From an uncultured Actinomycetota bacterium (GTDB taxonomy: Bacteria; Actinomycetota; Acidimicrobiia; Spongiisociales; UBA5794), in assembly GCA_963836085.1 (NCBI GenBank), contig CAWIHT010000014.1, positions 148,530-212,529 on the forward strand: a stretch of DNA of 64,000 nucleotides, in the 5' to 3' direction. Under the pieces are notes generated by a model. It worked only from the letters and a program-made list of their open reading frames with translations, had not been told where the DNA came from and did not search any database. Positions 1 to 64,000 of the stretch are shown one piece after another (position 1 is the stretch's first letter; every line of letters starts with the position of its first letter). The position numbers and the translations under genes were made by a program.

Positions 1-2
1 CG

Positions 3-71
3 CTGGTGACGCTGGTCGATACTGTCGATGAGGCCGTCGAGGCGATCCTCTCGGCGCTCAGCGATCGATGA
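3..71 (+). CDS. 3' end of an upstream gene (C-terminal fragment ...LVTLVDTVDEAVEAILSALSDR*); product unknown
   Basis: Open frame runs to TGA at 69-71, overlapping the next ATG by 4 nt (ATGA). Too short to classify. Confidence 0.3.
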   Translation: MVTLVDTVDEAVEAILSALSDR

Positions 72-1156
72 TCGACCTCGAGAACCTGACCAAGACGTTT
101 CCCGGCGCGCAATCACCCGCGGTCGACCGACTCAACCTGCACGTCGAACGCGGCGAGATCGTCGTGTTCGTCGGTCCCTCGGGATGCGGCAAGACGACGA
201 CGCTGAAGATGATCAACCGCCTCGTCGAGCCGACGTCGGGAACCATCCGGATCGAAGGCAAGTCGGTTGAAGACGTGCCGGTACACGAACTGCGCCGAGG
301 AATCGGGTACGTCATCCAACAGATCGGTCTCTTCCCCCACCGCACCATCCGACAGAACATCGGGACCGTGCCGGGCCTCCTGGACTGGGACAAGGCGAGG
401 ATCAATGAGCGGGTCGACGAACTGACCGAGCTCGTCGCGCTGGATCCCGACATGCTCGATCGCTACCCCGCCGCGCTCTCCGGCGGTCAGCGTCAGAGGG
501 TCGGCGTCGCACGCGCGCTCGCAGCCGACCCGCCGGTTCTCCTGATGGACGAACCGTTCGGAGCCGTCGACCCGATCGTGCGGGCTCACCTCCAGGACGA
601 ACTGCTCTCACTCCAGCAACGGCTCCACAAGACGATCGCCCTGGTCACCCATGACATCGACGAGGCCATCAAGCTCGGAGATCGCGTCGCAATCCTCAGC
701 GAAGGTGGACACCTCGAGCAGTACGGCTCGCCGGCCGAGATCCTCCGCGAACCGGCAAACCCCTTTGTCGCGGACTTCCTCGGAACGGATCGAGGCATCA
801 AACGGCTGTCGCTGATCCCGATCTCGGACCTCGATCTCGAAACCGGTCCGGTCGTCGACCGGAGCGCCTCCCATGCCGAGGCCGTCGCCACCGCCCTCGA
901 GTACGGAACCGACTGGGTCGCCGTTGGCACGGGCACCACCATCGACGGCTGGGTACGCATCGCAAGCATCCCGTCCGACGGTGTCCACGAAGTCGAGGTC
1001 GAACCATTCCTGACACGGCTCGACCGAAGCGCCTCGCTCAAGGAAGCACTCGACGCCGTGGTGTCATCCCACACATCGGTCGCTGCCGTGTTCGACGGAT
1101 CGGAGCTGCTCGGCATGGTGACCGCGGCCGCCATCAGCCGAGAGATCCTCCAGTGA
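68..1156 (+). CDS. Glycine betaine/choline-type osmoprotectant ABC transporter ATP-binding protein with C-terminal CBS pair (OpuCA/ProV-like)
   Basis: Walker A GPSGCGKTT, ABC signature LSGGQRQRV, Walker B LLMDEPFGAVD, C-terminal CBS-like region. Stop overlaps the next start. Confidence 0.85.
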   Translation: MIDLENLTKTFPGAQSPAVDRLNLHVERGEIVVFVGPSGCGKTTTLKMINRLVEPTSGTIRIEGKSVEDVPVHELRRGIGYVIQQIGLFPHRTIRQNIGTVPGLLDWDKARINERVDELTELVALDPDMLDRYPAALSGGQRQRVGVARALAADPPVLLMDEPFGAVDPIVRAHLQDELLSLQQRLHKTIALVTHDIDEAIKLGDRVAILSEGGHLEQYGSPAEILREPANPFVADFLGTDRGIKRLSLIPISDLDLETGPVVDRSASHAEAVATALEYGTDWVAVGTGTTIDGWVRIASIPSDGVHEVEVEPFLTRLDRSASLKEALDAVVSSHTSVAAVFDGSELLGMVTAAAISREILQ

Positions 1157-1839
1157 TCCATCTGGCGCAGACGACCGGCGGGTTCTTCTCGTGGGAGTGG
1201 GTGCTCAATCACCTCGACGACATCTGGGATCGCACGGTCGAACACCTCATTCTCACCGCCATCGCGGTCTCGGTAGGGATGCTGATCAGCCTTGCGCTCT
1301 CGCTGGTTGCTCTCCGGTACCGATGGACCTACTCCCCGATCACGTGGGCCACCGGCATCCTCTACACGATCCCGAGCCTTGCGCTCTTCGCATTCCTGGT
1401 CCCCATCACCGGCCTCTCAATCCTCACCGCTGAGATCGGCCTCGTCTCCTACACCCTCCTGATCCTGATCAGGAACACCGTGGCCGGGATCGACGGCGTA
1501 CCGGCAGCAACGGTCGAATCGGCACGCGGAATGGGATACACCAACCGCGGCCTCTTCTTCTCCGTCGAACTCCCCCTCGCCCTTCCGGTGATCATCGCCG
1601 GCATCCGGATCGCGGCCGTGACGACGATCGGCCTCGTGACGGTGACCGCGCTGATCGGCCAGGGGGGTCTGGGATTCTTCATCCTGCGCGGCCTCAACCT
1701 GTTCTATTCGCCGATCGGCACGACCCAGATCGTCGTCGGCACCGTCGTCTCGGTGATCCTGGCTGTGATCGTCGATCTCAGCCTGGTCGGAGTCGAACGA
1801 TTGGCAACACCGTGGTCGCGGCGGAAGGCGCCGGCATGA
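1153..1839 (+). CDS. Osmoprotectant ABC transporter permease
   Basis: Polytopic membrane protein with BPD-transporter-like core. Translationally coupled to neighbours. Confidence 0.8.
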   Translation: MIHLAQTTGGFFSWEWVLNHLDDIWDRTVEHLILTAIAVSVGMLISLALSLVALRYRWTYSPITWATGILYTIPSLALFAFLVPITGLSILTAEIGLVSYTLLILIRNTVAGIDGVPAATVESARGMGYTNRGLFFSVELPLALPVIIAGIRIAAVTTIGLVTVTALIGQGGLGFFILRGLNLFYSPIGTTQIVVGTVVSVILAVIVDLSLVGVERLATPWSRRKAPA

Positions 1840-2546
1840 TCGAATTCCTCGGCGAGGTCATCGCATGGTTTGGGGATCCGGAGAGTTGGATCGGCCCTTC
1901 GGGGATTCTCAATCGGTTACGGGAACATGTGCAGTTGACCGCAGCCGCAACGATTGCCGCAGCACTGCTCGCGATTCCGCCTGCTTTGTGGCTCGGCCAC
2001 CGACGCCTCGGAGGTACGTTCGTGGTGGCGGTCGTGAACATAGGTCGGGCGATTCCGTCGTTCGCGATTGTGGTCCTGTTCCTTCCGATCAGCATCCGCC
2101 TCGGGCTGGGCATCGGCTTCTGGCCGACCTTCCTGGCGCTCCTCTTCCTCGCCGTGCCACCGATGTTCACCAACACCTACACGGGGATCGCCGGCGTCGA
2201 CCCCGATCTCGTCGAGGCTTCCCGAGGGATGGGCATGACTGATCGCGAGGTGCTCACCAAGGTCGAACTCCCGATGGCCTCTCCGGTGATCCTCGCCGCC
2301 GTCCGGGTCGCGACGGTCCAGGTTGCGGCCACGGCCACGCTCGGGGCGCTCGTCGGCTGGGGCGGACTGGGGCGGTTCATCGTCGATGGATTCTCGGTCC
2401 GCGACAACGTGCTGGTCTTCGCCGGCGCCATCCTCGTGGCAGGACTCGCCATCTTCCTCGAGGTGCTCCTCGGGTGGGTTGAGCGGCGCGTCGTGCCGGA
2501 GACGCTCCAGTCTCGATCGGACGTCGTCGAGACCGTCGTCGCATAG
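1812..2546 (+). CDS. Osmoprotectant ABC transporter permease (second permease; start may be the internal ATG at 1836)
   Basis: Polytopic membrane protein, same family as the upstream permease. Confidence 0.8.
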   Translation: MVAAEGAGMIEFLGEVIAWFGDPESWIGPSGILNRLREHVQLTAAATIAAALLAIPPALWLGHRRLGGTFVVAVVNIGRAIPSFAIVVLFLPISIRLGLGIGFWPTFLALLFLAVPPMFTNTYTGIAGVDPDLVEASRGMGMTDREVLTKVELPMASPVILAAVRVATVQVAATATLGALVGWGGLGRFIVDGFSVRDNVLVFAGAILVAGLAIFLEVLLGWVERRVVPETLQSRSDVVETVVA

Positions 2547-2618
2547 GCGCGGAAGAACCTTGCTGCTTGACGGTTGCCCTCGCTAGGTTCACAGGCAATC
2601 GACATACGGGAGGAACCC

Positions 2619-3536
2619 ATGCGGAAACCACTCCGCAGAACCATCGCTGGGGCGGCCCTCGTCGCGTTCGCGCTCGTCGCGGCCGCGTGCGGGTCGGGTG
2701 GCGACGGTGAAGCCAAAGACGGACCAACGATCAAGATCGGCTCTGCCAACTTCAGCGAAAGCGCCCTCGTCGCTGAGATCTACGCGCAGACCCTCGAAGC
2801 CGAGGGATACCAGGTGGAGCGGAAGCTGAATACCGGGAACCGCGAGATCTACGCGCCGGCTCTCGAATCAGGAGAACTGGACCTGATCCCCGAATACATC
2901 GGGTCCATCCTGACGTACCTCGGCGGGACGGCGTCGTCGAATTCGGACGAGACATACGCCGCGCTCCAAGCAGCATGGGAACCGGCAGGCATCCAGGTGC
3001 TGGACTATGCGCCGGCGCAGGACAAGAACGGGTTCGCCGTGACGCAGGCAACCGCGGACTCTCTCGGTCTCGCGAAGGTCTCGGACCTCGCAGCGGTGAA
3101 CGGGACGCTAGTCCTCGGTGGACCGCCGGAGTGTCCGGAACGAGAATTCTGCTTGAAGGGCCTCGAGAGTGTCTACGGGCTCGAGTTCGCAGAGTTCAAA
3201 CCGCTCGACGCCGGCGGGCCGATCACGGTCGCCGCGCTTGAAGGCGACGAGATCCAGGTCGGTCTGATGTTCACGAGCGACGGCACGATCCTCGCCAAGG
3301 GGTTTGTCCTCCTCGAGGACGACAAGGCGCTTCAGCCGTCGGAGAACCTCGCACCCGCGGTTCGTTCCGAGATCATCGACGCATACGGCGACGACTTCGC
3401 CACGGCGCTCAACGCCGCGTCGCTGAAGCTCACGACGACCGAGCTCGTCTCGCTCAACAAACTCGTCGGCATCGACGGCGAGGACCCGGAGACGGTCGTG
3501 GCCGACTGGTTGAACGCGGTTGGGATTACCGGGTAG
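2619..3536 (+). CDS. Osmoprotectant (glycine betaine/choline) ABC transporter substrate-binding lipoprotein
   Basis: Start MRKPLRRTIAGAALVAFALVAAACGSGG gives a signal peptide plus lipobox. OpuAC/OpuCC-like body. Start is 15 codons inside track ORF 2574. Confidence 0.8.
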   Translation: MRKPLRRTIAGAALVAFALVAAACGSGGDGEAKDGPTIKIGSANFSESALVAEIYAQTLEAEGYQVERKLNTGNREIYAPALESGELDLIPEYIGSILTYLGGTASSNSDETYAALQAAWEPAGIQVLDYAPAQDKNGFAVTQATADSLGLAKVSDLAAVNGTLVLGGPPECPEREFCLKGLESVYGLEFAEFKPLDAGGPITVAALEGDEIQVGLMFTSDGTILAKGFVLLEDDKALQPSENLAPAVRSEIIDAYGDDFATALNAASLKLTTTELVSLNKLVGIDGEDPETVVADWLNAVGITG

Positions 3537-3557
3537 CCGCTGCGCACGAGCTGAGTA

Positions 3558-3591
3558 GTTGAGGGCCGGGACTGGTGTCCCGGCCCTCAAC
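3558..3591. terminator. Perfect 14-bp GC-rich hairpin between convergent genes; putative bidirectional terminator
   Basis: gttgagggccggga-ctggtg-tcccggccctcaac begins 22 nt after the SBP stop and overlaps the stop of the minus-strand gene. It is followed by tcgtttcc. Confidence 0.5.
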
Positions 3592-4405
3592 TCGTTTCCG
3601 GTGCTTCCGTTCCTCGGGCAGCGCCGATCAACACGCCGATCAGGCCGGCGGCAGTGACGACGAAGCCGAGCACGATCAACCAGGCTCCGACGGCGGTCAG
3701 GGAACGCGAGAAGACGGCGTAGCCGTTCTCGACAAGAACGCGGCTGATCGGATCGTCGATGCGCGAGGGAAAGAGTGAACCTCCTGCAACACTCCAGAGC
3801 ACCACGCCACCACCGGCGATCAACACCGCCAGACCAACGATCACCGCAGCGAGAGAACGGCGCCCGGCCAGCATCACAACGGCGACCGCGAGGAACACGG
3901 CAACCGCAGCTGCAACCACCGACACCGCAGGTACCCAACCCGCCGTCCTCACGATCGCCGGCAACGCTTCCTCATCCAGGATGACGACCTCCCCAAACAC
4001 ATCCACCGGGATCCGCTCCGCAAGATTGGGAGAGATCCGTGCGATCGGCTCGACCAGAACGTCACGCACATCGCTCAGATCCGAGACGAACGGTCCTTCC
4101 GCTGCCGACATGACGTGCCGGTGGCCGGCGACGACGAGGTTGTCGATCGCCGGGTCGAATGCTCCCGAGTCCAGGATCACAACAATCGCCCGTTCCCCGG
4201 CACCGCGAACCAACGCCAGGAGCGGCACGGCATCGATCGCTTCATCCATCAATCGCTCCGCCAGCGCCTGCTGAGACGTGTCCATCTCGAGGACTTCGGT
4301 CGCGAGATCGAGAAACGCTGCTTCCTGCACGACGGCGCGATCCAGCCAGAACGCGATGGCGGCGACGAAGGTCAGAATCGAGATCAGTGCCCCGATTGCG
4401 ATCAC
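3587..4405 (-). CDS. Hypothetical membrane protein (N-terminal TM, ~150-aa extracytoplasmic region, 3 C-terminal TMs)
   Basis: Long ORF with hydrophobic segments. No recognisable family. Confidence 0.5.
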   Translation of the reverse strand: MIAIGALISILTFVAAIAFWLDRAVVQEAAFLDLATEVLEMDTSQQALAERLMDEAIDAVPLLALVRGAGERAIVVILDSGAFDPAIDNLVVAGHRHVMSAAEGPFVSDLSDVRDVLVEPIARISPNLAERIPVDVFGEVVILDEEALPAIVRTAGWVPAVSVVAAAVAVFLAVAVVMLAGRRSLAAVIVGLAVLIAGGGVVLWSVAGGSLFPSRIDDPISRVLVENGYAVFSRSLTAVGAWLIVLGFVVTAAGLIGVLIGAARGTEAPETS

Positions 4406-4566
4406 CGTGACGATGGAACGGATAGTTCACTCCTCAGATGCCACGCGAACCCTACAGATCGGTTCAGACAACGCTCCCAAAGGGAATCGGACTCGCGAAC
4501 CACGAAACGACTAGCGTTGGATCGACCGATCCTCGTGGATCGGTTCCTCTAGGGAAGGAGGCACCC

Positions 4567-6291
4567 TTGAAACGAATCAGCAAACTACTCATCCTCGTCT
4601 TCGCGATGGCCCTCATCGCTGCGGCATGTGCCGGCACGTCGGACGATACGACGACCACCACAGCCGCCGAAGGCGGTACGGATGAAACAACGACGACGGC
4701 GGCTGCCGAGACCACGACAACGACCACCGTTGCCCCCGATCCTGGCTTCGAAGGCTATGTCCTCGATGCCGGCGGTTGCGACTACGGAGGCCGTATCGAG
4801 ACACTCTCGGCTCTCGACGAGTACACCGTTGAATTCGACCTGTGTGGACCGCACCCTGCGTTCCTGCAGCAGATTGCGTTCAGCGTCTTCGGCATCCAGT
4901 CCGAAGAGAACCTTGAAGCGACGGGCGGAGCACCGCTCGATGTTCCGGTCGGCACCGGTCCGTACATGCTCGAGGAGTGGGTTCGCGGTGACTCCGTCAT
5001 CTATACGAACTACCCCGACTACTACGGAACGCCCGCTCCGCATCAGACGGCTGTCTTGAAGTGGTCCACGGAGAGCGCCGGACGACTCCTCGAACTGCAG
5101 AGCGGCAATGCCTCCGGCATGACGTTCCCGGGCCCGGAGGACTTCGCGACGATCGAGGCGGATCCCAATCTGGTGTTGCTCGACAAGCCAGAGCCGAACA
5201 TCTTCTACATGGGATTCACGAACACGTTCGAACCGTGGAACGACGTCAACGTACGCAAGGCCGTTGCCCTGGGCATCGACCGTCAGCGTCTCGTCGATAC
5301 GTTCTACCCGCCGGGATCGGAAACCGCATCGCACTTCACCCCGTGCTCCGTCGAGAACGGTTGTCAGGGTGATCCGTGGTACGACTTCGACGTTGAGGCC
5401 GCCCAGGCGCTCCTCGCTGAGGCTGGCTACGCCGACGGGTTCGACACCACGATCTACTACCGCGACGTCACACGCGGCTACCTGCCCACCCCGGGCAACG
5501 TCGCCGCCGACATCCAGGCCCAGCTCAAGGAGAACCTGAACATCAACGCTCAGGTCGAGGTCATGGAATCAGGCGAGTTCATCCAGACGTCCTCCGCGGG
5601 CGGCCTGGACGGTATTCACCTGCTGGGATGGACGGGCGACTACCCGCACGTCACGAACTTCCTGGACTTCCACTTCGCAGAGACGAACGCTCAGTTCGGC
5701 GATCCCTATCCGGAGATCTACGAACCGCTCGCTGAGGCGGCCCAAACGGCCGATCCGGCGGCAGCAGCTCCGCTCTACGAGGAAGCGAACAACGCCATCA
5801 AGGAACTGGTACCGATGGTTGCGGTCGCTCACGCCGGTAGCGCCTTCGGCGCCACCGCGGACGTGACTGGCGCCTATGCCCCGCCGTGGGGTCAGGTCTT
5901 GTTCAACTTCTGGGACAACGGAACCGACACCATGGTCTTCGTGCAGGGCAACGAGCCCATCTCGCTGTACTGCGCCGATGAGACCGACGGTGAATCGCTC
6001 CGGGCCTGCGCCCAGATCGTCGAACCCCTCTACAGCTACACACCGGACGGCGCGGTTCAGCCGCAGCTTGCAACCGAGTGTGTGCCGAATGAGGATCTGT
6101 CCATCTGGACGTGCTCGCTCCGACAGGGCGTCACGTTCCACGATGGCACGACCTTCGACGCGAACGATGTCGTGGTTTCGTACACGGCTGGTCTCGATGT
6201 GGCGAGTCCTCTGCACACCGGCAACAGCGGTGTGTTCGAGTACTACGACTACCTCTGGGGCTTGATCAACGCTCCGGCGGCCGAGGGCTAG
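4567..6291 (+). CDS. Peptide/nickel (family 5) ABC transporter substrate-binding lipoprotein, DppA/OppA-like
   Basis: TTG start 6 nt after AGGGAAGGAGG. LKRISKLLILVFAMALIAAACAG gives a signal peptide plus lipobox. Thr-rich linker, then SBP_bac_5-like body. Confidence 0.85.
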   Translation: MKRISKLLILVFAMALIAAACAGTSDDTTTTTAAEGGTDETTTTAAAETTTTTTVAPDPGFEGYVLDAGGCDYGGRIETLSALDEYTVEFDLCGPHPAFLQQIAFSVFGIQSEENLEATGGAPLDVPVGTGPYMLEEWVRGDSVIYTNYPDYYGTPAPHQTAVLKWSTESAGRLLELQSGNASGMTFPGPEDFATIEADPNLVLLDKPEPNIFYMGFTNTFEPWNDVNVRKAVALGIDRQRLVDTFYPPGSETASHFTPCSVENGCQGDPWYDFDVEAAQALLAEAGYADGFDTTIYYRDVTRGYLPTPGNVAADIQAQLKENLNINAQVEVMESGEFIQTSSAGGLDGIHLLGWTGDYPHVTNFLDFHFAETNAQFGDPYPEIYEPLAEAAQTADPAAAAPLYEEANNAIKELVPMVAVAHAGSAFGATADVTGAYAPPWGQVLFNFWDNGTDTMVFVQGNEPISLYCADETDGESLRACAQIVEPLYSYTPDGAVQPQLATECVPNEDLSIWTCSLRQGVTFHDGTTFDANDVVVSYTAGLDVASPLHTGNSGVFEYYDYLWGLINAPAAEG

Positions 6292-6310
6292 ACCCCTCGA
6301 GCAACTCGTA

Positions 6311-6343
6311 GGAAGCGGGGGAGGCAGCGCCTCCCCCGCTTCC
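6311..6343. terminator. Perfect 15-bp hairpin between the SBP gene and first permease gene; putative partial terminator or attenuator
   Basis: ggaagcgggggaggc-agc-gcctcccccgcttcc lies 20 nt after the dppA-like stop and 23 nt before the dppB-like ATG. Confidence 0.45.
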
Positions 6344-6365
6344 GTCTACGCTCCCTCCTACACAC

Positions 6366-7445
6366 ATGCTCGGATTCATCACACGGCGCACCCTGTTTGC
6401 GATCCCGGTTCTGCTCGGGATCATCATTGTCGTGTTCTTCCTGATCCGGGCGATCCCGGGAGATCCCTGCACCTCGCTGCTCGGCGAGCGAGCCACCGAG
6501 GAGGCCTGCGAACGCTTCAACGAAGCCAACGGCCTCAACGATCCGATCTGGGTCCAACTGGGCATCTACATGAAGAATGTGTTTACGTTCAACCTCGGTG
6601 AATCGGTTCGGTTCTCCCGGCCCGTCAACCAACTGCTCATCGAGCGGCTTCCGCTCACCATTGAACTTGCGCTGTCTGCGCTCACGATCGCCATTGCCGT
6701 CGGCGTCCCCCTCGGCATCATTGCGGCACGCAAGCACAACACAGCGATCGACTCTGCGACCATGGCCTTCGCCAACGTCGGTGTGTCGATGCCGGTGTTC
6801 TGGCTCGGCCTGATGCTCGCCTACGTCTTCGCCCTCGTGTTGAAGGACACCCCGTTTGCCTTGCCGCCGTCCGGACGACTTTCTGCCGGTCTGTTCCCAG
6901 TGCCCTACTACGAGGCATGGCAGTGGAACCTCCAGGAGGGCACGTTCTGGGCCACCGCCAACGAGTTCGTCGCCAACTTCTACATCTTCAACTCGCTCAT
7001 CACCGCGCAGTGGGAGGTGTTCTGGGACGCCATTCGCCACATGATCCTGCCCGCGATCGCTCTCGCCACCATCCCGATGGCGATCATCGCACGCATCACC
7101 CGCAGCTCACTACTCGAGGTGATGGGCAAGGACTACATCCGCACCGCACGCGCCAAGGGAGCCAAGGAATCCCGGGTCGTCCGCAACCACGCGCTGCGCA
7201 ACTCCCTCCTCCCGGTCGTCACCATCATCGGGCTCTCCCTCGGCGGACTCTTGGGTGGTGCCGTGCTCACCGAGACGGTCTTCAACCTCGCCGGCGTCGG
7301 ACGCGCCCTGTTCGACGCCATCACCGGACGTGACTACGCCGTGGTGCAGGGCTTCACCGTCGTCATCGCGCTCGGATACGTGATGGTGAACCTGCTCGTC
7401 GACCTGTCGTACGGGTATCTCGACCCGAGGATCAGAGTCAAGTGA
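6366..7445 (+). CDS. Dipeptide/oligopeptide ABC transporter permease (DppB-like)
   Basis: Polytopic membrane protein with an ABC permease EAA-like loop. Operon context. Confidence 0.85.
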   Translation: MLGFITRRTLFAIPVLLGIIIVVFFLIRAIPGDPCTSLLGERATEEACERFNEANGLNDPIWVQLGIYMKNVFTFNLGESVRFSRPVNQLLIERLPLTIELALSALTIAIAVGVPLGIIAARKHNTAIDSATMAFANVGVSMPVFWLGLMLAYVFALVLKDTPFALPPSGRLSAGLFPVPYYEAWQWNLQEGTFWATANEFVANFYIFNSLITAQWEVFWDAIRHMILPAIALATIPMAIIARITRSSLLEVMGKDYIRTARAKGAKESRVVRNHALRNSLLPVVTIIGLSLGGLLGGAVLTETVFNLAGVGRALFDAITGRDYAVVQGFTVVIALGYVMVNLLVDLSYGYLDPRIRVK

Positions 7446-8401
7446 GTCTCTTCAACCGGACCAAGGACATCGAGCAACTCGAAGGCATCACCGAGCAGAC
7501 CGACTTGCTGGGGAAACCCTCGAGCCAATGGAGTCTCGCGCTTCGACGCTTCCGCGGCCGCAAATCCGGCATGATCGGCCTCGGCATCGTCACGGCGCTG
7601 GTCATCATGGCCATCTTTGCGCCAATCCTTGCCCCATACGAGCCAAACGAGGTCCTGATCGGCAAGGAAGACGTCGGACCCCGTGACCCGCCGTGCGTAC
7701 ACGTCCTCGGGTGCTCTGAGGACAAGCCTCAGCACGTGATGGGTATCGACGGGAACGTCCGCGACGAGTTCTCACGGGTGATCTACGGGTCACGGGTCAG
7801 CCTCACCCTCGGCTTCTTCACCGTGACCATTGCTTTGCTCGTCGGTAGTTCGCTCGGCGCGATCGCAGGCTTCACCGGCGGGTGGCTCGACAACGTCATC
7901 ATGCGGATCATGGACGTGATTCTGGGATTCCCATCCCTGCTCCTGGCGATCGCGATCGTCGCCGTGCTTGGACCGGGGCTCCGCAACGCGCTCATCGCGA
8001 TCGCGATCGTCACCGTGCCCGCCTACGCACGCGTGATGCGCGCTCAGGTGCTCTCGATCAAGGAGAGCGATTACGTCTCCGCGTCGCGGGCACTCGGCGC
8101 GGCACCGCGCCAACTGTTGATTCGCCGTGTCGTTCCCAACGCCCTCACCCCGCTCGTGGTGCTCGCCACGCTCGGTGTCGCAACGGCGATCCTCGAAGCT
8201 GCCGGCCTGTCGTTCCTCGGCCTCGGGGCGCAGCCGCCGACCGCCGAGTGGGGCTCCATGCTGGCCTCCGAGCGAAACCAGTTGTTCACCGCCCCACACC
8301 TCGTCTTCTTCCCCGGCCTCGCAATCATGCTGACCGTGCTCGGTTTCAACCTCATGGGCGACGGCCTGCGCGACGCCCTCGACCCGGCACTCAACCGATG
8401 A
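7442..8401 (+). CDS. Dipeptide/oligopeptide ABC transporter permease (DppC-like)
   Basis: GTG start overlaps the upstream stop. BPD_transp_1-type permease. Confidence 0.85.
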   Translation: MSLFNRTKDIEQLEGITEQTDLLGKPSSQWSLALRRFRGRKSGMIGLGIVTALVIMAIFAPILAPYEPNEVLIGKEDVGPRDPPCVHVLGCSEDKPQHVMGIDGNVRDEFSRVIYGSRVSLTLGFFTVTIALLVGSSLGAIAGFTGGWLDNVIMRIMDVILGFPSLLLAIAIVAVLGPGLRNALIAIAIVTVPAYARVMRAQVLSIKESDYVSASRALGAAPRQLLIRRVVPNALTPLVVLATLGVATAILEAAGLSFLGLGAQPPTAEWGSMLASERNQLFTAPHLVFFPGLAIMLTVLGFNLMGDGLRDALDPALNR

Positions 8402-9483
8402 CCGACGCGACTCCCGCCCCCGACCAGGTCAGCCCGCTGCCACCCCGCCGAGGCGAGGCAGGCGAGGTACTCCTCGACATCCGGGGGCTGAAGACCCACT
8501 TCGACACCCGCGAGGGCGTGGTCAAGGCCGTCGACGAGGTTACGTTCCACATCAACCGCGGCGAGGTACTCGGCTTGGTGGGCGAGTCCGGCTGCGGCAA
8601 GTCGGTCACCTCGCTCTCGATCATGGGACTCATCCCCCACCCAGGAGCGGTCGTTGCCGGCCAGGTCCTCTTCGATGGCAAGGACATCACCGAAATGAAA
8701 CCGGACGATGTCCGGAAGCTGCGCGGCGAGCACGTCTCAATGATCTTCCAACAGCCCGGCTCAGCGCTCAACCCAGTGCAGCGGGCCGGAGTCCAGATCA
8801 AAGAGGTCTACAAGCTCCACCGCGACTGGTCGAAGGACATCGAGCAGGAGAAGGTCATCGAACAGCTCGAGCAGGTCGGCATCCCCGATCCCGAGTCCCG
8901 GGCAAAGGCCTACCCGCACGAGCTCTCCGGCGGCATGGGCCAGCGCGTGATGATCGCCATGGCGCTCGCGTGCGAGCCGGAGCTCCTCATCGCCGACGAG
9001 CCGACGACTGCCCTCGACGTGACGATCCAAGCCCAGATCCTCGACCTGATCCGCGACCTCCAGGAGTCCTCGAACACCGCCGTACTGTTGATCACACACG
9101 ACCTCGGTGTCGTCGCCGAGATGGCCGACCGGGTTGCGGTGATGTACGCCGGCGAGATCGTCGAACAGACCGATGTGCGCACGATCTTCAAGCAGCCGAT
9201 GCATCCGTACACGAAAGGCCTGATCGGTTCGATCCCGATTCTCGGGCAGCTCGTCGACATGCTCGACACGATCCCGGGCATTGTGCCGTCGCTCATCGAC
9301 CTTCCGCCCGGCTGCCGATTCGCGGCACGCTGCTCGGCCCGGGTCGAGAACGACCTCGAGATCTGCACACAGAAGGAGCCACAACTCCTCGAGATCGCAC
9401 CCGGCCATGAGGTGCGATGCTGGCTCTATGAGGAGACGAACACGGCAACGGACGCTGACACCGACGAGGATGCCGATGGCTGA
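8398..9483 (+). CDS. Dipeptide/oligopeptide ABC transporter ATP-binding protein (DppD-like)
   Basis: True start is [10 protein letters not shown] at codon 173 of track ORF 7882. Walker A GESGCGKS, signature [10 protein letters not shown]-terminal oligopeptide-ABC extension. Confidence 0.85.
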
Positions 9484-10495
9484 ACCACTCGTGCAGATCA
9501 AGAACCTCGTCAAGCAGTTCCCGGTCCGGGGCGGCGTCTTCCAGCGTCAGATCGCGACCGTTGACGCCGTCGACGGTGTGGACCTCGACATCATGGCGGG
9601 GCAATCCGTCGGACTCGTCGGCGAGTCCGGATGCGGCAAGACGACGCTGGGTCGGATGCTGGTCCGGCTCCTCGAGCCGACGTCGGGTTCGATCATCTTC
9701 GACGGCGAAGACATCACTCACCTAAAACAGAAGCAGCTCAAGCCATTCCGGAACCGGGTTCAGATCATCTTCCAGGACCCGTACTCTTCGCTGGACCCGC
9801 GCACACAGGTCGGCGAGTCGATCTCGGAGGGGTTGAAGCTCCACGGCGTTGGGAATCGGAAGGAGCGCAGGGAGCGCGTCAATCGAATGCTCGACCTCGT
9901 CGGACTCGAACCGGGCCATGCCAACCGCTACCCACACGAATTCTCAGGTGGCCAGCGCCAGCGCATCGGCCTCGCCCGGGCCCTCATCCTCGAGCCGGAC
10001 TTCGTTGTTGCCGATGAGCCGGTGTCGGCACTCGATGTCTCGGTGCAGGCTCAGGTGCTCAACCTCTTGAAGGAACTCCAGCGGGAACTCGATCTGACAC
10101 TGCTGTTCATCGCCCACAACCTCGGCGTGGTGGAACACATCTCCGACCGAGTGGCGGTCATGTACCTCGGACGGATCGTCGAGATCACCGACCGTGAAGC
10201 CCTCTACGCCAAGCCGACCCATCCGTACACCCAGGCGCTGCTTTCTGCGATCCCGATCCCGGACCCGGATCGTCCCCGCAACCGCACAATCCTCCAGGGT
10301 GACGTCCCTTCGCCGATCAATCCGCCTCCCGGTTGCCACTTCCACCCGCGATGCACGATCGCCCAGCCGGGCATCTGCGATGTCGAGATCCCCACGCTGC
10401 TTCAGGTTGGGGACGACCCCGAACACCTCGCCGCCTGCCACGTCCGCACCGGCGCATACCAGCACCTCGAACCCCCGGTCCTGAAGAAGCCGTAG
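9476..10495 (+). CDS. Dipeptide/oligopeptide ABC transporter ATP-binding protein (DppF-like)
   Basis: Start [11 protein letters not shown] inside track ORF 9281. Walker [10 protein letters not shown], signature FSGGQRQRI. Confidence 0.85.
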
Positions 10496-10505
10496 CTTCG
10501 ACAAT

Positions 10506-10529
10506 CGTCCCCCAACGAAGTGGGGGACG
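10506..10529. terminator. 9-bp GC hairpin right after the dpp operon stop
   Basis: cgtccccca-acgaag-tgggggacg lies 11 nt after TAG. No U-tract, as is usual in high-GC genomes. Confidence 0.4.
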
Positions 10530-10715
10530 CGGATTCGCCCTTGCGAATCTGCAGGGGGGCAGAGCGAGCGCCGAAGCGTGAGGAGCCGATCCACACCTCG
10601 TCGTGATGCGGCGCTGTCTCAAGACACTCTGCCTTCTCCCAACCGAGGAAACCGCCGATGCGAAAGTCGTATGGCACGCACGGTCATCGGGCGGTACGCT
10701 CAGGGCGGAGGAGCC

Positions 10716-11312
10716 ATGAGCGAGGAGTTGATCAGCCTCGATTGTGCGGTTCCGATCTGGGATCGCTTTCACCTCGCTCGTCCGCTCGTGATCGTTGGGA
10801 CCGTGGATCTCGACGGTGCCGTAGATCTCGCTCCGAAACACATGGCCGGGCCGGTCTCGTGGGAGAACCTTTTCGGTTTCGTGTGTTCCGAGCGACACGC
10901 CACCTATCGAAACGCGGTGCGTACCGGCGAATTCACGGTGTCGTACCCAACGCCGGACCAGGTCGTCACGACCAGCCTCACGGCCGCACCACGCTCAGCC
11001 GATGACTCGAAGCCGAGCCTCAGCGCGGTCGCAACCGAACCGGCCAGGGTCGTCGACGGGGCCTTGATCTCCGGTGCGAGGATCCACTTCGAGTGCGAAC
11101 TCGAACGCACCGTCGAGGATCTCGGTCCGAACAGCCTCGTCATCGGCCGCATCGTCGCGGCGGCCGTCGCGGAGCCCGCAGTCCGATTCCTCGACCGCGA
11201 AGACTGGCACACGATCACCGAAGCGCCGATCCTGGTCTACCTGCCTCCCAACCGATATGCGACCATCGACGAGAGCCGGAGCTTCCCGTTCCCTGCCGGC
11301 TGGTCGAGGTAG
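10716..11312 (+). CDS. Flavin reductase-like (FMN-binding split-barrel) domain protein
   Basis: ATG preceded by GGCGGAGGAG. Resembles Flavin_Reduct/DIM6-NTAB-like proteins. Ends 4 nt before the next gene. Confidence 0.65.
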   Translation: MSEELISLDCAVPIWDRFHLARPLVIVGTVDLDGAVDLAPKHMAGPVSWENLFGFVCSERHATYRNAVRTGEFTVSYPTPDQVVTTSLTAAPRSADDSKPSLSAVATEPARVVDGALISGARIHFECELERTVEDLGPNSLVIGRIVAAAVAEPAVRFLDREDWHTITEAPILVYLPPNRYATIDESRSFPFPAGWSR

Positions 11313-11315
11313 GCC

Positions 11316-12497
11316 ATGCCCTCCACCGCAGCGCCTGAGGCGATTCTCGACCACCTCACGGCACGCGAGGATGAACTCATCGACCTCTGCGCCGAGCTCG
11401 TGTCGATCGAGAGCCCGTCGTCGGATGCGCGTGCTACCAGGAGCGTTCTCGAGCGGCTGACACCTGAGCTCGATGGCTTGGGCTATCGGTATCGCATGTC
11501 CAAACCTGCCAACTCAGGTGGATTCCTGTACGCGAGGCCGAGCGATCGACCGCGGCACGCACCGGCCCAGCTTCTCCTCGGACACGTCGACACCGTCTGG
11601 CCGCTCGGAACGCTCGGAGCACGTCCGTGGAGCGTCGATGACGGCGTCGCCCGCGGGCCGGGAGTATTTGACATGAAGGCCGGTGTCGTCCAAATTCTGT
11701 TCGCGATCGGCACCATTCAGAACCTCGGACTCGACCCCCCGGCAACACCGGTGGTCCTCATCAACACCGATGAGGAGATCGGCAGCCGGGAGAGCACGTC
11801 GGCCATCGACCGGCTGAGCAAGGTGGCGTCACGAGCCTTCGTCTGTGAGCCGGGCCTCGGGTCATCTGGCGCGATGAAGACGGCCCGTAAGGGACTCGCG
11901 AAGTACACCGTGACCGTTCACGGGCGAGCCGCCCATGCAGGCTTGGATCCCGAGGCCGGCGCCAGCGCAATCCTCGAACTCTCCTCGGTCATCCAGCGTC
12001 TGTTCGATCTCACCGATCGCGAGCGCGATATCACCGTCAACGTGGGAACGATCGAAGGAGGTATCCAGGCGAACGTGGTCGCACCACGCAGCCAGGCGGT
12101 CGTCGATGTTCGTGTCCTCACGTCGGAGGACGCCGAGGCCGTTGACGCGGCCATCCGCACGATGGAAGCGGTCACACCGGGAACGTCGATCACGGTCACT
12201 GGAGGCTTCGGTCGGCCCCCAATGGTGCGCTCCGAACGCAATGCTGCTCTCTTCGAGCGGGCCCGAAGCATCGGAACCCGGCTCGGCATGGACCTCCAGG
12301 AAGTCACCGCCGGCGGCGGATCCGACGGCAACACGACCAGCCAGCACACGGCAACGCTCGATGGGCTCGGGATCATCGGCGACGGCGCACACGCCCCCGG
12401 CGAGCGGATCAACCTCAACAGCCTTGCTCCGAGAACCGCGCTCCTCGCGTCGCTGATGATGGAGCCGGTCGACGAGACAACGGGGAGGGAATCGTGA
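11316..12497 (+). CDS. M20 family metallopeptidase (carboxypeptidase G2-like)
   Basis: HVDTVWP, FDMKAG, NTDEEIGS and dimerisation-domain motifs typical of M20A enzymes. Confidence 0.8.
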   Translation: MPSTAAPEAILDHLTAREDELIDLCAELVSIESPSSDARATRSVLERLTPELDGLGYRYRMSKPANSGGFLYARPSDRPRHAPAQLLLGHVDTVWPLGTLGARPWSVDDGVARGPGVFDMKAGVVQILFAIGTIQNLGLDPPATPVVLINTDEEIGSRESTSAIDRLSKVASRAFVCEPGLGSSGAMKTARKGLAKYTVTVHGRAAHAGLDPEAGASAILELSSVIQRLFDLTDRERDITVNVGTIEGGIQANVVAPRSQAVVDVRVLTSEDAEAVDAAIRTMEAVTPGTSITVTGGFGRPPMVRSERNAALFERARSIGTRLGMDLQEVTAGGGSDGNTTSQHTATLDGLGIIGDGAHAPGERINLNSLAPRTALLASLMMEPVDETTGRES

Positions 12498-13504
12498 TCA
12501 AGTACTTCTTCTCATCGCTCACACGGATCTCGAACCTCGCAGAGGAGGCGTTCACCGTCGAGCCGTGGGATCGCAGTGGTTGGGCCACCGGCGACTACGT
12601 CGTTGGTGAGGTCGTCGGTCGGGCCGGGGAGCTATCGCGGGTTGAGCTCCGAAGCGGTCGGATGATCGAAGTCGTCGAAGGTGACCTCGTGGTCGGCGCC
12701 TGGGGAAGTCGGATGGCAACGCTCGAGGCCGTCGGGGACTGGCGGAACATCACCGAAGACGGCATGTTTCACGCGATGACGTCGGCCGGCCTCTTCGGAC
12801 GGGTCACGTCGATTGCCCCGCTGATGCCGCCGATCATGCGGCTCCGCTATGTCGGTCACGTGACGCGAACCGGGCAGAAGATGACGATGGACGACTTCCT
12901 GCCTCCGATTCCCGACATTCCATACGAGGCCCCGACGCTTCTCATCATCGGTACGTCGATGTCGGCGGGCAAGACAACGGCCGCCAAGCGCATCATCCGC
13001 CACCTCAAGGGGATCGGGCTCCACATCGTGGGGACCAAACTCACCGGTGCCGGTCGCTACCGCGACGTTCTCGCGATGTGGGATGCAGGTGCCGACGACG
13101 TGTTCGACTTCGTCGATGTTGGGCTACCGTCGACGATCGTTGAGCCGGAAGAGTATCGATCGCGATTGCGCGACCTGCTCTCGCTGGTCGCGGCCCGCAA
13201 ACCGGACATCGTCGTCGCCGAGGCCGGTGCGTCGCCGCTCGAGCCGTACAACGGGGAGATCGTCCTAGAGGAACTCGGGGAGCATGTGCGATGCACGGTG
13301 CTGTGTGCGTCGGATCCGTACGCGGTCTCCGGCGTCATCGCCGGGTTCGGGTACGAGCCGGACGTCGTCGCCGGCATTGCCACGAACACCACCGCATCGG
13401 TCGAACTGGTCCGCAAGCTGACGGGCCATGAAGGCTTCTCATTCATGATCGCTGAGGAGTCGGACGACGCATTCGACGTGATCCGCGCCCGCTTCGGCGT
13501 CTGA
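12494..13504 (+). CDS. DUF1611 family P-loop-like protein (DgcN-type N-acetyltransferase relatives)
   Basis: IIGTSMSAGKTT P-loop-like segment in a ~335-aa protein. 4-nt overlap with the M20 gene. Confidence 0.55.
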   Translation: MIKYFFSSLTRISNLAEEAFTVEPWDRSGWATGDYVVGEVVGRAGELSRVELRSGRMIEVVEGDLVVGAWGSRMATLEAVGDWRNITEDGMFHAMTSAGLFGRVTSIAPLMPPIMRLRYVGHVTRTGQKMTMDDFLPPIPDIPYEAPTLLIIGTSMSAGKTTAAKRIIRHLKGIGLHIVGTKLTGAGRYRDVLAMWDAGADDVFDFVDVGLPSTIVEPEEYRSRLRDLLSLVAARKPDIVVAEAGASPLEPYNGEIVLEELGEHVRCTVLCASDPYAVSGVIAGFGYEPDVVAGIATNTTASVELVRKLTGHEGFSFMIAEESDDAFDVIRARFGV

Positions 13505-13594
13505 CACTGCGAACCCGGGGTTCTCCGCCTCGTATGTGACGCCGTCAGCCCATGCAAAGGACTGGCGTTCCGGCCATCCACTACCGTTCTTGCC

Positions 13595-15937
13595 ATGGCT
13601 GACTTCTATCTCGGCGGGCCCGTTGATCCTCAGACGGGGAAGCGCCTCGAATCGCAGACAACGCACTACGAGGCCGAGGACCTCACCACCCATGGTGTGA
13701 TTGTGGGGATGACCGGATCCGGGAAGACCGGGCTCGGCATCATCTACCTCGAGGAAGCCCTTCGATCCGGGATCCCAACACTGATCCTGGACCCGAAAGG
13801 GGACATGACCAATCTCCTTCTCACCTTCCCCGACCTCGCACCCAACGACTTCGAACCATGGATCGACCCTGCGACAGCCCAGGACACATCGGTCGCCGAA
13901 GTCGCCGCCGACACGGCAGAGCTTTGGTCCAACGGTCTCGCGGGTTGGGATCTCGACGGAGCCGACATCGCCGACCTCCGCGAACGCGCCGGGTTCACGA
14001 TCTATACCCCGGGTTCGAAAGCAGGCGTTCCACTCAACATCGTCGGTTCGCTGGTTGCCCCTGACGGATCCTTCGACGACAGTGCGGAAGCTCTTCGTGA
14101 CGAGATCCAGGGATTCACCGCCGGACTCCTGGGCCTGGTCGGCATCGAGGCTGATCCGATCTCGTCTCGGGAGAACATCCTTATCGCCAACCTCATCGAA
14201 CACGCCTGGCGAAACGGCCAATCGCTCGACATGGACACGCTGCTCGGCTGGATCCAACGCCCCCCGATTCGCAAACTCGGCGTCTTCGACATCGAAGCGT
14301 TCTTCCCCGCCGACGACCGACTCGAACTGGCGATGAAGCTCAACGGCCTCCTCGCCTCACCAGGCTTTGGCACATGGATGGAGGGGGCGGCGCTCGACAT
14401 TCCGAGCCTCCTCTGGGATGCCGACGGCAGGCCGCAGGCGGCGATCATGTATCTCGCCCACCTCTCCGACGAGGAGCGCCAGTTCGTGGTCACCCTCATT
14501 CTGTCGAAGTTGATCACCTGGATGCGGTCCCAGCCCGGAAGCGGTGACCTGCGTGTGCTCGCGTACATGGACGAGGTTTTTGGATTCGTCCCACCGACAG
14601 CGAAACCCCCGGCGAAACAACCAATTCTGACACTCCTGAAGCAGGCGCGGGCGTTTGGGGTCGGGATGCTGTTGTCGACACAGAATCCTGTCGACCTCGA
14701 CTACAAGGCCATGTCGAATGCCGGAACCTGGTGCATCGGTCGGCTCCAGACCGAGCGAGACAAGGAGCGCATCCTGGAAGCGCTGACGTCGGTGACCGGA
14801 GATGTCGACATCAAGGTTCTCGATGAACAGATCTCGGGCCTGGCGAAACGGACTTTCCTGCTGCACAACACGCGTGACCGCGAACCGCAGATGTTCACGA
14901 CGCGATGGGCCATGTCGTATCTGCGTGGACCCCTCACCCCGACCCAGATCGGCAGCCTGACCGAGCGTCAATCGCCTGCTTCTGCGTCAACTGACTGGCC
15001 GACCAGCGCCCCACCCGAGCCGACGCCCGGGATCGATGATGGGACGGTCGCAATCATGCCGCCGGTCGCCGAGGGGATCGCCGCCTACCACCTCGATCCG
15101 GCAGCGGAATGGGCACCCACCGTGGCGGCGAGCGCCGCCCCGACCCGGTATGAGCCCGCTGCGGCAGTTCGAGTCACGGCGCGATACGACGAAACGCGCG
15201 CCGGCGTCGACCACGTCACGGAGTGGGAAGCGATTGTCGTTCCCTTGTCTGCCGGCGATCCGACGCCGATCGAGGTCGATCACGACCCTCGCGACTTCCT
15301 CGAAACAGCCGTCGCCGCCGTCCCGTACGCGCTTCCCGAAGCGCGGATCGACACAAAGACGTTCTGGTCCTCTTTGTCTGCCTCGATCAAGGAACAGGTG
15401 TACCGAGAAGGCAAGGTGACGGTCTTCAAGAACGCCCCCCTGAAGATGTACTCGCGGGTCGGCGAGTCGCGTGAGGACTTCGTTGCTCGATGCGACCGAA
15501 CTGCCGACGAAGCCGCCGATGCGGCCACGGCAGATCTCAAGGGGAAGTACGAGAAGAAGCTCCGGCGGGTTCAACTCGCGATCGACAAGTACGGTGCTCG
15601 AGCCGAAGCAGCGGCGGGCGATGCGCGCTCCGGCGACATCGACCTCGTCGCGGGCACCGTGTTCGACATGCTTGCCGGACGGAGCCGCTCGCGCAGCATC
15701 TCGTCGGCCACAAGAGCCAGACGGGCTGCGCAGCGACGAGTCGACGCTGCGAGCGAGCGGGTCGACGCAAAGGTCGCCGAGTATGAGGTCCTCCAGGAGG
15801 AGTTCCAGGACGAGGTCGGTGACCTCGTCGCCGAGTGGGATGACAAAGCGCAGGACGTCGAGGAGATGGAGATCGGCCTCGAGAAGAACGACATCACCGT
15901 CGCCGAGACGGTCCTCGTCTGGATCCCACGGGCCTGA
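13595..15937 (+). CDS. YjgR/DUF853 (HerA/FtsK-like) P-loop ATPase with ~300-aa C-terminal extension
   Basis: Walker A VGMTGSGKTGLG, ILDPKGD, AYMDEVFGFVPP and LSTQNPVDLD align with E. coli YjgR motifs. C-terminus is charged and coiled-coil-like. Confidence 0.7.
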   Translation: MADFYLGGPVDPQTGKRLESQTTHYEAEDLTTHGVIVGMTGSGKTGLGIIYLEEALRSGIPTLILDPKGDMTNLLLTFPDLAPNDFEPWIDPATAQDTSVAEVAADTAELWSNGLAGWDLDGADIADLRERAGFTIYTPGSKAGVPLNIVGSLVAPDGSFDDSAEALRDEIQGFTAGLLGLVGIEADPISSRENILIANLIEHAWRNGQSLDMDTLLGWIQRPPIRKLGVFDIEAFFPADDRLELAMKLNGLLASPGFGTWMEGAALDIPSLLWDADGRPQAAIMYLAHLSDEERQFVVTLILSKLITWMRSQPGSGDLRVLAYMDEVFGFVPPTAKPPAKQPILTLLKQARAFGVGMLLSTQNPVDLDYKAMSNAGTWCIGRLQTERDKERILEALTSVTGDVDIKVLDEQISGLAKRTFLLHNTRDREPQMFTTRWAMSYLRGPLTPTQIGSLTERQSPASASTDWPTSAPPEPTPGIDDGTVAIMPPVAEGIAAYHLDPAAEWAPTVAASAAPTRYEPAAAVRVTARYDETRAGVDHVTEWEAIVVPLSAGDPTPIEVDHDPRDFLETAVAAVPYALPEARIDTKTFWSSLSASIKEQVYREGKVTVFKNAPLKMYSRVGESREDFVARCDRTADEAADAATADLKGKYEKKLRRVQLAIDKYGARAEAAAGDARSGDIDLVAGTVFDMLAGRSRSRSISSATRARRAAQRRVDAASERVDAKVAEYEVLQEEFQDEVGDLVAEWDDKAQDVEEMEIGLEKNDITVAETVLVWIPRA

Positions 15938-15962
15938 CGCCGCCAACCCAGGGTTCTCAGCG

Positions 15963-16331
15963 TCAACCTTTGCGGAGGGCCCAGAGGACGTCTCGGATGT
16001 CGACGATGCCGAGGAGTTCCTCGCCGACGGTGACCGGGAGATGGCGGTAGCCGGTCTCCAGCAGCCAGTCCGCTGCCTCAGAGACACTCACCTCCGGCGG
16101 CACCGTATCCGGAGCGTCGGTCATCCACTCCGTGACCGGATCATCGAAGTTCGCCCGTTCAGAGACCGCCCGCACGACATCGCGATCGGTGAGGATCCCG
16201 GTGACAAGCCGCCCGTCGACGACCGCCAGCGCGCCAATCGATCGTGAGATGAGAACGAGAGCCGCGTCACCGAGAGTTGTCTCGGGTCCGACAACGTCCG
16301 ATGTCCCGCTGACCAGTGCTTCGACTCGCAC
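15963..16331 (-). CDS. CBS-pair domain protein
   Basis: Two CBS motifs (GALAVVDG...GILTDRDVV; HLPVTVGEELLGIVDIRDVL). Confidence 0.75.
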   Translation of the reverse strand: MRVEALVSGTSDVVGPETTLGDAALVLISRSIGALAVVDGRLVTGILTDRDVVRAVSERANFDDPVTEWMTDAPDTVPPEVSVSEAADWLLETGYRHLPVTVGEELLGIVDIRDVLWALRKG

Positions 16332-16411
16332 GGCGGCTCCCTTCGGCTGTTCTGCGAGTCAGGCTAGCCACCCGGGACCCATCGATGTCGGGCGATCCTC
16401 CGCGTGGGTGC

Positions 16412-17461
16412 CTAGACGAGGTCCTGTTCGCGGATCCCGAAGCTCGGGTGCCTGAGCCTGCACAGGGCAAGCTTCTCGAGTTGACGGATCCGCTCACGGG
16501 TGAGATTGAACTCGTCCCCGATTTCTTCAAGCGTCCGCGGCACGCCGTCGTAGAAGCCATACCGAAGCGCCAGGATGCGCCCCTCCCGCTCCGGGAGACG
16601 CTCGATCGACCTGCGGAGACTGTTCGCAATGTCCATCTCTTCGGTCACGCGGACCGGATCGACCGCCTCTTCGTCTTCGATGAAGTCTCCGAGTTGTGCG
16701 CCGTCCTCGCCGATCGGCTGCTCGAGCGACACCGTATCGGCAACGCTCAACGCCAGTTCGACTTTCGTGACATCCACGCCAGCCTCTTCGGCAATCTCCT
16801 CGGGCTTCGGGTCGCGACCCAGTTCAGCCTTGAGGCTCGCCTGCGCGGCGCGTACCGCTGCCAGCGTGTCGTGCAGGTGAACAGGGATTCGAACGGTGCG
16901 GGACTTGTCCGCAATCGCCCTCGTGATGGCCTGACGGATCCACCACGTTGCATAGGTGGAGAACTTGAAGCCCTTGCGCCAGTCGAACTTCTCGACCGCA
17001 CGGATCAGACCGAGATTTCCCTCCTGGATGAGGTCGAGAAAGTCGATGCCCGATGTGTTCGCGTAGCGGCGAGCGTTGGCAACGACCAGGCGGAGGTTGG
17101 CCGTGAGGAACGCGTCCTTGGCCTCCTGGCCTCTTCGGGCTTGGCGTCGGAGCGCGATTTGCTCGGCTCGGCCCTGGTGATCGCCCGCGTCGAGACGATC
17201 CTGAGCGGTCTGCCCCGCCTCGATCTTCTGGGCGTAGTCAACTTCCTTTTCAGCAGTCAGAAGCTCATACTCACCGATCGCAGTGAGGTACTGGCTGACC
17301 AGGTCGGTGGTCAAGCGGCCCCGATCGTCAGTGAGCTTGCTCCGATCCCGATCGCGTCGGGTGCGGGTTAGCGTGTCGCGGTCGACCCGCTCTTTCGCTT
17401 CCTCGCGTTCTCTCGCCGCGCGATTCAAGACGGCTTTGCTCGGATTCGAGCCATTTGTCAT
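16412..17461 (-). CDS. RNA polymerase sigma-70 family factor (group 1/2, SigA/SigB-like)
   Basis: Regions 1.2-4 recognisable ([53 protein letters not shown]). Start MTNGSN is preceded by GGAGGA. Confidence 0.85.
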
Positions 17462-17906
17462 CGAGTGATCCTCCACCAACGTCAAGCACTCCACCCGTTC
17501 CTCCTCGTGAGGCGCGCCACGAGGCAGGAAGCAATTCAATATCACACATCCGGACCGATTTGTGAACCCCGAATGTTTCGGGGGTCCAATGGCACCGCAC
17601 GGTGAACCGACTCACTGTGGGCAGGGTAAGGAGCAACGGCGCCTAGCGCGACGTCAACGATCGTACTGCTCGCAGCGCCCCGGGAACTTGCCCGGCGGAC
17701 GTATCGCTCGGCCCAACCCCGGAGGACCGATCGCCCGGGGATGCTCTTCCCAACCAAACGGCACCTCCTCAGCCTCCATCGATTCTCCGGACGGATCGGG
17801 GATCCCGCCGAAGAATCCTCCGAGCAAGTCGGGCGCCACGCCGGCGCAGGCATCTGCGGCCCCGAAATCCTCGGATTCCTGAGGTGCGTCCGTATCCTCA
17901 CCACCC

Positions 17907-19007
17907 ATGTCGACCTCAACCCACCTCCCCCTCTGTGTGTACTGCGGAACCGCCCGACCGGCGGATCAGACGCGCTGCCCCCAATGCGGCCGCCCCTGGA
18001 TCGACGTTCGTATCGGTGGGATCGCCGAAGGCGGCGACCGAGCTCATGTGCCGGCGATGGCCGGAGCGGCAGCCTCGGCGGCGGCCGTCGGTGTCGACAA
18101 ATCCGCTCCCACTAGCCTTCCGGTGGCCGGCACCCGGGTGATCGACGACGCGGCGGATGATGCCCCGTACGAGGCACCTCCACCGCCCCCGGAGACAAAG
18201 ACCGACGCTGGACAAGTCCCCCCGCCATTCGCGTCCGAGGATGGTCCAGACGATGGTTCCAGTCAGCGATTCGTTTGGCTGATTCCGGCCCTCATCGCCG
18301 CGGCAGCGGTTGTTGTGGTGGCGTTGTTCGGCTTCGGCTTCCTCGACGACTCCGAACCGGTGGCAACCCCCGCTCCTACGACTCTCCCCGCTCCGACCAC
18401 CACGGCGCCGACCACAACAACGGAGGCGCCGACGACCACCGCCGCTCCGACCACGACGACCACCACGACCACCATCCCCGCCCCTGCCTCGATTCCGGCG
18501 GTTGGCGATGCCGTCTCGATGTCGGCATTGACGCTGAGGACCGCAGGGATCGGCCCGATCCTTCTCGGTGAGCCGGCGTCCGACGCGATCGGCCGCCTCA
18601 TCGCAAGCCTTGGCCGTCCGGAGGAGATCGGTGTTGCCGGCGAGGAGTTGGGTCTGTGCGCCGGAGAGCAGGGTCGTTTCGTGCGTTGGGCGGGCCTCAC
18701 GGCCGTCGTGTCGGGCACGCTCGAAGACGGAACGTTCGCCGGCTACCGCTACATGGACCAGACGGTTCCGACGATGCACCTCGACTTCTCCACCCCGTCG
18801 GGCCTGCGCGTCGGGGACTCGGTGGCGGCAGTCAACGAGATCTACTCGTCGTATCAGGTTGACTATGTCACCGACGGCGGGGCCAGCACCTTCCGCCTGT
18901 CGGACGCCGATGGCCTCCTGCTGTGGGGCCCGCTATCGTCGGCTGAGCCGACCGGCCGCGTCGAGGGGATCCACTCCCCCGATGCGTGCACTTCTTTGGG
19001 CCGATAG
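17907..19007 (+). CDS. Membrane-anchored protein: N-terminal zinc ribbon, Pro-rich segment, one TM, poly-Thr linker and a ~190-aa C-terminal domain of unknown family
   Basis: LCVYCGT...CPQCG ribbon. TM FVWLIPALIAAAAVVVVALFGFGF. C-terminus ends LLLWGP...GI.SPDAC. Paralogous to 21823-22752. Confidence 0.6.
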   Translation: MSTSTHLPLCVYCGTARPADQTRCPQCGRPWIDVRIGGIAEGGDRAHVPAMAGAAASAAAVGVDKSAPTSLPVAGTRVIDDAADDAPYEAPPPPPETKTDAGQVPPPFASEDGPDDGSSQRFVWLIPALIAAAAVVVVALFGFGFLDDSEPVATPAPTTLPAPTTTAPTTTTEAPTTTAAPTTTTTTTTIPAPASIPAVGDAVSMSALTLRTAGIGPILLGEPASDAIGRLIASLGRPEEIGVAGEELGLCAGEQGRFVRWAGLTAVVSGTLEDGTFAGYRYMDQTVPTMHLDFSTPSGLRVGDSVAAVNEIYSSYQVDYVTDGGASTFRLSDADGLLLWGPLSSAEPTGRVEGIHSPDACTSLGR

Positions 19008-19059
19008 CCGAACCTCGAAGTAGCATTGCGGGGGACCACATCCGACTACGAGGGCTTGA

Positions 19060-21009
19060 GTGAATTCCGCAGACACATCACTAGTGAGTCGCGTGTTCTC
19101 ACCCGCGAATGTCATCTCAGTCGCCTCTGGTGTCATCGTGTTCGTCCTCGGCCTCCTTGCTTGGAACACGAACCGAGGAGTTCTCTGGGCGGCCGTCGCG
19201 GCAGCCGTCGTCACGGGTGTGGTCTGGCTCATGTGGTGGAAGGTCGCCGGACCGACCGATCTCGAGCGACTCCTCGACTCACCGTGCCTTGGATCGATCC
19301 CCAACGATGATTCCGGTCCCGCGCCGACACTGACCGATACCTCATCACCGTCCAGCATTGCCTACCGGGACCTCCTCTCGGCAATCGAGAGCCAGACCAA
19401 CGGGCAGGTCCTCCTGGTCTCGTCTCCGGCGCCCGGCCAGGGGGCATCGACCGTGGCCCTCAACCTCGCCATCTCGGGGACTCAGCGGGGCAGGCGCATC
19501 GCCCTGATCGACGGCGACATCGACGGCAACGGCGTCTCACGCTTCTTGTCAACCGGCGCCGTGCCCGGACTCACCGATATTGCGGATGGCTCGGCGACGC
19601 TCGCTGACGCATCGCGACTATGGACGATTGGCCCTGACTCGGCGTTGCCGATCGTGCCCTCCGGATCGTCCAGCGATCCCTCCGAGGTTGCGCTCTCGGG
19701 GTTGGGCCTTGCCGAGTCGATCGATCAGATCGCCGAGCGTGCCGATGCGGTCCTCATCGACGCTCCCCCGATTGCCTGGGACGGGGCGGCGTCATCCATC
19801 GCCGCGCATGTCGACGGCACCGTCCTCGTGACGACCGACGCCGCTACAGGTTCGAGTGTTGCCGACGCCCGTGACCGACTCGCCGAAGCCGGAGCACCGG
19901 TGATCGGCTACGTCGTGAATCGCTCCGCGCCGACGTCGTTCTGGCGGCACCCGCTCGTCAGAATGTCGAAACGGATCGCCGGGACGTTTGTCGCGATCGC
20001 CTTGGTGTACTCGGCATTCACTGCCTCCCAGATCTACGGTTCCTGGTCGACGGTCGAACGCGAGACGCTCGCCACCGCCGAGGCGGGCGAGGCGCTCCCG
20101 TCGACATCGCTCCCGCCGGTCTCCGACGTGGTTGAGGACGAGGACCCCGAGGTGAAGCCCATCGAAGAGGTCGTGGTCGCAGCGCCCACGATCGAGGGTG
20201 CCTACCGGTCCTTTCTGATCATCGGCAACGACACGGCTGCGGATCTCGCCGATGTCATCCTCCTGACGGTGCTCCCAGCGGACGATGACCTCGCTCCGTT
20301 CATGGTCTCGCTCCCGCGCGATCTCTACGTGCCGAATCGCTGCACGAACGGCTACGGACGGATCAACGCGACGTACCGCGAATGCGGAGAAGTCAACGCG
20401 CCGACCATGCTCTCGCTCGCGGTCGAAGATTTCACGGGAATCAAGATCGACAATTTCGCCATCTTCGATTTCGAGGGTTTCGAACAGATCATCGACGGAG
20501 TCGGCGGCGTTGAACTCTGTTCGGAGTATCCGTTGCGCGATGCGAAAGCCCACCTCGACTTCCCCGGGGGCTGCGTGAACGCCGACGGAGCCACCGCCCT
20601 CGCGTGGGTCCGGTCTCGACACACCCAGCAACAGGTCAACGGCAGCTGGAAGTCAGTCCCCGGCGCAGGAGATCTCCTGAGGAATCAGCACCAGCAAGAC
20701 GTACTCCTGTTGCTCGCCGAGAAGCTTCGGACGTTCGAATCGCCCACCGATCTGTCGAGCAAGATCGAAGAACTCTCGAATGCCTTCATCGTCGACGATG
20801 GGCTCGGCATCGCCGATACGTTGTCACTGGCCTGGAACGTCCGCGGAATCGACGTAGCCACTATCCAGCGCCTCGCTGTGCCGGTGAAGCTCGGTCGTAC
20901 CACGAAGGGCCAGTCGATCCTCAGGCCCACGCAACCGTTCGACGAGGTCCTCCTCGAGTTCTACCCGACACTCCTTGCAGGCGAAGCAACGGCGGGTCCA
21001 GCCTCCTAG
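19060..21009 (+). CDS. Fusion protein: two N-terminal TMs, then a cytoplasmic CpsD/BY-kinase-like P-loop domain with degenerate Walker A, one TM, and an extracytoplasmic LytR-CpsA-Psr (LCP) domain
   Basis: VLLVSSPAPGQGASTVALNLA resembles the BY-kinase Walker A but Lys is replaced by Ala. Walker A' LIDGDIDGNG and Walker B VLIDAPPI are present. TM IAGTFVAIALVYSAFTASQIY. LCP motifs FLIIGNDT...PRDLYVPNR...GYGRINATYRECG...FDFEGFEQIIDGVGGVEL. Confidence 0.7.
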   Translation: MNSADTSLVSRVFSPANVISVASGVIVFVLGLLAWNTNRGVLWAAVAAAVVTGVVWLMWWKVAGPTDLERLLDSPCLGSIPNDDSGPAPTLTDTSSPSSIAYRDLLSAIESQTNGQVLLVSSPAPGQGASTVALNLAISGTQRGRRIALIDGDIDGNGVSRFLSTGAVPGLTDIADGSATLADASRLWTIGPDSALPIVPSGSSSDPSEVALSGLGLAESIDQIAERADAVLIDAPPIAWDGAASSIAAHVDGTVLVTTDAATGSSVADARDRLAEAGAPVIGYVVNRSAPTSFWRHPLVRMSKRIAGTFVAIALVYSAFTASQIYGSWSTVERETLATAEAGEALPSTSLPPVSDVVEDEDPEVKPIEEVVVAAPTIEGAYRSFLIIGNDTAADLADVILLTVLPADDDLAPFMVSLPRDLYVPNRCTNGYGRINATYRECGEVNAPTMLSLAVEDFTGIKIDNFAIFDFEGFEQIIDGVGGVELCSEYPLRDAKAHLDFPGGCVNADGATALAWVRSRHTQQQVNGSWKSVPGAGDLLRNQHQQDVLLLLAEKLRTFESPTDLSSKIEELSNAFIVDDGLGIADTLSLAWNVRGIDVATIQRLAVPVKLGRTTKGQSILRPTQPFDEVLLEFYPTLLAGEATAGPAS

Positions 21010-21349
21010 CGAGCGGGTCGTCGTCCGTTGACACCGGACCGTCTTCTCTCCGATGATCCCGCCACCAGAGGAACGACAGGGCGACCCCAAGTCGCACAAT
21101 CGGTGGGAGGATCGTCAGACTGCTGCAGAACACCGTCCGGGCCACGATCTCAAGGACGATGAGCGGTGAGGGGCCAACAGCAACGACATCCGGCGGCAGC
21201 GCGTCGTCGAGCATCGACGCCAGCCATCCGAAGAGATCAACCGGCGGGGTAAGTGCCTCCGATACACCGGCGTTCACGCCGAACATCGGGTCCGTTGGCG
21301 GCATCGCTACCCCACCCGGATCATCGGAGGCTATCGGCGGACCTCCGCC

Positions 21350-21766
21350 GTGTCCCGAGTCGGGATCCGTGGCATCCCCGTCAACGTTCGCGTGGCGGAC
21401 GCAACCATCCGAGCGGACCGGGCGGGGTTGCGCCAACTCGTTCTCAACCTGGTTTCCAACGCGGCCAGGCACGGAGGCGAGGAGGTTTCCGTTGAGGTGA
21501 TCATGCGTGAGGGCGTTGCGTCGATTCACGTGATCGACAACGGCCCGGGACTACCGGAAGATGTGGAGCCTTATCTCTTCAATCAGTACCAGCACGGTGA
21601 CGGCCGAGCCCTTCTGAGCGGGAGCGTCGGCCTCGGCACTGCGGTGGCAGCCGCTTGCGCGGAGTCGTTCGGCGGTTCAATCGAGTACCACCGAGTCAGC
21701 GATCGTACGGTGTTCGAGGTCCGCCTTCCTGCGGTGATTCCCGAGAGTGAGCCAGCACTCGCGTAG
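21350..21766 (+). pseudogene. Histidine kinase C-terminal HATPase_c fragment (no HisKA or sensor domain upstream)
   Basis: LRQLVLNLVSNAARHGG (N box), DNGPGLP (G1) and GSVGLGTAV (G2). No H-box domain in any frame between 21010 and 21350. Confidence 0.5.
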
Positions 21767-21822
21767 CCGTCGCTTCCCCAAAACCTCCGGTTGACTCACG
21801 GGATCGCGTCGGCTGCCATAGA

Positions 21823-22752
21823 ATGGGCGCCAATCGCTTGGAGGATCGAAACGAAGTGAGTGACCCACAGGACCCCTACGGCAATCCGCCGGGATGGACC
21901 GACCCCTACGCCGACCTGACCGACATCTCAGGCAGCGACCCGATTCCTCCGCTCGAGGACCCCACGGTCCCGCCGGCCACGCCTCCTGGTTCGCCGCTGT
22001 TGACCGGCCTCGTCGTCGGACTCTTGCTGGTCGCGCTCTCGGTCGCTGTGTTCCAACTCCTCAAGTCTGATGACACGACCGCAGCGGGTGAAACGACAAC
22101 GACCACGGTTGCCGGCGAAAGCTCGGACACCACCGTCCCCGCCGACGGCTCGACCACGACGACCACCGTTGCAACCTCCACACCGCCGTCCGATCCGTAC
22201 CCACCGGTCGGAACGCCGATCGAGGTCGACAAGCTGAAGCTGAAGAGCGATCGAGTTGGTGTCCAGATCAACGACGTTCCGGATCTGGCGTTCGGCGACT
22301 CGGCCGACATCTCCATCGGTCGGCTGGCTTCGAGCTTCGGCGAGGCCGACGAAGACACCGGCTGGCAGGTCTCCATAGGGCAGTGGGGTGTATGCACCGG
22401 TGAGCTCGAGCGGATCGTCCGCTTCGGCCCGTTCGCTGCGATCGTGACAACCGACGGCTCCTCCGAAGTCTTCAACGGATATCGCCAGGATCTCAGCTAC
22501 GGCAACCTCGACTCCGATGCCACCGAACTCACAACGCTGAGCGGACTGAAGGCCGGAGACACGGTTGAACAACTCCAGCAGATCTACCGGTCGGAGGATG
22601 TACAGTTCTCGACGGATCCGGATCTCGGGGACATCTTCGAGTTGCGCGGGTCCGAGTCCGGTGATCTGCTCCTGTGGGGTCCGGTCGGCGGAATCGAACC
22701 GGATTCGCGGGTGGTCGGTATCTACGCACCAGACGTGTGTGGCCGAAGCTGA
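21823..22752 (+). CDS. Membrane-anchored protein with poly-Thr linker; paralogue of 17907-19007 without the zinc ribbon (start may be GTG at 21856)
   Basis: TM LLTGLVVGLLLVALSVAVF, T-rich linker, C-terminus ...LLLWGPVGGIEPDSRVVGIYAPDVCGRS alignable to the other copy. Confidence 0.6.
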   Translation: MGANRLEDRNEVSDPQDPYGNPPGWTDPYADLTDISGSDPIPPLEDPTVPPATPPGSPLLTGLVVGLLLVALSVAVFQLLKSDDTTAAGETTTTTVAGESSDTTVPADGSTTTTTVATSTPPSDPYPPVGTPIEVDKLKLKSDRVGVQINDVPDLAFGDSADISIGRLASSFGEADEDTGWQVSIGQWGVCTGELERIVRFGPFAAIVTTDGSSEVFNGYRQDLSYGNLDSDATELTTLSGLKAGDTVEQLQQIYRSEDVQFSTDPDLGDIFELRGSESGDLLLWGPVGGIEPDSRVVGIYAPDVCGRS

Positions 22753-22794
22753 ACCGGCCGACCTTGGCGATGTCCAGCCGCTAGCATCGCCGTC

Positions 22795-23517
22795 GTGACG
22801 ACGCGCAACCCTGCTGTCCCGTACTTTGTCGGCTCCGTCGCCGGCTTCTCCATCGCCATCGCGCTGCTCGCGGTGGTCGTGGGAGCGACCTCCATCACAA
22901 GGGTGTCGATCGGCTCTGCCGCCACCGGAAGTGCGCTGCCCGAGTTGAGCGCCACCGGGTCGATCATCGGTCTTCTGGTCTTCCTCGCCGGCGCGATCGG
23001 CGGCCTCCTCGTCAGCGCAGCCACCTACGCCGTTGGCCGAGCTCAGGATCCGGACACACCGCGCTTCTCTTTCCCGGTGGTCGCCCCGGTCGGGGTCCTG
23101 CTCCCGGCCGCCGTCTCATTCGCCGTCGTGAGCCTCGGTTTGTCGGCATTCGGAACCTCGCTCAATGGCCTCGTCGCCGTCCCAGTAACCGAGTTCGTGG
23201 TCGTCGCGGCTATTGCGGGCTTGGTCGCCGGCGCGGTCACGGTGCCGATCGTCGATGGCCTCTCCCGACAGTCCTCGATCGGCGATGCCAATGAGGCAAC
23301 GCCATCATCCAGCGAAGCGTTCTGGTCGGACTTCGGTCGCGCAATCGGGATTCCAGCGGTGGCGATCGCCGTCGGAGCTCTGCTCGCGATCGGTCTCGCC
23401 CAACTGCTGCTGAACGCCGACTCCACCACCGTGGTCGTCGCGGTGTTCTCCGTCGTAGGCGCCCTCATCCTGGGTGGAACGACACTGTTGGCGCTCAGGC
23501 CGTGGGATAAGGACTAG
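22795..23517 (+). CDS. Hypothetical polytopic membrane protein (about 6 TMs)
   Basis: Highly hydrophobic ORF. No recognisable family. Confidence 0.5.
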   Translation: MTTRNPAVPYFVGSVAGFSIAIALLAVVVGATSITRVSIGSAATGSALPELSATGSIIGLLVFLAGAIGGLLVSAATYAVGRAQDPDTPRFSFPVVAPVGVLLPAAVSFAVVSLGLSAFGTSLNGLVAVPVTEFVVVAAIAGLVAGAVTVPIVDGLSRQSSIGDANEATPSSSEAFWSDFGRAIGIPAVAIAVGALLAIGLAQLLLNADSTTVVVAVFSVVGALILGGTTLLALRPWDKD

Positions 23518-23670
23518 TCCCCAGTCACCAGACAGCTACCAGCTCTCGTCTCCGCGTGCGGGTCGTCGCCGTCGCGGTTGTTGTGACTGTGAACTCCCGC
23601 CGGGCAAGCCCAGGAGACACCTGGCCGCGCCTTCGGGCCGGGGACTGGCACCTGGCGATCGGCGACTCCC

Positions 23671-24495
23671 CTACTTCGCTGCCGCGCCCGCGCTCGCTCT
23701 CGGCACCACGATCGGGCCCGTCTCGTGTTTCTGCTCTTCGTCGTACCACGAGAAGAACACCCATGCGATGGCGACCCAGAGCACCAGGCCACCGCCGATC
23801 TTCATGATGAGGCCGGCGATGATCTGGTCGGTCATCACGTCGATGCCCCAGAGCCTCGGGAACGTGGTGTAGATCTCGTAGAGCGGGGTCTCGCCGAGGG
23901 TCATGAACGATGCCGGGATGGTCGGAACCAGCGACTGGAGGAAGAGATACCCCATCTTGCCGAACGGGGCGAGCGTCTTCGTCTCCGGGATCGGATCCAT
24001 CACCGGCCACCACATCAGGACCGCCGAGATGAACAGCACGAGATGGGCAAAGAAGTGGAAGAAGTCGTTCGTCAGCATCAACTCGACCACCGAGGGGACG
24101 TGGATGAACGCAAGCCACACATTGAAGAACACCAGCGTGAACATCGGTCGAGTGATCACCTTCAACAGCGGGATGAATGGCTCGACGAGTGCGTGCATCA
24201 GCCAACCTGGCATGCCCCCGAGCAACAGCGGCGGTACGACCAGGGTGATCAGCATGTGCTCGGTCATGTGGAACAGGTAGAGGCGCTGTTCGCCGATGTC
24301 GTGCAGTGGCCAGGTCGAACTGATGAGGAGGAAGATGACCCCCGCGTAGTACATCACCCGCTGAGCCGTGGTGACCGGCGGCTTCCCTGGAGGGGCGTAT
24401 CGCCCGGCGAGCCTGCGGATCCCAAACTCGTAGATGAAGATCAGAGCAATGGCGACCCCGTACACGTCGAGGTGCGGGTGGAACGTGATGTCCAT
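23671..24495 (-). CDS. ctaG: Cytochrome c oxidase caa3-type assembly factor CtaG
   Basis: Polytopic protein with Caa3_CtaG-like sequence (HMTEHMLITLVVPPLLL). Last gene of the cta operon. Confidence 0.65.
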   Translation of the reverse strand: MDITFHPHLDVYGVAIALIFIYEFGIRRLAGRYAPPGKPPVTTAQRVMYYAGVIFLLISSTWPLHDIGEQRLYLFHMTEHMLITLVVPPLLLGGMPGWLMHALVEPFIPLLKVITRPMFTLVFFNVWLAFIHVPSVVELMLTNDFFHFFAHLVLFISAVLMWWPVMDPIPETKTLAPFGKMGYLFLQSLVPTIPASFMTLGETPLYEIYTTFPRLWGIDVMTDQIIAGLIMKIGGGLVLWVAIAWVFFSWYDEEQKHETGPIVVPRASAGAAAK

Positions 24496-24498
24496 GGG

Positions 24499-24786
24499 TC
24501 AGAGTGCCCGGAACACCGAGAGCATGACAATGAACAGGAGGATCGCTACGACCACAGCAATCCCGAACACGTAGCGGTATCCCTTGAGGTCGTACTTGAG
24601 GTGCATGAACACCGCGACGACCGTCACGAACTTTGCGGCGCCGAAGGCGATCAAGAGTGGGGCACGCACCGGGTCGAGGAACTCGACATACGGGATCGCA
24701 ATCTCGATTGCGGTCGCGACCGCGAGCGCTGCGGCTATCAACCAGTAGGTCTTCGGCGTCGGATGGGCGTGGGATGCGGTTGCCAT
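24499..24786 (-). CDS. ctaF: Cytochrome c oxidase subunit IV (prokaryotic CoxIV/CtaF)
   Basis: 95-aa, 3-TM protein tightly coupled downstream of ctaE. Confidence 0.65.
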   Translation of the reverse strand: MATASHAHPTPKTYWLIAAALAVATAIEIAIPYVEFLDPVRAPLLIAFGAAKFVTVVAVFMHLKYDLKGYRYVFGIAVVVAILLFIVMLSVFRAL

Positions 24787-24788
24787 GG

Positions 24789-25406
24789 TCAGATCTGCAG
24801 CAGGTAGACGATGGTGAAGATAACAATCCAGACGATGTCCACGAAGTGCCAGTACAGCGCTACCAGTTCGACGTTCATCCCGTGATCGGGTGACAGCCGG
24901 CTGCGGAGCGAGAACGCGACCAGCATGGCGATCATCAGCACACCACCGGCAACGTGGAGGCCGTGGAAGCCGGTCAGCATGTAGAACGACGATCCGAACG
25001 GGCTGGTACTGATCGTCAGCCCCTCATGCACGAACTCGGTGAACTCGAAGATCTGGCCGGCGAGGAACGCGAGACCGAGGAGCGCCGTTCCGACGAGCCA
25101 GATCCGCCCCTGCCGCTGATCGGACTTCTGGAACGCATTGTCCGCAAGCACCATCGTCAACGAACTCATCAGCAGGACGAACGAGGTGGCCGAGGTGAAC
25201 GGGATGTTGAAGATCTCAGCGCCCGGTCCTCCATTGGTGGTGTGCCGGTAGAGGAGGAACGTGGCGATCATCGCCCCAAAGAAGAAGACCTCAGACCCGA
25301 GGAACACCCACATCGCGGTCTTGCGTGTGCGGTGGATCGGATCGCCGTCTGCCTCGAAGTCGCTCTGACCGTCAACCTCGAAGACGCCATCGGTGGCCGT
25401 TGCCAT
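24789..25406 (-). CDS. ctaE: Cytochrome c oxidase subunit III
   Basis: COX3 family sequence. Start overlaps the ctaD stop. Confidence 0.85.
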   Translation of the reverse strand: MATATDGVFEVDGQSDFEADGDPIHRTRKTAMWVFLGSEVFFFGAMIATFLLYRHTTNGGPGAEIFNIPFTSATSFVLLMSSLTMVLADNAFQKSDQRQGRIWLVGTALLGLAFLAGQIFEFTEFVHEGLTISTSPFGSSFYMLTGFHGLHVAGGVLMIAMLVAFSLRSRLSPDHGMNVELVALYWHFVDIVWIVIFTIVYLLQI

Positions 25407-27286
25407 CAGTGCGCCTCCCTCGTAGCCGGTTCAGCGGCCCAACCAACGAGACCCCACAGCGTCACGACCGCGCCGACCGCGAGGACTCCGAACCCGATCG
25501 GGCCCGACGAAATGAACACGAGCCCGGCACCCAGGGTCGCGATTCCGGCGGAGGCAACGATCGGGTAGAACGACGGCGATGGCATGTGGATCCCGTGCTC
25601 TTCGACCACCACGTCCGGCTTGCCGGCCTGTTCCGGAGTGAGCTTGACCGAGCGGCCCTCTTCGTCAACACCGTACTTGCGGTACCAGAAGTCGTCCAGG
25701 TGGTGCACCACCTGGATCTCTTCGAAGTTGTAGACCGGCGGCGGTGAGGTCGTCGTCCATTCGAGGGTGCGGCCATCCCACGGGTCGTTGCCTGCCACTT
25801 TGCCGTTGCGGTAGCTGGCAATCAGGTTGTAGATGAAGAACAGGAATGACAGGGCGATCAGGAAGGCGCCGACCGTCGACATGAGATTCCAGACGTCCCA
25901 CCCCATCCCGTCGGCGTAGCGGTAGGTGCGGCGGGGCATGCCGTCGAGTCCGAGAATGTGCTGCGGAGCGAAGGTGAGGTTGAACCCGATGAACATGATC
26001 CAGAAGTTCCACTTCCCGATCGTCTCGCTCATCATCCGACCGGTCCACTTCGGGAACCAGTAGTACGCGCCAGCGACGTACCCGAACACGGCACCGCCGA
26101 AGAGCACGTAGTGGAAGTGCGCCACGACGTAGTAGCTGTCGTGTTGCTGCGTATTCGCAGGGACGACCGCGTGCGTGACACCGGAGATTCCCCCAATGAG
26201 GAACATCGCGATGAACCCGATGGTGAACAGCATCGGCGCGGAGAAGGTGAGACGTCCGCCCCACATGGTGCCGATCCAGTTGAAGATCTTCACACCCGTT
26301 GGTATCGCAATCAGCATGGTTGCAAGACCAAACCCTGCCTCGGCCACTGGGCCCATGCCGGCGGTGAACATGTGGTGAGCCCACACGCCGAAGCCGAGGA
26401 AGCCGATCGCGATCCCGGAGAACACGACGAACGAGTACCCGAACAGGGGCTTGCGGGAGAAGACCGGCAGGATCTCGGACACGATGCCGAACGCCGGCAG
26501 GATCAGCACGTAGACCTCAGGGTGCCCGAAGATCCAGAACAGATGTTGCCACAGCAGCGGATCGCCGGCCGCCTGCGCCTCGTAGAAGAGCCCGCCGAGG
26601 TTCCGGTCGATGAAGATCTGCCAGAGGCCGACGCCGATCACCGGGAGGCTGAAGATGAGCAGGAATGAGGACACGACGCTCATCCAAACAAAGACCGGCA
26701 TCCGCATGAGGGTCATCCCCGGGGCCCGCATCGTGAAGATGGTGGCGACGAAGTTGATCGATCCGGCAAGCGAAGCGAACCCGAGGAGCTGCGCCCCGAT
26801 CGAGTAGTAGTCCATCCGGACGTACTCCTGGATCTGCGTCGAGAGCGGGGCGTACCCAACCCATGCCCCGTCCGGCGAACCACCGAGGAAGAACGAAGAC
26901 GTCAAGAGAGCCACACTGAAGAGGAACAGCCAGAAGGCGAACGCGTTCAGCCGCGGGAAAGCGACGTCGCGCGCGCCGATCATCAGCGGGATGAAGTAGT
27001 TCTGGAAGGCAGCGGCGATCGGCATGATGACGGCGAACACCATCGTGAGCCCGTGCATCGTGAAGAGCTGGTTGTAGGCGTCCGCAGATACGAGCGTGCC
27101 GTTCGCGGTCGCCAGCTGCGTCCGGATCAGGAGTGCCTCGAGGCCGGCAACGATGAAGAAGACCAAAGACGAAACCGCATACATGATGCCGATCCGCTTG
27201 TGATCGACCGTCGTGATCCAACTCCACAGACCCTTCGTCGAGGGTGGTGTGTAGCCGAGGTCATCGGGGGTTGTGGTCAGCGCCAC
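25406..27286 (-). CDS. ctaD: Cytochrome c oxidase subunit I (with C-terminal extension)
   Basis: Unmistakable COX1 sequence (heme and CuB His ligands, GHPEVY). 626 aa. Confidence 0.9.
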   Translation of the reverse strand: MALTTTPDDLGYTPPSTKGLWSWITTVDHKRIGIMYAVSSLVFFIVAGLEALLIRTQLATANGTLVSADAYNQLFTMHGLTMVFAVIMPIAAAFQNYFIPLMIGARDVAFPRLNAFAFWLFLFSVALLTSSFFLGGSPDGAWVGYAPLSTQIQEYVRMDYYSIGAQLLGFASLAGSINFVATIFTMRAPGMTLMRMPVFVWMSVVSSFLLIFSLPVIGVGLWQIFIDRNLGGLFYEAQAAGDPLLWQHLFWIFGHPEVYVLILPAFGIVSEILPVFSRKPLFGYSFVVFSGIAIGFLGFGVWAHHMFTAGMGPVAEAGFGLATMLIAIPTGVKIFNWIGTMWGGRLTFSAPMLFTIGFIAMFLIGGISGVTHAVVPANTQQHDSYYVVAHFHYVLFGGAVFGYVAGAYYWFPKWTGRMMSETIGKWNFWIMFIGFNLTFAPQHILGLDGMPRRTYRYADGMGWDVWNLMSTVGAFLIALSFLFFIYNLIASYRNGKVAGNDPWDGRTLEWTTTSPPPVYNFEEIQVVHHLDDFWYRKYGVDEEGRSVKLTPEQAGKPDVVVEEHGIHMPSPSFYPIVASAGIATLGAGLVFISSGPIGFGVLAVGAVVTLWGLVGWAAEPATREAH

Positions 27287-27317
27287 GAGAGGTCTCCTTC
27301 AACGGTGGTGCAGGTGA

Positions 27318-28439
27318 TCACTTCCACGCCTCCAACAGAGCAACGAGTTCCTGTATCTGCTGCTCATCGAGCCCGTAGTCGGGCATGCCAAGGATCCGAC
27401 CGGCTTCGATGTCGTTCAACTCCGGCGTCATCGGTTTGATCGACGATGGGTCGTCGATCCAGGCGGCAAGGTGCTCTGCGGTGTTCTCTTCGAGCCCCGC
27501 AGCGATCGATGTGCGGCCTCCGAAGTGGGTGAGATCAGGGCCGAGAGCAGCGCCGACAACCTCTACCGTCCCGTCGCTCGCCGCCACCTTGGCCTGATGG
27601 CACGTCGTGCAGAACTGCGTGAAGGTCTCGTATCCGGCGGCTGCCTCTCCACTCGTCGGAATTGGAGCCGCCTCGAGTTGGCCGGCCGCCCACGCGTCGA
27701 AGTCAGCCTCGGAATCCACGAACACACGGAAGCGCATGTCGGCGTGTGCGAGCCCGCAGTACTCCGCACACTGACCGGGAACCATCTGCCCGGCGATGTC
27801 GGCGTCCGGCGTGATCTTCATGACGGTGTCCCGACCGGGAACGACATCGCGCTTCCCGGCGAGGCTTGGCACCCAGAAGCTGTGGATCACATCGACCGAT
27901 GTCATCGTCAGTTCGGACGTCTTGCCCGCGGGGATGTGCATTTCGTTTGCGGTCGTGAGCGGCCGCCCGTTCTCGTCAAGAATGTCCGGATACTGGAACT
28001 CCCACCACCACTGATGGCCGATCACGTCCACGCGCACGAAGTCACCTTCTGCCGCGCTTCGAAGGTCGAAAAGCGTGGTGAGGGTTGGAACAGCGATGAT
28101 CACAACGAGCACAACGGGGATGAGCGTCCAACCGATCTCCAGCTTGGTGTTCCCATGGATCTGCCTCGGTTCCTCCTCATTGCCCGGGCGCTTCCGGAAC
28201 CGGACAACGGCATAGGCCAGCGCCCCACCGACGACCACAAAGACAACGGTCCCGAGCACGAGGATGAAGTCCCAGAGCTGATCGATGGACTCGGCCTCGG
28301 TCGACCGCGGGTTCAGTGACGACTGGGGGAGGTTGCTCGAGCAGGACGCCAGCAGAAGCGCGCCGAACGCAACCGCAACCAGGGCGATTCGAAGCAGGAG
28401 GCGGCGGCGAGCGTCGTCGTTGCCAGCGGTTTTGTTCAC
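27318..28439 (-). CDS. ctaC: Cytochrome c oxidase subunit II with fused C-terminal cytochrome c domain (caa3-type)
   Basis: CuA motif CAEYCGLAHADM and heme-c motif CTTCH. Probable GTG start with lipoprotein signal RRRLLLRIALVAVAFGALLLASC, inside track ORF 28799. Confidence 0.85.
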   Translation of the reverse strand: MNKTAGNDDARRRLLLRIALVAVAFGALLLASCSSNLPQSSLNPRSTEAESIDQLWDFILVLGTVVFVVVGGALAYAVVRFRKRPGNEEEPRQIHGNTKLEIGWTLIPVVLVVIIAVPTLTTLFDLRSAAEGDFVRVDVIGHQWWWEFQYPDILDENGRPLTTANEMHIPAGKTSELTMTSVDVIHSFWVPSLAGKRDVVPGRDTVMKITPDADIAGQMVPGQCAEYCGLAHADMRFRVFVDSEADFDAWAAGQLEAAPIPTSGEAAAGYETFTQFCTTCHQAKVAASDGTVEVVGAALGPDLTHFGGRTSIAAGLEENTAEHLAAWIDDPSSIKPMTPELNDIEAGRILGMPDYGLDEQQIQELVALLEAWK

Positions 28440-28524
28440 GTAGTTCCCCAGGACGGCGACCGAAGTGGGCGGGATAGTAAGCGACGAAATTGTTTGCTGC
28501 AACGAGCTTTCTCGGAAATTGGAG

Positions 28525-29964
28525 CTAGGTCGCCGATTCGACGTCCGAAGGCGCGAATCTGGCCGCAAGCCAGGTAGTGAGCGGAACCGCCGCGACGAGG
28601 CCGATGCTCCCCACGAGAGTGCGCACGATCTCGACCGCGACGACCTCGCTGTTGGCGATCGTTCCGAGCGACTGACGGGCGAGGACGAAGAGCACCAGGA
28701 GCGGTAGCGACGCCCCCGCATAGGCCAGCAGTAGCGTGTTGACGATCGAAGCGATGTGATCGCGACCCACCCGCAATGCGCGGCGGAACAAGCCGGCACT
28801 CCCCAGCGAGGGATCGGTTGCCTTCAACTCCCATACCGTCGCGGCCTGGGTGATGGTCACGTCGTCGAGGGCACCAGCCGCTCCGAGGACGATCCCGGCG
28901 AGGAGCAATCCGGTGACGTCGATACCCTCGAAGAACGTCAGCAGCGATGTCTCCTCCGTGACGAATCCCGTGAACCGCGCCAGATCGACGACGATGGCGG
29001 AGAGTACGGCGGTCAGAACGAGCGCCGCGGTCATACCGGCCAGGGCGATCGTGGTCATCCGCCCGAATCCGTGGGCGAGATACATCGTGACAAACGCGAT
29101 GGCCGCCGAACCGACCACTGCAACCAGCACCGGACTTCGCCCATCGAGGATTGCCGGCAACACGAACGCCAGCAGGATGAGGACGCTCACTACGAGACCA
29201 ACCAGGGCGGTGGCACCACGCCAGCCTCCGAGGACGACGACGACGAGGGCGAACACGATGGCGACGGCCGCCAGCACGAGGCGGCGGTCGAAGTCGGCGA
29301 ACTGGTAGATCGACTGCGGGTCAACGAGCCGAACCGAAAGAACCTGCAGTTCGTCCTGGTCGTAGACGTAGTCGACCAGCACCGCATCCCCAACGGCGAC
29401 CGAGGCAGCGTCCTCGCCCCGGTACGCCTCGAACACTGCTGGTTGCTCGTTCCCGTCATCGTCGACGAGGAGCGAGATCGCGACACATTCGGTCTCTGGG
29501 TCGAACGAGCACGGTGCAGTGGCGACGGCGGTGACGGTCGCCGTGGGGGCGACGCGGGACAGCACCACCCGGTCACCCTCCGAGAACACCGGCGTTGTTG
29601 CTCCGGGGAGGAACTCTTGCGTGAACACGAAGCCATCCTCCGGACCGTCAGTGAGTTCGAATCTGACCACCGTGCAGGTTTGGGTCTCGATACCCGAACA
29701 AGGTGCCTCCGAGACACGCTGCACCGTTGCGTGGTGAAAGTCGGTCGGGACACCGATCGCCGCGAGGTCATCGGCTTGCTCCTGCGACGCCCCGGTCGGT
29801 CGCAGCAGGATCATCCCGAGGACGATGACGACGCCGAGAGCGACCCCGAATACGACGAATGGGTCGACCCGTCGGCGGTCGGTGGGGTCCGGCGAGTCGC
29901 TCTCATCGACATACGCTTGCCACTCGTCGGCCCGGTCAGAATCGAACAGTCCGTCTTCCGCCAT
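28525..29964 (-). CDS. YibE/F family polytopic membrane protein
   Basis: N-terminal TM, ~200-aa soluble region, then many TMs typical of YibE/F. Confidence 0.55.
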   Translation of the reverse strand: MAEDGLFDSDRADEWQAYVDESDSPDPTDRRRVDPFVVFGVALGVVIVLGMILLRPTGASQEQADDLAAIGVPTDFHHATVQRVSEAPCSGIETQTCTVVRFELTDGPEDGFVFTQEFLPGATTPVFSEGDRVVLSRVAPTATVTAVATAPCSFDPETECVAISLLVDDDGNEQPAVFEAYRGEDAASVAVGDAVLVDYVYDQDELQVLSVRLVDPQSIYQFADFDRRLVLAAVAIVFALVVVVLGGWRGATALVGLVVSVLILLAFVLPAILDGRSPVLVAVVGSAAIAFVTMYLAHGFGRMTTIALAGMTAALVLTAVLSAIVVDLARFTGFVTEETSLLTFFEGIDVTGLLLAGIVLGAAGALDDVTITQAATVWELKATDPSLGSAGLFRRALRVGRDHIASIVNTLLLAYAGASLPLLVLFVLARQSLGTIANSEVVAVEIVRTLVGSIGLVAAVPLTTWLAARFAPSDVESAT

Positions 29965-30020
29965 GCTGCAAGTATCGCACCCTCGACCGGTGGCTCGGTT
30001 CCCACCCCTATCGTTGTTCG

Positions 30021-30737
30021 ATGTCGATCGTCGGTCTCATCATCGCTCTGCTCGTGACGTTCTTCGCTGCGGCGATACAGGGTGTCGTGGGCGTCGGCTT
30101 CGCAATGGTGTCGGTTCCGATCCTTGCCCTCATCGACCCGGCGCTCGCCCCGGTCCCGCAGTTGTTGGTCACGATACCGCTGACCATCTCGATGGCATGG
30201 CGCGAGCGAACCCACATCCAGTTCTCGAACGTGACGTGGATCGTGGCAGGCCGCGTTCCCGGGGTACTCATCGGTGTCGGCATGCTCGCCGTCGCCACAC
30301 AACGTTCGCTCGACCTCGCGATCGCCGCAATGGTGTTGCTCGCCGTCGCGATCATCGCTTCCGGCTACAGCGTTCGCCGCACGAGATCCACCGAGTTCGG
30401 CGCCGGCGCCCTCTCCGGTATCTTGAGCTTCGTCGCCTCGATCGGTGGACCTCCGCTCGCGCTCCTGTACTCGCGGGACGATGGCCCGACGCGCCGCTCC
30501 AACCTGGCGGTGGTGTTCACGATCGGGCTCACCGTCACCCTGGTTGCCAGGATCGCATCCGGGAACATGACATGGGACGACGTTGTCGTCGCGTTGATTC
30601 TCTTCCCGGCGCTCGCCGTCGGATACGCGGCAAGCCTCCGATTCAAGAGTCTGGTTCCCCAGAAGCTCGCCAAGGCGACGATTCTGGTCCTCTCAACCGC
30701 AGGCGCCGTCGGGTTGATCATGCGAGCGATCGCGTAG
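30021..30737 (+). CDS. TauE/SafE (DUF81) family anion exporter
   Basis: Start MSIVGLIIALL inside track ORF 29859. 7-8 TM protein with TauE-like repeats. Confidence 0.7.
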   Translation: MSIVGLIIALLVTFFAAAIQGVVGVGFAMVSVPILALIDPALAPVPQLLVTIPLTISMAWRERTHIQFSNVTWIVAGRVPGVLIGVGMLAVATQRSLDLAIAAMVLLAVAIIASGYSVRRTRSTEFGAGALSGILSFVASIGGPPLALLYSRDDGPTRRSNLAVVFTIGLTVTLVARIASGNMTWDDVVVALILFPALAVGYAASLRFKSLVPQKLAKATILVLSTAGAVGLIMRAIA

Positions 30738-30742
30738 CCCGG

Positions 30743-31264
30743 TCAAACCTCTTCCGCCCACATCGAATCCCACATCTCCCCGACTGATTCGAAGAGCCCA
30801 GCGAGCGCCCACACCAGGAGCCAGGCGAGGATGAGCAGGATGACCACCGTGAGCGCGGCGCGGAGGTATCCAAGCCAAGGATTGCCGGAGTCGTACAACG
30901 TCGAGATCCAGCCCTTCACACCCGTCGGCTCGGGTTCTGTCACCGGAACGGCACCGGTGACACGACTGGTGCCCATCTGGGTCGGCTGCGACGGGTCCTG
31001 CGTCGCGGCCCGGGGAGAATCGACGGGTGGCGGCGTCGCCGGCGGGAGGGGCTCTGCGCCGATCAACGCGAGGTCCGCCTCGTCGAGGCTCAGCACCGTC
31101 GCCAACTGGCCGATGACCCCCATCGCGGGCACCCCTTCGTCCCGCTCCCATCGCCGCACGGATGCCGTGGACCGTTCGACCGCCGTCGCGAGCTGTCCCA
31201 TCGACATCCCCCTCGCAAGGCGTGCCTGCCGGACGACTTGTCCGAAGGTTCTGGGATCGCTCAT
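30743..31264 (-). CDS. HTH (XRE-type) domain protein with C-terminal transmembrane segment (RodZ/anti-sigma-like architecture)
   Basis: VRQARLARGMSMGQLATAVERSTASVRRWER is an HTH. Pro-rich linker, then TM LTVVILLILAWLLVWALAGLF. Confidence 0.6.
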   Translation of the reverse strand: MSDPRTFGQVVRQARLARGMSMGQLATAVERSTASVRRWERDEGVPAMGVIGQLATVLSLDEADLALIGAEPLPPATPPPVDSPRAATQDPSQPTQMGTSRVTGAVPVTEPEPTGVKGWISTLYDSGNPWLGYLRAALTVVILLILAWLLVWALAGLFESVGEMWDSMWAEEV

Positions 31265-31353
31265 GGGGCCAGGATATCCGCACCGGGAAGTTCCCACGGC
31301 GTATGTGCAGCGATGGCTCACTATCGTCGGGGCGAGCGAGCGTGGAGGCACAC

Positions 31354-33138
31354 GTGGGAACGGACTTCCGGAATCTGGTCGAACTGTACGAGTCCAGCGT
31401 TGGACGGTTCACCGACAATCAACTGTTCGGAACGCGTCACACCGAGGGGTGGCGGTGGATCACGTACGGAGAGTTTGGCAAACAGGTCGATCACGCCCGC
31501 GGTGGACTCGCCGGACTCGGCATCAAGGCGGGCGACCGCGTCGCGGTGATCTCGGACAATCGGGTCGAATGGGCGATCGGGGCGTACGCGACCTACGGCT
31601 TGGGCGCGGCATGGGTGCCGATGTATGAGGCACAACTCGCCAAGGAATGGAAGTTCATCCTCGGAAACTCCGGTGCCAAGATCGCCATCGTCGGCGACGA
31701 CGGAATCAGGGCCCAACTCGACGATCTCCGCGATGATCTTCCCGAACTCGGTCAGATCGTCGTGATTCGCGGAGAGGCGGGTGGAGATTCGATCAGTTGG
31801 GCCGAGATGCAGGCGCGCGGAGCAGATAGCCCGGTTGACACCGTTGATCCGGCTTCCGAAGATCTCGCCTGCCTCATCTACACGTCGGGGACTACGGGTC
31901 AGCCGAAAGGCGTGATGCTCTCCCACGGCAATATCACCAGCAACGTCAACGTGTTCCCCGACATGTTCGACATCGGCCCCGACGACCGGACGGCCTCATT
32001 CCTCCCGTGGGCACACTCGTTCGGCCAGACAATCGACCTGCACTTCATGATCGGGGCGGGCGCCTCTGCCGGTCTCACCAGTGCCCAGACACTGATGGAC
32101 GATCTGGCGGATCTCAAGCCGACGATCCTCGTGTCGGTGCCTGCGGTCTACAACCGGTTGTACGACGCCCTGCAGAAGATGATGGCCGCCAAGGGCGGGG
32201 TCACGAAGAAGCTCTTCGATCGGGCGCTCGCCAATGAACAGAAACGGACCAGCCTGGCGGCCGAGGGCAAAACCACCCGGTGGGTGGAGATGCAGCACGA
32301 TATGTACGACAAGCTGGTCTTCTCCAAGGTCCGCAACGGATTCGGCGGACGGCTGAGATACTCGATCTCCGGCGGTGCGGCGATCTCCATCGAGGTCGCA
32401 GAGTTCATCTCGGCGCTCGGCATGACCGTCTACGAAGGCTACGGACTCACCGAAACCTCTCCGGTCGCAGCGGCGAACACGCCGTCGTACCGGAAGGTCG
32501 GATCCATCGGCAAGGAGATCCCCGGCGTCACGATCGACATTGACCGCGAGATGACCGGCGATCCGGAGATCGGCGAACTGATTATCCACGGCCCGAATGT
32601 GATGCTCGGCTATTACAACCTGCCGGAGGAGAACGAGAAGGCGCTCACCGCCGACCATGGCTTCCGCACCGGGGACCTGGGCTATCGCGACGACGATGGG
32701 TACTTGTTCATCCGGGGACGCATCAAGGAGCAGTACAAACTCGAGAACGGCAAGTATGTGGTGCCGTCACCCATCGAGGAGCAACTCCGACTGTCCGGGT
32801 ATGTCACGAACATCATGGTCTACGGCGAGCAGCGACCGTACAACGTGGCGGTCATCGTCCCGGACATGGATGCGCTCACGAAGTGGGCGGCCGACCACGG
32901 TCTCGGCGATCTCTCCAGCGAGGCGCTACTCGAAAGCGACACCGTCGCCGACCTGTACCAGCGCGAGATCGACCGTCTGTCCGGTTCGATCAAGGGATAC
33001 GAGCAGGTTCGCGGGTTCGTGCTCGAGGACGAGGAGTTCACCCCCGAAAACGGGATGCTCACCCCGAGCCTGAAGGTGAAACGCAAAGCCGTCCTCGACC
33101 GCTACGGCGACGACCTAGACAAGCTCTACGAGAAGTAG
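31354..33138 (+). CDS. fadD: Long-chain fatty-acid--CoA ligase (AMP-dependent synthetase)
   Basis: GTG start after GGAGG. AMP-binding motifs IYTSGTTGQPKGV, YGLTE, TGD, GRIKE. Confidence 0.85.
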   Translation: MGTDFRNLVELYESSVGRFTDNQLFGTRHTEGWRWITYGEFGKQVDHARGGLAGLGIKAGDRVAVISDNRVEWAIGAYATYGLGAAWVPMYEAQLAKEWKFILGNSGAKIAIVGDDGIRAQLDDLRDDLPELGQIVVIRGEAGGDSISWAEMQARGADSPVDTVDPASEDLACLIYTSGTTGQPKGVMLSHGNITSNVNVFPDMFDIGPDDRTASFLPWAHSFGQTIDLHFMIGAGASAGLTSAQTLMDDLADLKPTILVSVPAVYNRLYDALQKMMAAKGGVTKKLFDRALANEQKRTSLAAEGKTTRWVEMQHDMYDKLVFSKVRNGFGGRLRYSISGGAAISIEVAEFISALGMTVYEGYGLTETSPVAAANTPSYRKVGSIGKEIPGVTIDIDREMTGDPEIGELIIHGPNVMLGYYNLPEENEKALTADHGFRTGDLGYRDDDGYLFIRGRIKEQYKLENGKYVVPSPIEEQLRLSGYVTNIMVYGEQRPYNVAVIVPDMDALTKWAADHGLGDLSSEALLESDTVADLYQREIDRLSGSIKGYEQVRGFVLEDEEFTPENGMLTPSLKVKRKAVLDRYGDDLDKLYEK

Positions 33139-33156
33139 CGGAGAGTCGCCGATCTT

Positions 33157-33183
33157 CGCCTCTCCCACGGAGTGGGGGAGGCG
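33157..33183. terminator. 10-bp hairpin right after the fadD stop
   Basis: cgcctctccc-acggagt-gggggaggcg (one G.U) lies 19 nt after TAG. Confidence 0.4.
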
Positions 33184-33265
33184 CGAGCACCGGCCGCTAG
33201 GCCGGAGCGCAGCGGAGGGGGCTCTGGGAGCCCGGATCTGAAGATGAGTTCTGCCGCGCCTTCTT

Positions 33266-33296
33266 GACTGGCGACCGGTGACTGGCGACTGGCGAC
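33266..33296. repeat. Imperfect tandem repeat (GACTGGCGA-like x3) just downstream of the ppk2 stop
   Basis: gactggcgaccggtgactggcgactggcgac. Confidence 0.4.
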
Positions 33297-34076
33297 TCAG
33301 AGCTCTTCGACCGGCTCCATGCCGTGTCTGCGCATTCCTGCCTCCACCACCGCGATCGCGGTCTCGAGGACCTCGACCCGGGCGAGCTTCTTCGACTCGC
33401 CGGGGATCACGAACCACGGCGCCTGATCCCAGGACGTCCGGGCGAGCATCTCTTCGACGGCGACCTCGTATTGGGCCCGCTTCTCCCGGTTCCGCCAGTC
33501 CTCGTCGGTCAGCTTCCACTGCTTGAGTGGGCTGTGGCGGCGGGCCTCAAACCGTTCCAACTGCTCCTCAGGCGAAACGTGCATCCAGAACTTCGCGAAC
33601 ACCATGCCCTCGGCGACGAGGGTCCGCTCGAAGTCGATGATCTCGGTGTAAGCCCGCCGCCACTGTTCCACGTCGGCGAATCCCTCGACACGCTCCACGA
33701 GGACGCGCCCGTACCAGGATCGATCGAGGACGACCACGTCCCCCCATCCGGGCAGGTGGGGCCAGAAGCGTTGAAGCCAGTGGTGCCGGAGCTCATCCGC
33801 AGACGGGGCGGCGATCGAGATGACGTTGACGTGTCGTGGGTCCATTGGTGAGACGAGCCGGCGAATCGCACCGCCCTTCCCGGAGGCGTCCCAGCCCTCG
33901 AAGACGAAACACACCGGTGGTCCGAGTTCACTGCCGCCGAGTTTGCCGCCGAGTTGGAGACGCAGTTGCAGCATGCGGGTCTGTGCTGCCGTGAGGCGTT
34001 CCTTCGCTTCCCGCTTCGAGAGTCGTCGAGAGAGATCGGCGTCTCGGAGCGAAGGGATGATCGGTCGGTCACTCAT
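33297..34076 (-). CDS. ppk2: Polyphosphate kinase 2 (PPK2) family protein
   Basis: Walker-like EGWDASGKGG and PPK2 core (WMHVS, lid region). Start MSDRPII is internal to track ORF 34187. Confidence 0.85.
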   Translation of the reverse strand: MSDRPIIPSLRDADLSRRLSKREAKERLTAAQTRMLQLRLQLGGKLGGSELGPPVCFVFEGWDASGKGGAIRRLVSPMDPRHVNVISIAAPSADELRHHWLQRFWPHLPGWGDVVVLDRSWYGRVLVERVEGFADVEQWRRAYTEIIDFERTLVAEGMVFAKFWMHVSPEEQLERFEARRHSPLKQWKLTDEDWRNREKRAQYEVAVEEMLARTSWDQAPWFVIPGESKKLARVEVLETAIAVVEAGMRRHGMEPVEEL

Positions 34077-34110
34077 CTGAGCGATCGTAGTGCGCGGACC
34101 CAGGGTGGTC

Positions 34111-34323
34111 CTAGCGCGGATCTCCGTACGGTCGCGATGCGATGACGAGGCGGATGGATCCACCCGTGACCATTGCGATGAGGCCAACCGATGCCGCCAG
34201 CTTGAGCCAGATCGCTCCGCCCGATCGCCACGTCAGCACCATGAACGCAAGACACATCACGCACAGGAAAGCGATCGCAAGGACAAGAACCACCCAGGTC
34301 GTCAGAGAACGTGGAGCGTCCAT
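34111..34323 (-). CDS. Small hypothetical two-TM protein
   Basis: 70-aa hydrophobic ORF. No family. Confidence 0.3.
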   Translation of the reverse strand: MDAPRSLTTWVVLVLAIAFLCVMCLAFMVLTWRSGGAIWLKLAASVGLIAMVTGGSIRLVIASRPYGDPR

Positions 34324-34354
34324 GGGTTGAGTCTACGCGCAAGGTCCGGTGGTA

Positions 34355-35092
34355 CTAGGGCAGCCAGGGATCAACCCGAATCGGGACACCGAGGCTCTTC
34401 GCCGCATCGTCGATCGAGATCCAGGTTTCGTCGGCGCACGATTCGCAGGAGGTCCACAGCTCGTAGGTGTGTCTCCCCATCGCACGACCGCTGACGAATC
34501 CGCGAACGCCCCGGCGAGCGCAGTGCATGCAGTAGTTGCGTACCGACACACCGAGCAGTTCCGCCCGCGCGACGCGGCGGCACCGCTCTTCGCTCACGCT
34601 CGGGGGCTGCCACGCAACGGCACACAAGACTGCCACGGGGAGGATCGTTGCATAGATCCCGCATGAGAGGTCCCTGTCGAGCTTCGCTCGCGAGTCCCAG
34701 ACGCGCAGGCCGCATTTGCAGTGCTGGAGGTGACCGGGTTCGAACGGGTCACCGCCCATGTGGCAGAACGCAGCGTCAGTGACCGACCAGAGATCAGCGG
34801 CGTAGTCGGAGTACAACGCAGCGGTGTGGACCCGACCATCGGTGGCGAGCCTCGCGCGCTTCCATCCGCGAGGACTCCCCGTGGGAATCGCATCCGGGTT
34901 TCCGTCGGGCCATGGAGGCGGTGCGCCGCCACGTCGAGGCGTAGGAGGCGACGTCACGCAAATCCGCCCATAGCGGACACGAACGCGTCTCGTCGGTACC
35001 TGACCTGGCCTCGTTGCATCGGTGCAGCGTATGTCATGTGACCACCGTTCCGCCAGGGACGAACGACCCGACACTCGCGCGGGCTTCGGCAT
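34355..35092 (-). CDS. Hypothetical Cys-rich (probable zinc-binding) protein; real start may be internal (~34759)
   Basis: C-terminal half has HCKCG...C...NYCMHCARRG...SCESCADETW. N-terminal 110 aa are low complexity. Confidence 0.35.
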   Translation of the reverse strand: MPKPARVSGRSSLAERWSHDIRCTDATRPGQVPTRRVRVRYGRICVTSPPTPRRGGAPPPWPDGNPDAIPTGSPRGWKRARLATDGRVHTAALYSDYAADLWSVTDAAFCHMGGDPFEPGHLQHCKCGLRVWDSRAKLDRDLSCGIYATILPVAVLCAVAWQPPSVSEERCRRVARAELLGVSVRNYCMHCARRGVRGFVSGRAMGRHTYELWTSCESCADETWISIDDAAKSLGVPIRVDPWLP

Positions 35093-35117
35093 CCGCCGCG
35101 GAGCGCGGGCGAGTCTT

Positions 35118-35212
35118 TGGCGGAGGCGGACGGGAATCGAACCCGCCAGGGCACTCTCGCACCCTCATCGGTTTTGAAGACCGAGGGACCCACCAGGCGT
35201 CCGGACGCCTCC
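35118..35212 (-). tRNA. selC: tRNA-Sec (selenocysteine tRNA), anticodon UCA, 95 nt including CCA
   Basis: Reverse complement GGAGGCGTCCGGACGCCTGGTGGGTCCCTCGGTCTTCAAAACCGATGAGGGTGCGAGAGTGCCCTGGCGGGTTCGATTCCCGTCCGCCTCCGCCA. Anticodon loop is CUUCAAA with U33 and A37. Long variable arm GGGTGC-GAGA-GTGCCC. T-loop TTCGATT. Acceptor plus T stem is 13 bp. Terminal CCA encoded. Confidence 0.8.
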
Positions 35213-35247
35213 AGGGAGAAACCTACCGGACCCAACGACGCTTGCGA

Positions 35248-35760
35248 TCACCCACCGTCGGAATCGAGCCGTATCTCGAGGATGGCCGTCGTCCAGTACG
35301 CGCCGAGCTTATATCCGACTTCGTCGAGGGTGCCGACCAGCCGGTATCCCAACGACTCGTGGAGACCGATCGAAGCGTCATTCGGAAGTGTCACGACGGC
35401 ATAGGCGCGGTGGATGCCCTCTGACCGGACAGCGTCGAGCACGGTGGAGAGAAGTCGGCGCCCGATGCCGGCCGCCCGGTAGTCGGGGTCAATCACGACC
35501 GTCGTCTCCACCGAGGTCTGGTACGCCGCCTTGTCGCGGAACTCACTGCTGTAGGCCGTCCCGACGACATGCCCATCGACCTCGGCGACGAACACCCGGT
35601 ACGGGCCGGTATCGCTGTAGTGCGTCCACCACTCGTGCCGACGCTCCATATCCCAGGGTTCGAGGTCGAACGAGATGGCGGAACCAACGACGGTGTGCTC
35701 GTAGATCACGTTGATGCGGACAAGGTCGCTCGCGCGCGCCCGGCGAATGTCGACGTTCAT
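35248..35760 (-). CDS. GNAT family N-acetyltransferase (phosphinothricin acetyltransferase-like)
   Basis: GNAT motif A region VDPDYRAAGIGRRLL. Confidence 0.8.
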   Translation of the reverse strand: MNVDIRRARASDLVRINVIYEHTVVGSAISFDLEPWDMERRHEWWTHYSDTGPYRVFVAEVDGHVVGTAYSSEFRDKAAYQTSVETTVVIDPDYRAAGIGRRLLSTVLDAVRSEGIHRAYAVVTLPNDASIGLHESLGYRLVGTLDEVGYKLGAYWTTAILEIRLDSDGG

Positions 35761-35811
35761 GCTCCGATCGTAGTGAAGGTCCGGGTGCACGCCTCCCGGC
35801 CGTGCGCACGA

Positions 35812-36237
35812 CTATGTCTCGCCGTTGGCCAAGCACGAGGAGCAGAGTCCGCGATAGACAATGTGGGTGTTCTCGATGCGGCCGGCGTCGGTATCGAGCG
35901 AGAGACCGTCCGCGGAGAACGTACGTGGTACGTCCTGGATCGCGCCGCAGGCACGGCAGACGAAGTGGTCGTGACGCTCGTCTGCCCGTTCATAGCGAGC
36001 GGCGCCGGGTCCGGCAGACGCCACGGTCACCAAGCCCGATAGGGCGAAGTCATCGAGAACGTTGAACACCGACGCCCGGGCGACCGAGGCGCCGCGATCC
36101 CGGAGGCGTCGCACAATGTCATCGGCGGTCGGATGACCGTCGAGTTCGGCGAGCGTCTCGAGAACCGCGATACGAGCCTGCGTCGCTCTCAGACCCGCGT
36201 CCCTGATCTGGTCGGCTGCTTCGGACGGATGGTTCAC
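35812..36237 (-). CDS. fur: Fur family transcriptional regulator
   Basis: GLRATQARIAVLE HTH and C-terminal HxxCxxC / CSSC metal site. GTG start overlaps the dps stop by 4 nt. Confidence 0.8.
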   Translation of the reverse strand: MNHPSEAADQIRDAGLRATQARIAVLETLAELDGHPTADDIVRRLRDRGASVARASVFNVLDDFALSGLVTVASAGPGAARYERADERHDHFVCRACGAIQDVPRTFSADGLSLDTDAGRIENTHIVYRGLCSSCLANGET

Positions 36238-36698
36238 CGCAGGTGGGCGCGCAACATCCAGAGTTCTTCTTCGAGCCCTTCGATGATGGTTTGGAGGAGT
36301 CCGTCGGAGATCACGTCGAGATCCTCGACGATGGCTTGCTGCGCGCGGGCACGACGGGCAGTCGCTTCGACACGTTCGGCGACAGCACGGATTGCGTCTC
36401 CGTCTTGGAGCCACTCGAGCGGGAACGGGCCCATGTCGCCCTCTTCCACTACGTCCTCTGCACGGCCTCGCGGCAGAGCGCCGAGGGTGACGATGCGCTC
36501 TGCGACACTGTCGCTCCAGAGACGCCATTGGTCCACGAGCACGTCGAGGCGTTCATGTGCGGACTGGAACCGTTCACCGACGACGGTCCAGTGGGCCTGC
36601 TTGCCAATCAGGTGAAGGTCGATGAGATCAACCAGGGTCGGTTGGAGCGCTTCGGCGGTCTTCGATGCGGCATCTCCGGGAAGGACGGTCCAAGTCAT
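36234..36698 (-). CDS. dps: Dps family ferritin-like DNA-protection protein
   Basis: Dps ferroxidase-site motifs (HW..G..F...H..LDE...D..AERI). Confidence 0.8.
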   Translation of the reverse strand: MTWTVLPGDAASKTAEALQPTLVDLIDLHLIGKQAHWTVVGERFQSAHERLDVLVDQWRLWSDSVAERIVTLGALPRGRAEDVVEEGDMGPFPLEWLQDGDAIRAVAERVEATARRARAQQAIVEDLDVISDGLLQTIIEGLEEELWMLRAHLR

Positions 36699-36812
36699 TG
36701 TGATCCTCCACAATTCGCTCTTTTGACAGTGTCCAGCCTAGCTCCTGCCATCGCAGCCGGAATCGGCCCGGAACCTATGCGAGGACGGGGCCCCCGGGCT
36801 AGCGTTCGGGCT

Positions 36813-37244
36813 ATGGCACGATCATTTCAAGTTACGTTCGATGCCCTGGACACACGGGCCCTGGCTGCGTTCTGGGGCGAGGCCCTCGGCTACGTGCTCC
36901 AGCCGCCACCGGAGGGATTCGACTCCTGGGAGGCGTTTGCCGATGCGGTCGGGATACCCGAGGAGAATCGGGATCAGCTCGCGGCGGTCATCGATCCGGA
37001 CGGAGACGGCCCTCGCGTCCTCATCCAGAAGGTCCCTGAAGCGAAGACCGTGAAGAACCGATGCCACCTCGATGTGGTCGTCACCGACCGGTCGATGGAG
37101 CAGCCGGAACGGAAGGCAGCGATCGACGCCGAAGCCGAGCGACTCGTCGCGCTCGGGGCGACGCGAGGTGAGAGCTTCGAAGAGGCCATCGGCACGTGGA
37201 CGGTGATGCAGGACCCCGAAGGCAACGAGTTCTGCCTCCACTAG
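36813..37244 (+). CDS. VOC (glyoxalase/bleomycin-resistance) family protein
   Basis: 143-aa protein with a VOC fold signature. Confidence 0.65.
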   Translation: MARSFQVTFDALDTRALAAFWGEALGYVLQPPPEGFDSWEAFADAVGIPEENRDQLAAVIDPDGDGPRVLIQKVPEAKTVKNRCHLDVVVTDRSMEQPERKAAIDAEAERLVALGATRGESFEEAIGTWTVMQDPEGNEFCLH

Positions 37245-37675
37245 CCGGTGATGTAGCGCTCAAGGTCGGCGATCAGGTCGCGCTGCTGGGCCATCATCGC
37301 CTTCACGATGTCCCCGATCGAGACGATGCCGACCAACCGGCCTTCGTCGTCCACCACCGGGAGATGTCGAATGCGGCGATCGGTCATCAGTTCCATGCAC
37401 TCTGCAACCGACGCCGTCGGAACCACGGTGACAACGGGCGTGGTCATGATGTTCGCGACCGGCGTGTCGCCGGATCCGAGCGCCGCCAGTTTGATCTTCC
37501 TGGCGTAGTCCCGCTCGCTGAGGATTCCGCTCAGATCATCGCCGTCGAGGACGAGGACCGCCCCGATGTTGTGCTGCGCCATCGTCTCGAGCGCTGACAG
37601 GACCGTATCGCCGGGAGCGACCGACCAGACACCGGCACCCTTCTCATCGAGAATCCCTGCGACCTTCCGCTGCAT
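37241..37675 (-). CDS. CBS-pair domain protein
   Basis: Two CBS motifs (IGAVLVLDGDDLSGILSERD; HLPVVDDEGRLVGIVSIGDIV). Confidence 0.75.
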   Translation of the reverse strand: MQRKVAGILDEKGAGVWSVAPGDTVLSALETMAQHNIGAVLVLDGDDLSGILSERDYARKIKLAALGSGDTPVANIMTTPVVTVVPTASVAECMELMTDRRIRHLPVVDDEGRLVGIVSIGDIVKAMMAQQRDLIADLERYITG

Positions 37676-37729
37676 ATCGACCCCTTCCCTCCAGAACGAA
37701 CCTAGTCGCGGGCCACGACTCGCGTAGGA

Positions 37730-39061
37730 TTGATTCGGTCGACACCCAGTCCCCAGCAGCACCTACACTCGCCGAACGTGTCACATCGTGCCCTCTTTGC
37801 ATGGTTCTGGCTCGCGGCGATTTTGATCGTCGCGCTGTCTCCTGTCGCGTCCATTGCCGCAGGCGAATCGATCGGCGGCAAGCTCATCCAGACCGCAGGC
37901 GAGGAGAAGACTCCCGTCGAGGGCGTGACGATCATCGTCGTACTCGATGGCGTCGAGGTCGGAGCCGGGGATTCGGATGCCGAGGGCGCCTGGGAGATCC
38001 CCGTGCCGGGAGCAGGCACCTATCAGGTCCGCCTCGATACCTCGACGCTCCCGGACGGTGTGGGCCTGACCGATCCGACCAAGGACGAACTGGACGAGGT
38101 CAACGTCCGTGAGGGGCAAGCCAAGAAGGTGATCTTCCCCCTGGGCGTAGGCAACGTCTCCTCGACATCCGCCTACGAACGGGTCGGCGCCTTGCTCATC
38201 TCCGGCCTCAAGCTCGGTGCGATCATCGCCCTGTGCGCGGTTGGTCTCTCACTCGTCTACGGCGTCACCGGCCTGGTCAACTTCGCCCACGCCGAAATGG
38301 TGACCCTCGGCGCCGTCGCGGCCTACTTCTTCCACGCCTCGCCAGCGGGACCTGAGTGGCCACTCGCAATCGCCGCCGTTCCCGCCATCCTCGTTGGGGC
38401 CGGATTCGGCTGGGCTCAAGAGCAAGGCCTCTGGAAACCCCTCAGGATTCGGAACACAGGCTTGATCGCAATGATGGTCGTCTCGATCGGCCTCTCGTTC
38501 GCGGTTCGTCACATCATTCTCATCATCTTCGGCGGGGAACCGCGGGCGTACCCCGACTTCGCCGGTCAGCCGCCAATCGAGATCCTCGGCATCTCGGTCG
38601 TGCCGAAGAACCTCATCACGATCGGGGTCGCCCTCCTGGTGCTTGCCGGGGTTGGCCTCTTCCTTCAGCGCAGTCGCGCCGGGACGGCCATGCGAGCGGT
38701 CTCCGACGACGCGGATCTCGCCGAGTCTTCGGGCATCGACGTGAACCGGGTCATCCTGATTACGTGGATGCTGGCTGGTGGGCTTGCGGCGCTCGGCGGC
38801 ATCTTCTTCGGACTCAACGAAGCCGTGCAATGGGACATGGGCTTCAGCCTCCTGCTGTTGATCTTTGCTGCCGTCGTCCTCGGCGGACTCGGCACCGCGT
38901 ACGGCGCGATGGTGGGCGGCTTCGTGGTTGGCGTCGCGGTCGAGATGAGCACGATCTTCGTCCCGAACGAACTGAAGACCGCGGTTGGTCTCGCTGTGCT
39001 GATACTGATGCTTCTGATTCGACCGCAGGGACTCTTCGGCACGAAGGAGAGGATCGGCTGA
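37730..39061 (+). CDS. Branched-chain amino acid ABC transporter permease (LivH-like) with N-terminal signal peptide and an extracytoplasmic prealbumin/CarboxypepD_reg-like domain
   Basis: C-terminal 300 aa are a LivH-type permease. N-terminal ~140 aa carry a signal peptide (probable GTG start near 37778) and a beta-sandwich-like segment GVTIIVVLDGVEVGAGDSDAEGAWEIPVPGAGTYQVRLD. Confidence 0.8.
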   Translation: MIRSTPSPQQHLHSPNVSHRALFAWFWLAAILIVALSPVASIAAGESIGGKLIQTAGEEKTPVEGVTIIVVLDGVEVGAGDSDAEGAWEIPVPGAGTYQVRLDTSTLPDGVGLTDPTKDELDEVNVREGQAKKVIFPLGVGNVSSTSAYERVGALLISGLKLGAIIALCAVGLSLVYGVTGLVNFAHAEMVTLGAVAAYFFHASPAGPEWPLAIAAVPAILVGAGFGWAQEQGLWKPLRIRNTGLIAMMVVSIGLSFAVRHIILIIFGGEPRAYPDFAGQPPIEILGISVVPKNLITIGVALLVLAGVGLFLQRSRAGTAMRAVSDDADLAESSGIDVNRVILITWMLAGGLAALGGIFFGLNEAVQWDMGFSLLLLIFAAVVLGGLGTAYGAMVGGFVVGVAVEMSTIFVPNELKTAVGLAVLILMLLIRPQGLFGTKERIG

Positions 39062-40053
39062 TGGACTGGGGCAGCGTCTTCATCGACGGCATCCTTGCCA
39101 CAATCGGCCCCGTCACCGCGGCCTATGCGATTTCGGCAATCGGGCTCAACCTCCAGTTTGGCTACGCCGGACTGCTCAACTTCGGCCACGTGGCGTTCAT
39201 GCTCGTCGGCGCGTACGGCATGGCGATCACGGTCGACTTCGGCGGCCCGCTCTGGTTGGGGGTCATCGTCGGCATCATCGTGGCGGCCTTCCTCGGGTTC
39301 CTCCTCGGCCTCCCGACGCTCCGGTTGCGCGCCGACTACCTGGCCATCACGACCATCGCGGCCGCTGAGGTCATCCGCCTCGTCGCCCGATCGAGTTGGG
39401 CCGAGCCGCTCACCAACGGCGTGTTCGGCATTCAGGGATTTGCAGACTCCTTCTTCGCCATCAATCCCTTCCCACCGGCAGAGCTGTACGGCATCGGAAG
39501 CCTCGTCGTCACGGGCCGAAAGCTGTGGGTCATGATCGTCGGCTGGACGATCGCAGCCCTGCTCACGCTGCTGATTCGGCGCCTGATCAACAGCCCGTGG
39601 GGTCGCGTACTCAAGGCCATCCGGGAGGATGAGGACGCCACGACCTCTCTCGGCAAGAACGTCTTCGCGTACAAGCTCCAAGCGTTGATGATCGGTGGAG
39701 CGATCGGCGGAATCGCCGGAATGCTTCTGGCGATCGAGCAACAGAACGTAACACCCGACGCGTACCTGCCGCAGGTGACGTTCATTCTCTATGTCATCGT
39801 CATCCTCGGTGGCGCCGGAACGATCCTGGGGCCGATCGTGGGAGCCGTCGTGTTCCAGTTCCTCTTCTTCACCATCGACGCCCTCATGGTCAACACCCAG
39901 GCCAACATCGACTGGGTCGGCGATCTCCTCACGCCCGCTGCTGCCGGTCAGGTGAAGCTGGTCCTTGTAGGCATCGGAATGATGGTGTTGATGGTCTTCC
40001 GCCCGCAGGGCATCTTGGGTTCCCGGGAGGAGGCGCTGATCGATGAACGCTGA
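39061..40053 (+). CDS. Branched-chain amino acid ABC transporter permease (LivM-like)
   Basis: ATG overlaps the upstream TGA. Start MDWGSVFIDG inside track ORF 38356. Confidence 0.8.
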   Translation: MDWGSVFIDGILATIGPVTAAYAISAIGLNLQFGYAGLLNFGHVAFMLVGAYGMAITVDFGGPLWLGVIVGIIVAAFLGFLLGLPTLRLRADYLAITTIAAAEVIRLVARSSWAEPLTNGVFGIQGFADSFFAINPFPPAELYGIGSLVVTGRKLWVMIVGWTIAALLTLLIRRLINSPWGRVLKAIREDEDATTSLGKNVFAYKLQALMIGGAIGGIAGMLLAIEQQNVTPDAYLPQVTFILYVIVILGGAGTILGPIVGAVVFQFLFFTIDALMVNTQANIDWVGDLLTPAAAGQVKLVLVGIGMMVLMVFRPQGILGSREEALIDER

Positions 40054-40870
40054 TCACCCCATGTACGGCATCGCCGCGGAGCCGGGCGTCCACAAGCCGG
40101 ACCCCGTGCTTGTCGCCAACGATCTCCAGCGGTCGTTCGGCGGACTAGCGGCCGTCGACGTCAAGCATCTCGAGATCCAGCGCCATACCGTCACTTCGCT
40201 CATCGGACCCAATGGTGCCGGCAAGACCACCCTCTTCAACCTGCTGACCGGATTCGACACACCGGACACCGGCGACTGGCACCTCAACGGTGGGGCACTC
40301 GTCGGCATTGCAGCATTCCAGGTGGCGCGTCGCGGCATGGTGCGCACATTCCAGCTCACCCGTTCGCTGGCTCGACTCACCGTCATGGAGAACATGCTGG
40401 TGGCGGCCAAGAACAACAAGGGTGAGGGCCTCTTGGGAGCACTGACCGGGGGTTGGCGCGCCACAGAGGATGCGAACGAAGTCCGAGCGAATGAACTCCT
40501 CGAGCGATTCGGACTGGATCACATGACCGACGAGTTCGCCGGCGGGCTGTCCGGCGGCCAGCGCAAGCTCCTCGAGATGGCTCGTGCGCTCATGATGGAA
40601 CCCGAGGTCGTGATGCTCGACGAGCCCATGGCCGGCGTGAACCCCGCGCTCACCCAATCACTCCTCCAGCACATCACCGGCCTGCGTGATGCGGGCAAGA
40701 CGGTGATCTTCGTCGAGCACGACATGGACGTAGTCCAGGAGATCTCGGACTGGGTCGTGGTAGTGGCCGAAGGGCGCGTGATCGCAGAAGGTCCACCCGA
40801 GGTCATCGCCAAGAACCGCGCCGTCATTGACGCCTATCTCGGCGAGCACCACGGGGAGGCCGCATCGTGA
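40043..40870 (+). CDS. Branched-chain amino acid ABC transporter ATP-binding protein (LivG-like)
   Basis: Walker A GPNGAGKTT, signature LSGGQRKLLE. Confidence 0.85.
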   Translation: MNADHPMYGIAAEPGVHKPDPVLVANDLQRSFGGLAAVDVKHLEIQRHTVTSLIGPNGAGKTTLFNLLTGFDTPDTGDWHLNGGALVGIAAFQVARRGMVRTFQLTRSLARLTVMENMLVAAKNNKGEGLLGALTGGWRATEDANEVRANELLERFGLDHMTDEFAGGLSGGQRKLLEMARALMMEPEVVMLDEPMAGVNPALTQSLLQHITGLRDAGKTVIFVEHDMDVVQEISDWVVVVAEGRVIAEGPPEVIAKNRAVIDAYLGEHHGEAAS

Positions 40871-41595
40871 GCAAGCATCTCCTCGTCGCCGACCAGGTTG
40901 TGGCTGGCTATCTCCCCGGCGTCGACATCCTGCGGGGTGTCGACCTGACGCTCAACGACGGCGAACTCGTCGGAATCATCGGACCGAACGGTGCCGGGAA
41001 GTCGACGCTCATCAAGGCCATCTTCGGTCTCGTCACCGTCAGAGACGGCTTCGTGACATTGCGGGGCCGGGATATCTCGAATCTGGCGGCCCATACGCTC
41101 GTCGGCCTCGGTGTTGGCTATGTTCCGCAACGGGCCAACGTGTTCCCATCGCTGACCGTCGAGGACAACCTGCGGATGGGCCTGTACCTCGACCCGAAGG
41201 CCTGGGACGAGCGGTTCGCGGCGGTCGTCGACATCTTCCCGCTGCTCACCGATCGCTCCGATCAGCGGGCAGGCTACCTGTCGGGTGGCGAGCGGCAAAT
41301 GGTGGCGATCGGTCGGGCCCTGATGATGAATCCGAGCGTGCTGCTGCTCGACGAGCCGTCCGCCGGCCTCTCCCCGGCGAATCAGGATCTCGTGTTCGAA
41401 CGCGTCCGCCTGATCGCCGACTCCGGGGTGTCGATCATCATGGTCGAGCAGAACGCCAGGCGGTGCCTTCAGATCGCCGACCGAGCCTATGTCCTGGACC
41501 AAGGGACGAACGCACACACGGGTCCCGGCAAGGAACTCCTCCACGACTCACGAGTGATCGACCTGTACCTGGGAACTCTGGGCAAGGTCGACTAG
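40867..41595 (+). CDS. Branched-chain amino acid ABC transporter ATP-binding protein (LivF-like)
   Basis: Walker A GPNGAGKST, signature LSGGERQMVA. Confidence 0.85.
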   Translation: MSKHLLVADQVVAGYLPGVDILRGVDLTLNDGELVGIIGPNGAGKSTLIKAIFGLVTVRDGFVTLRGRDISNLAAHTLVGLGVGYVPQRANVFPSLTVEDNLRMGLYLDPKAWDERFAAVVDIFPLLTDRSDQRAGYLSGGERQMVAIGRALMMNPSVLLLDEPSAGLSPANQDLVFERVRLIADSGVSIIMVEQNARRCLQIADRAYVLDQGTNAHTGPGKELLHDSRVIDLYLGTLGKVD

Positions 41596-41676
41596 CAGCA
41601 CGCAACAGCGGACAAAGCAGTGGGGCCCGGCGCATGCCGGGCCCCACGTTTGTTGTTCAACGGTTGTTCGAACAGA

Positions 41677-43020
41677 TCAGCCGCCGGCGACGATCTGCAG
41701 AAGCGTCGAGGTTCCGCCCTCGGCGTCATAGAGGAACACATCGTACGTGCCGATGCCGGGCTCGTTGCTCGGACCGAAGTCGAGCGGTCCCGATGCGCCG
41801 TCGTAGTCGATGTCGGCACCGGTCATCAGCAGGTTGAAGCAGTCCTCGAAGAGCGAGCACTTCTCACCACCCTTGGTGACGTTCCCGATCTCGTTGATGA
41901 ACACGGCCGGATCGGCACTCTGTGCCGCCTGGGCGGCGAGCACGGTCACCATGAGGCAGTCGTACTTCTGTGCAGAGAAGATCGTTGCCGTTCCGGGGAA
42001 CGCAGCTTCGAGCCGCGTCGGGAACGTCGCCTCGCCGTTCTCCGGGGAGGCCGAAGGGGCCGTGCCCTTGATGCCTTCGAGCAGCGCGGTGTTGCCGCCG
42101 AGCTGATCGGGGCCGACCGTGTCCTTGAAGCCGTCGGCAACGTAGACCTGACCGGTGAAGCCGGCACTCTCGAGATCGAGCAGGAGCTGTCCGCCCTCTT
42201 CGAACGTGATCATGGCAAGCGCCTCAGCACCGCTCGCAACGACGGCTTGCGCCTCTGTTGCGAACGAACCGGCTGCGGCGTCGTAGGCCTGTGCGAGTAC
42301 GACAACACCATCGAGTTCGGCAGCAAGCAGCTCGCCGAAGCCGACGCCGTAGTCGTCGTTGCGCCACAGAACCGCGACCGAGGCCGGTGCATCGCCTGCG
42401 ATAACGTCGGCAAGTGCCGGCGCCTGCAGGTTGTCCGAAGGTGCCGTGCGGCTGTAGTACGGGTCATAGTCTGATGAGCTGAGCGACGCCGCGGTGTTCG
42501 AACCCGAGCACATCGCGACTTCGCTGCCCTGAACTTTGTCGACGATTGAGAGCGAGACGCCGGAAGCGGCAGCGCCGATGATCCCTGCGAAGTCACCCGT
42601 CAGATACTTGTCCACGGTCGTCGAGGCGATGTTCGGGTCGGTACCCGAGTCCCCGTACTCCACGACCACCAGGCCGTCGGAGACCGCGTTGATCTCGTCA
42701 ACGCCCATCTTGATGGGGTTCTCGAGTGCCTCGATGATCGGTGCGAGCTGTCCCGTCTGGGGCAGCACGGTGCCAATCTTGACCGGGATCGGCTCGAACG
42801 CCATCGGCGCTTCAGTGGACGTTGTGGTCGTCTCTTCTTCGACCGTCGTGGTCGTCTCTTCTTCGACCGTCGTGGTCGTGGAATCATCAACGGCTGTCGT
42901 CGTCGTCTCTGCTGCAGTGTCGTCGTCTCCGCCGGCATTCACGGCGATAACAACGACAATGATGACAGCGACGGCAGCAACCAAGATCCACGGGAGCCAC
43001 TTCTTCATATTGTCACTCAT
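41677..43020 (-). CDS. Branched-chain amino acid ABC transporter substrate-binding protein (LivJ/K-like) with Thr/Glu-rich linker
   Basis: Start MSDNMKKWLPWILVAAVAVII gives a signal anchor. Linker TTTTVEEETTTTVEEETTTT. Peripla_BP_6-like body. Confidence 0.8.
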   Translation of the reverse strand: MSDNMKKWLPWILVAAVAVIIVVVIAVNAGGDDDTAAETTTTAVDDSTTTTVEEETTTTVEEETTTTSTEAPMAFEPIPVKIGTVLPQTGQLAPIIEALENPIKMGVDEINAVSDGLVVVEYGDSGTDPNIASTTVDKYLTGDFAGIIGAAASGVSLSIVDKVQGSEVAMCSGSNTAASLSSSDYDPYYSRTAPSDNLQAPALADVIAGDAPASVAVLWRNDDYGVGFGELLAAELDGVVVLAQAYDAAAGSFATEAQAVVASGAEALAMITFEEGGQLLLDLESAGFTGQVYVADGFKDTVGPDQLGGNTALLEGIKGTAPSASPENGEATFPTRLEAAFPGTATIFSAQKYDCLMVTVLAAQAAQSADPAVFINEIGNVTKGGEKCSLFEDCFNLLMTGADIDYDGASGPLDFGPSNEPGIGTYDVFLYDAEGGTSTLLQIVAGG

Positions 43021-43120
43021 GGGTTTGCCTCCAAATGAGAGCCCTGGATAACCAGGAACCCCGGGCAAGTGCCGGGGTCGAGGCAAGATAGGCCGGAAAG
43101 ATACGCAAGCGCAAGGGCAT

Positions 43121-43189
43121 CGCCCGTCGCCCGTCGCCAGTAGCCGGTCCAAAGCCGTAGCTGAGTCGTCGAGGAGTCGAGGAGTCGAG
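43121..43189. repeat. Short tandem repeats in the divergent livJ/hflX promoter region
   Basis: CGCCCGT x2 (43121-43138) and GTCGAGGA x2.75 (43168-43189). Confidence 0.4.
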
Positions 43190-43241
43190 TAATCATTCGG
43201 GACCCGCTCGTTGCCCCCACATGCACGCCATACTTCGCCCT

Positions 43242-44564
43242 ATGACTGATGATTCTCGATCTCATGTGGCGCGGAGTCGACGGCGCCTCACGGCGTCGGT
43301 CACCGACCTCGATGTCGTTCGGCAGCGAGCGCTGCTGGTTGGCATGGTACGCGACGGAAGCAAGGTCGCCGAAGGAGATCACAGTCTCGAAGAACTCGAA
43401 CTCCTCACCGATACGGCAGGGTCCGATCCCGTCGAGGTCGTCCTCGTTCGCAGGGACCGCCCGGATCCGGCGACCTTCATCGGCAAGGGAAAGCTCTCGG
43501 AACTCGTCGCCGAATCGCACATGCTCGACATCGATGTCGTCGTATTCGACAACGAGCTCTCCCCCGCCCAGCAGCGCAACCTCCAGCAGGCATTCCAATG
43601 CGATGTCGTCGACCGCGTTGCCCTGATTCTCGACATCTTCGCCCAACACGCCCACACCCATGAAGGCCGTCTGCAAGTGGAACTGGCACAGCACCGATAC
43701 CGACTCCCCCGCCTCCGCGGCAAGGGCGTTGAATTGTCCAGGCTCGGCGCCGGCATCGGGACGCGTGGCCCGGGTGAGACCAAACTCGAGACCGATCGTC
43801 GCCGCATCCTCGAACGGGTTTCCAAGATCGAACGCGAACTGAAGGAAGCCGCTCGGTCCAGAGACACGCGGGCCAAGTCCCGGAAACGCTCCGGCTTGCC
43901 GATTGCCGCGATCGTCGGATACACCAACGCCGGCAAATCAACGCTGTTCAACCGACTCACCGAAGCGGACGTCCTCGTGGAGGATCGTCTGTTCGCCACG
44001 CTAGGTTCGACGGTCAGACGACTCGATCTCCCGGACGGGCATCGAGCCCTGATGTCCGACACGGTTGGCTTCGTTCGCCGCCTTCCCCACGAACTTGTCG
44101 AGGCGTTCCGCTCGACCTTGGACGAAGCCGCGGACGCCGACCTTCACGTCCATGTCGTCGACGCCTCAGATCCGGATCCCGACGGCCAGATTGCCGCCGT
44201 CCGGGAGGTACTGGATGAGATCGACGCAGCCGGCGTGCCGGAGATCCTCGTGTTCAACAAGACTGATAGTGCGGAACCGGCCGTCGTCCGTCGTCTGCTC
44301 ACGGTCTACGAAGGCTCCGTCGCCACATCCGCACTCACCGGCGAGGGCACCAGCGAAGTGACAGCCGCCATCGTCAAGGGCCTCGACGCCGTCACCGCGA
44401 AGGTGGATCTTCTGATCCCGTATGAGCGCGGCGATGTCGTTGCCGCAATCCACGAGGCCGGAGAAGTACTCGACGAACAGCATGGCGAGGAGGGCACGGA
44501 GATCACCGTTCGCCTCCCCGCGGCAACAGCAGAACGCCTCAGCGATTACGTCCGCGGCCAGTAG
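43242..44564 (+). CDS. hflX: GTPase HflX
   Basis: HflX N-domain, then G1 GYTNAGKST, G3 and G4 motifs. An alternative start lies at 43221. Confidence 0.85.
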   Translation: MTDDSRSHVARSRRRLTASVTDLDVVRQRALLVGMVRDGSKVAEGDHSLEELELLTDTAGSDPVEVVLVRRDRPDPATFIGKGKLSELVAESHMLDIDVVVFDNELSPAQQRNLQQAFQCDVVDRVALILDIFAQHAHTHEGRLQVELAQHRYRLPRLRGKGVELSRLGAGIGTRGPGETKLETDRRRILERVSKIERELKEAARSRDTRAKSRKRSGLPIAAIVGYTNAGKSTLFNRLTEADVLVEDRLFATLGSTVRRLDLPDGHRALMSDTVGFVRRLPHELVEAFRSTLDEAADADLHVHVVDASDPDPDGQIAAVREVLDEIDAAGVPEILVFNKTDSAEPAVVRRLLTVYEGSVATSALTGEGTSEVTAAIVKGLDAVTAKVDLLIPYERGDVVAAIHEAGEVLDEQHGEEGTEITVRLPAATAERLSDYVRGQ

Positions 44565-44567
44565 GGC

Positions 44568-45971
44568 CTAGAGGATGTTCGCTGCGTATTCGGCCAGGGG
44601 ACTGCGGACGGTGCGGTCCAGGGTGATGTGTCCGAACAGTTCGTTCCCCTTGAACTTCTCGATCATGGCTGCCAGACCCCCGAACGGTGAGATGTAGGGG
44701 TTGTCGACCTGTGTGAGGTCGCCGCAGAACACCACTTTCGAGCCGGCGCCCATCCGAGTCAGGATCACCTTCAGCGTTGGCAGTTCGAGATTCTGAGCCT
44801 CGTCAACGATGACGAGTTCCCCAGTGATCGAACGCCCCCGGAGATACGTGACCGCCGCCATCTCCAGCACATCGCGCTCGAAGAGTTCATCGACCGCATC
44901 CCTCGGCGTCCCCTCGGCATTGGCGAACAGGGCGTACAGGTTGTCGTGGACGGCGGCCATCCAAGGTTCCAGCTTGTCGGTCAAATCGCCGGGAAGGAAC
45001 CCGACCTCCTGGCGACCGACGGCGACCAGCGGCCGGTATACCGAGACCCTCCGATAGCGCCCGAGCTCGAGCACCTGTTCCAAGGCGGCGGCGAGCGCGA
45101 GGAACGTCTTGCCCGTCCCGGCCATACCCATCACGGAGACGGCCGCCACATCCGGGTCCATCAGGAGGTCCAGGGCGAAGGCTTGCCGCATGTTCTTGGT
45201 CTCGATGCCGAAGACGTGCTTGCTGCCGGGCACTCTCGTGACGACGGTGCGCTCACCGTCATCGACCACCCGCCCGAGTCCAGACTGTGAGCCCGGCCCG
45301 TGGAGCACAACGAACTGGTTGACGACCAAGCTGGAGTCCTCGACGGTGACCTTCCCGCTGCGGAAGAGTTCATCGACCGTCTCTCCCGGCACCTCGAGAT
45401 CCGCTACGCCGTTGTAGGACTCCTCGACGGGGACCGTGTCACCCCGGTAGTCCTCGACGGTGACTCCCAACTGGGCACCCTTGATCCGTAGCGCTGCGTC
45501 CTTCGTCACCAGCACCGTGCGAGTACCACCGTCGACGAGGTTCAGACACGTTGCCAGAATTCGATGATCCGACGTGTTCGGGTCGAGAACCTCCGGGAGG
45601 CGATCCGACGTCACACCGTTCAATTCGAGACGGAGCGATCCGCCGTTCGGGAGCATCGTTGGGCTGGCAAGACCGCCCGGTTCGGATGCACCGAACTCTT
45701 CGAGGAGTCGGATCGCGGAGCGGGCGTTGGCTCCGACTTCATCCATCCGCGTCTTCTGACGGTCGAGTTCTTCAACCACCACGAGCGGGAGCACCACTTG
45801 ATGTTCGTCGAATCGGAGCGGGGCGTGTGGGTCGGCCAGCAGAACACAGGTATCAAGGACGTAGTTCGTGGTCGTCAAAGGCCCTCGCTCTCGCGTCGTA
45901 TGTGTCGGCGTCAGCGTCGCCGGGTTGTGATCGGAATTCAAGGACCCCAGCCCAGACGTCCTCCATGTCAT
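44568..45971 (-). CDS. PhoH-like ATPase with N-terminal PIN domain (PhoH2/YlaK-like)
   Basis: PIN YVLDTCVLL...VVEELD, PhoH Walker A MGMAGTGKTFLA. The start may be downstream of the track start. Confidence 0.8.
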   Translation of the reverse strand: MTWRTSGLGSLNSDHNPATLTPTHTTRERGPLTTTNYVLDTCVLLADPHAPLRFDEHQVVLPLVVVEELDRQKTRMDEVGANARSAIRLLEEFGASEPGGLASPTMLPNGGSLRLELNGVTSDRLPEVLDPNTSDHRILATCLNLVDGGTRTVLVTKDAALRIKGAQLGVTVEDYRGDTVPVEESYNGVADLEVPGETVDELFRSGKVTVEDSSLVVNQFVVLHGPGSQSGLGRVVDDGERTVVTRVPGSKHVFGIETKNMRQAFALDLLMDPDVAAVSVMGMAGTGKTFLALAAALEQVLELGRYRRVSVYRPLVAVGRQEVGFLPGDLTDKLEPWMAAVHDNLYALFANAEGTPRDAVDELFERDVLEMAAVTYLRGRSITGELVIVDEAQNLELPTLKVILTRMGAGSKVVFCGDLTQVDNPYISPFGGLAAMIEKFKGNELFGHITLDRTVRSPLAEYAANIL

Positions 45972-45996
45972 ACTCTGGGACGGGAGAGGAGGATGT

Positions 45997-46986
45997 ATGA
46001 AGGTTGCGGTGATAGGCGCCGGGTCCTGGGGAACAACCGTTGCAGCGATGCTCGCTCCAAGGACCGAGACCGTGCTGTGGTGCCGACGCCCGGAACTCGC
46101 AGATCAGGTTCGGAACGGCATGAACCCGGACTACCTCCCGGGGTTCGAACTCCCTCCGGATCTGGGGGCGACGTCGGCCATCGAGTTGGCGGTGGTTGAC
46201 GCTGACGTCGTCGTCATGGGGGTTCCTTCCCACGGTTACCGCGCCGTCCTCGAACAGGCGGCACCGTTTCTCGCCTCCGAAACACCGATCCTGTCGCTCA
46301 CCAAGGGCATCGAACAGCCCACGCTGATGCGCATGACCGAGGTCACATCCAGCGTCCTCCCGGAACACGATCGCTCGCACATCGGCGCCCTCACCGGACC
46401 CAATCTCGCGAGGGAGATCATGGCCGGCCAGCCGGCGGCAACCGTGATCGCCATGGAGGACGAGGAGACGGCGACCGAACTCCAAGCGCTCTTCATGGGG
46501 CCGCGGTTCCGGGTCTACACGAACACCGACGTCGCAGGGGCCGAGAGCGCAGGGGCGCTCAAGAACGTGATGGCGCTGGCCGCCGGCATGGCGGAGGGCC
46601 TCGGGTTCGGTCTGAACACCGTCTCGATGCTGATGACGCGGGCGCTTGTCGAGATGTCCCGCCTCGGGGTCGCGATGGGTGGCCGTACGGCGACGTTCGC
46701 CGGTCTCGCTGGGATGGGTGATCTCATCGCCACCTGTATGTCGACCGAGAGCCGCAATCACCGCGTGGGATTGGGCCTCGGCCTCGGCAAGACCATCGAC
46801 GAGATCGTTTCAGAGATGAACATGGTTGCCGAGGGCGTCAAATCCACCGAAGGCATCCTCGCCCTCGCAGGCCGGTACGGGATCGAAATGCCGATCGCCG
46901 AGCAGGTAGGCCGAGTCCTCTACGACAACGCATCCGTTCCAGAGGCGATCGCAACGCTCATGGGACGGTCGGCAAAGCCGGAGTGA
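45997..46986 (+). CDS. gpsA: NAD(P)H-dependent glycerol-3-phosphate dehydrogenase
   Basis: MKVAVIGAGSWGTT Rossmann motif plus GpsA body. RBS GGAGAGGAGG. Confidence 0.85.
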   Translation: MKVAVIGAGSWGTTVAAMLAPRTETVLWCRRPELADQVRNGMNPDYLPGFELPPDLGATSAIELAVVDADVVVMGVPSHGYRAVLEQAAPFLASETPILSLTKGIEQPTLMRMTEVTSSVLPEHDRSHIGALTGPNLAREIMAGQPAATVIAMEDEETATELQALFMGPRFRVYTNTDVAGAESAGALKNVMALAAGMAEGLGFGLNTVSMLMTRALVEMSRLGVAMGGRTATFAGLAGMGDLIATCMSTESRNHRVGLGLGLGKTIDEIVSEMNMVAEGVKSTEGILALAGRYGIEMPIAEQVGRVLYDNASVPEAIATLMGRSAKPE

Positions 46987-47042
46987 GGAAGCGGTAGCCC
47001 GTACTCCATCGTCGACATGGTGACCGAACGTTCTCGACGCTC

Positions 47043-47663
47043 TCAAGGTTGGAGCAGCAGATACGTCTCCCATTCCATCTCTAGTCCCTCACCGCGGAAG
47101 ATTGATTCACCGATGCCCACGTACATGTCAGAAGTATCGGGTTCCTCTCCCGTGAGAGGATCTACCGACGCGGGTAGTTCGGGGTCATCACCCTCGGGGT
47201 AGGTATCTGAGAACGACTGGAGGCCGAAGGAGGACTCGTATGTCCCGCCTTCATCGACACTACCCGCGTTGCTGGCCATCCACACGTACGTCAAGTCGCC
47301 GCTGTCGGGATCAGAGAGCATTGCGACCGTTCCATTGAAATCGCAGGCATCTGCAGGATCGCACTCGAATCCCTCGGAGAAGCTCAGAGTGAAGGTCATC
47401 CCGGTCTGCGAGATCAACACGGTCCCTCTCTCAGTCTGCCCTCCAACAATCTTCGTCCCGTCCCAGATCCCGCTCAAGTCAGGTACCTCTTCAGGTTGGG
47501 TCGTGGTTGGCGGTTCGGTCGTGGTCGTAGGTTCCGTTGATGTCGTAGATTCCTCGACAACGGTTGTGCCCGTCGGTTCATCAACCGTCGGCGGCTCCGC
47601 CGACTCCGTACTGCTGCACGTAGAAAGCACCAATACAGCCACCATCACCATCGCCCACTTCAT
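47043..47663 (-). CDS. Hypothetical lipoprotein with Thr-rich linker
   Basis: MKWAMVMVAVLVLSTCSS is a signal peptide plus lipobox. T/P-rich linker, then a ~130-aa acidic domain. Confidence 0.5.
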   Translation of the reverse strand: MKWAMVMVAVLVLSTCSSTESAEPPTVDEPTGTTVVEESTTSTEPTTTTEPPTTTQPEEVPDLSGIWDGTKIVGGQTERGTVLISQTGMTFTLSFSEGFECDPADACDFNGTVAMLSDPDSGDLTYVWMASNAGSVDEGGTYESSFGLQSFSDTYPEGDDPELPASVDPLTGEEPDTSDMYVGIGESIFRGEGLEMEWETYLLLQP

Positions 47664-47762
47664 CGGCGACCTTCCCCCTCATCTCGCGGGATTGACACCT
47701 CAACGCTATCTCTGCAATCAGGGCGCGGGATCATGCCAAAGTGCCCTTCTGTGGCAGGTTGT

Positions 47763-47783
47763 CCGCAGTCCGCAGTCCGCAGT
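47763..47783. repeat. Heptamer tandem repeat CCGCAGT x3 about 100 nt upstream of the lipoprotein gene
   Basis: gtCCGCAGTCCGCAGTCCGCAGTtctcagtccg. Confidence 0.45.
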
Positions 47784-47827
47784 TCTCAGTCCGTCGGGGT
47801 CTTCACTCAGGGCTCATAGCTCAAAGC

Positions 47828-48433
47828 TCACCGCTTCGCAGAACGCGCGAACTCGATCCGCTGCGCCTCAACGGCATCCCTCGCGACGCACCCTTCCCAG
47901 TGATCGTTGACCAGACCCATCGCTTGCATGAATGCGTACGCCGTTGTTGGCCCGACAAACGAGAATCCCCTCCGCTTCAGGTCTTTCGCCAGAGCTGTCG
48001 ACTCTTGTGTGATTGCGTCCCACGTCGGCGGTCGGGGTTCCGGCTCGAACGACCACACGAGGGCGCCGAGCGAGCCGAATTCGTCGATGACCTCGAGCGA
48101 GCGCTGGGCGTTGTTGATGGTCGATCGGATCTTGCCCTGATGTCGCACGATCCGTGCGTCATCGAGCATTCGGGCGACGTCCGCATCGCCGAAGCGGGCC
48201 ACACGTTCGATGTCGAAGCCGTCGAACGCCTCGCGGAACGCTTCCCGTTTCCTGAGGATCGTGATCCAGGAAAGCCCGGATTGGAAGCCTTCAAGGCTCA
48301 GCTTCTCGAACAGCCGCTGGTCGTCGTCGACGGGCCGGCCCCACTCATCATCGTGATAGGCGGCGTACTCGGGCGTTGCGTTGCCCCAGGCGCAGCGGTT
48401 CACGCCGTCGGCGCCTCGCTCCACGTATTCCAT
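47828..48433 (-). CDS. tag: DNA-3-methyladenine glycosylase I
   Basis: CAWGNATPEYAAYHDDEWGRP and a Tag-family body. Confidence 0.8.
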   Translation of the reverse strand: MEYVERGADGVNRCAWGNATPEYAAYHDDEWGRPVDDDQRLFEKLSLEGFQSGLSWITILRKREAFREAFDGFDIERVARFGDADVARMLDDARIVRHQGKIRSTINNAQRSLEVIDEFGSLGALVWSFEPEPRPPTWDAITQESTALAKDLKRRGFSFVGPTTAYAFMQAMGLVNDHWEGCVARDAVEAQRIEFARSAKR

Positions 48434-48443
48434 GTCGTCGACG

Positions 48444-49523
48444 CTACCCGACGACGGGCTCCTCGTCCCGCCCAACCGCTGCCGCCTGGGCGGCACGGCT
48501 GTGGCGAAGCACCACTTCCATGAGTTCCTGGGCGTACTCCGGGTCCATGCCGATCGCCTCAGCGTCCTCGCGCATCTCAGCGATCAGTTCGGCCTCGCGT
48601 TCCGGGGAGCGAAGAGCGAGATCTCGTACCGCCTTGATACGGGCGATGTCGACCGAGTTGCGGAGCCTTCGGCCGAGCAGTCGGATGACCTGACGGTCGA
48701 TACGGTCGATCTCGTCACGCAGCGACGGGATGCCGAGGGCCTCCATGAGTGCCGTAAAACGCTCCGGATCGAGGTGCGAGCCGTTCCCGGCCAGCGCTCC
48801 CGGAGGGTTCGGGTGGAACGGAACCATGAGCCCATCAGCGCCTGCGCTTCGCGCTGCGAGCGCCAACGGCTGGATGAGTTCCGGGTGACCGGCCGTTGGC
48901 GAAGGATCGACAATGACCGGCAGGTGGGACATTCGCTGCACGGTCGGGATCGCGGAAATGTCGAGCGTGTCGGTCGTCCGCGGATCGAACCCGCGGCTCC
49001 CCCGCTCGCAGAGGATGACGTCACTGTTGCCTGCGTCCAGCACGTACTCAGCGGCCAACAGCCACTCGTCGATCGTCGCTGCAGAGGCTCGATGGATGAT
49101 GATCGGCCGCTTGGTCGCACCTACGGCACGCAGCAGCACGAAGTTCTGCATGTTGTCCGGTCCGACTTCGATGATGTCAACATGCTCCGCCACGCGGTCG
49201 ACATTGTCCGGTTCGAGCACCTCCGTACTCACCGGTAGACGCGACTCCCGCCCGGCATGCTCGAGCATCCACAGTGCCTCACTGCCGAGACCCCGGTAGG
49301 CGTACGGGGACGACCCGGCGAGGAACGTCCCTGCCCGTAGAACTGATCCACCATTCTCGGCGACAATCCGAGCGGCTTCCACGATCTGCTCTTCGCTCTC
49401 GACCGCGATAGGTCCCGCGACCACCGGGTAGGAGCCGTCACCGAACTTGACGGTGCCGACCGAGACGACCGTGGTCTCGATGCCGGGCCGTCGATGGCTC
49501 TTGAGGATTGGTTTTTCTGACAT
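48444..49523 (-). CDS. 3-deoxy-7-phosphoheptulonate (DAHP) synthase fused to C-terminal AroQ chorismate mutase
   Basis: KDO8P/DAHPS class I-beta core. C-terminal ~90 aa is chorismate-mutase-like (RDEIDRIDRQVIRLLGRRL...IARIK). Confidence 0.8.
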   Translation of the reverse strand: MSEKPILKSHRRPGIETTVVSVGTVKFGDGSYPVVAGPIAVESEEQIVEAARIVAENGGSVLRAGTFLAGSSPYAYRGLGSEALWMLEHAGRESRLPVSTEVLEPDNVDRVAEHVDIIEVGPDNMQNFVLLRAVGATKRPIIIHRASAATIDEWLLAAEYVLDAGNSDVILCERGSRGFDPRTTDTLDISAIPTVQRMSHLPVIVDPSPTAGHPELIQPLALAARSAGADGLMVPFHPNPPGALAGNGSHLDPERFTALMEALGIPSLRDEIDRIDRQVIRLLGRRLRNSVDIARIKAVRDLALRSPEREAELIAEMREDAEAIGMDPEYAQELMEVVLRHSRAAQAAAVGRDEEPVVG

Positions 49524-49560
49524 GACGCCTCCTTCGTGGAGGGCTCCGGGAACACCACAA

Positions 49561-49584
49561 GACCCGGAGCCTTGGCTCCGGGTC
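49561..49584. promoter_or_regulatory. Perfect GC hairpin in the 5' leader 38 nt upstream of the DAHPS-CM start; terminator of the upstream unit or an attenuator
   Basis: gacccggagcc-tt-ggctccgggtc. On the minus strand it is followed by a U-containing tract and the RBS GAAGGAGG. Confidence 0.4.
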
Positions 49585-49756
49585 TCCGTGGGGGTGTGTT
49601 GGTGTGTGGTGCCGCTACCGCCGTATCACGTCGACCCGGGCGCAAGGCCCGGTGAAGAAATACGGAAATCGGTAGCGTGCGGTCACGGACAGGAGCGTAC
49701 TGGTATACCCGTCAACAGTAAAACCGGGGCACGGGGGCGACCCGGCTTGGCTGCGA

Positions 49757-49954
49757 CTAGGCAGCCGACATCCAGGCCCCAGCCACGAGTGCCACCGCTC
49801 CGGCCAGCGGCAGGACGACTTCCACGACGTTACGCACCGGACCCACGAGTCTCCGTTCCGGGTGGGTGAACAGTTCCCGCGCAACGATCGCACCCAACCC
49901 CCCGAGCAACAGCACCGACCCCACAACGGCCGCAACAAGATCGACGGCGCTCAC
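49757..49954 (-). CDS. Small hypothetical two-TM protein downstream of ctaB
   Basis: GTG start 6 nt after GGGGAGGGGA. VSAVDLVAAVVGSVLLLGGLGAIVARELF...LPLAGAVALVAGAWM. This is the 3' part of track ORF 50188. Confidence 0.3.
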   Translation of the reverse strand: MSAVDLVAAVVGSVLLLGGLGAIVARELFTHPERRLVGPVRNVVEVVLPLAGAVALVAGAWMSAA

Positions 49955-49999
49955 AGGTCCCCTCCCCCACGTACCCGACGACCACGGCTCGGATGAGTT

Positions 50000-50027
50000 G
50001 GTAGCTGGTAGCTGGTAGCTGGTAGCT
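50000..50027. repeat. Heptamer tandem repeat GGTAGCT x4 between ctaB and the small ORF
   Basis: ttgGGTAGCTGGTAGCTGGTAGCTGGTAGCTctg. Confidence 0.5.
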
Positions 50028-50033
50028 CTGTTC

Positions 50034-50930
50034 TCATCCCAACACCAGCACATCAATCGCGATCGCCAGGAACACTCCGGCGAGGTATCCGTTCGTCGCG
50101 GTGAAGTAGCGCATCGCCATATCCGTGTTCGCTCGAAGGTGGAATGCTCCTGCAACGAGCCAGGCACCGAGCACGATGACGGCAGCAAGGTAGATCCATC
50201 CCACCCATGGAACGAGCAGCAGCGAGACGCCGACCGTCACCAGGCTGTAGAGAACGATGTGATCGACCGTCATGGCCGTCCCGACGACGCCGGGAAGCAT
50301 CGGCACACCGGCAGCCTGATAGTCCTCGTCGTAGCGCAGAGCCAACGCCCAGAAGTGCGGCGGAGTCCAGAAGAAGATGATGCCGAACAACACCCATGCC
50401 GGCACTGTGAGCGATCCGGTGACCGCCGCCCACCCGACGAGAGGCGGTAGTGCGCCCGCCGCTCCACCGATGACGATGTTCTGTGTCGACGTGCGCTTGA
50501 GGAAGAGTGTGTAGACGATGACGTAGAAGAGCAGCGCGATCGTCGACAGGGACGCGGCGAGCAGATTCGTCGTCACGAGCAGCCATACGAACCCGAGGAT
50601 GCCCAGGGCGATTCCGAACACCATGGCCGCTTGTTCGCCGACCCGGTGGGTAGGGATCGGGCGGCCGCGGGTTCTGCGCATGACCCGATCGATGTCGGAA
50701 TCCATCACCTGGTTGATGACGTTCGCTCCCGCGGCGGAGAGCGTCCCTCCGATCAGTGTGGCGATCGCGAGCCACCATCCGGGCCAGCCATCGGCCGCAA
50801 GCACCATCGCAGGCAGAGTCGTCGTGAGCAGGAGTTCGATGATGCGCGGCTTCGTCAGCTCCACGTAGGCGCGAATCGTGCCCGCGGCGCTCGGCCTGCG
50901 AGGGTCGGTGATGCGCACGGTCTGACTCAC
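50034..50930 (-). CDS. ctaB: Protoheme IX farnesyltransferase (heme O synthase)
   Basis: UbiA-family motifs NQVMDSDIDRVMRRTRGRPIP and YTLFLKR. GTG start overlaps the ctaA stop. Confidence 0.85.
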   Translation of the reverse strand: MSQTVRITDPRRPSAAGTIRAYVELTKPRIIELLLTTTLPAMVLAADGWPGWWLAIATLIGGTLSAAGANVINQVMDSDIDRVMRRTRGRPIPTHRVGEQAAMVFGIALGILGFVWLLVTTNLLAASLSTIALLFYVIVYTLFLKRTSTQNIVIGGAAGALPPLVGWAAVTGSLTVPAWVLFGIIFFWTPPHFWALALRYDEDYQAAGVPMLPGVVGTAMTVDHIVLYSLVTVGVSLLLVPWVGWIYLAAVIVLGAWLVAGAFHLRANTDMAMRYFTATNGYLAGVFLAIAIDVLVLG

Positions 50931-51925
50931 GATGCACGCTTCGCGGTCTGATCGGCCTGAACTCGATCTCCGAGCAGGGCAGCGGCAAAGATCACGTATG
51001 CAATCCACATGGCGTCGGCAATGGCGAGGTGGATGACCTGGGTCTCGAGCGGGGTCGCAAGGATCACGTTCACGAGTCCGGCGAAGAACTGGATCGCGAC
51101 CAGCCCCATGACGATCGCCGCGATGCGTTTCGTCCGATCAACTGCCTTGGCGGAGAGACGCATCACGAGATAGGCGACGCCGAAGCCGACGGCGATGGCC
51201 ACGACCGGGTGCAACACCCGGACCTGCACCAGCCACGGCGCGTCTGCTGCGAGTTCCTGTTGGACGCCGGAGAAGAAGCTGTCCACGGGGTAGAGCGTGT
51301 CGCTGAGGGCGTTGAGGGCCCCCATTGCGCCGACCAGCAGCAGACCGGCGGCTCCAACGCCAAGGCGTCGATCCAGTCCCGGTTCCCGTGGCGATGCCGG
51401 ACCCGGGTTACCCGACGCCCACCACGCCGTCAGGGTCGACGCGCCGAGCAACAGATAGGTGTTGGTGAGGTGAAGCGGCACCACGATCATGCGGGCGATG
51501 GACTCATCCTGGGCGACCCAGCCGAAGACCACCAGTCCGGCGCCGAGGAGCGACTCGACTCCCATCAGGATCAAGCCCGCTCCGGCGGCCCGACGGACGC
51601 GATGACCTTGGTCGTAGAGGCGACGGGCCAGGAGGTAGAGGGCGAGGACTCCGAGAATGGCGAGGGCGCTCGTGATCCGGTGAGTGAACTCGATCACGGT
51701 CTCGACGGCCGGGTTTGATGGGAAGATCCTGTCGGTGCACGCGGGCCAGGAAGCTCCGCAGCCGTCGCCGGACTCGGTGGCGCGCACGATCGCTCCCCCG
51801 AGAATCACGAAGACATTGAACGCGAGGACCGACCAAGCGAGAACTCGATAGCGATTCCGTCGTTGGATCGAGGAGGTTTCCACGACCCGCAGGGTACCGG
51901 CCTCTCGACCGACATCGCAGTCCAC
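50927..51925 (-). CDS. ctaA: Heme A synthase (CtaA/COX15); start uncertain (track ORF extends to 52153)
   Basis: TM1 plus loop Cys pair GDGCGASWPAC and His-rich TM helices. Upstream 75-90 codons are low complexity and would overlap the divergent neighbour. Confidence 0.7.
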   Translation of the reverse strand: MDCDVGREAGTLRVVETSSIQRRNRYRVLAWSVLAFNVFVILGGAIVRATESGDGCGASWPACTDRIFPSNPAVETVIEFTHRITSALAILGVLALYLLARRLYDQGHRVRRAAGAGLILMGVESLLGAGLVVFGWVAQDESIARMIVVPLHLTNTYLLLGASTLTAWWASGNPGPASPREPGLDRRLGVGAAGLLLVGAMGALNALSDTLYPVDSFFSGVQQELAADAPWLVQVRVLHPVVAIAVGFGVAYLVMRLSAKAVDRTKRIAAIVMGLVAIQFFAGLVNVILATPLETQVIHLAIADAMWIAYVIFAAALLGDRVQADQTAKRAS

Positions 51926-52121
51926 GACAACGTGAGTAGTGGCCGCGGTGGCGGGTATGCTTGCGGTATGAAGAAGCCACTGCTCGGACTCATCATCCTC
52001 GCCGTCATGGTTGCCCTCGGATTCAAGATCTACAAGGCGATGACGGTCGAAGTCCCGGTCGAGGATCAGGGCTGACAAGCCCCCGTTCGATCTCGCCGTT
52101 CGGTGCTTCGGCGCCGGGCGC

Positions 52122-52844
52122 TTGGTTTGCGCGCTCCACGGATTCACACTCACCGGCGCTCAATTCGAGTCGCTCGCTACCGACGGTCTCCGTATCTGCG
52201 CTGCCGATCTGCCGGGGCACGGAGACACGCACGGCTCCCCGGTAGATGTTCCTGCAACGGTTGCGGCCATTGCCGGTTGGCTCTCATCGTTCGGCCAACC
52301 GATGCCGCTTGTTGGCTACTCCCAGGGCGGTCGCATGGCACTGCTCACGGCACTGAAGCACCCGCACCTCGTCGAACGGCTGGTCCTGATATCTGCATCG
52401 CCGGGCATTGCCGGCTGCGAGGCCCGGGCACAGCGTCGAGACCGTGACGAGCGTCTCGCCGAGCACATCGAGACCGTCGGTGTCGACGCCTTCCTCGACG
52501 AGTGGCTCGCCGGGCCGATCGCCGGGACCTCCCACCTCGACGACGAGGCGCGGCGGCGAGACCGTGCCATCCGCTCGGTGAACACGACGGCCGGTCTGGC
52601 CGCAGCTCTGCGGGGGCTGGGCCAGGGTACGCAACCGTTCGTCGGAGACCGGATCGTCGATCTTCGCATCCCGCTCCTCACCATCTCAGGCAGCGACGAT
52701 GCCCCCTACACCCGACGTGCCCGAGAGATGGCGGACACCGCCCCTTCGGGATCTCATGTGTCGATCGACGGAGCCGGCCACAACGTCCTCCTGGATGCTC
52801 CCGATGCAGTGGTCGCAGCCCTCGCGGACTTCGGGATCGTGTAG
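52122..52844 (+). CDS. Alpha/beta hydrolase (MenH-like)
   Basis: LHGF..., GYSQGG nucleophile elbow, C-terminal His. Confidence 0.6.
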   Translation: MVCALHGFTLTGAQFESLATDGLRICAADLPGHGDTHGSPVDVPATVAAIAGWLSSFGQPMPLVGYSQGGRMALLTALKHPHLVERLVLISASPGIAGCEARAQRRDRDERLAEHIETVGVDAFLDEWLAGPIAGTSHLDDEARRRDRAIRSVNTTAGLAAALRGLGQGTQPFVGDRIVDLRIPLLTISGSDDAPYTRRAREMADTAPSGSHVSIDGAGHNVLLDAPDAVVAALADFGIV

Positions 52845-52855
52845 CCCGCCGGTTC

Positions 52856-53773
52856 TCAATCGGTGGTGAGGAATGACTCGATGGCAGCGACGTACTCCTC
52901 GGGCCGGGACATGACCGATTCGTGACCGGCGCCGGCGATCTCGACCATACGTTCCGGGTCGATCAGTTCAGCGAGTTCGTATTGAGTCCGGGTCGCGACG
53001 ACCTGATCGTCGGTCGGGATGACCACCATCGTCGGCACGTCGATCTCACCAACCCACGCTCGGGAGTCGAACCTCCATGCCGCTTTCCCCGACTCGTAGT
53101 AGAGGGTCGGGTCGCGATTGAGCATCGCCGCCCAGAACCACCTGGCGTGACGGGCCTCAACGATCCCCGATCGCAGAAGATACCGATAGGTCAGGATGAC
53201 GACTTCCTTCTTCGATAGCCGCGCCACTGCCCGTGAGATCCAGAACGCGAAACGCGCGGGAATGCGAAGGCGGTCGACCGGATAGGCGGACGTGCCGGCG
53301 AGGATGAGTCGCCCGACTCGTTCGGGGTAGCGGTAGGCGAGGACCTGCGCGGCCATGCCACCGAGCGAGTAGCCGAAGACGTCGAACCGTTCGTACCCCA
53401 GGGCGTCGAGGACTCCGATCGTCTCGAGGGCGAGATCGGCCACCTCGACGGGACCGCGGATCCGATCCGACTTCCCGTGGTTGCGTTGGTCGGGAACGAT
53501 GACGCGATAGCGCTCGGCGAGGGCTGGGATCATCTTGTAGTAGGTCATCTCGCCGTCGAATCCCCATCCATGCATGAGCACCAGAGGCGGCGCCGACTCG
53601 GGTCCGGCTTCACGCACGAAGAACTCTCGCTCGCCGACGAGGACGGTACGGCCGGGAATGGCCAGAGGACGTTGCTGCTCACCTTCGAATTCGGGTTCCA
53701 CCTCGGGCCCCAACAGGCGCCACAGCACCCACCCCAGTCCGATAGCCCCGATCAGTCTTCGCACGATGCTCAC
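52856..53773 (-). CDS. Alpha/beta hydrolase
   Basis: LMHGWG and GYSLGG motifs. Confidence 0.7.
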   Translation of the reverse strand: MSIVRRLIGAIGLGWVLWRLLGPEVEPEFEGEQQRPLAIPGRTVLVGEREFFVREAGPESAPPLVLMHGWGFDGEMTYYKMIPALAERYRVIVPDQRNHGKSDRIRGPVEVADLALETIGVLDALGYERFDVFGYSLGGMAAQVLAYRYPERVGRLILAGTSAYPVDRLRIPARFAFWISRAVARLSKKEVVILTYRYLLRSGIVEARHARWFWAAMLNRDPTLYYESGKAAWRFDSRAWVGEIDVPTMVVIPTDDQVVATRTQYELAELIDPERMVEIAGAGHESVMSRPEEYVAAIESFLTTD

Positions 53774-53805
53774 GAGCGGAGCGTAGAGGTTCGGTCGATC
53801 CAGCG

Positions 53806-54615
53806 GTGGGTACAGTGGCGGACCCCATGCGACTCAACGTACATCGACTCGGTCCAGACTCCCCGTCCGTGCTCCTCCTCCACGGACTCAGCTCCGCTGG
53901 CCCGGTTTGGGCGCAGATCGGGGCCATGTTCGAAGCGGTCGGGTACTCGTCGATCGCTCCGGACCTTCGCGGACATGGGCAGAGCGCCCACCCCGGCGAG
54001 TACAGCCTCGACGGCTACGCAGGAGATGTGATCGAGACCTGTCCGGGGCCGTGGCGGCTGGTGATCGGGCACTCGCTCGGTGGCGCCACGGCCGTCCGCG
54101 CGGCCTCGCTCAAACCGGACTTCGCTAGCGCCTACCTCCTGATCGACCCTGCGATCGACTTCGACCCGATTGCCGCCGAGACCGTGCGCGTTGCGCTTGT
54201 TGCCGACGTCACCGAACCGCCGACCATCGAGGAACTCGTGGCCGAGCGCCCCAAGTGGAGCAAGGAGGACGCAGAGCGGAAACGCGACGCCCTCCTCGCG
54301 ACGTCCGTCGACGTGATGAACCGGAGCTTCGCCGACAACCGTGACTGGGGCCTCGGTGCCGAACTCTCCCGGATCCCTGTCCCCGTGCACCTCCTCGGTG
54401 CAGAGGAAGAGCCGCTCTACACGAGCGCCGCCTTCGCCCGACACAGCGAGAATGCTCCAAATCTGACGTTCGAACAGGTCCCAGGCACGGGCCACTCGAT
54501 CCACAGAGACGACCCGGCGACGGTGATTGCGAGGGCGTTGGGTCTTCTCAGCCCCGAGCTACGAGCTACACATTCCTTCCCCTCAGGGGAAGGTGGCAGC
54601 GCCCCCAGGCGCTGA
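53806..54615 (+). CDS. Alpha/beta hydrolase
   Basis: LLHGL and GHSLGG motifs. Confidence 0.7.
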   Translation: MGTVADPMRLNVHRLGPDSPSVLLLHGLSSAGPVWAQIGAMFEAVGYSSIAPDLRGHGQSAHPGEYSLDGYAGDVIETCPGPWRLVIGHSLGGATAVRAASLKPDFASAYLLIDPAIDFDPIAAETVRVALVADVTEPPTIEELVAERPKWSKEDAERKRDALLATSVDVMNRSFADNRDWGLGAELSRIPVPVHLLGAEEEPLYTSAAFARHSENAPNLTFEQVPGTGHSIHRDDPATVIARALGLLSPELRATHSFPSGEGGSAPRR

Positions 54616-54752
54616 CGGAAGGGGTCTCTCGCTCTCGTAGGGAGGGAGTGACGCCCGACGCTCGCGAGCACACCTCGAGATCGTGACCAGGGTGAGACCC
54701 CCTCCGTCCCTCGCTGCGCTTGGGCCACCTCCCCCTGAGGAGGAGGAATCGG

Positions 54753-55208
54753 CTACTCAGCTACTCCCAGCGCGTCCACCGCGAACACGTACTCCGCCAC
54801 CGGCACTCCCCCGACCAGATGTTCGTCGATGATGCGGTCGATGACGTCGACCGTGACGGAGTGGTACCAGACGCCGTCTGGATAGACGACCCCGATCGGG
54901 CCGCGCTCGCACACACGGAAGCAGTCGACCTTGGAGCGGAGGACCACCCCCCCGGTGCCACCATCGTCCGGCGGCGGTTCGTCGAGATCGGCTCCGCGCC
55001 ACGGCGCGGGGGCCGAGGCGAGATCAAGATCCTTCAGCCGCCGCTTCAGGTGACGCCAGACCATCTGGCTCTCCTCTGCCGTCGAACAGCGCGGCGTCGA
55101 TTGGCTGGCGCACAGGAAGATGTGGCGGTCCAGAGATCCGATACCGATCGAGCGGGAAATGGCGTCGAGGCGCTGCTGACTGTTGTCGACCATGGTGAGA
55201 GTCTGCAC
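54753..55208 (-). CDS. Thioredoxin-like [2Fe-2S] ferredoxin domain protein
   Basis: Cys spacing HIFLC(x7)C ... C(x3)C. Divergent from selD with a 44-nt spacer. Confidence 0.5.
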
Positions 55209-55252
55209 CGGCGTCGCGTTCCCCGCAAGCGACCGTCACTACGATGCCGGGT

Positions 55253-56299
55253 ATGAACTTCATCCGTCTCACGTCGTACAGCCACGGATCCGGCTGAGCA
55301 TGCAAGCTCGGAGCTGACGAGCTGGCGCAGGTTCTGCGCCGTCTGCCTGGAAACGAGATCACCGAACACCCGGATCTCCTTGTCGGAATCGCGGGGTCGG
55401 ATGACGCCGCCGTCTACCGCATCTCCGACGACCTCGCACTCGTCCAAACCGTCGACTTCTTCACGCCGATTGTCGACGACCCTGCCGAGTGGGGCCGTAT
55501 CGCCGCCGCCAACGCGCTGTCCGATGTCTACGCGATGGGCGGCACACCGCTGACAGCACTCCAACTGCTGTCGTGGCCGCGAGACGAGCTGCCGTGGAGT
55601 GCTGCAGCCGACGTCATCGACGGCGCGGTGGAGGTATTGGCTGAGGCGCGATGCACCCTGGTTGGCGGTCACTCGATCGATGATCGGACGCCCAAGTTCG
55701 GGTTCGCCATCACCGGCACCGTCCACCCGGATCGCATGATCACGAACGACGCTGCCCGTGCCGGGGATGCGCTGGTCCTCACCAAGGCTCTCGGAACCGG
55801 ACTCATCTCAACCGCGATCAAGAGCGGCATTGCCACGGCGGGTTCGCAGGAAGCAGCGGTTGCCACCATGCGAAGGCTGAACGCATCAGCATCTCGCGCT
55901 GCCGTCGAATCCGGTGTGCGGGCCGGCACCGATGTCACCGGATTCGGTCTCCTCGGTCACCTCGTGGAGATGCTGCGGGCGAGCGACGTCACCGCCGTTC
56001 TCGATGCTTCGGCGATCCCGATCCTCGAGGGTGCACTCGACATCGCGGCCGACGGCACCGTGCCGGGAGGCACGAAACGCAACTTCCGTTCGGTCGAATC
56101 GGTGGTGGACTTCGGCGCACTGCCGCCAGAGATGCAGACGTTGCTTGCCGACGCGCAGACGAGCGGCGGACTGCTCCTCGCCGTGCCGGAAGCCGATCTT
56201 CCAGCACTCGTTGCCGGGATCACCGGTGGCGGGGATCTCGCTGCAGTCATCGGCCGGATCACACCGGCGGCCACCGATTCACTGGTCACGGTCCGCTAG
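55253..56299 (+). CDS. selD: Selenophosphate synthetase (selenide, water dikinase) with in-frame UGA selenocysteine codon at 55295-55297
   Basis: N-terminus MNFIRLTSYSHGSG-U-ACKLGADEL aligns to E. coli SelD IRLTQYSHGAGCGCK with UGA at the Cys17 position. Downstream DDAAVY, FFTPIVDDP, ANALSDVYAMGG. C-terminal ORF 55535-56299 is in the same frame (AIR-synthase-like fold, TDVTGFGLLGH). Confidence 0.85.
55304..55339 (+). promoter_or_regulatory. Candidate SECIS-like hairpins immediately 3' of the selD UGA
   Basis: AGCUC-GGAGCUGAC-GAGCU starts 8 nt after UGA, and GCGCAG-GUU-CUGCGC starts 28 nt after UGA. The second has an apical GGUUC loop. Confidence 0.4.
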
Positions 56300-56371
56300 G
56301 CGGAGCCGACGGGCTGTCGGCCGCATCCGTTTGCTACGCTCGAATCATCGTCGGTCCTCTGGACCGGCCGC

Positions 56372-56402
56372 GCATGCCCCCTCTCCCCCCGTGGGGGCAT
56401 GC
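56372..56402. terminator. 10-bp GC hairpin in the selD-mgtE spacer
   Basis: gcatgccccc-tctccccccgt-gggggcatgc lies 73 nt after the selD stop. The 156-nt spacer precedes mgtE. Confidence 0.4.
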
Positions 56403-56455
56403 CCAGTTCCCGGGTCAATCCGGCTCCGAGCTTCAAGCGATAGGCTGCGTCTGTC

Positions 56456-57862
56456 ATGCGTCTGAGATTCCCTCGCCCGCGCAACGTCATCGAGACGCTG
56501 AGAGACCTCGCCCGTCGGCGCCCCGACGAGGCCGAGGCCTACCTCGACGCGCACCAAGACGAGTGGGAAGCGATCGCAGAGTCCACGCCAGAGAACGCCG
56601 CGGACATTCTCGAAGCACTGGAGGAGGGAGGCGCCGCTGATCTCCTCAAGGATCTCGACCCGGATGACGCCGGCGAGGTTCTCGATGAAATGCGGCCTGA
56701 GGCGGCCGCCGACGTCCTCGAGGAGATCAGCCCAGCTCGGGCGGCCGAGATGATCTCGATGATGGGCGCCGACCAGGCGGCCGACGTGATCGCCGTTATG
56801 GAACCAGAGAAACGTACCGCGCTGCTCGCAGCCCTCGACAAGGATGCGGCCACCGAGATTTTCAACCTCCTCGCATACGCCGCCGACACCGCCGGCGGCA
56901 TGATGACCACCGACTACGCGGTCCTCCCCGCCGGGATCCCTGCCGGTGAATCCATCGAGGCACTGCGTCGCCTCCACGAACAGCTGGGATCGAACCTGGC
57001 ATACGTGTACGTCACCGACGATCGGAACCTCCTCCGAGGCGTCGTATCGTTCCGCGATATCGTCTTCGCCCGTCCGGCCGATGCACTCGAGGACGTGATG
57101 CTCGCCGACCCGGTCTCGGTGACCCCGGCAACTGACCGCGAGGTCGTCGCCGAACTGATGCAGCGCTACCACTTGCTCGCCATCCCCGTGGTCAATGACG
57201 ACGGTCGCTTGGTCGGGATGGTCAAGGTCTCGGAGGCGCTGGAAGCGATCCAGGCCGAAGCCGGGGAAGACATTGCCTTGATGGTGGGCGCCGGCGAAGA
57301 GGAGACGATCTTCACACCGGTCTCGGTGTCGGTGCGTCGCCGTCTTCCCTGGATCGCCTTCAACCTGGTGGTCGGGGTGGTCCTCGCCTTTGTGATCGCC
57401 CAGTTCGAGTCGGTACTCGCGGGCGCCGTCATCCTCGCGGCCTACATGCCGCTGGTTGCGCTCCTTGGCGGCAACTCCGGTGCGCAGAGCCTCGCCGTCA
57501 TCATCCGTTCCATCGCGATCGGCGATCTTCCCCGGGGCCGCGCGCGCCGGGCGGTTCGTCGAGAGATGGCGGTCACGGCGATTGATGCGGTCGCCATCGC
57601 GGTCCTGGCAGCCATCGTTGGCGCAATCACCGTCGGGCTCTTCGGAGCCGAATCGGGCGTGGATCAGTGGCAGATCGCCGTCATCCTGTTCGTGTCCGTG
57701 ATCGTGTCGATCAGCATCGGGGGAATCGTCGGAGCGAGCATCCCGATCATCCTGCGGCGTCTCGGCCAGGATCCGGCACTCGCCTCGAACATCTTCCTCA
57801 CAATGACGACCGACCTCGTGAGCTTTGCGAGTTTCCTGATTACCGCGGCAGTGCTGTTGTAG
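56456..57862 (+). CDS. mgtE: Magnesium transporter MgtE
   Basis: MgtE N-domain, CBS pair, and a 5-TM MgtE channel domain with the acidic GNSGAQ motif region. Confidence 0.85.
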   Translation: MRLRFPRPRNVIETLRDLARRRPDEAEAYLDAHQDEWEAIAESTPENAADILEALEEGGAADLLKDLDPDDAGEVLDEMRPEAAADVLEEISPARAAEMISMMGADQAADVIAVMEPEKRTALLAALDKDAATEIFNLLAYAADTAGGMMTTDYAVLPAGIPAGESIEALRRLHEQLGSNLAYVYVTDDRNLLRGVVSFRDIVFARPADALEDVMLADPVSVTPATDREVVAELMQRYHLLAIPVVNDDGRLVGMVKVSEALEAIQAEAGEDIALMVGAGEEETIFTPVSVSVRRRLPWIAFNLVVGVVLAFVIAQFESVLAGAVILAAYMPLVALLGGNSGAQSLAVIIRSIAIGDLPRGRARRAVRREMAVTAIDAVAIAVLAAIVGAITVGLFGAESGVDQWQIAVILFVSVIVSISIGGIVGASIPIILRRLGQDPALASNIFLTMTTDLVSFASFLITAAVLL

Positions 57863-57878
57863 AGGCAGCTGGCAGCCT

Positions 57879-58390
57879 CTACGACCCCAAGACCGCGGTT
57901 CCTGAGTCTTCGAAGGGTCCGAGGTACACGATGCGGAATCCGTCTTCGAGTCGGGCGAGGTAGTGGACTTCGAGGATGCGTTGCTGTCCCGCGTCCGGTT
58001 CTTCGAGCAGCACCGCTTCGGCGGCTTCGGGCGAGTCGACCACGTGCGCAACAGGATCGGCGGGAACCGATCTGCTGCGTCTGCGATCACCTCGTAGATA
58101 TCGAGATCCGAGAGGCTCGTATACGAAGCCGGATCGAGCAGGAGCACCACGGTGTCACCCGTCTCGGGGACGACGATCCGTTCGACAATCTGATACTCAG
58201 GGAATGGCGGGGGTTCCTGAGGGACGGTCGTGGTGGTCGTTGGTGCGGTCGTGGTCGTTGGTGCGGTCGTGGTGGTCGTCGTCGTGGTCGTCGTCGGCGC
58301 GGTCGTGGTGGTCTCTTCGCTCGAGGATGAGCACGAAGCAACAACCATCGCCATCGCCACTACGAGGAAGATCTTCGATGCCATGTGCAC
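57879..58390 (-). pseudogene. Lipoprotein gene with apparent 1-nt frameshift near 58062-58072 (authentic pseudogene, or sequence error)
   Basis: Frame A reads MHMASKIFLVVAMAMVVASCSS plus T-rich linker then ...IVVPETGDTVVLLLDPASYTSLSDLDIYEVIADAAD and degenerates. Frame -1 continues SVPADPVAHVVDSPEAAEAVLLEEPDAGQQRILEVHYLARLEDGFRIVYLGPFEDSGTAVLGS* to a stop 17 nt from the convergent mgtE stop. Confidence 0.5.
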
Positions 58391-58395
58391 CGATT

Positions 58396-58833
58396 CTACC
58401 GGTTCTGACTGTTGGTGCCGACGTCAACCCAGGTCTCGTAGTCGACGCCCTCCATCCAGGTCGATCCGTTGACGATACGAAAGCGGCGGCGCACCTCGTC
58501 GAACGCATCCTGGGATGGAGATTCTTCGAAGTCCCGCTCGGCGAGTTCGAGGCCTGGGCGCCACGCGGGGATGCCGACGGCGATGTCCACCCGGGTCTCC
58601 CACGATGGCTCGCCCTGGTATCGGGCGGCGTCTGGCGACGACCAGAACTTCTGGAGTTTCCCTGCGATCCGGACCGCTCGGCGCAGCGATCGGGCGGTCA
58701 CCTTGTCGATCGATTGAACGTCGATCGCCGCGTTCTCCAGCCATTCAGCGTATGCCTCGTCGCCCCAGCGATCCGGGTCCATGACCACATCCCGATAGAG
58801 ATCGTCGATCGCGAACGCAAGAGTGAGGCTCAT
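58396..58833 (-). CDS. Hypothetical protein (145 aa, acidic, Trp-rich)
   Basis: Clean ORF with good coding appearance, tightly packed with neighbours. No family. Confidence 0.5.
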   Translation of the reverse strand: MSLTLAFAIDDLYRDVVMDPDRWGDEAYAEWLENAAIDVQSIDKVTARSLRRAVRIAGKLQKFWSSPDAARYQGEPSWETRVDIAVGIPAWRPGLELAERDFEESPSQDAFDEVRRRFRIVNGSTWMEGVDYETWVDVGTNSQNR

Positions 58834-59666
58834 GGCCCAACCTCTTCCATCACCATTGCACGGAACCCCTCCTGCAGCACTGCAGTTCCCGGTCCGGGTT
58901 GGAACGGACGATCATCGATGAGTGAGACGCCCTTGATCTCGCGCACCGTCGACATCGCGACCACCTCGTCAGCCTCGGCAAGCATGTCGACGTCGTAGAC
59001 GCCCTCGCGAACCTCGATGCCGACCCGTTCCGCGACCTCGATGGCGGTACACCGCGTGATCGACTCGAGAATGCCAAGGTCGAGTCCCGGTGTGAAGAGG
59101 ACACCGCCGCTGATCCATCCAACCGAGAACGTGGGGCCTTCGAGCACGTTGCCGCTGCGGCCGAGGAGGAGGGCGTCGTCAAACCCATCCTGCTGGGCGG
59201 CGACGGTTGCCGTGAGGTTGAATCCGTAAGAGAGCGCCTTCGCGCCGGTGAGTTCGAACCAGTCGCCATCACTGTGCCACGGAGCGACCCGCGACTGAAG
59301 ACGCATGGTCTCGGGCCCGCTGTGCACCGACTCGGCGAACACGACGATCTTCGAGTCGGTTCCCGGCCGGTACGGGTCGACGCCGCCGGAGATGAAGACC
59401 CGTACGACGGAATCGCCGGCTTCGGTGGCGACCGAACGGCACCAAGCGGCGATCGTCTCGCGGTCTGGCGCCGGCAACCGGAGTTTCGTCGCGCTCATCT
59501 CGAGGCGCGTGAGGTGCTGGTCCAGGCGGAACACCGTGCCGTTGTAGGCACGCATCGCTTCGAAACAGCCGTAGCCACGCTGGAAGCCGATGTCGAACAC
59601 AGAGATCGCGGCGTGATCAGCGTCCGAGGGGACGCCGTCGATGAGGACAGATCCAAGAACAGCCAT
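58830..59666 (-). CDS. Class IV aminotransferase (aminodeoxychorismate lyase PabC / BCAT-like)
   Basis: Fold-type IV PLP enzyme features (FRLDQHLTRL, EGPTFSV, ILESITR). Confidence 0.75.
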   Translation of the reverse strand: MAVLGSVLIDGVPSDADHAAISVFDIGFQRGYGCFEAMRAYNGTVFRLDQHLTRLEMSATKLRLPAPDRETIAAWCRSVATEAGDSVVRVFISGGVDPYRPGTDSKIVVFAESVHSGPETMRLQSRVAPWHSDGDWFELTGAKALSYGFNLTATVAAQQDGFDDALLLGRSGNVLEGPTFSVGWISGGVLFTPGLDLGILESITRCTAIEVAERVGIEVREGVYDVDMLAEADEVVAMSTVREIKGVSLIDDRPFQPGPGTAVLQEGFRAMVMEEVGP

Positions 59667-59776
59667 AGGTCAAGCGTAGAGCCTCGTCGGAGGTCATCCA
59701 CCAGTGAGGAGCCACGGACCGCTAATCACCACCCCGGCCGCACGTCCTCGCCCTCCTCGCAACTGGTAGCTGACGA

Positions 59777-61483
59777 CTACTGGCTGAGGTACCGATTGGT
59801 GATCGGGAGTCGCCGGTCCCGCCCAAATCCCTTGCGGGTGATCTTCACACCCGGGGGTGCTTGACGGCGCTTGTACTCGTTGCGGTCGACCATGCGTCCG
59901 ATGCGGGACACCAGCGCTCGATCGTATCCGGCCTCGGTGATCTCGTTCACGGTCCGGTCTCGCTCGATGTACTCCTCGAGGACCGCGTCGAGGACGTCAT
60001 AGGGCGGGAGCGAGTCGGTGTCGAACTGATCCGGGCGGAGTTCGGCAGATGGGGCTTTGTCGATGATCTCCTGAGGGATCATCACGCTGTTGCGGTTTCT
60101 CCAGCGAGCGAGGCGGTAGACGACGGTCTTGTAGACGTCCTTGAGCACGGCGTAGCCGCCGGCCATGTCTCCGTAGAGGGTCGCGTAGCCGACGGCCATC
60201 TCCGACTTGTTGCCGGTCGCGACGACCATACCGCCGAACTTGTTGGACACACCCATCAGGATCGTCCCACGGATTCTGGCCTGGAGGTTCTCTTCGGCAA
60301 CACCGGACGGGGTACCGTGGAAGAGCGGATCGAGGGTCTCGAGGAACGCCCCGAACGCCTTCTCGATCGGAATGACCGTGAACCGGCAGCCGAAGTTCTC
60401 AGCCAAGGCCCGCGAGTCCGCGACCGATCCCTCGGATGAGTAGCGCGACGGCATCGTCAGCGTGTGCACCGCTCTCGGACCGAGTGCGTCGACCGCTACA
60501 GCGACGGTCAACGCAGAGTCGATCCCACCGGAGGATGCGATCACAACTTCTTTGAATCCGTTCTTCGTCACATAGCCGCGCAGTCCTGTGACGAGTGCCT
60601 CGTAGACGGCGGCTTCGTCCGAAAGACGATCCACCGAGTCCGGTGTGCGAATCGGATCCCGGCCGGTCGCAGCGTCCACCGCCGGTACGGCTTCCACGGT
60701 GCGGTCGCGCCCGGTTGGGACCGGAACATCGAGGACAAACAGTTCCTCACTGAACTGCGGTGCCCGATAGACAAGGGATCCTTCGGCGTCGAAGACCATT
60801 GAATCGCCGTCGAAGACGAGTTCGTCCTGCCCTCCGACGCAGTTCACGTAGACGATCGCCGCGGAGCTTCGCTTCGCCTCGGCCGACAGCAATTCCACAC
60901 GCTCGGCGCCCTTCCCCGCGTGGAACGGCGAACCGTTCAGATTCAAGAGCAGTGTCGCTCCAGCCTCGGCCTGACGGGCCGGCGGGCCGTGCGGCGACCA
61001 GATGTCCTCGCAGATCGAGACGCCGGCGGCAACACCGGCGATCTCCCAAAGCCGCGTCGGCTCGCGGCTCTCAGCGAAGTAGCGGGCCTCATCGAACACC
61101 CCGTAGTTCGGGAGAAGCTCCTTGTGATACACCCCCACGATGCGCCCGCCGGCAAGCACGGCCGCCGCATTGGCAACACGCCGCTCAACGGAGTCGTCGT
61201 CGAGTACGCCACGATCGAGCGGATCGACGAATCCGACCACAACCGCGCATCGGCCGGAAGCCCTGGCCAGTCGATCCAACACGCCGAGGTTCTCTTCGAT
61301 GAACCCCTCACGCAGGACCAGATCCTCGGGCGGATAGCCGACGATTGCTAGCTCGGGGAGAAGCAGCACATCGGCCTCGGCATTCTCAGCGAAGTGCATC
61401 GCCTCCAGGATGCGTTCCTCGTTGCCGAGGAGGTCCCCGACGGTGAGGTCGATCTGCGCTCCGGCGACCCTGATCGTGTTCAT
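59777..61483 (-). CDS. nadE: Glutamine-dependent NAD+ synthetase
   Basis: N-terminal CN-hydrolase domain plus C-terminal NAD synthetase with PP-loop SGGIDS. Confidence 0.85.
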   Translation of the reverse strand: MNTIRVAGAQIDLTVGDLLGNEERILEAMHFAENAEADVLLLPELAIVGYPPEDLVLREGFIEENLGVLDRLARASGRCAVVVGFVDPLDRGVLDDDSVERRVANAAAVLAGGRIVGVYHKELLPNYGVFDEARYFAESREPTRLWEIAGVAAGVSICEDIWSPHGPPARQAEAGATLLLNLNGSPFHAGKGAERVELLSAEAKRSSAAIVYVNCVGGQDELVFDGDSMVFDAEGSLVYRAPQFSEELFVLDVPVPTGRDRTVEAVPAVDAATGRDPIRTPDSVDRLSDEAAVYEALVTGLRGYVTKNGFKEVVIASSGGIDSALTVAVAVDALGPRAVHTLTMPSRYSSEGSVADSRALAENFGCRFTVIPIEKAFGAFLETLDPLFHGTPSGVAEENLQARIRGTILMGVSNKFGGMVVATGNKSEMAVGYATLYGDMAGGYAVLKDVYKTVVYRLARWRNRNSVMIPQEIIDKAPSAELRPDQFDTDSLPPYDVLDAVLEEYIERDRTVNEITEAGYDRALVSRIGRMVDRNEYKRRQAPPGVKITRKGFGRDRRLPITNRYLSQ

Positions 61484-62613
61484 AGACCAGCAACCGTCTC
61501 TTCGATGAGGAAGTCGACCACGCCGATCAAGGCTTCCCGTTCATCTGCACCCGACGCCAGGGCACCCTCGTAGACGAGTCTCTGGCGATCGGCGCTCGTG
61601 CCGCGCCGCAGGATCTCCCTGACGTGAGCGATCTCCTCGACACAGTCGAGGCGACGGGCGTCCTCAGCGGTGAGCTCGATCAGTTCCTCGACGAGTTCGG
61701 GGATCGGTACGAGTTTCCCAATGCCGAAGTCGATGAGTGATTCCGAGATGCCGTAGCGCTGAGCGCGCCAGATGTTCTCCTTGATGAGCATGCGGGAGTA
61801 GACCCGCCAGCGCTGGTTGTCTTGGCGGAGTCGCCACAACATCGACAGCAACGACACGTAGAAGGCGGCGAGCGTGATGCCGTCATCGAGGCGGGTGGCG
61901 ATGTCGGTCGACCGCATCTCGAGCGTCGGATAACGGCCGGACGGACGGATATCCCACCAGAGCTTCGTCGTGTCCTCGATCACACCCGAGGTCACGAGGA
62001 TCTGGGCGTGGCGCTGATAGTCGCTCCAGTCGAGGAACTCATCCGGCATGCCGGTGCGGGGCAGCGTCCGGAACACGGCCGTGCGGTACGAGTTCAGGCC
62101 TGTGTCGTCGCCGTGCCAGAACGGCGAGGATGTCGAGAGCGCGAGCAGGTGCGGAAGGAAGTACAGCACCTGGTTCATCAGATCGATGCGGACGTCCTCG
62201 TCCTCGATCCCGACGTGAACATGCATGCCGCAGATCAACAGGCGGCGAACCACACCCTGGAGGGCTTCGGCGAGGGTGTTGTACTGCGACTTGTCGGTGT
62301 GGAGCTGCTCATCCCATGCCGCGAACGGGTGGGTCGATGCTGAGATGATCGCCATTCCGTATTCGGACACGACGTTCGCCACATCGGTACGCAACTGGGC
62401 GAGGTGGGCCCTGGCCTCCTTCACGTTCTGGCTCACCGGGGTGCCCACTTCGATCTGGGATCGGATGAACTCCGGGCTGACCATCCCCTCGGTGATCTCT
62501 TCGCACGCAGCGAGCAAACCGGCCGGCATGTCGGGAACGAGGCCGCGGGTCTCCCGATCGACGATGAAGTACTCCTCCTCGATTCCAATCGTGAAGGTGG
62601 GCTGTTTCGGCAT
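61480..62613 (-). CDS. Carboxylate-amine ligase, glutamate-cysteine ligase family 2 (YbdK-like)
   Basis: TIGIEEEYFIVD and GMHVHVG motifs. Start MPKQPTF preceded by GAGGAGGAA. Confidence 0.8.
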   Translation of the reverse strand: MPKQPTFTIGIEEEYFIVDRETRGLVPDMPAGLLAACEEITEGMVSPEFIRSQIEVGTPVSQNVKEARAHLAQLRTDVANVVSEYGMAIISASTHPFAAWDEQLHTDKSQYNTLAEALQGVVRRLLICGMHVHVGIEDEDVRIDLMNQVLYFLPHLLALSTSSPFWHGDDTGLNSYRTAVFRTLPRTGMPDEFLDWSDYQRHAQILVTSGVIEDTTKLWWDIRPSGRYPTLEMRSTDIATRLDDGITLAAFYVSLLSMLWRLRQDNQRWRVYSRMLIKENIWRAQRYGISESLIDFGIGKLVPIPELVEELIELTAEDARRLDCVEEIAHVREILRRGTSADRQRLVYEGALASGADEREALIGVVDFLIEETVAGL

Positions 62614-62676
62614 GGTTCCTCCTCGCCCGTAGCGTAGGGAGGGTCGAGTGCGCGCGAAACCCTTAGAATCTCTCCA

Positions 62677-63852
62677 ATGCCCAGCCTCGCCGAACGTGTC
62701 GCCGCGCACGCCGCCACCATCGCCCCCGACGCCATCCGGATACGCCGCGACCTCCATCGCCACCCCGAGGTCTCATGGTCGGAGCGGCGCACGACCTACC
62801 GCATCGCCGAAGCGCTCTCAGAACACGGTCTCGAACCCAAGGTCCGGGACGACCTTGTCGGTCTGACGGTCGAAGTTGGCGATGGGCCGCCCGTGGTCGG
62901 GTTCCGTGCCGACATCGACGCCCTCCCCATCCACGAGAACACGGGCCTCCCCTATCGATCCCAGACCGACGGGGTGATGCACGCGTGCGGACACGATGCC
63001 CACGCCGCAATGGCCATCGGGATCGCCAGGACCCTCGCGCTCGTCGGCGACCTCCCTGGCACGGCGAGGATCATCTTCCAACCGGCGGAAGAGGAGCTTC
63101 CGTCCGGTGCTGCCAAACTCGTTGAGGAGGGCGTCCACCGGGACCTGCAGTCGCTGATCGCCTTCCATGTCGACCCGACCATCCCCGCGGGAGTTGTCGG
63201 ACTGAAGACGGGCCCGATCACCAGTGCCGCGGACAAGATCACCGTCCGACTCACCGGTCCCGGTGGCCACACGTCACGGCCGCATCGGACCGTCGACCTG
63301 GTCCATGTCGCAGCCCGCATCGTCGTCGACCTTCCGGCAATGGTCCGGTCGGAACTCGATCCCCGACAGCACCTCGCGATCGTGTTCGGCAAGATATCGG
63401 GTGGCGACACCGCGAACGCCATTCCCACCGAGATCGAGATCTCGGGAACGGCCCGGGTTCAGGACGGCAGTGTCTGGAACGGCCTCGCTGAGATCATCGA
63501 CCGCCAGGCTGAAGCGATCGCCGCACCGTTCGGCGCCGGAGTCTACGTCGCCCATCGTCGCGGGGCACCGCCGGTCGAGAACGACATCGACGTGATCAAG
63601 ACGATCGAGTCGGCCGCGGCATCCGTCCTGGGACCAGAAGGCATTCAGCCGACACCGCAGTCCATGGGTTCGGAGGATTTCTCGTGGCTCCTCGAAGAAG
63701 TTCCGGGAGCGCTCATCCGCCTCGGAGTCGGGACGAACGAGCATCCGGTTGATCTCCATTCACCAACCTTCGACATCGACGAGGCCGCGATCGAGCACGG
63801 GATCGCGGTGGGCGCCATCAGTCTTCTTCGGCTGATGGAACAACCACGCTGA
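62677..63852 (+). CDS. M20D family amidohydrolase (N-acyl-amino-acid / hippurate hydrolase-like)
   Basis: HACGHDAH, QPAEE and the M20D dimerisation insert. Confidence 0.8.
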   Translation: MPSLAERVAAHAATIAPDAIRIRRDLHRHPEVSWSERRTTYRIAEALSEHGLEPKVRDDLVGLTVEVGDGPPVVGFRADIDALPIHENTGLPYRSQTDGVMHACGHDAHAAMAIGIARTLALVGDLPGTARIIFQPAEEELPSGAAKLVEEGVHRDLQSLIAFHVDPTIPAGVVGLKTGPITSAADKITVRLTGPGGHTSRPHRTVDLVHVAARIVVDLPAMVRSELDPRQHLAIVFGKISGGDTANAIPTEIEISGTARVQDGSVWNGLAEIIDRQAEAIAAPFGAGVYVAHRRGAPPVENDIDVIKTIESAAASVLGPEGIQPTPQSMGSEDFSWLLEEVPGALIRLGVGTNEHPVDLHSPTFDIDEAAIEHGIAVGAISLLRLMEQPR

Positions 63853-64000
63853 AGCCCTCGGCTTCGAGTGAGCCCCGCAGGGCCGCTTCGTGGCCCGCGC
63901 GCACCGACAGGGTCAGGATTCCGCCTCCGCCGTAGGGGGCATGGCGCAGTTGGAGATCTCGGAGGTCGACGCCGCTGTCCGCGAGCGCACGGCCGACGGC
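63818..64000 (-). CDS. 3' end of a minus-strand gene continuing beyond the window (C-terminal fragment ...LQLRHAPYGGGGILTLSVRAGHEAALRGSLEAEGFSVVVPSAEED*)
   Basis: Open frame to the window edge with high GC3. Overlaps the M20D 3' end by 35 nt. Confidence 0.3.
   Translation of the reverse strand, partial: AVGRALADSGVDLRDLQLRHAPYGGGGILTLSVRAGHEAALRGSLEAEGFSVVVPSAEED

Follow-up and report, generated by a model that had tools for sequence, protein, structure and literature searches.

A selenocysteine tRNA gene of actinobacterial type and a selD gene with an in-frame UGA in an uncultured, probably aerobic actinobacterium

Described systems and the selC gene of the window

Among the described systems close to the present one are the selenocysteine tRNAs (tRNA-Sec) of mycobacteria, all of which represent a variant with a 7-bp acceptor stem and a 6-bp T stem (RNA Biol. 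2026, PMC13449736). The gene for this tRNA, selC, is found in 42% of 244 mycobacterial genomes (PMC13449736), a figure with which the earlier note's description of the selenocysteine (Sec) trait as patchy in Actinobacteria is in good agreement. Other tRNAs of unusual geometry, namely the allo-tRNAs (PMC5389517) and the 12-bp tRNA-Sec variants (PMC5330540), possess acceptor and T branches of 12 pairs, arranged as 8/4, 9/3 or 7/5. With respect to the proteins, no bacterial selenoproteins are more widespread than FdhA and the selenophosphate synthetase SelD; one or both of them occurred in every Sec-decoding organism of the survey in question, which recorded Sec-containing SelD in the Actinobacteria (Rubrobacter xylanophilus) as well as in many Deltaproteobacteria and Clostridia (PMC1794560).

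The DNA analyzed here, referred to as the window, is a 64-kb stretch taken as a whole. The sole tRNA gene that ARAGORN reports in it, on the minus strand at 35118-35212, is a tRNA-SeC with the anticodon tca. The Rfam tRNA-Sec family, RF01852, matches positions 35122-35212 of the same strand with 72.9 bits (E 5e-13; the gathering score is 47), covering model positions 1-91 and thus its full length, and it is the single Rfam match in the window at the gathering threshold. At its minimum free energy (MFE) of -48.1 kcal/mol the RNA adopts a cloverleaf, with z = -2.7 relative to dinucleotide shuffles. The gene and its elements are as follows, the latter in tRNA numbering from the 5' end:

35118..35212, minus strand: selC, tRNA-Sec gene of 95 nt, with UCA anticodon, G73 and encoded CCA (ARAGORN, Rfam RF01852, MFE fold, covariation)
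1-7/85-91: acceptor stem, followed by U8
11-17/22-27: D stem of 6 bp with a bulged G15, GGAC(G)CC/GGGUCC, and a 4-nt D loop, UGGU
29-33/41-45: anticodon stem of 5 bp, with the 7-nt loop CUUCAAA
48-54/59-65: variable arm, with a 7-bp stem and a GAGA loop
66-71/79-84: T stem of 6 bp

Canonical tRNAs stack an acceptor and T stem of 12 bp, and a long variable arm together with G73 provides identity elements for seryl-tRNA synthetase (SerRS). The tRNA of the window exhibits the combination by which tRNA-Sec is recognized: a D stem extended to 6 bp and closed by a loop of 4 nt, a 7-nt anticodon loop whose UCA pairs with UGA, a coaxial acceptor and T-stem stack of 13 bp, and a long variable arm accompanied by the G73 discriminator. 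The minus-strand, 95-nt tRNA-Sec that the earlier note had read from the letters is thus borne out by ARAGORN at the same coordinates and by the RF01852 match; its CUUCAAA loop, GAGA-capped variable arm and encoded CCA are all legible in the sequence. The note would have been contradicted by a tRNA-Ser call or by the lack of a UCA cloverleaf, and both ARAGORN and Rfam return tRNA-Sec with UCA. The 13-bp stack that it had proposed is likewise present, and can now be refined to a 7/6 arrangement, or to 8/5 with a U8·C84 mismatch. On this evidence, and on that of the relatives and of the selD gene treated below, it is very likely that selC encodes a functional bacterial tRNA-Sec that belongs structurally to the actinobacterial type.

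Acceptor and T-stem geometry among relatives and look-alikes

In both the MFE and the RNAalifold structures, the acceptor and T stems of selC comprise 7 + 6 Watson-Crick or GU pairs, which add up to 13, while the classical bacterial 8/5 register yields 12 pairs and the U8·C84 mismatch. The same arrangement was followed in at least 120 relatives' loci, drawn from a genome collection by means of a loose pattern of D loop, anticodon loop and T loop, such that the sample is biased by the pattern; ARAGORN called tRNA-SeC in 118 of these at least 120 loci, among which the window's own genome does not figure. Within this pattern-biased sample, a U8 opposite a C, combined with a G just 5' of the T stem, appears in 62 of 119 tRNAs (that of the window included), of which three are register-shifted ARAGORN calls from Verrucomicrobiota-type loci, leaving about 59 after their exclusion. 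The U8/G66/C84 signature is present in all Actinomycetota loci sampled, from Streptomyces, Mycobacterium, Kocuria, Pseudonocardia and Actinomadura to many Acidimicrobiia, and was also seen in some Phycisphaerae; nearly all tRNAs of this type share the T stem GCGGG/CCCGU. The acceptor/T signature, described not long ago for the tRNA-Sec of mycobacteria, hence reaches across the Actinomycetota loci sampled, and the selC of the window is a member of this actinobacterial tRNA-Sec type, with a 7-bp acceptor and a 6-bp T stem (or 8/5 with U8·C84). Its nearest tRNA-Sec among the loci listed, at 91.6% identity, belongs to an Acidimicrobiia metagenome-assembled genome (MAG; locus L025).

RNAalifold applied to 59 distinct sequences of the signature type returned the same cloverleaf as that of the window's selC. 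Compensatory changes were found in acceptor pairs 3-6, in the D, anticodon and T stems and in all seven pairs of the variable arm; the D-stem bulge recurs in 56 of the 59 relatives and G73 in 58. Positions U8, G66 and C84 are invariant among the 59 aligned tRNAs, U8 and C84 being also a criterion by which the set was selected, and covariation is therefore neutral between the 7/6 arrangement and 8/5 with a U·C mismatch. We tentatively entertain, as a possibility held at somewhat under even chances, that 7/6 is the true fold, with U8 unpaired, like that of ordinary tRNAs, and G66-C84 closing the T stem, and that it defines a class which extends beyond the mycobacteria across the Actinomycetota and part of the Planctomycetota. 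Such a fold would imply that RNase P cleaves at the canonical position, and that SelA and SelB recognize the total length of the stack rather than an 8-bp acceptor stem.

The geometry also bears on a different identity for this tRNA. Searches for tRNA-Sec have brought up look-alikes, and the allo-tRNAs, which came from the same kind of search, resemble the present tRNA in their long variable arm and in an acceptor/T geometry other than 7/5 (PMC5389517); moreover, the 7/6 reading gives a 7-pair acceptor stem, the canonical length. The gene might accordingly specify an allo-tRNA, a Cys-charged tRNA of the selC* type or a UGA-suppressor tRNA-Ser delivered by EF-Tu. Yet the stack of the window's tRNA has 13 pairs, as 7/6 or 8/5, whereas allo-tRNAs are defined by 12, as 8/4 or 9/3 (PMC5389517), and the 12-bp variants likewise have 12, which speaks against an allo-tRNA or a 12-bp tRNA-Sec-like species. 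The anticodon is UCA, the discriminator is G73, and the T stem opens with G·U and C-G as in the tRNA-Sec of E. coli. The same architecture is further encountered in loci where the tRNA adjoins selA, selB or selD, and in mycobacteria which possess selA, selB and selD together with a formate dehydrogenase selenoprotein (PMC13449736). An identity other than tRNA-Sec is, in consequence, extremely unlikely.

The selD gene, its in-frame UGA and the hairpin that follows

A Sec-decoding trait comprises selA, selB, selC and selD together with one or more selenoprotein genes; of these, beside selC, the window contains selD and, in the same gene, an in-frame UGA followed by a SECIS-like hairpin:

55253..56299, plus strand: selD, selenophosphate synthetase (selenide, water dikinase), 348 codons, predicted selenoprotein
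55295..55297, plus strand: TGA, codon 15 of selD, at the catalytic Cys/Sec position in the motif SHGSG-U-ACK
55323..55341, plus strand: SECIS-like hairpin with an 8-bp stem, UGGCGCAG/CUGCGCCG (fold and covariation)
55331-55333, plus strand: apical loop GUU of the hairpin

With the ATG at 55253 as start codon, the gene is translated in frame as MNFIRLTSYSHGSG*ACKLG...; it reads MNFIRLTSYSHGSG-TGA-ACKLGADELAQVL... and continues to a stop at 56299. When U is replaced by C, the 348-residue protein scores 397 bits with the selD equivalog TIGR00476 (cutoff 125) and 364 bits with NF002098 (cutoff 299), and the catalytic Cys/Sec residue in the Gly-x-Gly-[C/U]-x-x-Lys motif corresponds to the TGA. The start at 55253 agrees with the conserved N-terminus of the relatives, M[DE]FIRLT. 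In a metagenome scan, 16 of 18 selD relatives carried TGA at the catalytic codon, including all six with 80-93% identity, and the peptide upstream of it, M[DE]FIRLT[SA]YSHGSG, is kept in the TGA-bearing relatives. Since the peptide is conserved on both sides of the TGA, read-through is favored over a downstream start.

The Sec form of this lineage's selD is known only from metagenomic relatives. Among the relatives' loci, the named Actinomycetota have TGC or TGT at the catalytic codon (GGGCACK), with the exception of L044, and TGA occupies this codon in Verrucomicrobiota, Gemmatimonadota, Planctomycetota and Syntrophomonadaceae. In L044 (Actinomadura terrae, 3711-4619), where selD adjoins selC, the catalytic Cys/Sec codon is GGC (Gly), and Ser-Thr replaces the Cys-Lys of the relatives (GGGGASTIPPGE); this selD may be inactivated, or the sequence may contain a local error.

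The public gene calls reflect the unusual codon. The selD of the window appears in them, on the ENA contig, as a protein of 254 aa that starts at 55535 and comprises the AIRS/AIRS_C domains. SelD homologues of 65-94% identity (P0001-P0120) were nearly all called at 318-326 aa, without the N-terminus, and full-length calls (343-350 aa) occur only at about 60% identity. The Sec-encoding TGA, at which gene finders stop, is the cause of the truncation; the present reading thus corrects a systematic annotation error that shortens selD here and in the metagenomic relatives of this genome. The piece in front of the TGA is only 14 codons long, for which reason selD was also missed by our ORF map, with its GC3/length filter, and by a screen for in-frame TGA codons; the latter screen, which itself missed selD, yielded no second such gene in the window. 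Three other TGA candidates in the window proved to be adjacent genes or shadow ORFs and not selenoprotein genes. An ORF of 151 aa, divergent from selD (54753-55208, minus strand), contains several Cys residues and has a high GC3; it has no match in Pfam.

The hairpin begins 26 nt after the UGA. When 22 distinct Sec-type selD genes are aligned with codons as anchors, 88% of the cells in the hairpin columns are paired, compared to 30-58% in a control in which the partners were slid by 1-3 columns. The covariation score in these genes is 0.406, compared to 0.185 ± 0.025 for shuffled alignments, none of which (0/500) reached the observed value, and in five of the eight pairs both partners change. 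In 21 Cys-type selD genes the corresponding columns are 51% paired, no better than the shuffled or slid controls. Since the hairpin covaries in Sec-type and not in Cys-type selD, it is tied to the UGA. Its stability alone is unexceptional for a GC-rich sequence (z = -1.4), so that it is covariation, and not stability, which supports it. Its position and the G at the start of its apical loop would fit the consensus for bacterial SECIS elements; the SECIS region of selD matched no model in Rfam. The first hairpin after the UGA (AGCUCG...CGAGCU) was also considered as a candidate, and was dropped since other Sec-type selD genes do not conserve it.

The earlier note had taken the tRNA as the mark of a selenocysteine user, a claim which gains support from the TGA in selD, the conserved peptide that flanks it and the covarying SECIS-like hairpin; the organism very probably uses selenocysteine. 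With the tRNA gene, its fold, selD, the in-frame TGA and the conserved hairpin at hand, the remaining steps may be proposed from sequence, structure and the established pathway. Seryl-tRNA synthetase would charge the selC tRNA with serine, SelA would turn the Ser-tRNA into Sec-tRNA using selenophosphate from SelD, and SelB would bring the Sec-tRNA to UGA codons that are trailed by a SECIS hairpin. Codon 15 of selD would be one UGA read in this manner, and SelD, as its codon 15 is UGA, would then be a selenoprotein which needs the selC tRNA for its own synthesis.

The genes for two of these components were absent from the DNA inspected. Neither selA nor selB was found in the window or in its 10-kb flanks on the 270-kb ENA contig (~84 kb), by Pfam scans or by tblastn, in which verified SelA and SelB proteins of Actinobacteria were the queries, nor were they present in gene tables with precomputed Pfam assignments. 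Of the 138 relatives' loci searched, by contrast, 30 contained selA and 29 contained selB in the stretch that was fetched; the sel-positive loci were mostly 8-kb stretches centered on selC, with a few metagenome loci centered on selD. The completeness of the machinery, the presence of both genes elsewhere in the genome and the expression of the system are what we infer.

The same absence would suit a relic selC, left in a genome that has lost selA and selB, where the tRNA no longer becomes Sec-tRNA and selD has turned into a pseudogene; in Actinobacteria, indeed, orphan selD genes as well as losses of the Sec trait have been recorded (PMC5029168, Table 1). A relic is difficult to reconcile with a tRNA in which no stem is disrupted and all of the relatives' invariant positions are kept, with a selD frame that is intact on either side of the TGA, and with the conservation of TGA, upstream peptide and hairpin down to 80% protein identity, a pattern that points to purifying selection on a read-through gene. 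The dispersal of sel genes in many bacteria argues in the same direction. We thus consider a relic to be very unlikely; judged from these genomic patterns, the sel genes of this lineage are probably dispersed, their loss being much less likely.

Surroundings, host lineage and comparison with known systems

A GNAT acetyltransferase gene precedes selC on the same strand, with 35 nt between the two. Upstream of selC, genes for a ferritin-like protein, a Fur-family protein and the GNAT protein are arranged head to tail (35248-36698, minus strand), and selC could be co-transcribed with them. A consensus scan, uninformative at 64% G+C, detected neither a sigma-70-like promoter nor an intrinsic terminator near selC, and no promoter consensus between the GNAT gene and selC. 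Downstream of selC there are two ORFs and then PPK2. These two ORFs (34355-34957, minus strand, 200 aa, and 34111-34323, minus strand, 70 aa) had no match in Pfam even at E 0.1; their GC3 is lower than that of neighboring genes, and they are candidate genes only. Further along, in the intergenic region between an acyl-CoA ligase-like gene and PPK2, a 14-nt unit, TGACTGGCGACCGG, stands in tandem (33265-33292). As regards synteny around selC in other Actinomycetota, which is weak, a homologue of the AMP-binding ligase (26-31% identity) adjoins selC in L007, L020, L079 and L091, and a CBS-domain gene (51% identity; L025 2130-2552) adjoins it in the Acidimicrobiia MAG with the closest listed tRNA.

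The selC gene of E. coli is a known site of island integration. The selC of the window might, by analogy, matter mainly as such a site, with a mobile element inserted at its 3' end and the downstream ORFs as its cargo, and two ORFs without a Pfam family do in fact follow directly upon the 3' end of the tRNA. The window, however, contains no second copy of the 27-nt tRNA 3' end, with up to three mismatches allowed; no direct repeat or repeat family involves the tRNA within ±5 kb, an integrase or recombinase domain is absent from all gene tables, and base composition is flat over the region. A selC-associated genomic island was accordingly rejected, as an integrase gene and a directly repeated tRNA 3' end are both lacking, and in this respect the locus, with no sign of an island at selC, differs from that of E. 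coli. A significance mainly as an integration site is extremely unlikely.

The designation of the host as actinobacterial in the earlier note finds support in the homologues of COX1, in the closest listed tRNA-Sec and in the acceptor/T signature. Among the best 120 homologues of COX1, all eight that carry an organism label are from Actinomycetota/Actinobacteria/Acidimicrobiia, with 65-71% identity, and the best matches, at 87-93% identity, are metagenomic proteins. The marker proteins and the type of tRNA place the lineage in the Actinomycetota, probably in the Acidimicrobiia. The window also includes a complete cluster for a caa3-type cytochrome c oxidase (23671-28799 and 50927-52159, both on the minus strand), with subunits II (fused to a cytochrome c domain), I, III and IV and CtaG, with CtaA nearby and CtaB in the gene table. 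Such an oxidase operon, with its assembly factors, suggests that the organism is probably aerobic. The selC locus marks this uncultured and probably aerobic lineage of Actinomycetota as a probable user of selenocysteine.

Two public assemblies contain the same DNA. The window is 99.97-99.99% identical to a 69-kb contig, JBAVXZ010000117.1, of NCBI GCA_049698555.1. It also matches the 270-kb contig_54239 of ENA ERZ25039603, which carries frameshifts and differs from the window by 18 mismatches and three gap openings in 20.6 kb. On contig_54239 (L122 2268-4053), two calls make up what in the window is one AMP-binding (acyl-CoA ligase-like) gene at 31162-33138, and other genes are split as well; the split genes and the gaps suggest uncorrected indel errors in that assembly. 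The same proteins also recur in the runs SRR28011612, SRR21856590 and SRR21856588.

When placed beside described systems, the locus is of a kind that is already known, since its type of tRNA has been published (PMC13449736) and Sec-containing SelD is known in Actinobacteria (PMC1794560), and nothing here alters what is known of selenocysteine decoding. The tRNA resembles the mycobacterial tRNA-Sec in its length of ~95 nt, in its 7 + 6 pairs which sum to 13, in its six-pair D stem and long variable arm, and in the variation of the D stem and of the acceptor-D junction (PMC13449736). Together with the tRNA of Mycobacterium asiaticum (L084), it has GGAGGCGU.../...CCGCCUCC-G-CCA and the T arm GGCGGG/CCCGUC, yet the overall identity of the two is only ~80%. 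The hosts differ as well, the published variant having been described in Mycobacterium (PMC13449736), whereas that of the window is an uncultured actinobacterium, probably of the Acidimicrobiia. In M. asiaticum, selC is flanked by selD in its Cys form, selA and selB; in the window, selC stands alone, and a Sec-form selD is found 20 kb away.

The selC of E. coli (NC_000913.3, 3836222-3836316) can be aligned end to end with that of the window, both being 95 nt long, and blastn of the window's tRNA against E. coli genomes gave no match, as the sequences are too diverged. The CUUCAAA loop, the 4-nt D loop, the long variable arm, G73 and the encoded CCA are common to both, and both T stems begin with G·U followed by C-G. 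The two differ as follows: the eighth acceptor pair is Watson-Crick in E. coli (8/5), where the window has U8·C84; at 66/84 a G faces a G in E. coli, where the window offers a possible G66-C84 pair; and the D stem of E. coli is without the bulge formed in the window by G15. The selD gene, for its part, resembles those of Sec-SelD selenoproteins, in which UGA in the N-terminal Gly-x-Gly-[Sec/Cys]-x-x-Lys motif is followed by a SECIS hairpin within the coding region (PMC1794560), and its Sec form distinguishes it from the Cys form of the named Actinomycetota sampled, among which L044 has Gly.

Follow-up and report, generated by a model that had tools for sequence, protein, structure and literature searches.

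An in-frame UGA at the catalytic position of selD, followed by a conserved SECIS-like hairpin, in an uncultured Acidimicrobiia-like actinobacterium

Here we describe a selD gene whose product is very probably a full-length selenophosphate synthetase carrying selenocysteine (Sec) as its catalytic residue 15. An in-frame UGA would specify this Sec, with the second of two downstream hairpins (helix 2) serving as the SECIS element for SelB-mediated Sec insertion. The gene lies in a 64-kb stretch of DNA that was analysed as a whole (hereafter, the window), and the features on which this reading draws are as follows.

55253–56299, + strand: selD (selenide, water dikinase), 348 codons plus a TAG stop with Sec as codon 15; identified by translation, TIGR00476, NF002098 and 3u0o
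55295–55297, + strand: in-frame UGA read as the Sec codon, homologous to E. coli Cys17; placed by alignment and by relatives
55240–55245, + strand: TACGAT, a −10-like TAnnnT box, with 7 nt between it and the selD ATG
55305–55323, + strand: spacer hairpin (helix 1) between the UGA and the putative SECIS core; stem 55305–55310/55318–55323, loop 55311–55317, from the minimum free energy (MFE) fold
55324–55340, + strand: putative bacterial SECIS (bSECIS) core hairpin (helix 2), the presumed SelB-binding element; stem 55324–55329/55335–55340, loop GGUUC at 55330–55334
35118–35212, − strand: selC, tRNA-Sec (anticodon UCA), the likely decoder of the selD UGA; found by ARAGORN and Rfam RF01852

Translation from the ATG at 55253 gives MNFIRLTSYSHGSG-UGA-ACKLGADELAQVLRRL..., the residues after the UGA being ACKLGADEL.... 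The TGA at 55295–55297 is the only one in the frame, the next stop is the TAG at 56297–56299, and the frame continues without a break into the 254-codon open reading frame (ORF) starting at 55535, the sole piece of the gene in the mechanical ORF list. For profile scoring, Cys was placed at the TGA of the 348-aa SelD. The SelD profile TIGR00476 then scored 397 bits against a cutoff of 125 and covered profile positions 1–309 of 311, beginning at residue 5 and running across the TGA; NF002098 scored 364 bits (cutoff 299). A phmmer search against the PDB aligned SelD residues 2–340 with residues 4–338 of E. coli SelD (3u0o; E = 1.4e-80), pairing the TGA codon (residue 15) with Cys17 and Lys18 with Lys20. 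The N-terminal Gly-rich loop is present, with HGSG-U-ACK aligned to HGAG-C-GCK of 3u0o, and the AIRS and AIRS_C (PurM-like) domains (PF00586 and PF02769) are found in precomputed annotations of the identical C-terminal fragment and of all homologues. Together, these results identify the gene as selD and place the UGA on the catalytic Cys. The original prediction, which had put an in-frame UGA at the position of catalytic Cys17 in a frame left open into the ORF at 55535, is thus borne out by the translation and by the 3u0o alignment, and the comparison with TIGR00476 that it had proposed likewise shows SelD N termini aligning across the UGA, with the PDB alignment in agreement. It had also anticipated that an automated caller would give only the C-terminal 254 codons; the public entry, P0033, is exactly that 254-aa fragment (100% identical). 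Compared with the Cys-type E. coli enzyme, the window protein shares 339 aligned residues and the motif SHG(A/S)G-[C/U]-xCK but would carry Sec in place of Cys17, and hence would require a UGA, a SECIS element and the Sec machinery. A general reassignment of UGA was considered and rejected, since TGA is the terminator of 14 of the 27 family-supported genes in the window.

To place the UGA in a comparative context, one genome per species was scanned for related loci, which yielded 21 loci with 50–92% identity. Most come from uncultured Acidimicrobiia or other Actinomycetota; the remaining labels are Verrucomicrobiales/Akkermansiaceae, Gemmatimonadota/Longimicrobiales, one Saprospiraceae and one unclassified bacterium. 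Two observations had been named in advance as counting against Sec at this position, namely Cys codons in close relatives and a lack of coding signal upstream of the UGA. Neither was seen. TGA occupies the homologous codon in 21/21 loci, within the motif (S/C)(H/S/A)G(S/A)G-UGA-A(C/S/A)KL, and codons 3–14 vary mainly at third positions: among the 11 closest sequences, the numbers of variable sites at first, second and third codon positions are 4, 3 and 9, respectively, against 12, 12 and 12 (that is, all sites) over the 36 nt preceding the ATG. Pairwise codon differences across codons 3–14 comprise 195 synonymous and 89 nonsynonymous changes. The difference between the two sides of the ATG indicates that protein-coding conservation starts at 55253, and the same ATG is the conserved start in ten close relatives; in L001, an upstream in-frame ATG runs directly into a stop.

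Two public contigs deserve a separate remark. L007 (CAXMQO010000061.1), labelled 'uncultured Saprospiraceae' (Bacteroidota), has a selD that is 77% identical to that of the window and shares the ferredoxin-like/selD/mgtE synteny of the Acidimicrobiia loci; judged by this resemblance, the contig is probably mis-binned. L022 is near-identical to the window: over the first 12.5 kb the two mismatch at 11 positions, and an indel follows. Its NAD synthase gene (14245–15952) is called as two pieces of 209 and 361 aa, against one uninterrupted ORF of 568 aa in the window (59777–61483), which points to a frameshift or an assembly difference between the two.

At the protein level, all matches above about 64% identity in a collection of 5.8 billion proteins are N-terminally short (mostly 318–326 aa, with coverage of 93% or less), as expected of gene callers that stop at the TGA. 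Full-length homologues appear at 59–63% identity and carry Cys at the Sec position, as in SHGAGC[GA]CKLG. The DNA of four of these and of one further homologue (P0110) was examined, and each has TGC or TGT as the Cys codon. The SelD described here and its Cys homologues form a classic Sec/Cys homologue pair.

The region upstream of selD contains little that is conserved. In ten close relatives the sole conserved upstream feature is a TAC(G/T/C)(A/C)T box, spaced from the ATG as is the TACGAT of the window, to which it corresponds. No Shine–Dalgarno sequence is visible before the selD ATG, and a sigma-70 consensus scan and an intrinsic terminator scan around selD returned nothing. The TAnnnT box 7 nt before the ATG, taken with the lack of a Shine–Dalgarno sequence, suggests that the selD mRNA may be leaderless; the Sec codon would then lie only 42 nt from the mRNA 5′ end. 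Leaderless mRNAs are common in Actinobacteria.

selD is located between a divergent gene for a 151-aa ferredoxin-like protein and mgtE, and the selD–mgtE synteny is common to ten relatives, comprising the nine Acidimicrobiia-type loci L001–L009 and L013. The 151-aa gene (54753–55208, − strand) is separated from selD by 44 nt between the start codons and is conserved at full length beside selD in five relatives (L001, L002, L007, L009 and L013; 71–91% identity). It has no Pfam match, and its match to NF041612 (thioredoxin-like 2Fe–2S ferredoxin) is below threshold, at 48.6 bits against a cutoff of 150. The gene may have a functional connection with selenium metabolism.

The window also encodes a tRNA-Sec. 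The original prediction had pointed to such a gene 20 kb away, and ARAGORN and RF01852 both recover it at 35118–35212 (− strand), the latter at full length (1–91) with 72.9 bits, above the gathering score of 47. Neither selA nor selB was found among all large ORFs of the 64-kb window, and both genes would therefore have to lie elsewhere in the genome if the UGA is decoded as Sec. We also scanned 63 ORFs in the 10-kb flanks of 15 related loci, with figures referring to the 25 most frequent families. Among the families listed, selA and selB were not found in the flanks of the Acidimicrobiia relatives, SelB was absent altogether, and selA appeared only next to the Verrucomicrobiales loci L012 and L018. 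In L012 (8604–12495), tRNA-Sec, a Sec-type selD and selA are adjacent, and in L018 selA lies near selD. The Acidimicrobiia-type relatives instead have mgtE beside selD, and in the window selD is clustered with none of selA, selB and selC, the tRNA-Sec gene being 20 kb from it.

A screen of the window for in-frame TGAs flanked on either side by coding signal returned no further selenoprotein candidates; the screen needs at least 50 open upstream codons, so it is blind to selD itself and to similar N-terminal cases. Three TGAs that it raised were rejected. On inspection, those at 52688 and 610 on the − strand lie opposite better-supported + strand ORFs, and that at 24499–24501 (− strand) is an ordinary stop, with the ctaG start one codon later. 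The surrounding cytochrome c oxidase cluster (23671–28823, − strand), which encodes a CtaG-like protein, COX1 and a COX2–cytochrome c fusion, is conspicuous for its codon-position composition (GC1 about 0.57, GC3 0.84–0.88). Some 900 bp separate PPK2 from selC (34233–35117); this gap was inspected for a small split selenoprotein gene, and no convincing coding frame was found in it. The longest ORF near selC (34355–35092, − strand; 245 aa) is Cys-rich, has an atypical codon-position GC and matches no Pfam or NCBIfam family, and its C terminus (…ISIDDAAKSLGV…) gives the impression of excisionase-type helix–turn–helix proteins. selC is a known integration hotspot in enterobacteria, and the ORF might be a mobile-element remnant.

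Next to the UGA, the original prediction had described two stable hairpins as a recoding signal. Both are present in the MFE and centroid folds of 55295–55360, with the MFE structure joining them in a junction, and the second proved one base pair longer than the predicted 55325–55339; an additional U55323–G55341 pair is optional. Thermodynamically, by contrast, the 66-nt region is not exceptional (z = −0.85), with 35 of 200 shuffles folding as well, so the case for the hairpins rests on comparative evidence.

For this comparison we used an ungapped 60-column alignment of 22 sequences, in which helix 2 corresponds to columns 30–35 paired with 41–46. The helix 2 hairpin forms in 22/22 sequences, with 6/6 pairs in 21 of them and 5/6 in one. 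Overall, 99.2% of its cells are paired and compensatory double changes occur at three of the six pairs (G–C to C–G, G–C to A–U and C–G to U–A), although the 22 sequences represent few independent lineages and, by inspection of the rows, roughly five independent compensatory or wobble events. In L012 and L017 the C–G to U–A change couples an Ala-to-Val with an Arg-to-His substitution. All covariation measures for helix 2 exceed those of all 500 column shuffles and of every slid control.

Because the peptide A-Q-V-L-R can form such a stem through the complementarity of its codons (GCG with CGC, CAG with CUG), two controls were run. When synonymous codons were resampled from the codon usage of the window with each peptide held fixed, the full six-pair helix arose in about 2% of draws (P(6/6) ~0.02), with a mean of 3.5 of 6 pairs; helix 2 uses the non-preferred codons CUG and GCG, the preferred ones in the window being CUC and GCC. 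The other control was a set of five Cys-type homologues. Two of these, L023 and L024 (selD products P0104 and P0113, with TGC at the Sec position), have a perfect copy of the hairpin, UGGCGCAGGUNCUGCGCCG, with 6/6 pairs. In L025, which has the same AQVLR peptide, the helix has been lost through synonymous changes (4/6 pairs), and the two further homologues retain 3/6 pairs, so that the hairpin is lost in L025–L027. The hairpin of L023 and L024 looks like a remnant SECIS left by a recent Sec-to-Cys conversion; such a 'remnant SECIS' has been reported (PMC1794560) and matches the retention seen in some of the Cys forms. Since these two Cys-type genes keep an identical hairpin, the hairpin alone is no proof of current SECIS function. 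Together, these results demonstrate that the helix 2 RNA is under selection beyond the constraints of protein and codon usage.

Helix 2 also agrees with the published bSECIS consensus, which describes a loop of 3–9 nt on an upper stem of 4–16 bp, one or more Gs among the first two loop nucleotides, in most cases with a G or U next, a UGA-to-loop distance of 16–37 nt and an MFE of −7.5 kcal/mol or lower (PMC13188914). The window hairpin has a 5-nt loop (3 nt if G55330 pairs with C55334) on a stem of 6–7 bp, the loop begins GGU.. or CGU.. in 22/22 sequences with G37 and U38 of the alignment invariant, the spacing is 32 nt (55298–55329) and the energy is −12.8 kcal/mol for 55323–55341. By these features, helix 2 is the only one of the two hairpins that behaves like a SECIS element. 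A recoding role is thus upheld, through covariation and the bSECIS consensus, for the second of the two predicted hairpins and not for the first, a lineage-specific structure that lies too near the UGA. The covariance-model check that had been suggested for the sequence after the UGA gave no support: no SECIS family of Rfam was found at the gathering threshold in the whole window or at E ≤ 10 in 55270–55380, where the only matches were the chance-level STnc40, P5 and Six3os1_3. Bacterial SECIS elements are short and gene-family-specific, and a match in Rfam is not one of their defining features. As a separate observation, the RNAalifold consensus favours pairing of the UGA itself within a small hairpin (55295–55299 with 55306–55310) that excludes helix 1; its columns are almost invariant, so covariation neither supports nor refutes it.

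The E. coli fdhF SECIS, a SelB-binding minihelix, offers a known counterpart. Its core is GCA-GGUC-UGC, with the loop roughly 19–20 nt after the UGA. The window core, GCGCA-GGUUC-UGCGC, has a similarly short, G+C-rich stem and a small loop starting GGU. The two differ in that the window loop starts 32 nt after the UGA, the window spacer contains a separate small hairpin and not a continuous lower stem, and a bulged U is not evident in the window.

The established bacterial pathway (PMC13188914, PMC1794560) allows us to propose how the selD mRNA is decoded. We suggest that the hairpin at 55324–55340, with its stem of 6–7 bp and a GGUUC loop set 32 nt beyond the UGA, serves as a bacterial SECIS during translation. 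SelB, carrying GTP and the Sec-tRNA-Sec made from 35118–35212, would bind the apical part of helix 2 and deliver Sec as the UGA enters the A site, so that termination is avoided. Helix 1 (55305–55323) sits in the spacer, within the stretch that the ribosome must unwind, and would probably be melted while the UGA is in the A site; it could therefore be at most an accessory or spacer element. The SelD produced in this way would make selenophosphate for SelA. As this product is the selenium donor for SelD's own Sec, selD would depend on itself; positive feedback of this kind has long been discussed for Sec-type SelD.

Other explanations of the same sequence have to be weighed against this one. 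The TGA might be a nonsense mutation or a sequencing error in a Cys-type selD, making the gene a pseudogene or an assembly artefact, and indeed a single base change turns TGC or TGT into TGA and the public gene caller takes the TGA as a stop. But the near-identical, independent assembly L022 has the same 254-aa truncated call, the TGA recurs in all 21 relatives across several phylum-level lineages, the 14 codons upstream of it are under purifying selection, the RNA helix downstream is selected and a tRNA-Sec is present. We give this explanation practically no chance, and conservation appears to have effectively refuted it already. Hardly more probable is that translation terminates at the UGA and a functional, N-terminally truncated SelD is made from a downstream start, for example as a product of 254, 318 or 325 codons. 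Gene callers do find such starts, and most close protein entries have 318–326 aa; yet different callers choose different starts, none of which is a conserved Met codon, and conservation as protein is seen both in the 14 codons preceding the UGA and in the stretch from the UGA to the internal starts. A truncated SelD would, moreover, lack the Gly-rich N-terminal loop that carries the equivalents of Sec/Cys17 and Lys20, and mutagenesis of E. coli SelD has shown Cys17 and Lys20 to be needed for catalysis.

Read-through of the UGA without Sec is also very improbable, if slightly less so. Here a near-cognate Trp, or Cys carried on tRNA-Sec, would be inserted, with the hairpins as a generic read-through stimulator; selA and selB were not seen in the window, and non-Sec read-through has been proposed for the homologous UGA of insect SPS1-UGA genes (PMC4561486). 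Against it, the tRNA-Sec is canonical, the hairpin agrees with the SelB-type bSECIS consensus, down to the G that opens the loop, selD is clustered with tRNA-Sec and selA in relatives, and Trp at the catalytic Sec/Cys site would be inactive. The last alternative concerns which RNA element SelB binds. Helix 1, or a composite three-way structure, could be the SECIS in place of helix 2: helix 1 is nearer the UGA, as in E. coli fdhF, its loop starts GG if the stem is taken as 5 bp, and the MFE structure holds both hairpins in one junction. We regard this as unlikely, though the least so of the four, because helix 1 is paired in only 86.7% of cells, shows a double change at one pair against three in helix 2, and lies 12–13 nt from the UGA, outside the 16–37 nt of the consensus. 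It is broken in four to five sequences, including all four Verrucomicrobiales and the Acidimicrobiales locus L011, which form other small hairpins instead. Sec insertion directed by helix 2 remains the reading that we prefer.

Haemophilus influenzae has a Sec-containing SelD. The enzyme is the second most widespread selenoprotein of prokaryotes, and Sec in SelD is textbook knowledge (PMC1794560, PMC4561486, PMC13188914). Some 19% of SelD genes in prokaryotes specify Sec, 'always in the same position' (Mariotti et al., PMC4561486), selenoprotein genes are routinely mis-annotated (PMC4561486), and Sec-type SelD has been catalogued in Rubrobacter xylanophilus, Symbiobacterium thermophilum, Geobacter, Clostridium and others (PMC1794560). 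The gene described here shares with these the enzyme family, the N-terminal catalytic UGA, the existence of Cys-type homologues, a putative bSECIS in the coding sequence just past the UGA and mis-annotation by gene callers. We see no difference of substance, the host here being an uncultured Acidimicrobiia-like actinobacterium in which selD stands apart from selA, selB and selC, with the ferredoxin-like gene and mgtE as neighbours, and selD is thus an ordinary member of the well-documented Sec-type SelD family in such a genome.

A bolder reading, which we consider unlikely, is that in this aerobic Acidimicrobiia lineage Sec-type SelD is the main or only selenoprotein keeping the Sec-decoding trait, perhaps with an atypical architecture: a probably leaderless mRNA, Sec at codon 15, a SECIS core 32 nt away behind a lineage-specific spacer hairpin, and selD unlinked from selA and selB. 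If true, this would represent a distinct architectural subclass of bacterial SECIS, and the divergent thioredoxin-like 2Fe–2S ferredoxin might supply reducing power or selenide.

The finding extends a well-documented pattern by one clade and opens no new question. It also provides a clean, small example of how RNA structure constrains synonymous, and even nonsynonymous, codon choice within a coding region. Its practical value lies in annotation: the public calls for this gene (254 aa) and for most relatives (mostly 318–326 aa) are without the catalytic loop, and through such truncated calls the selenium metabolism of uncultured Acidimicrobiia may be misread and their decoding of UGA as Sec missed.
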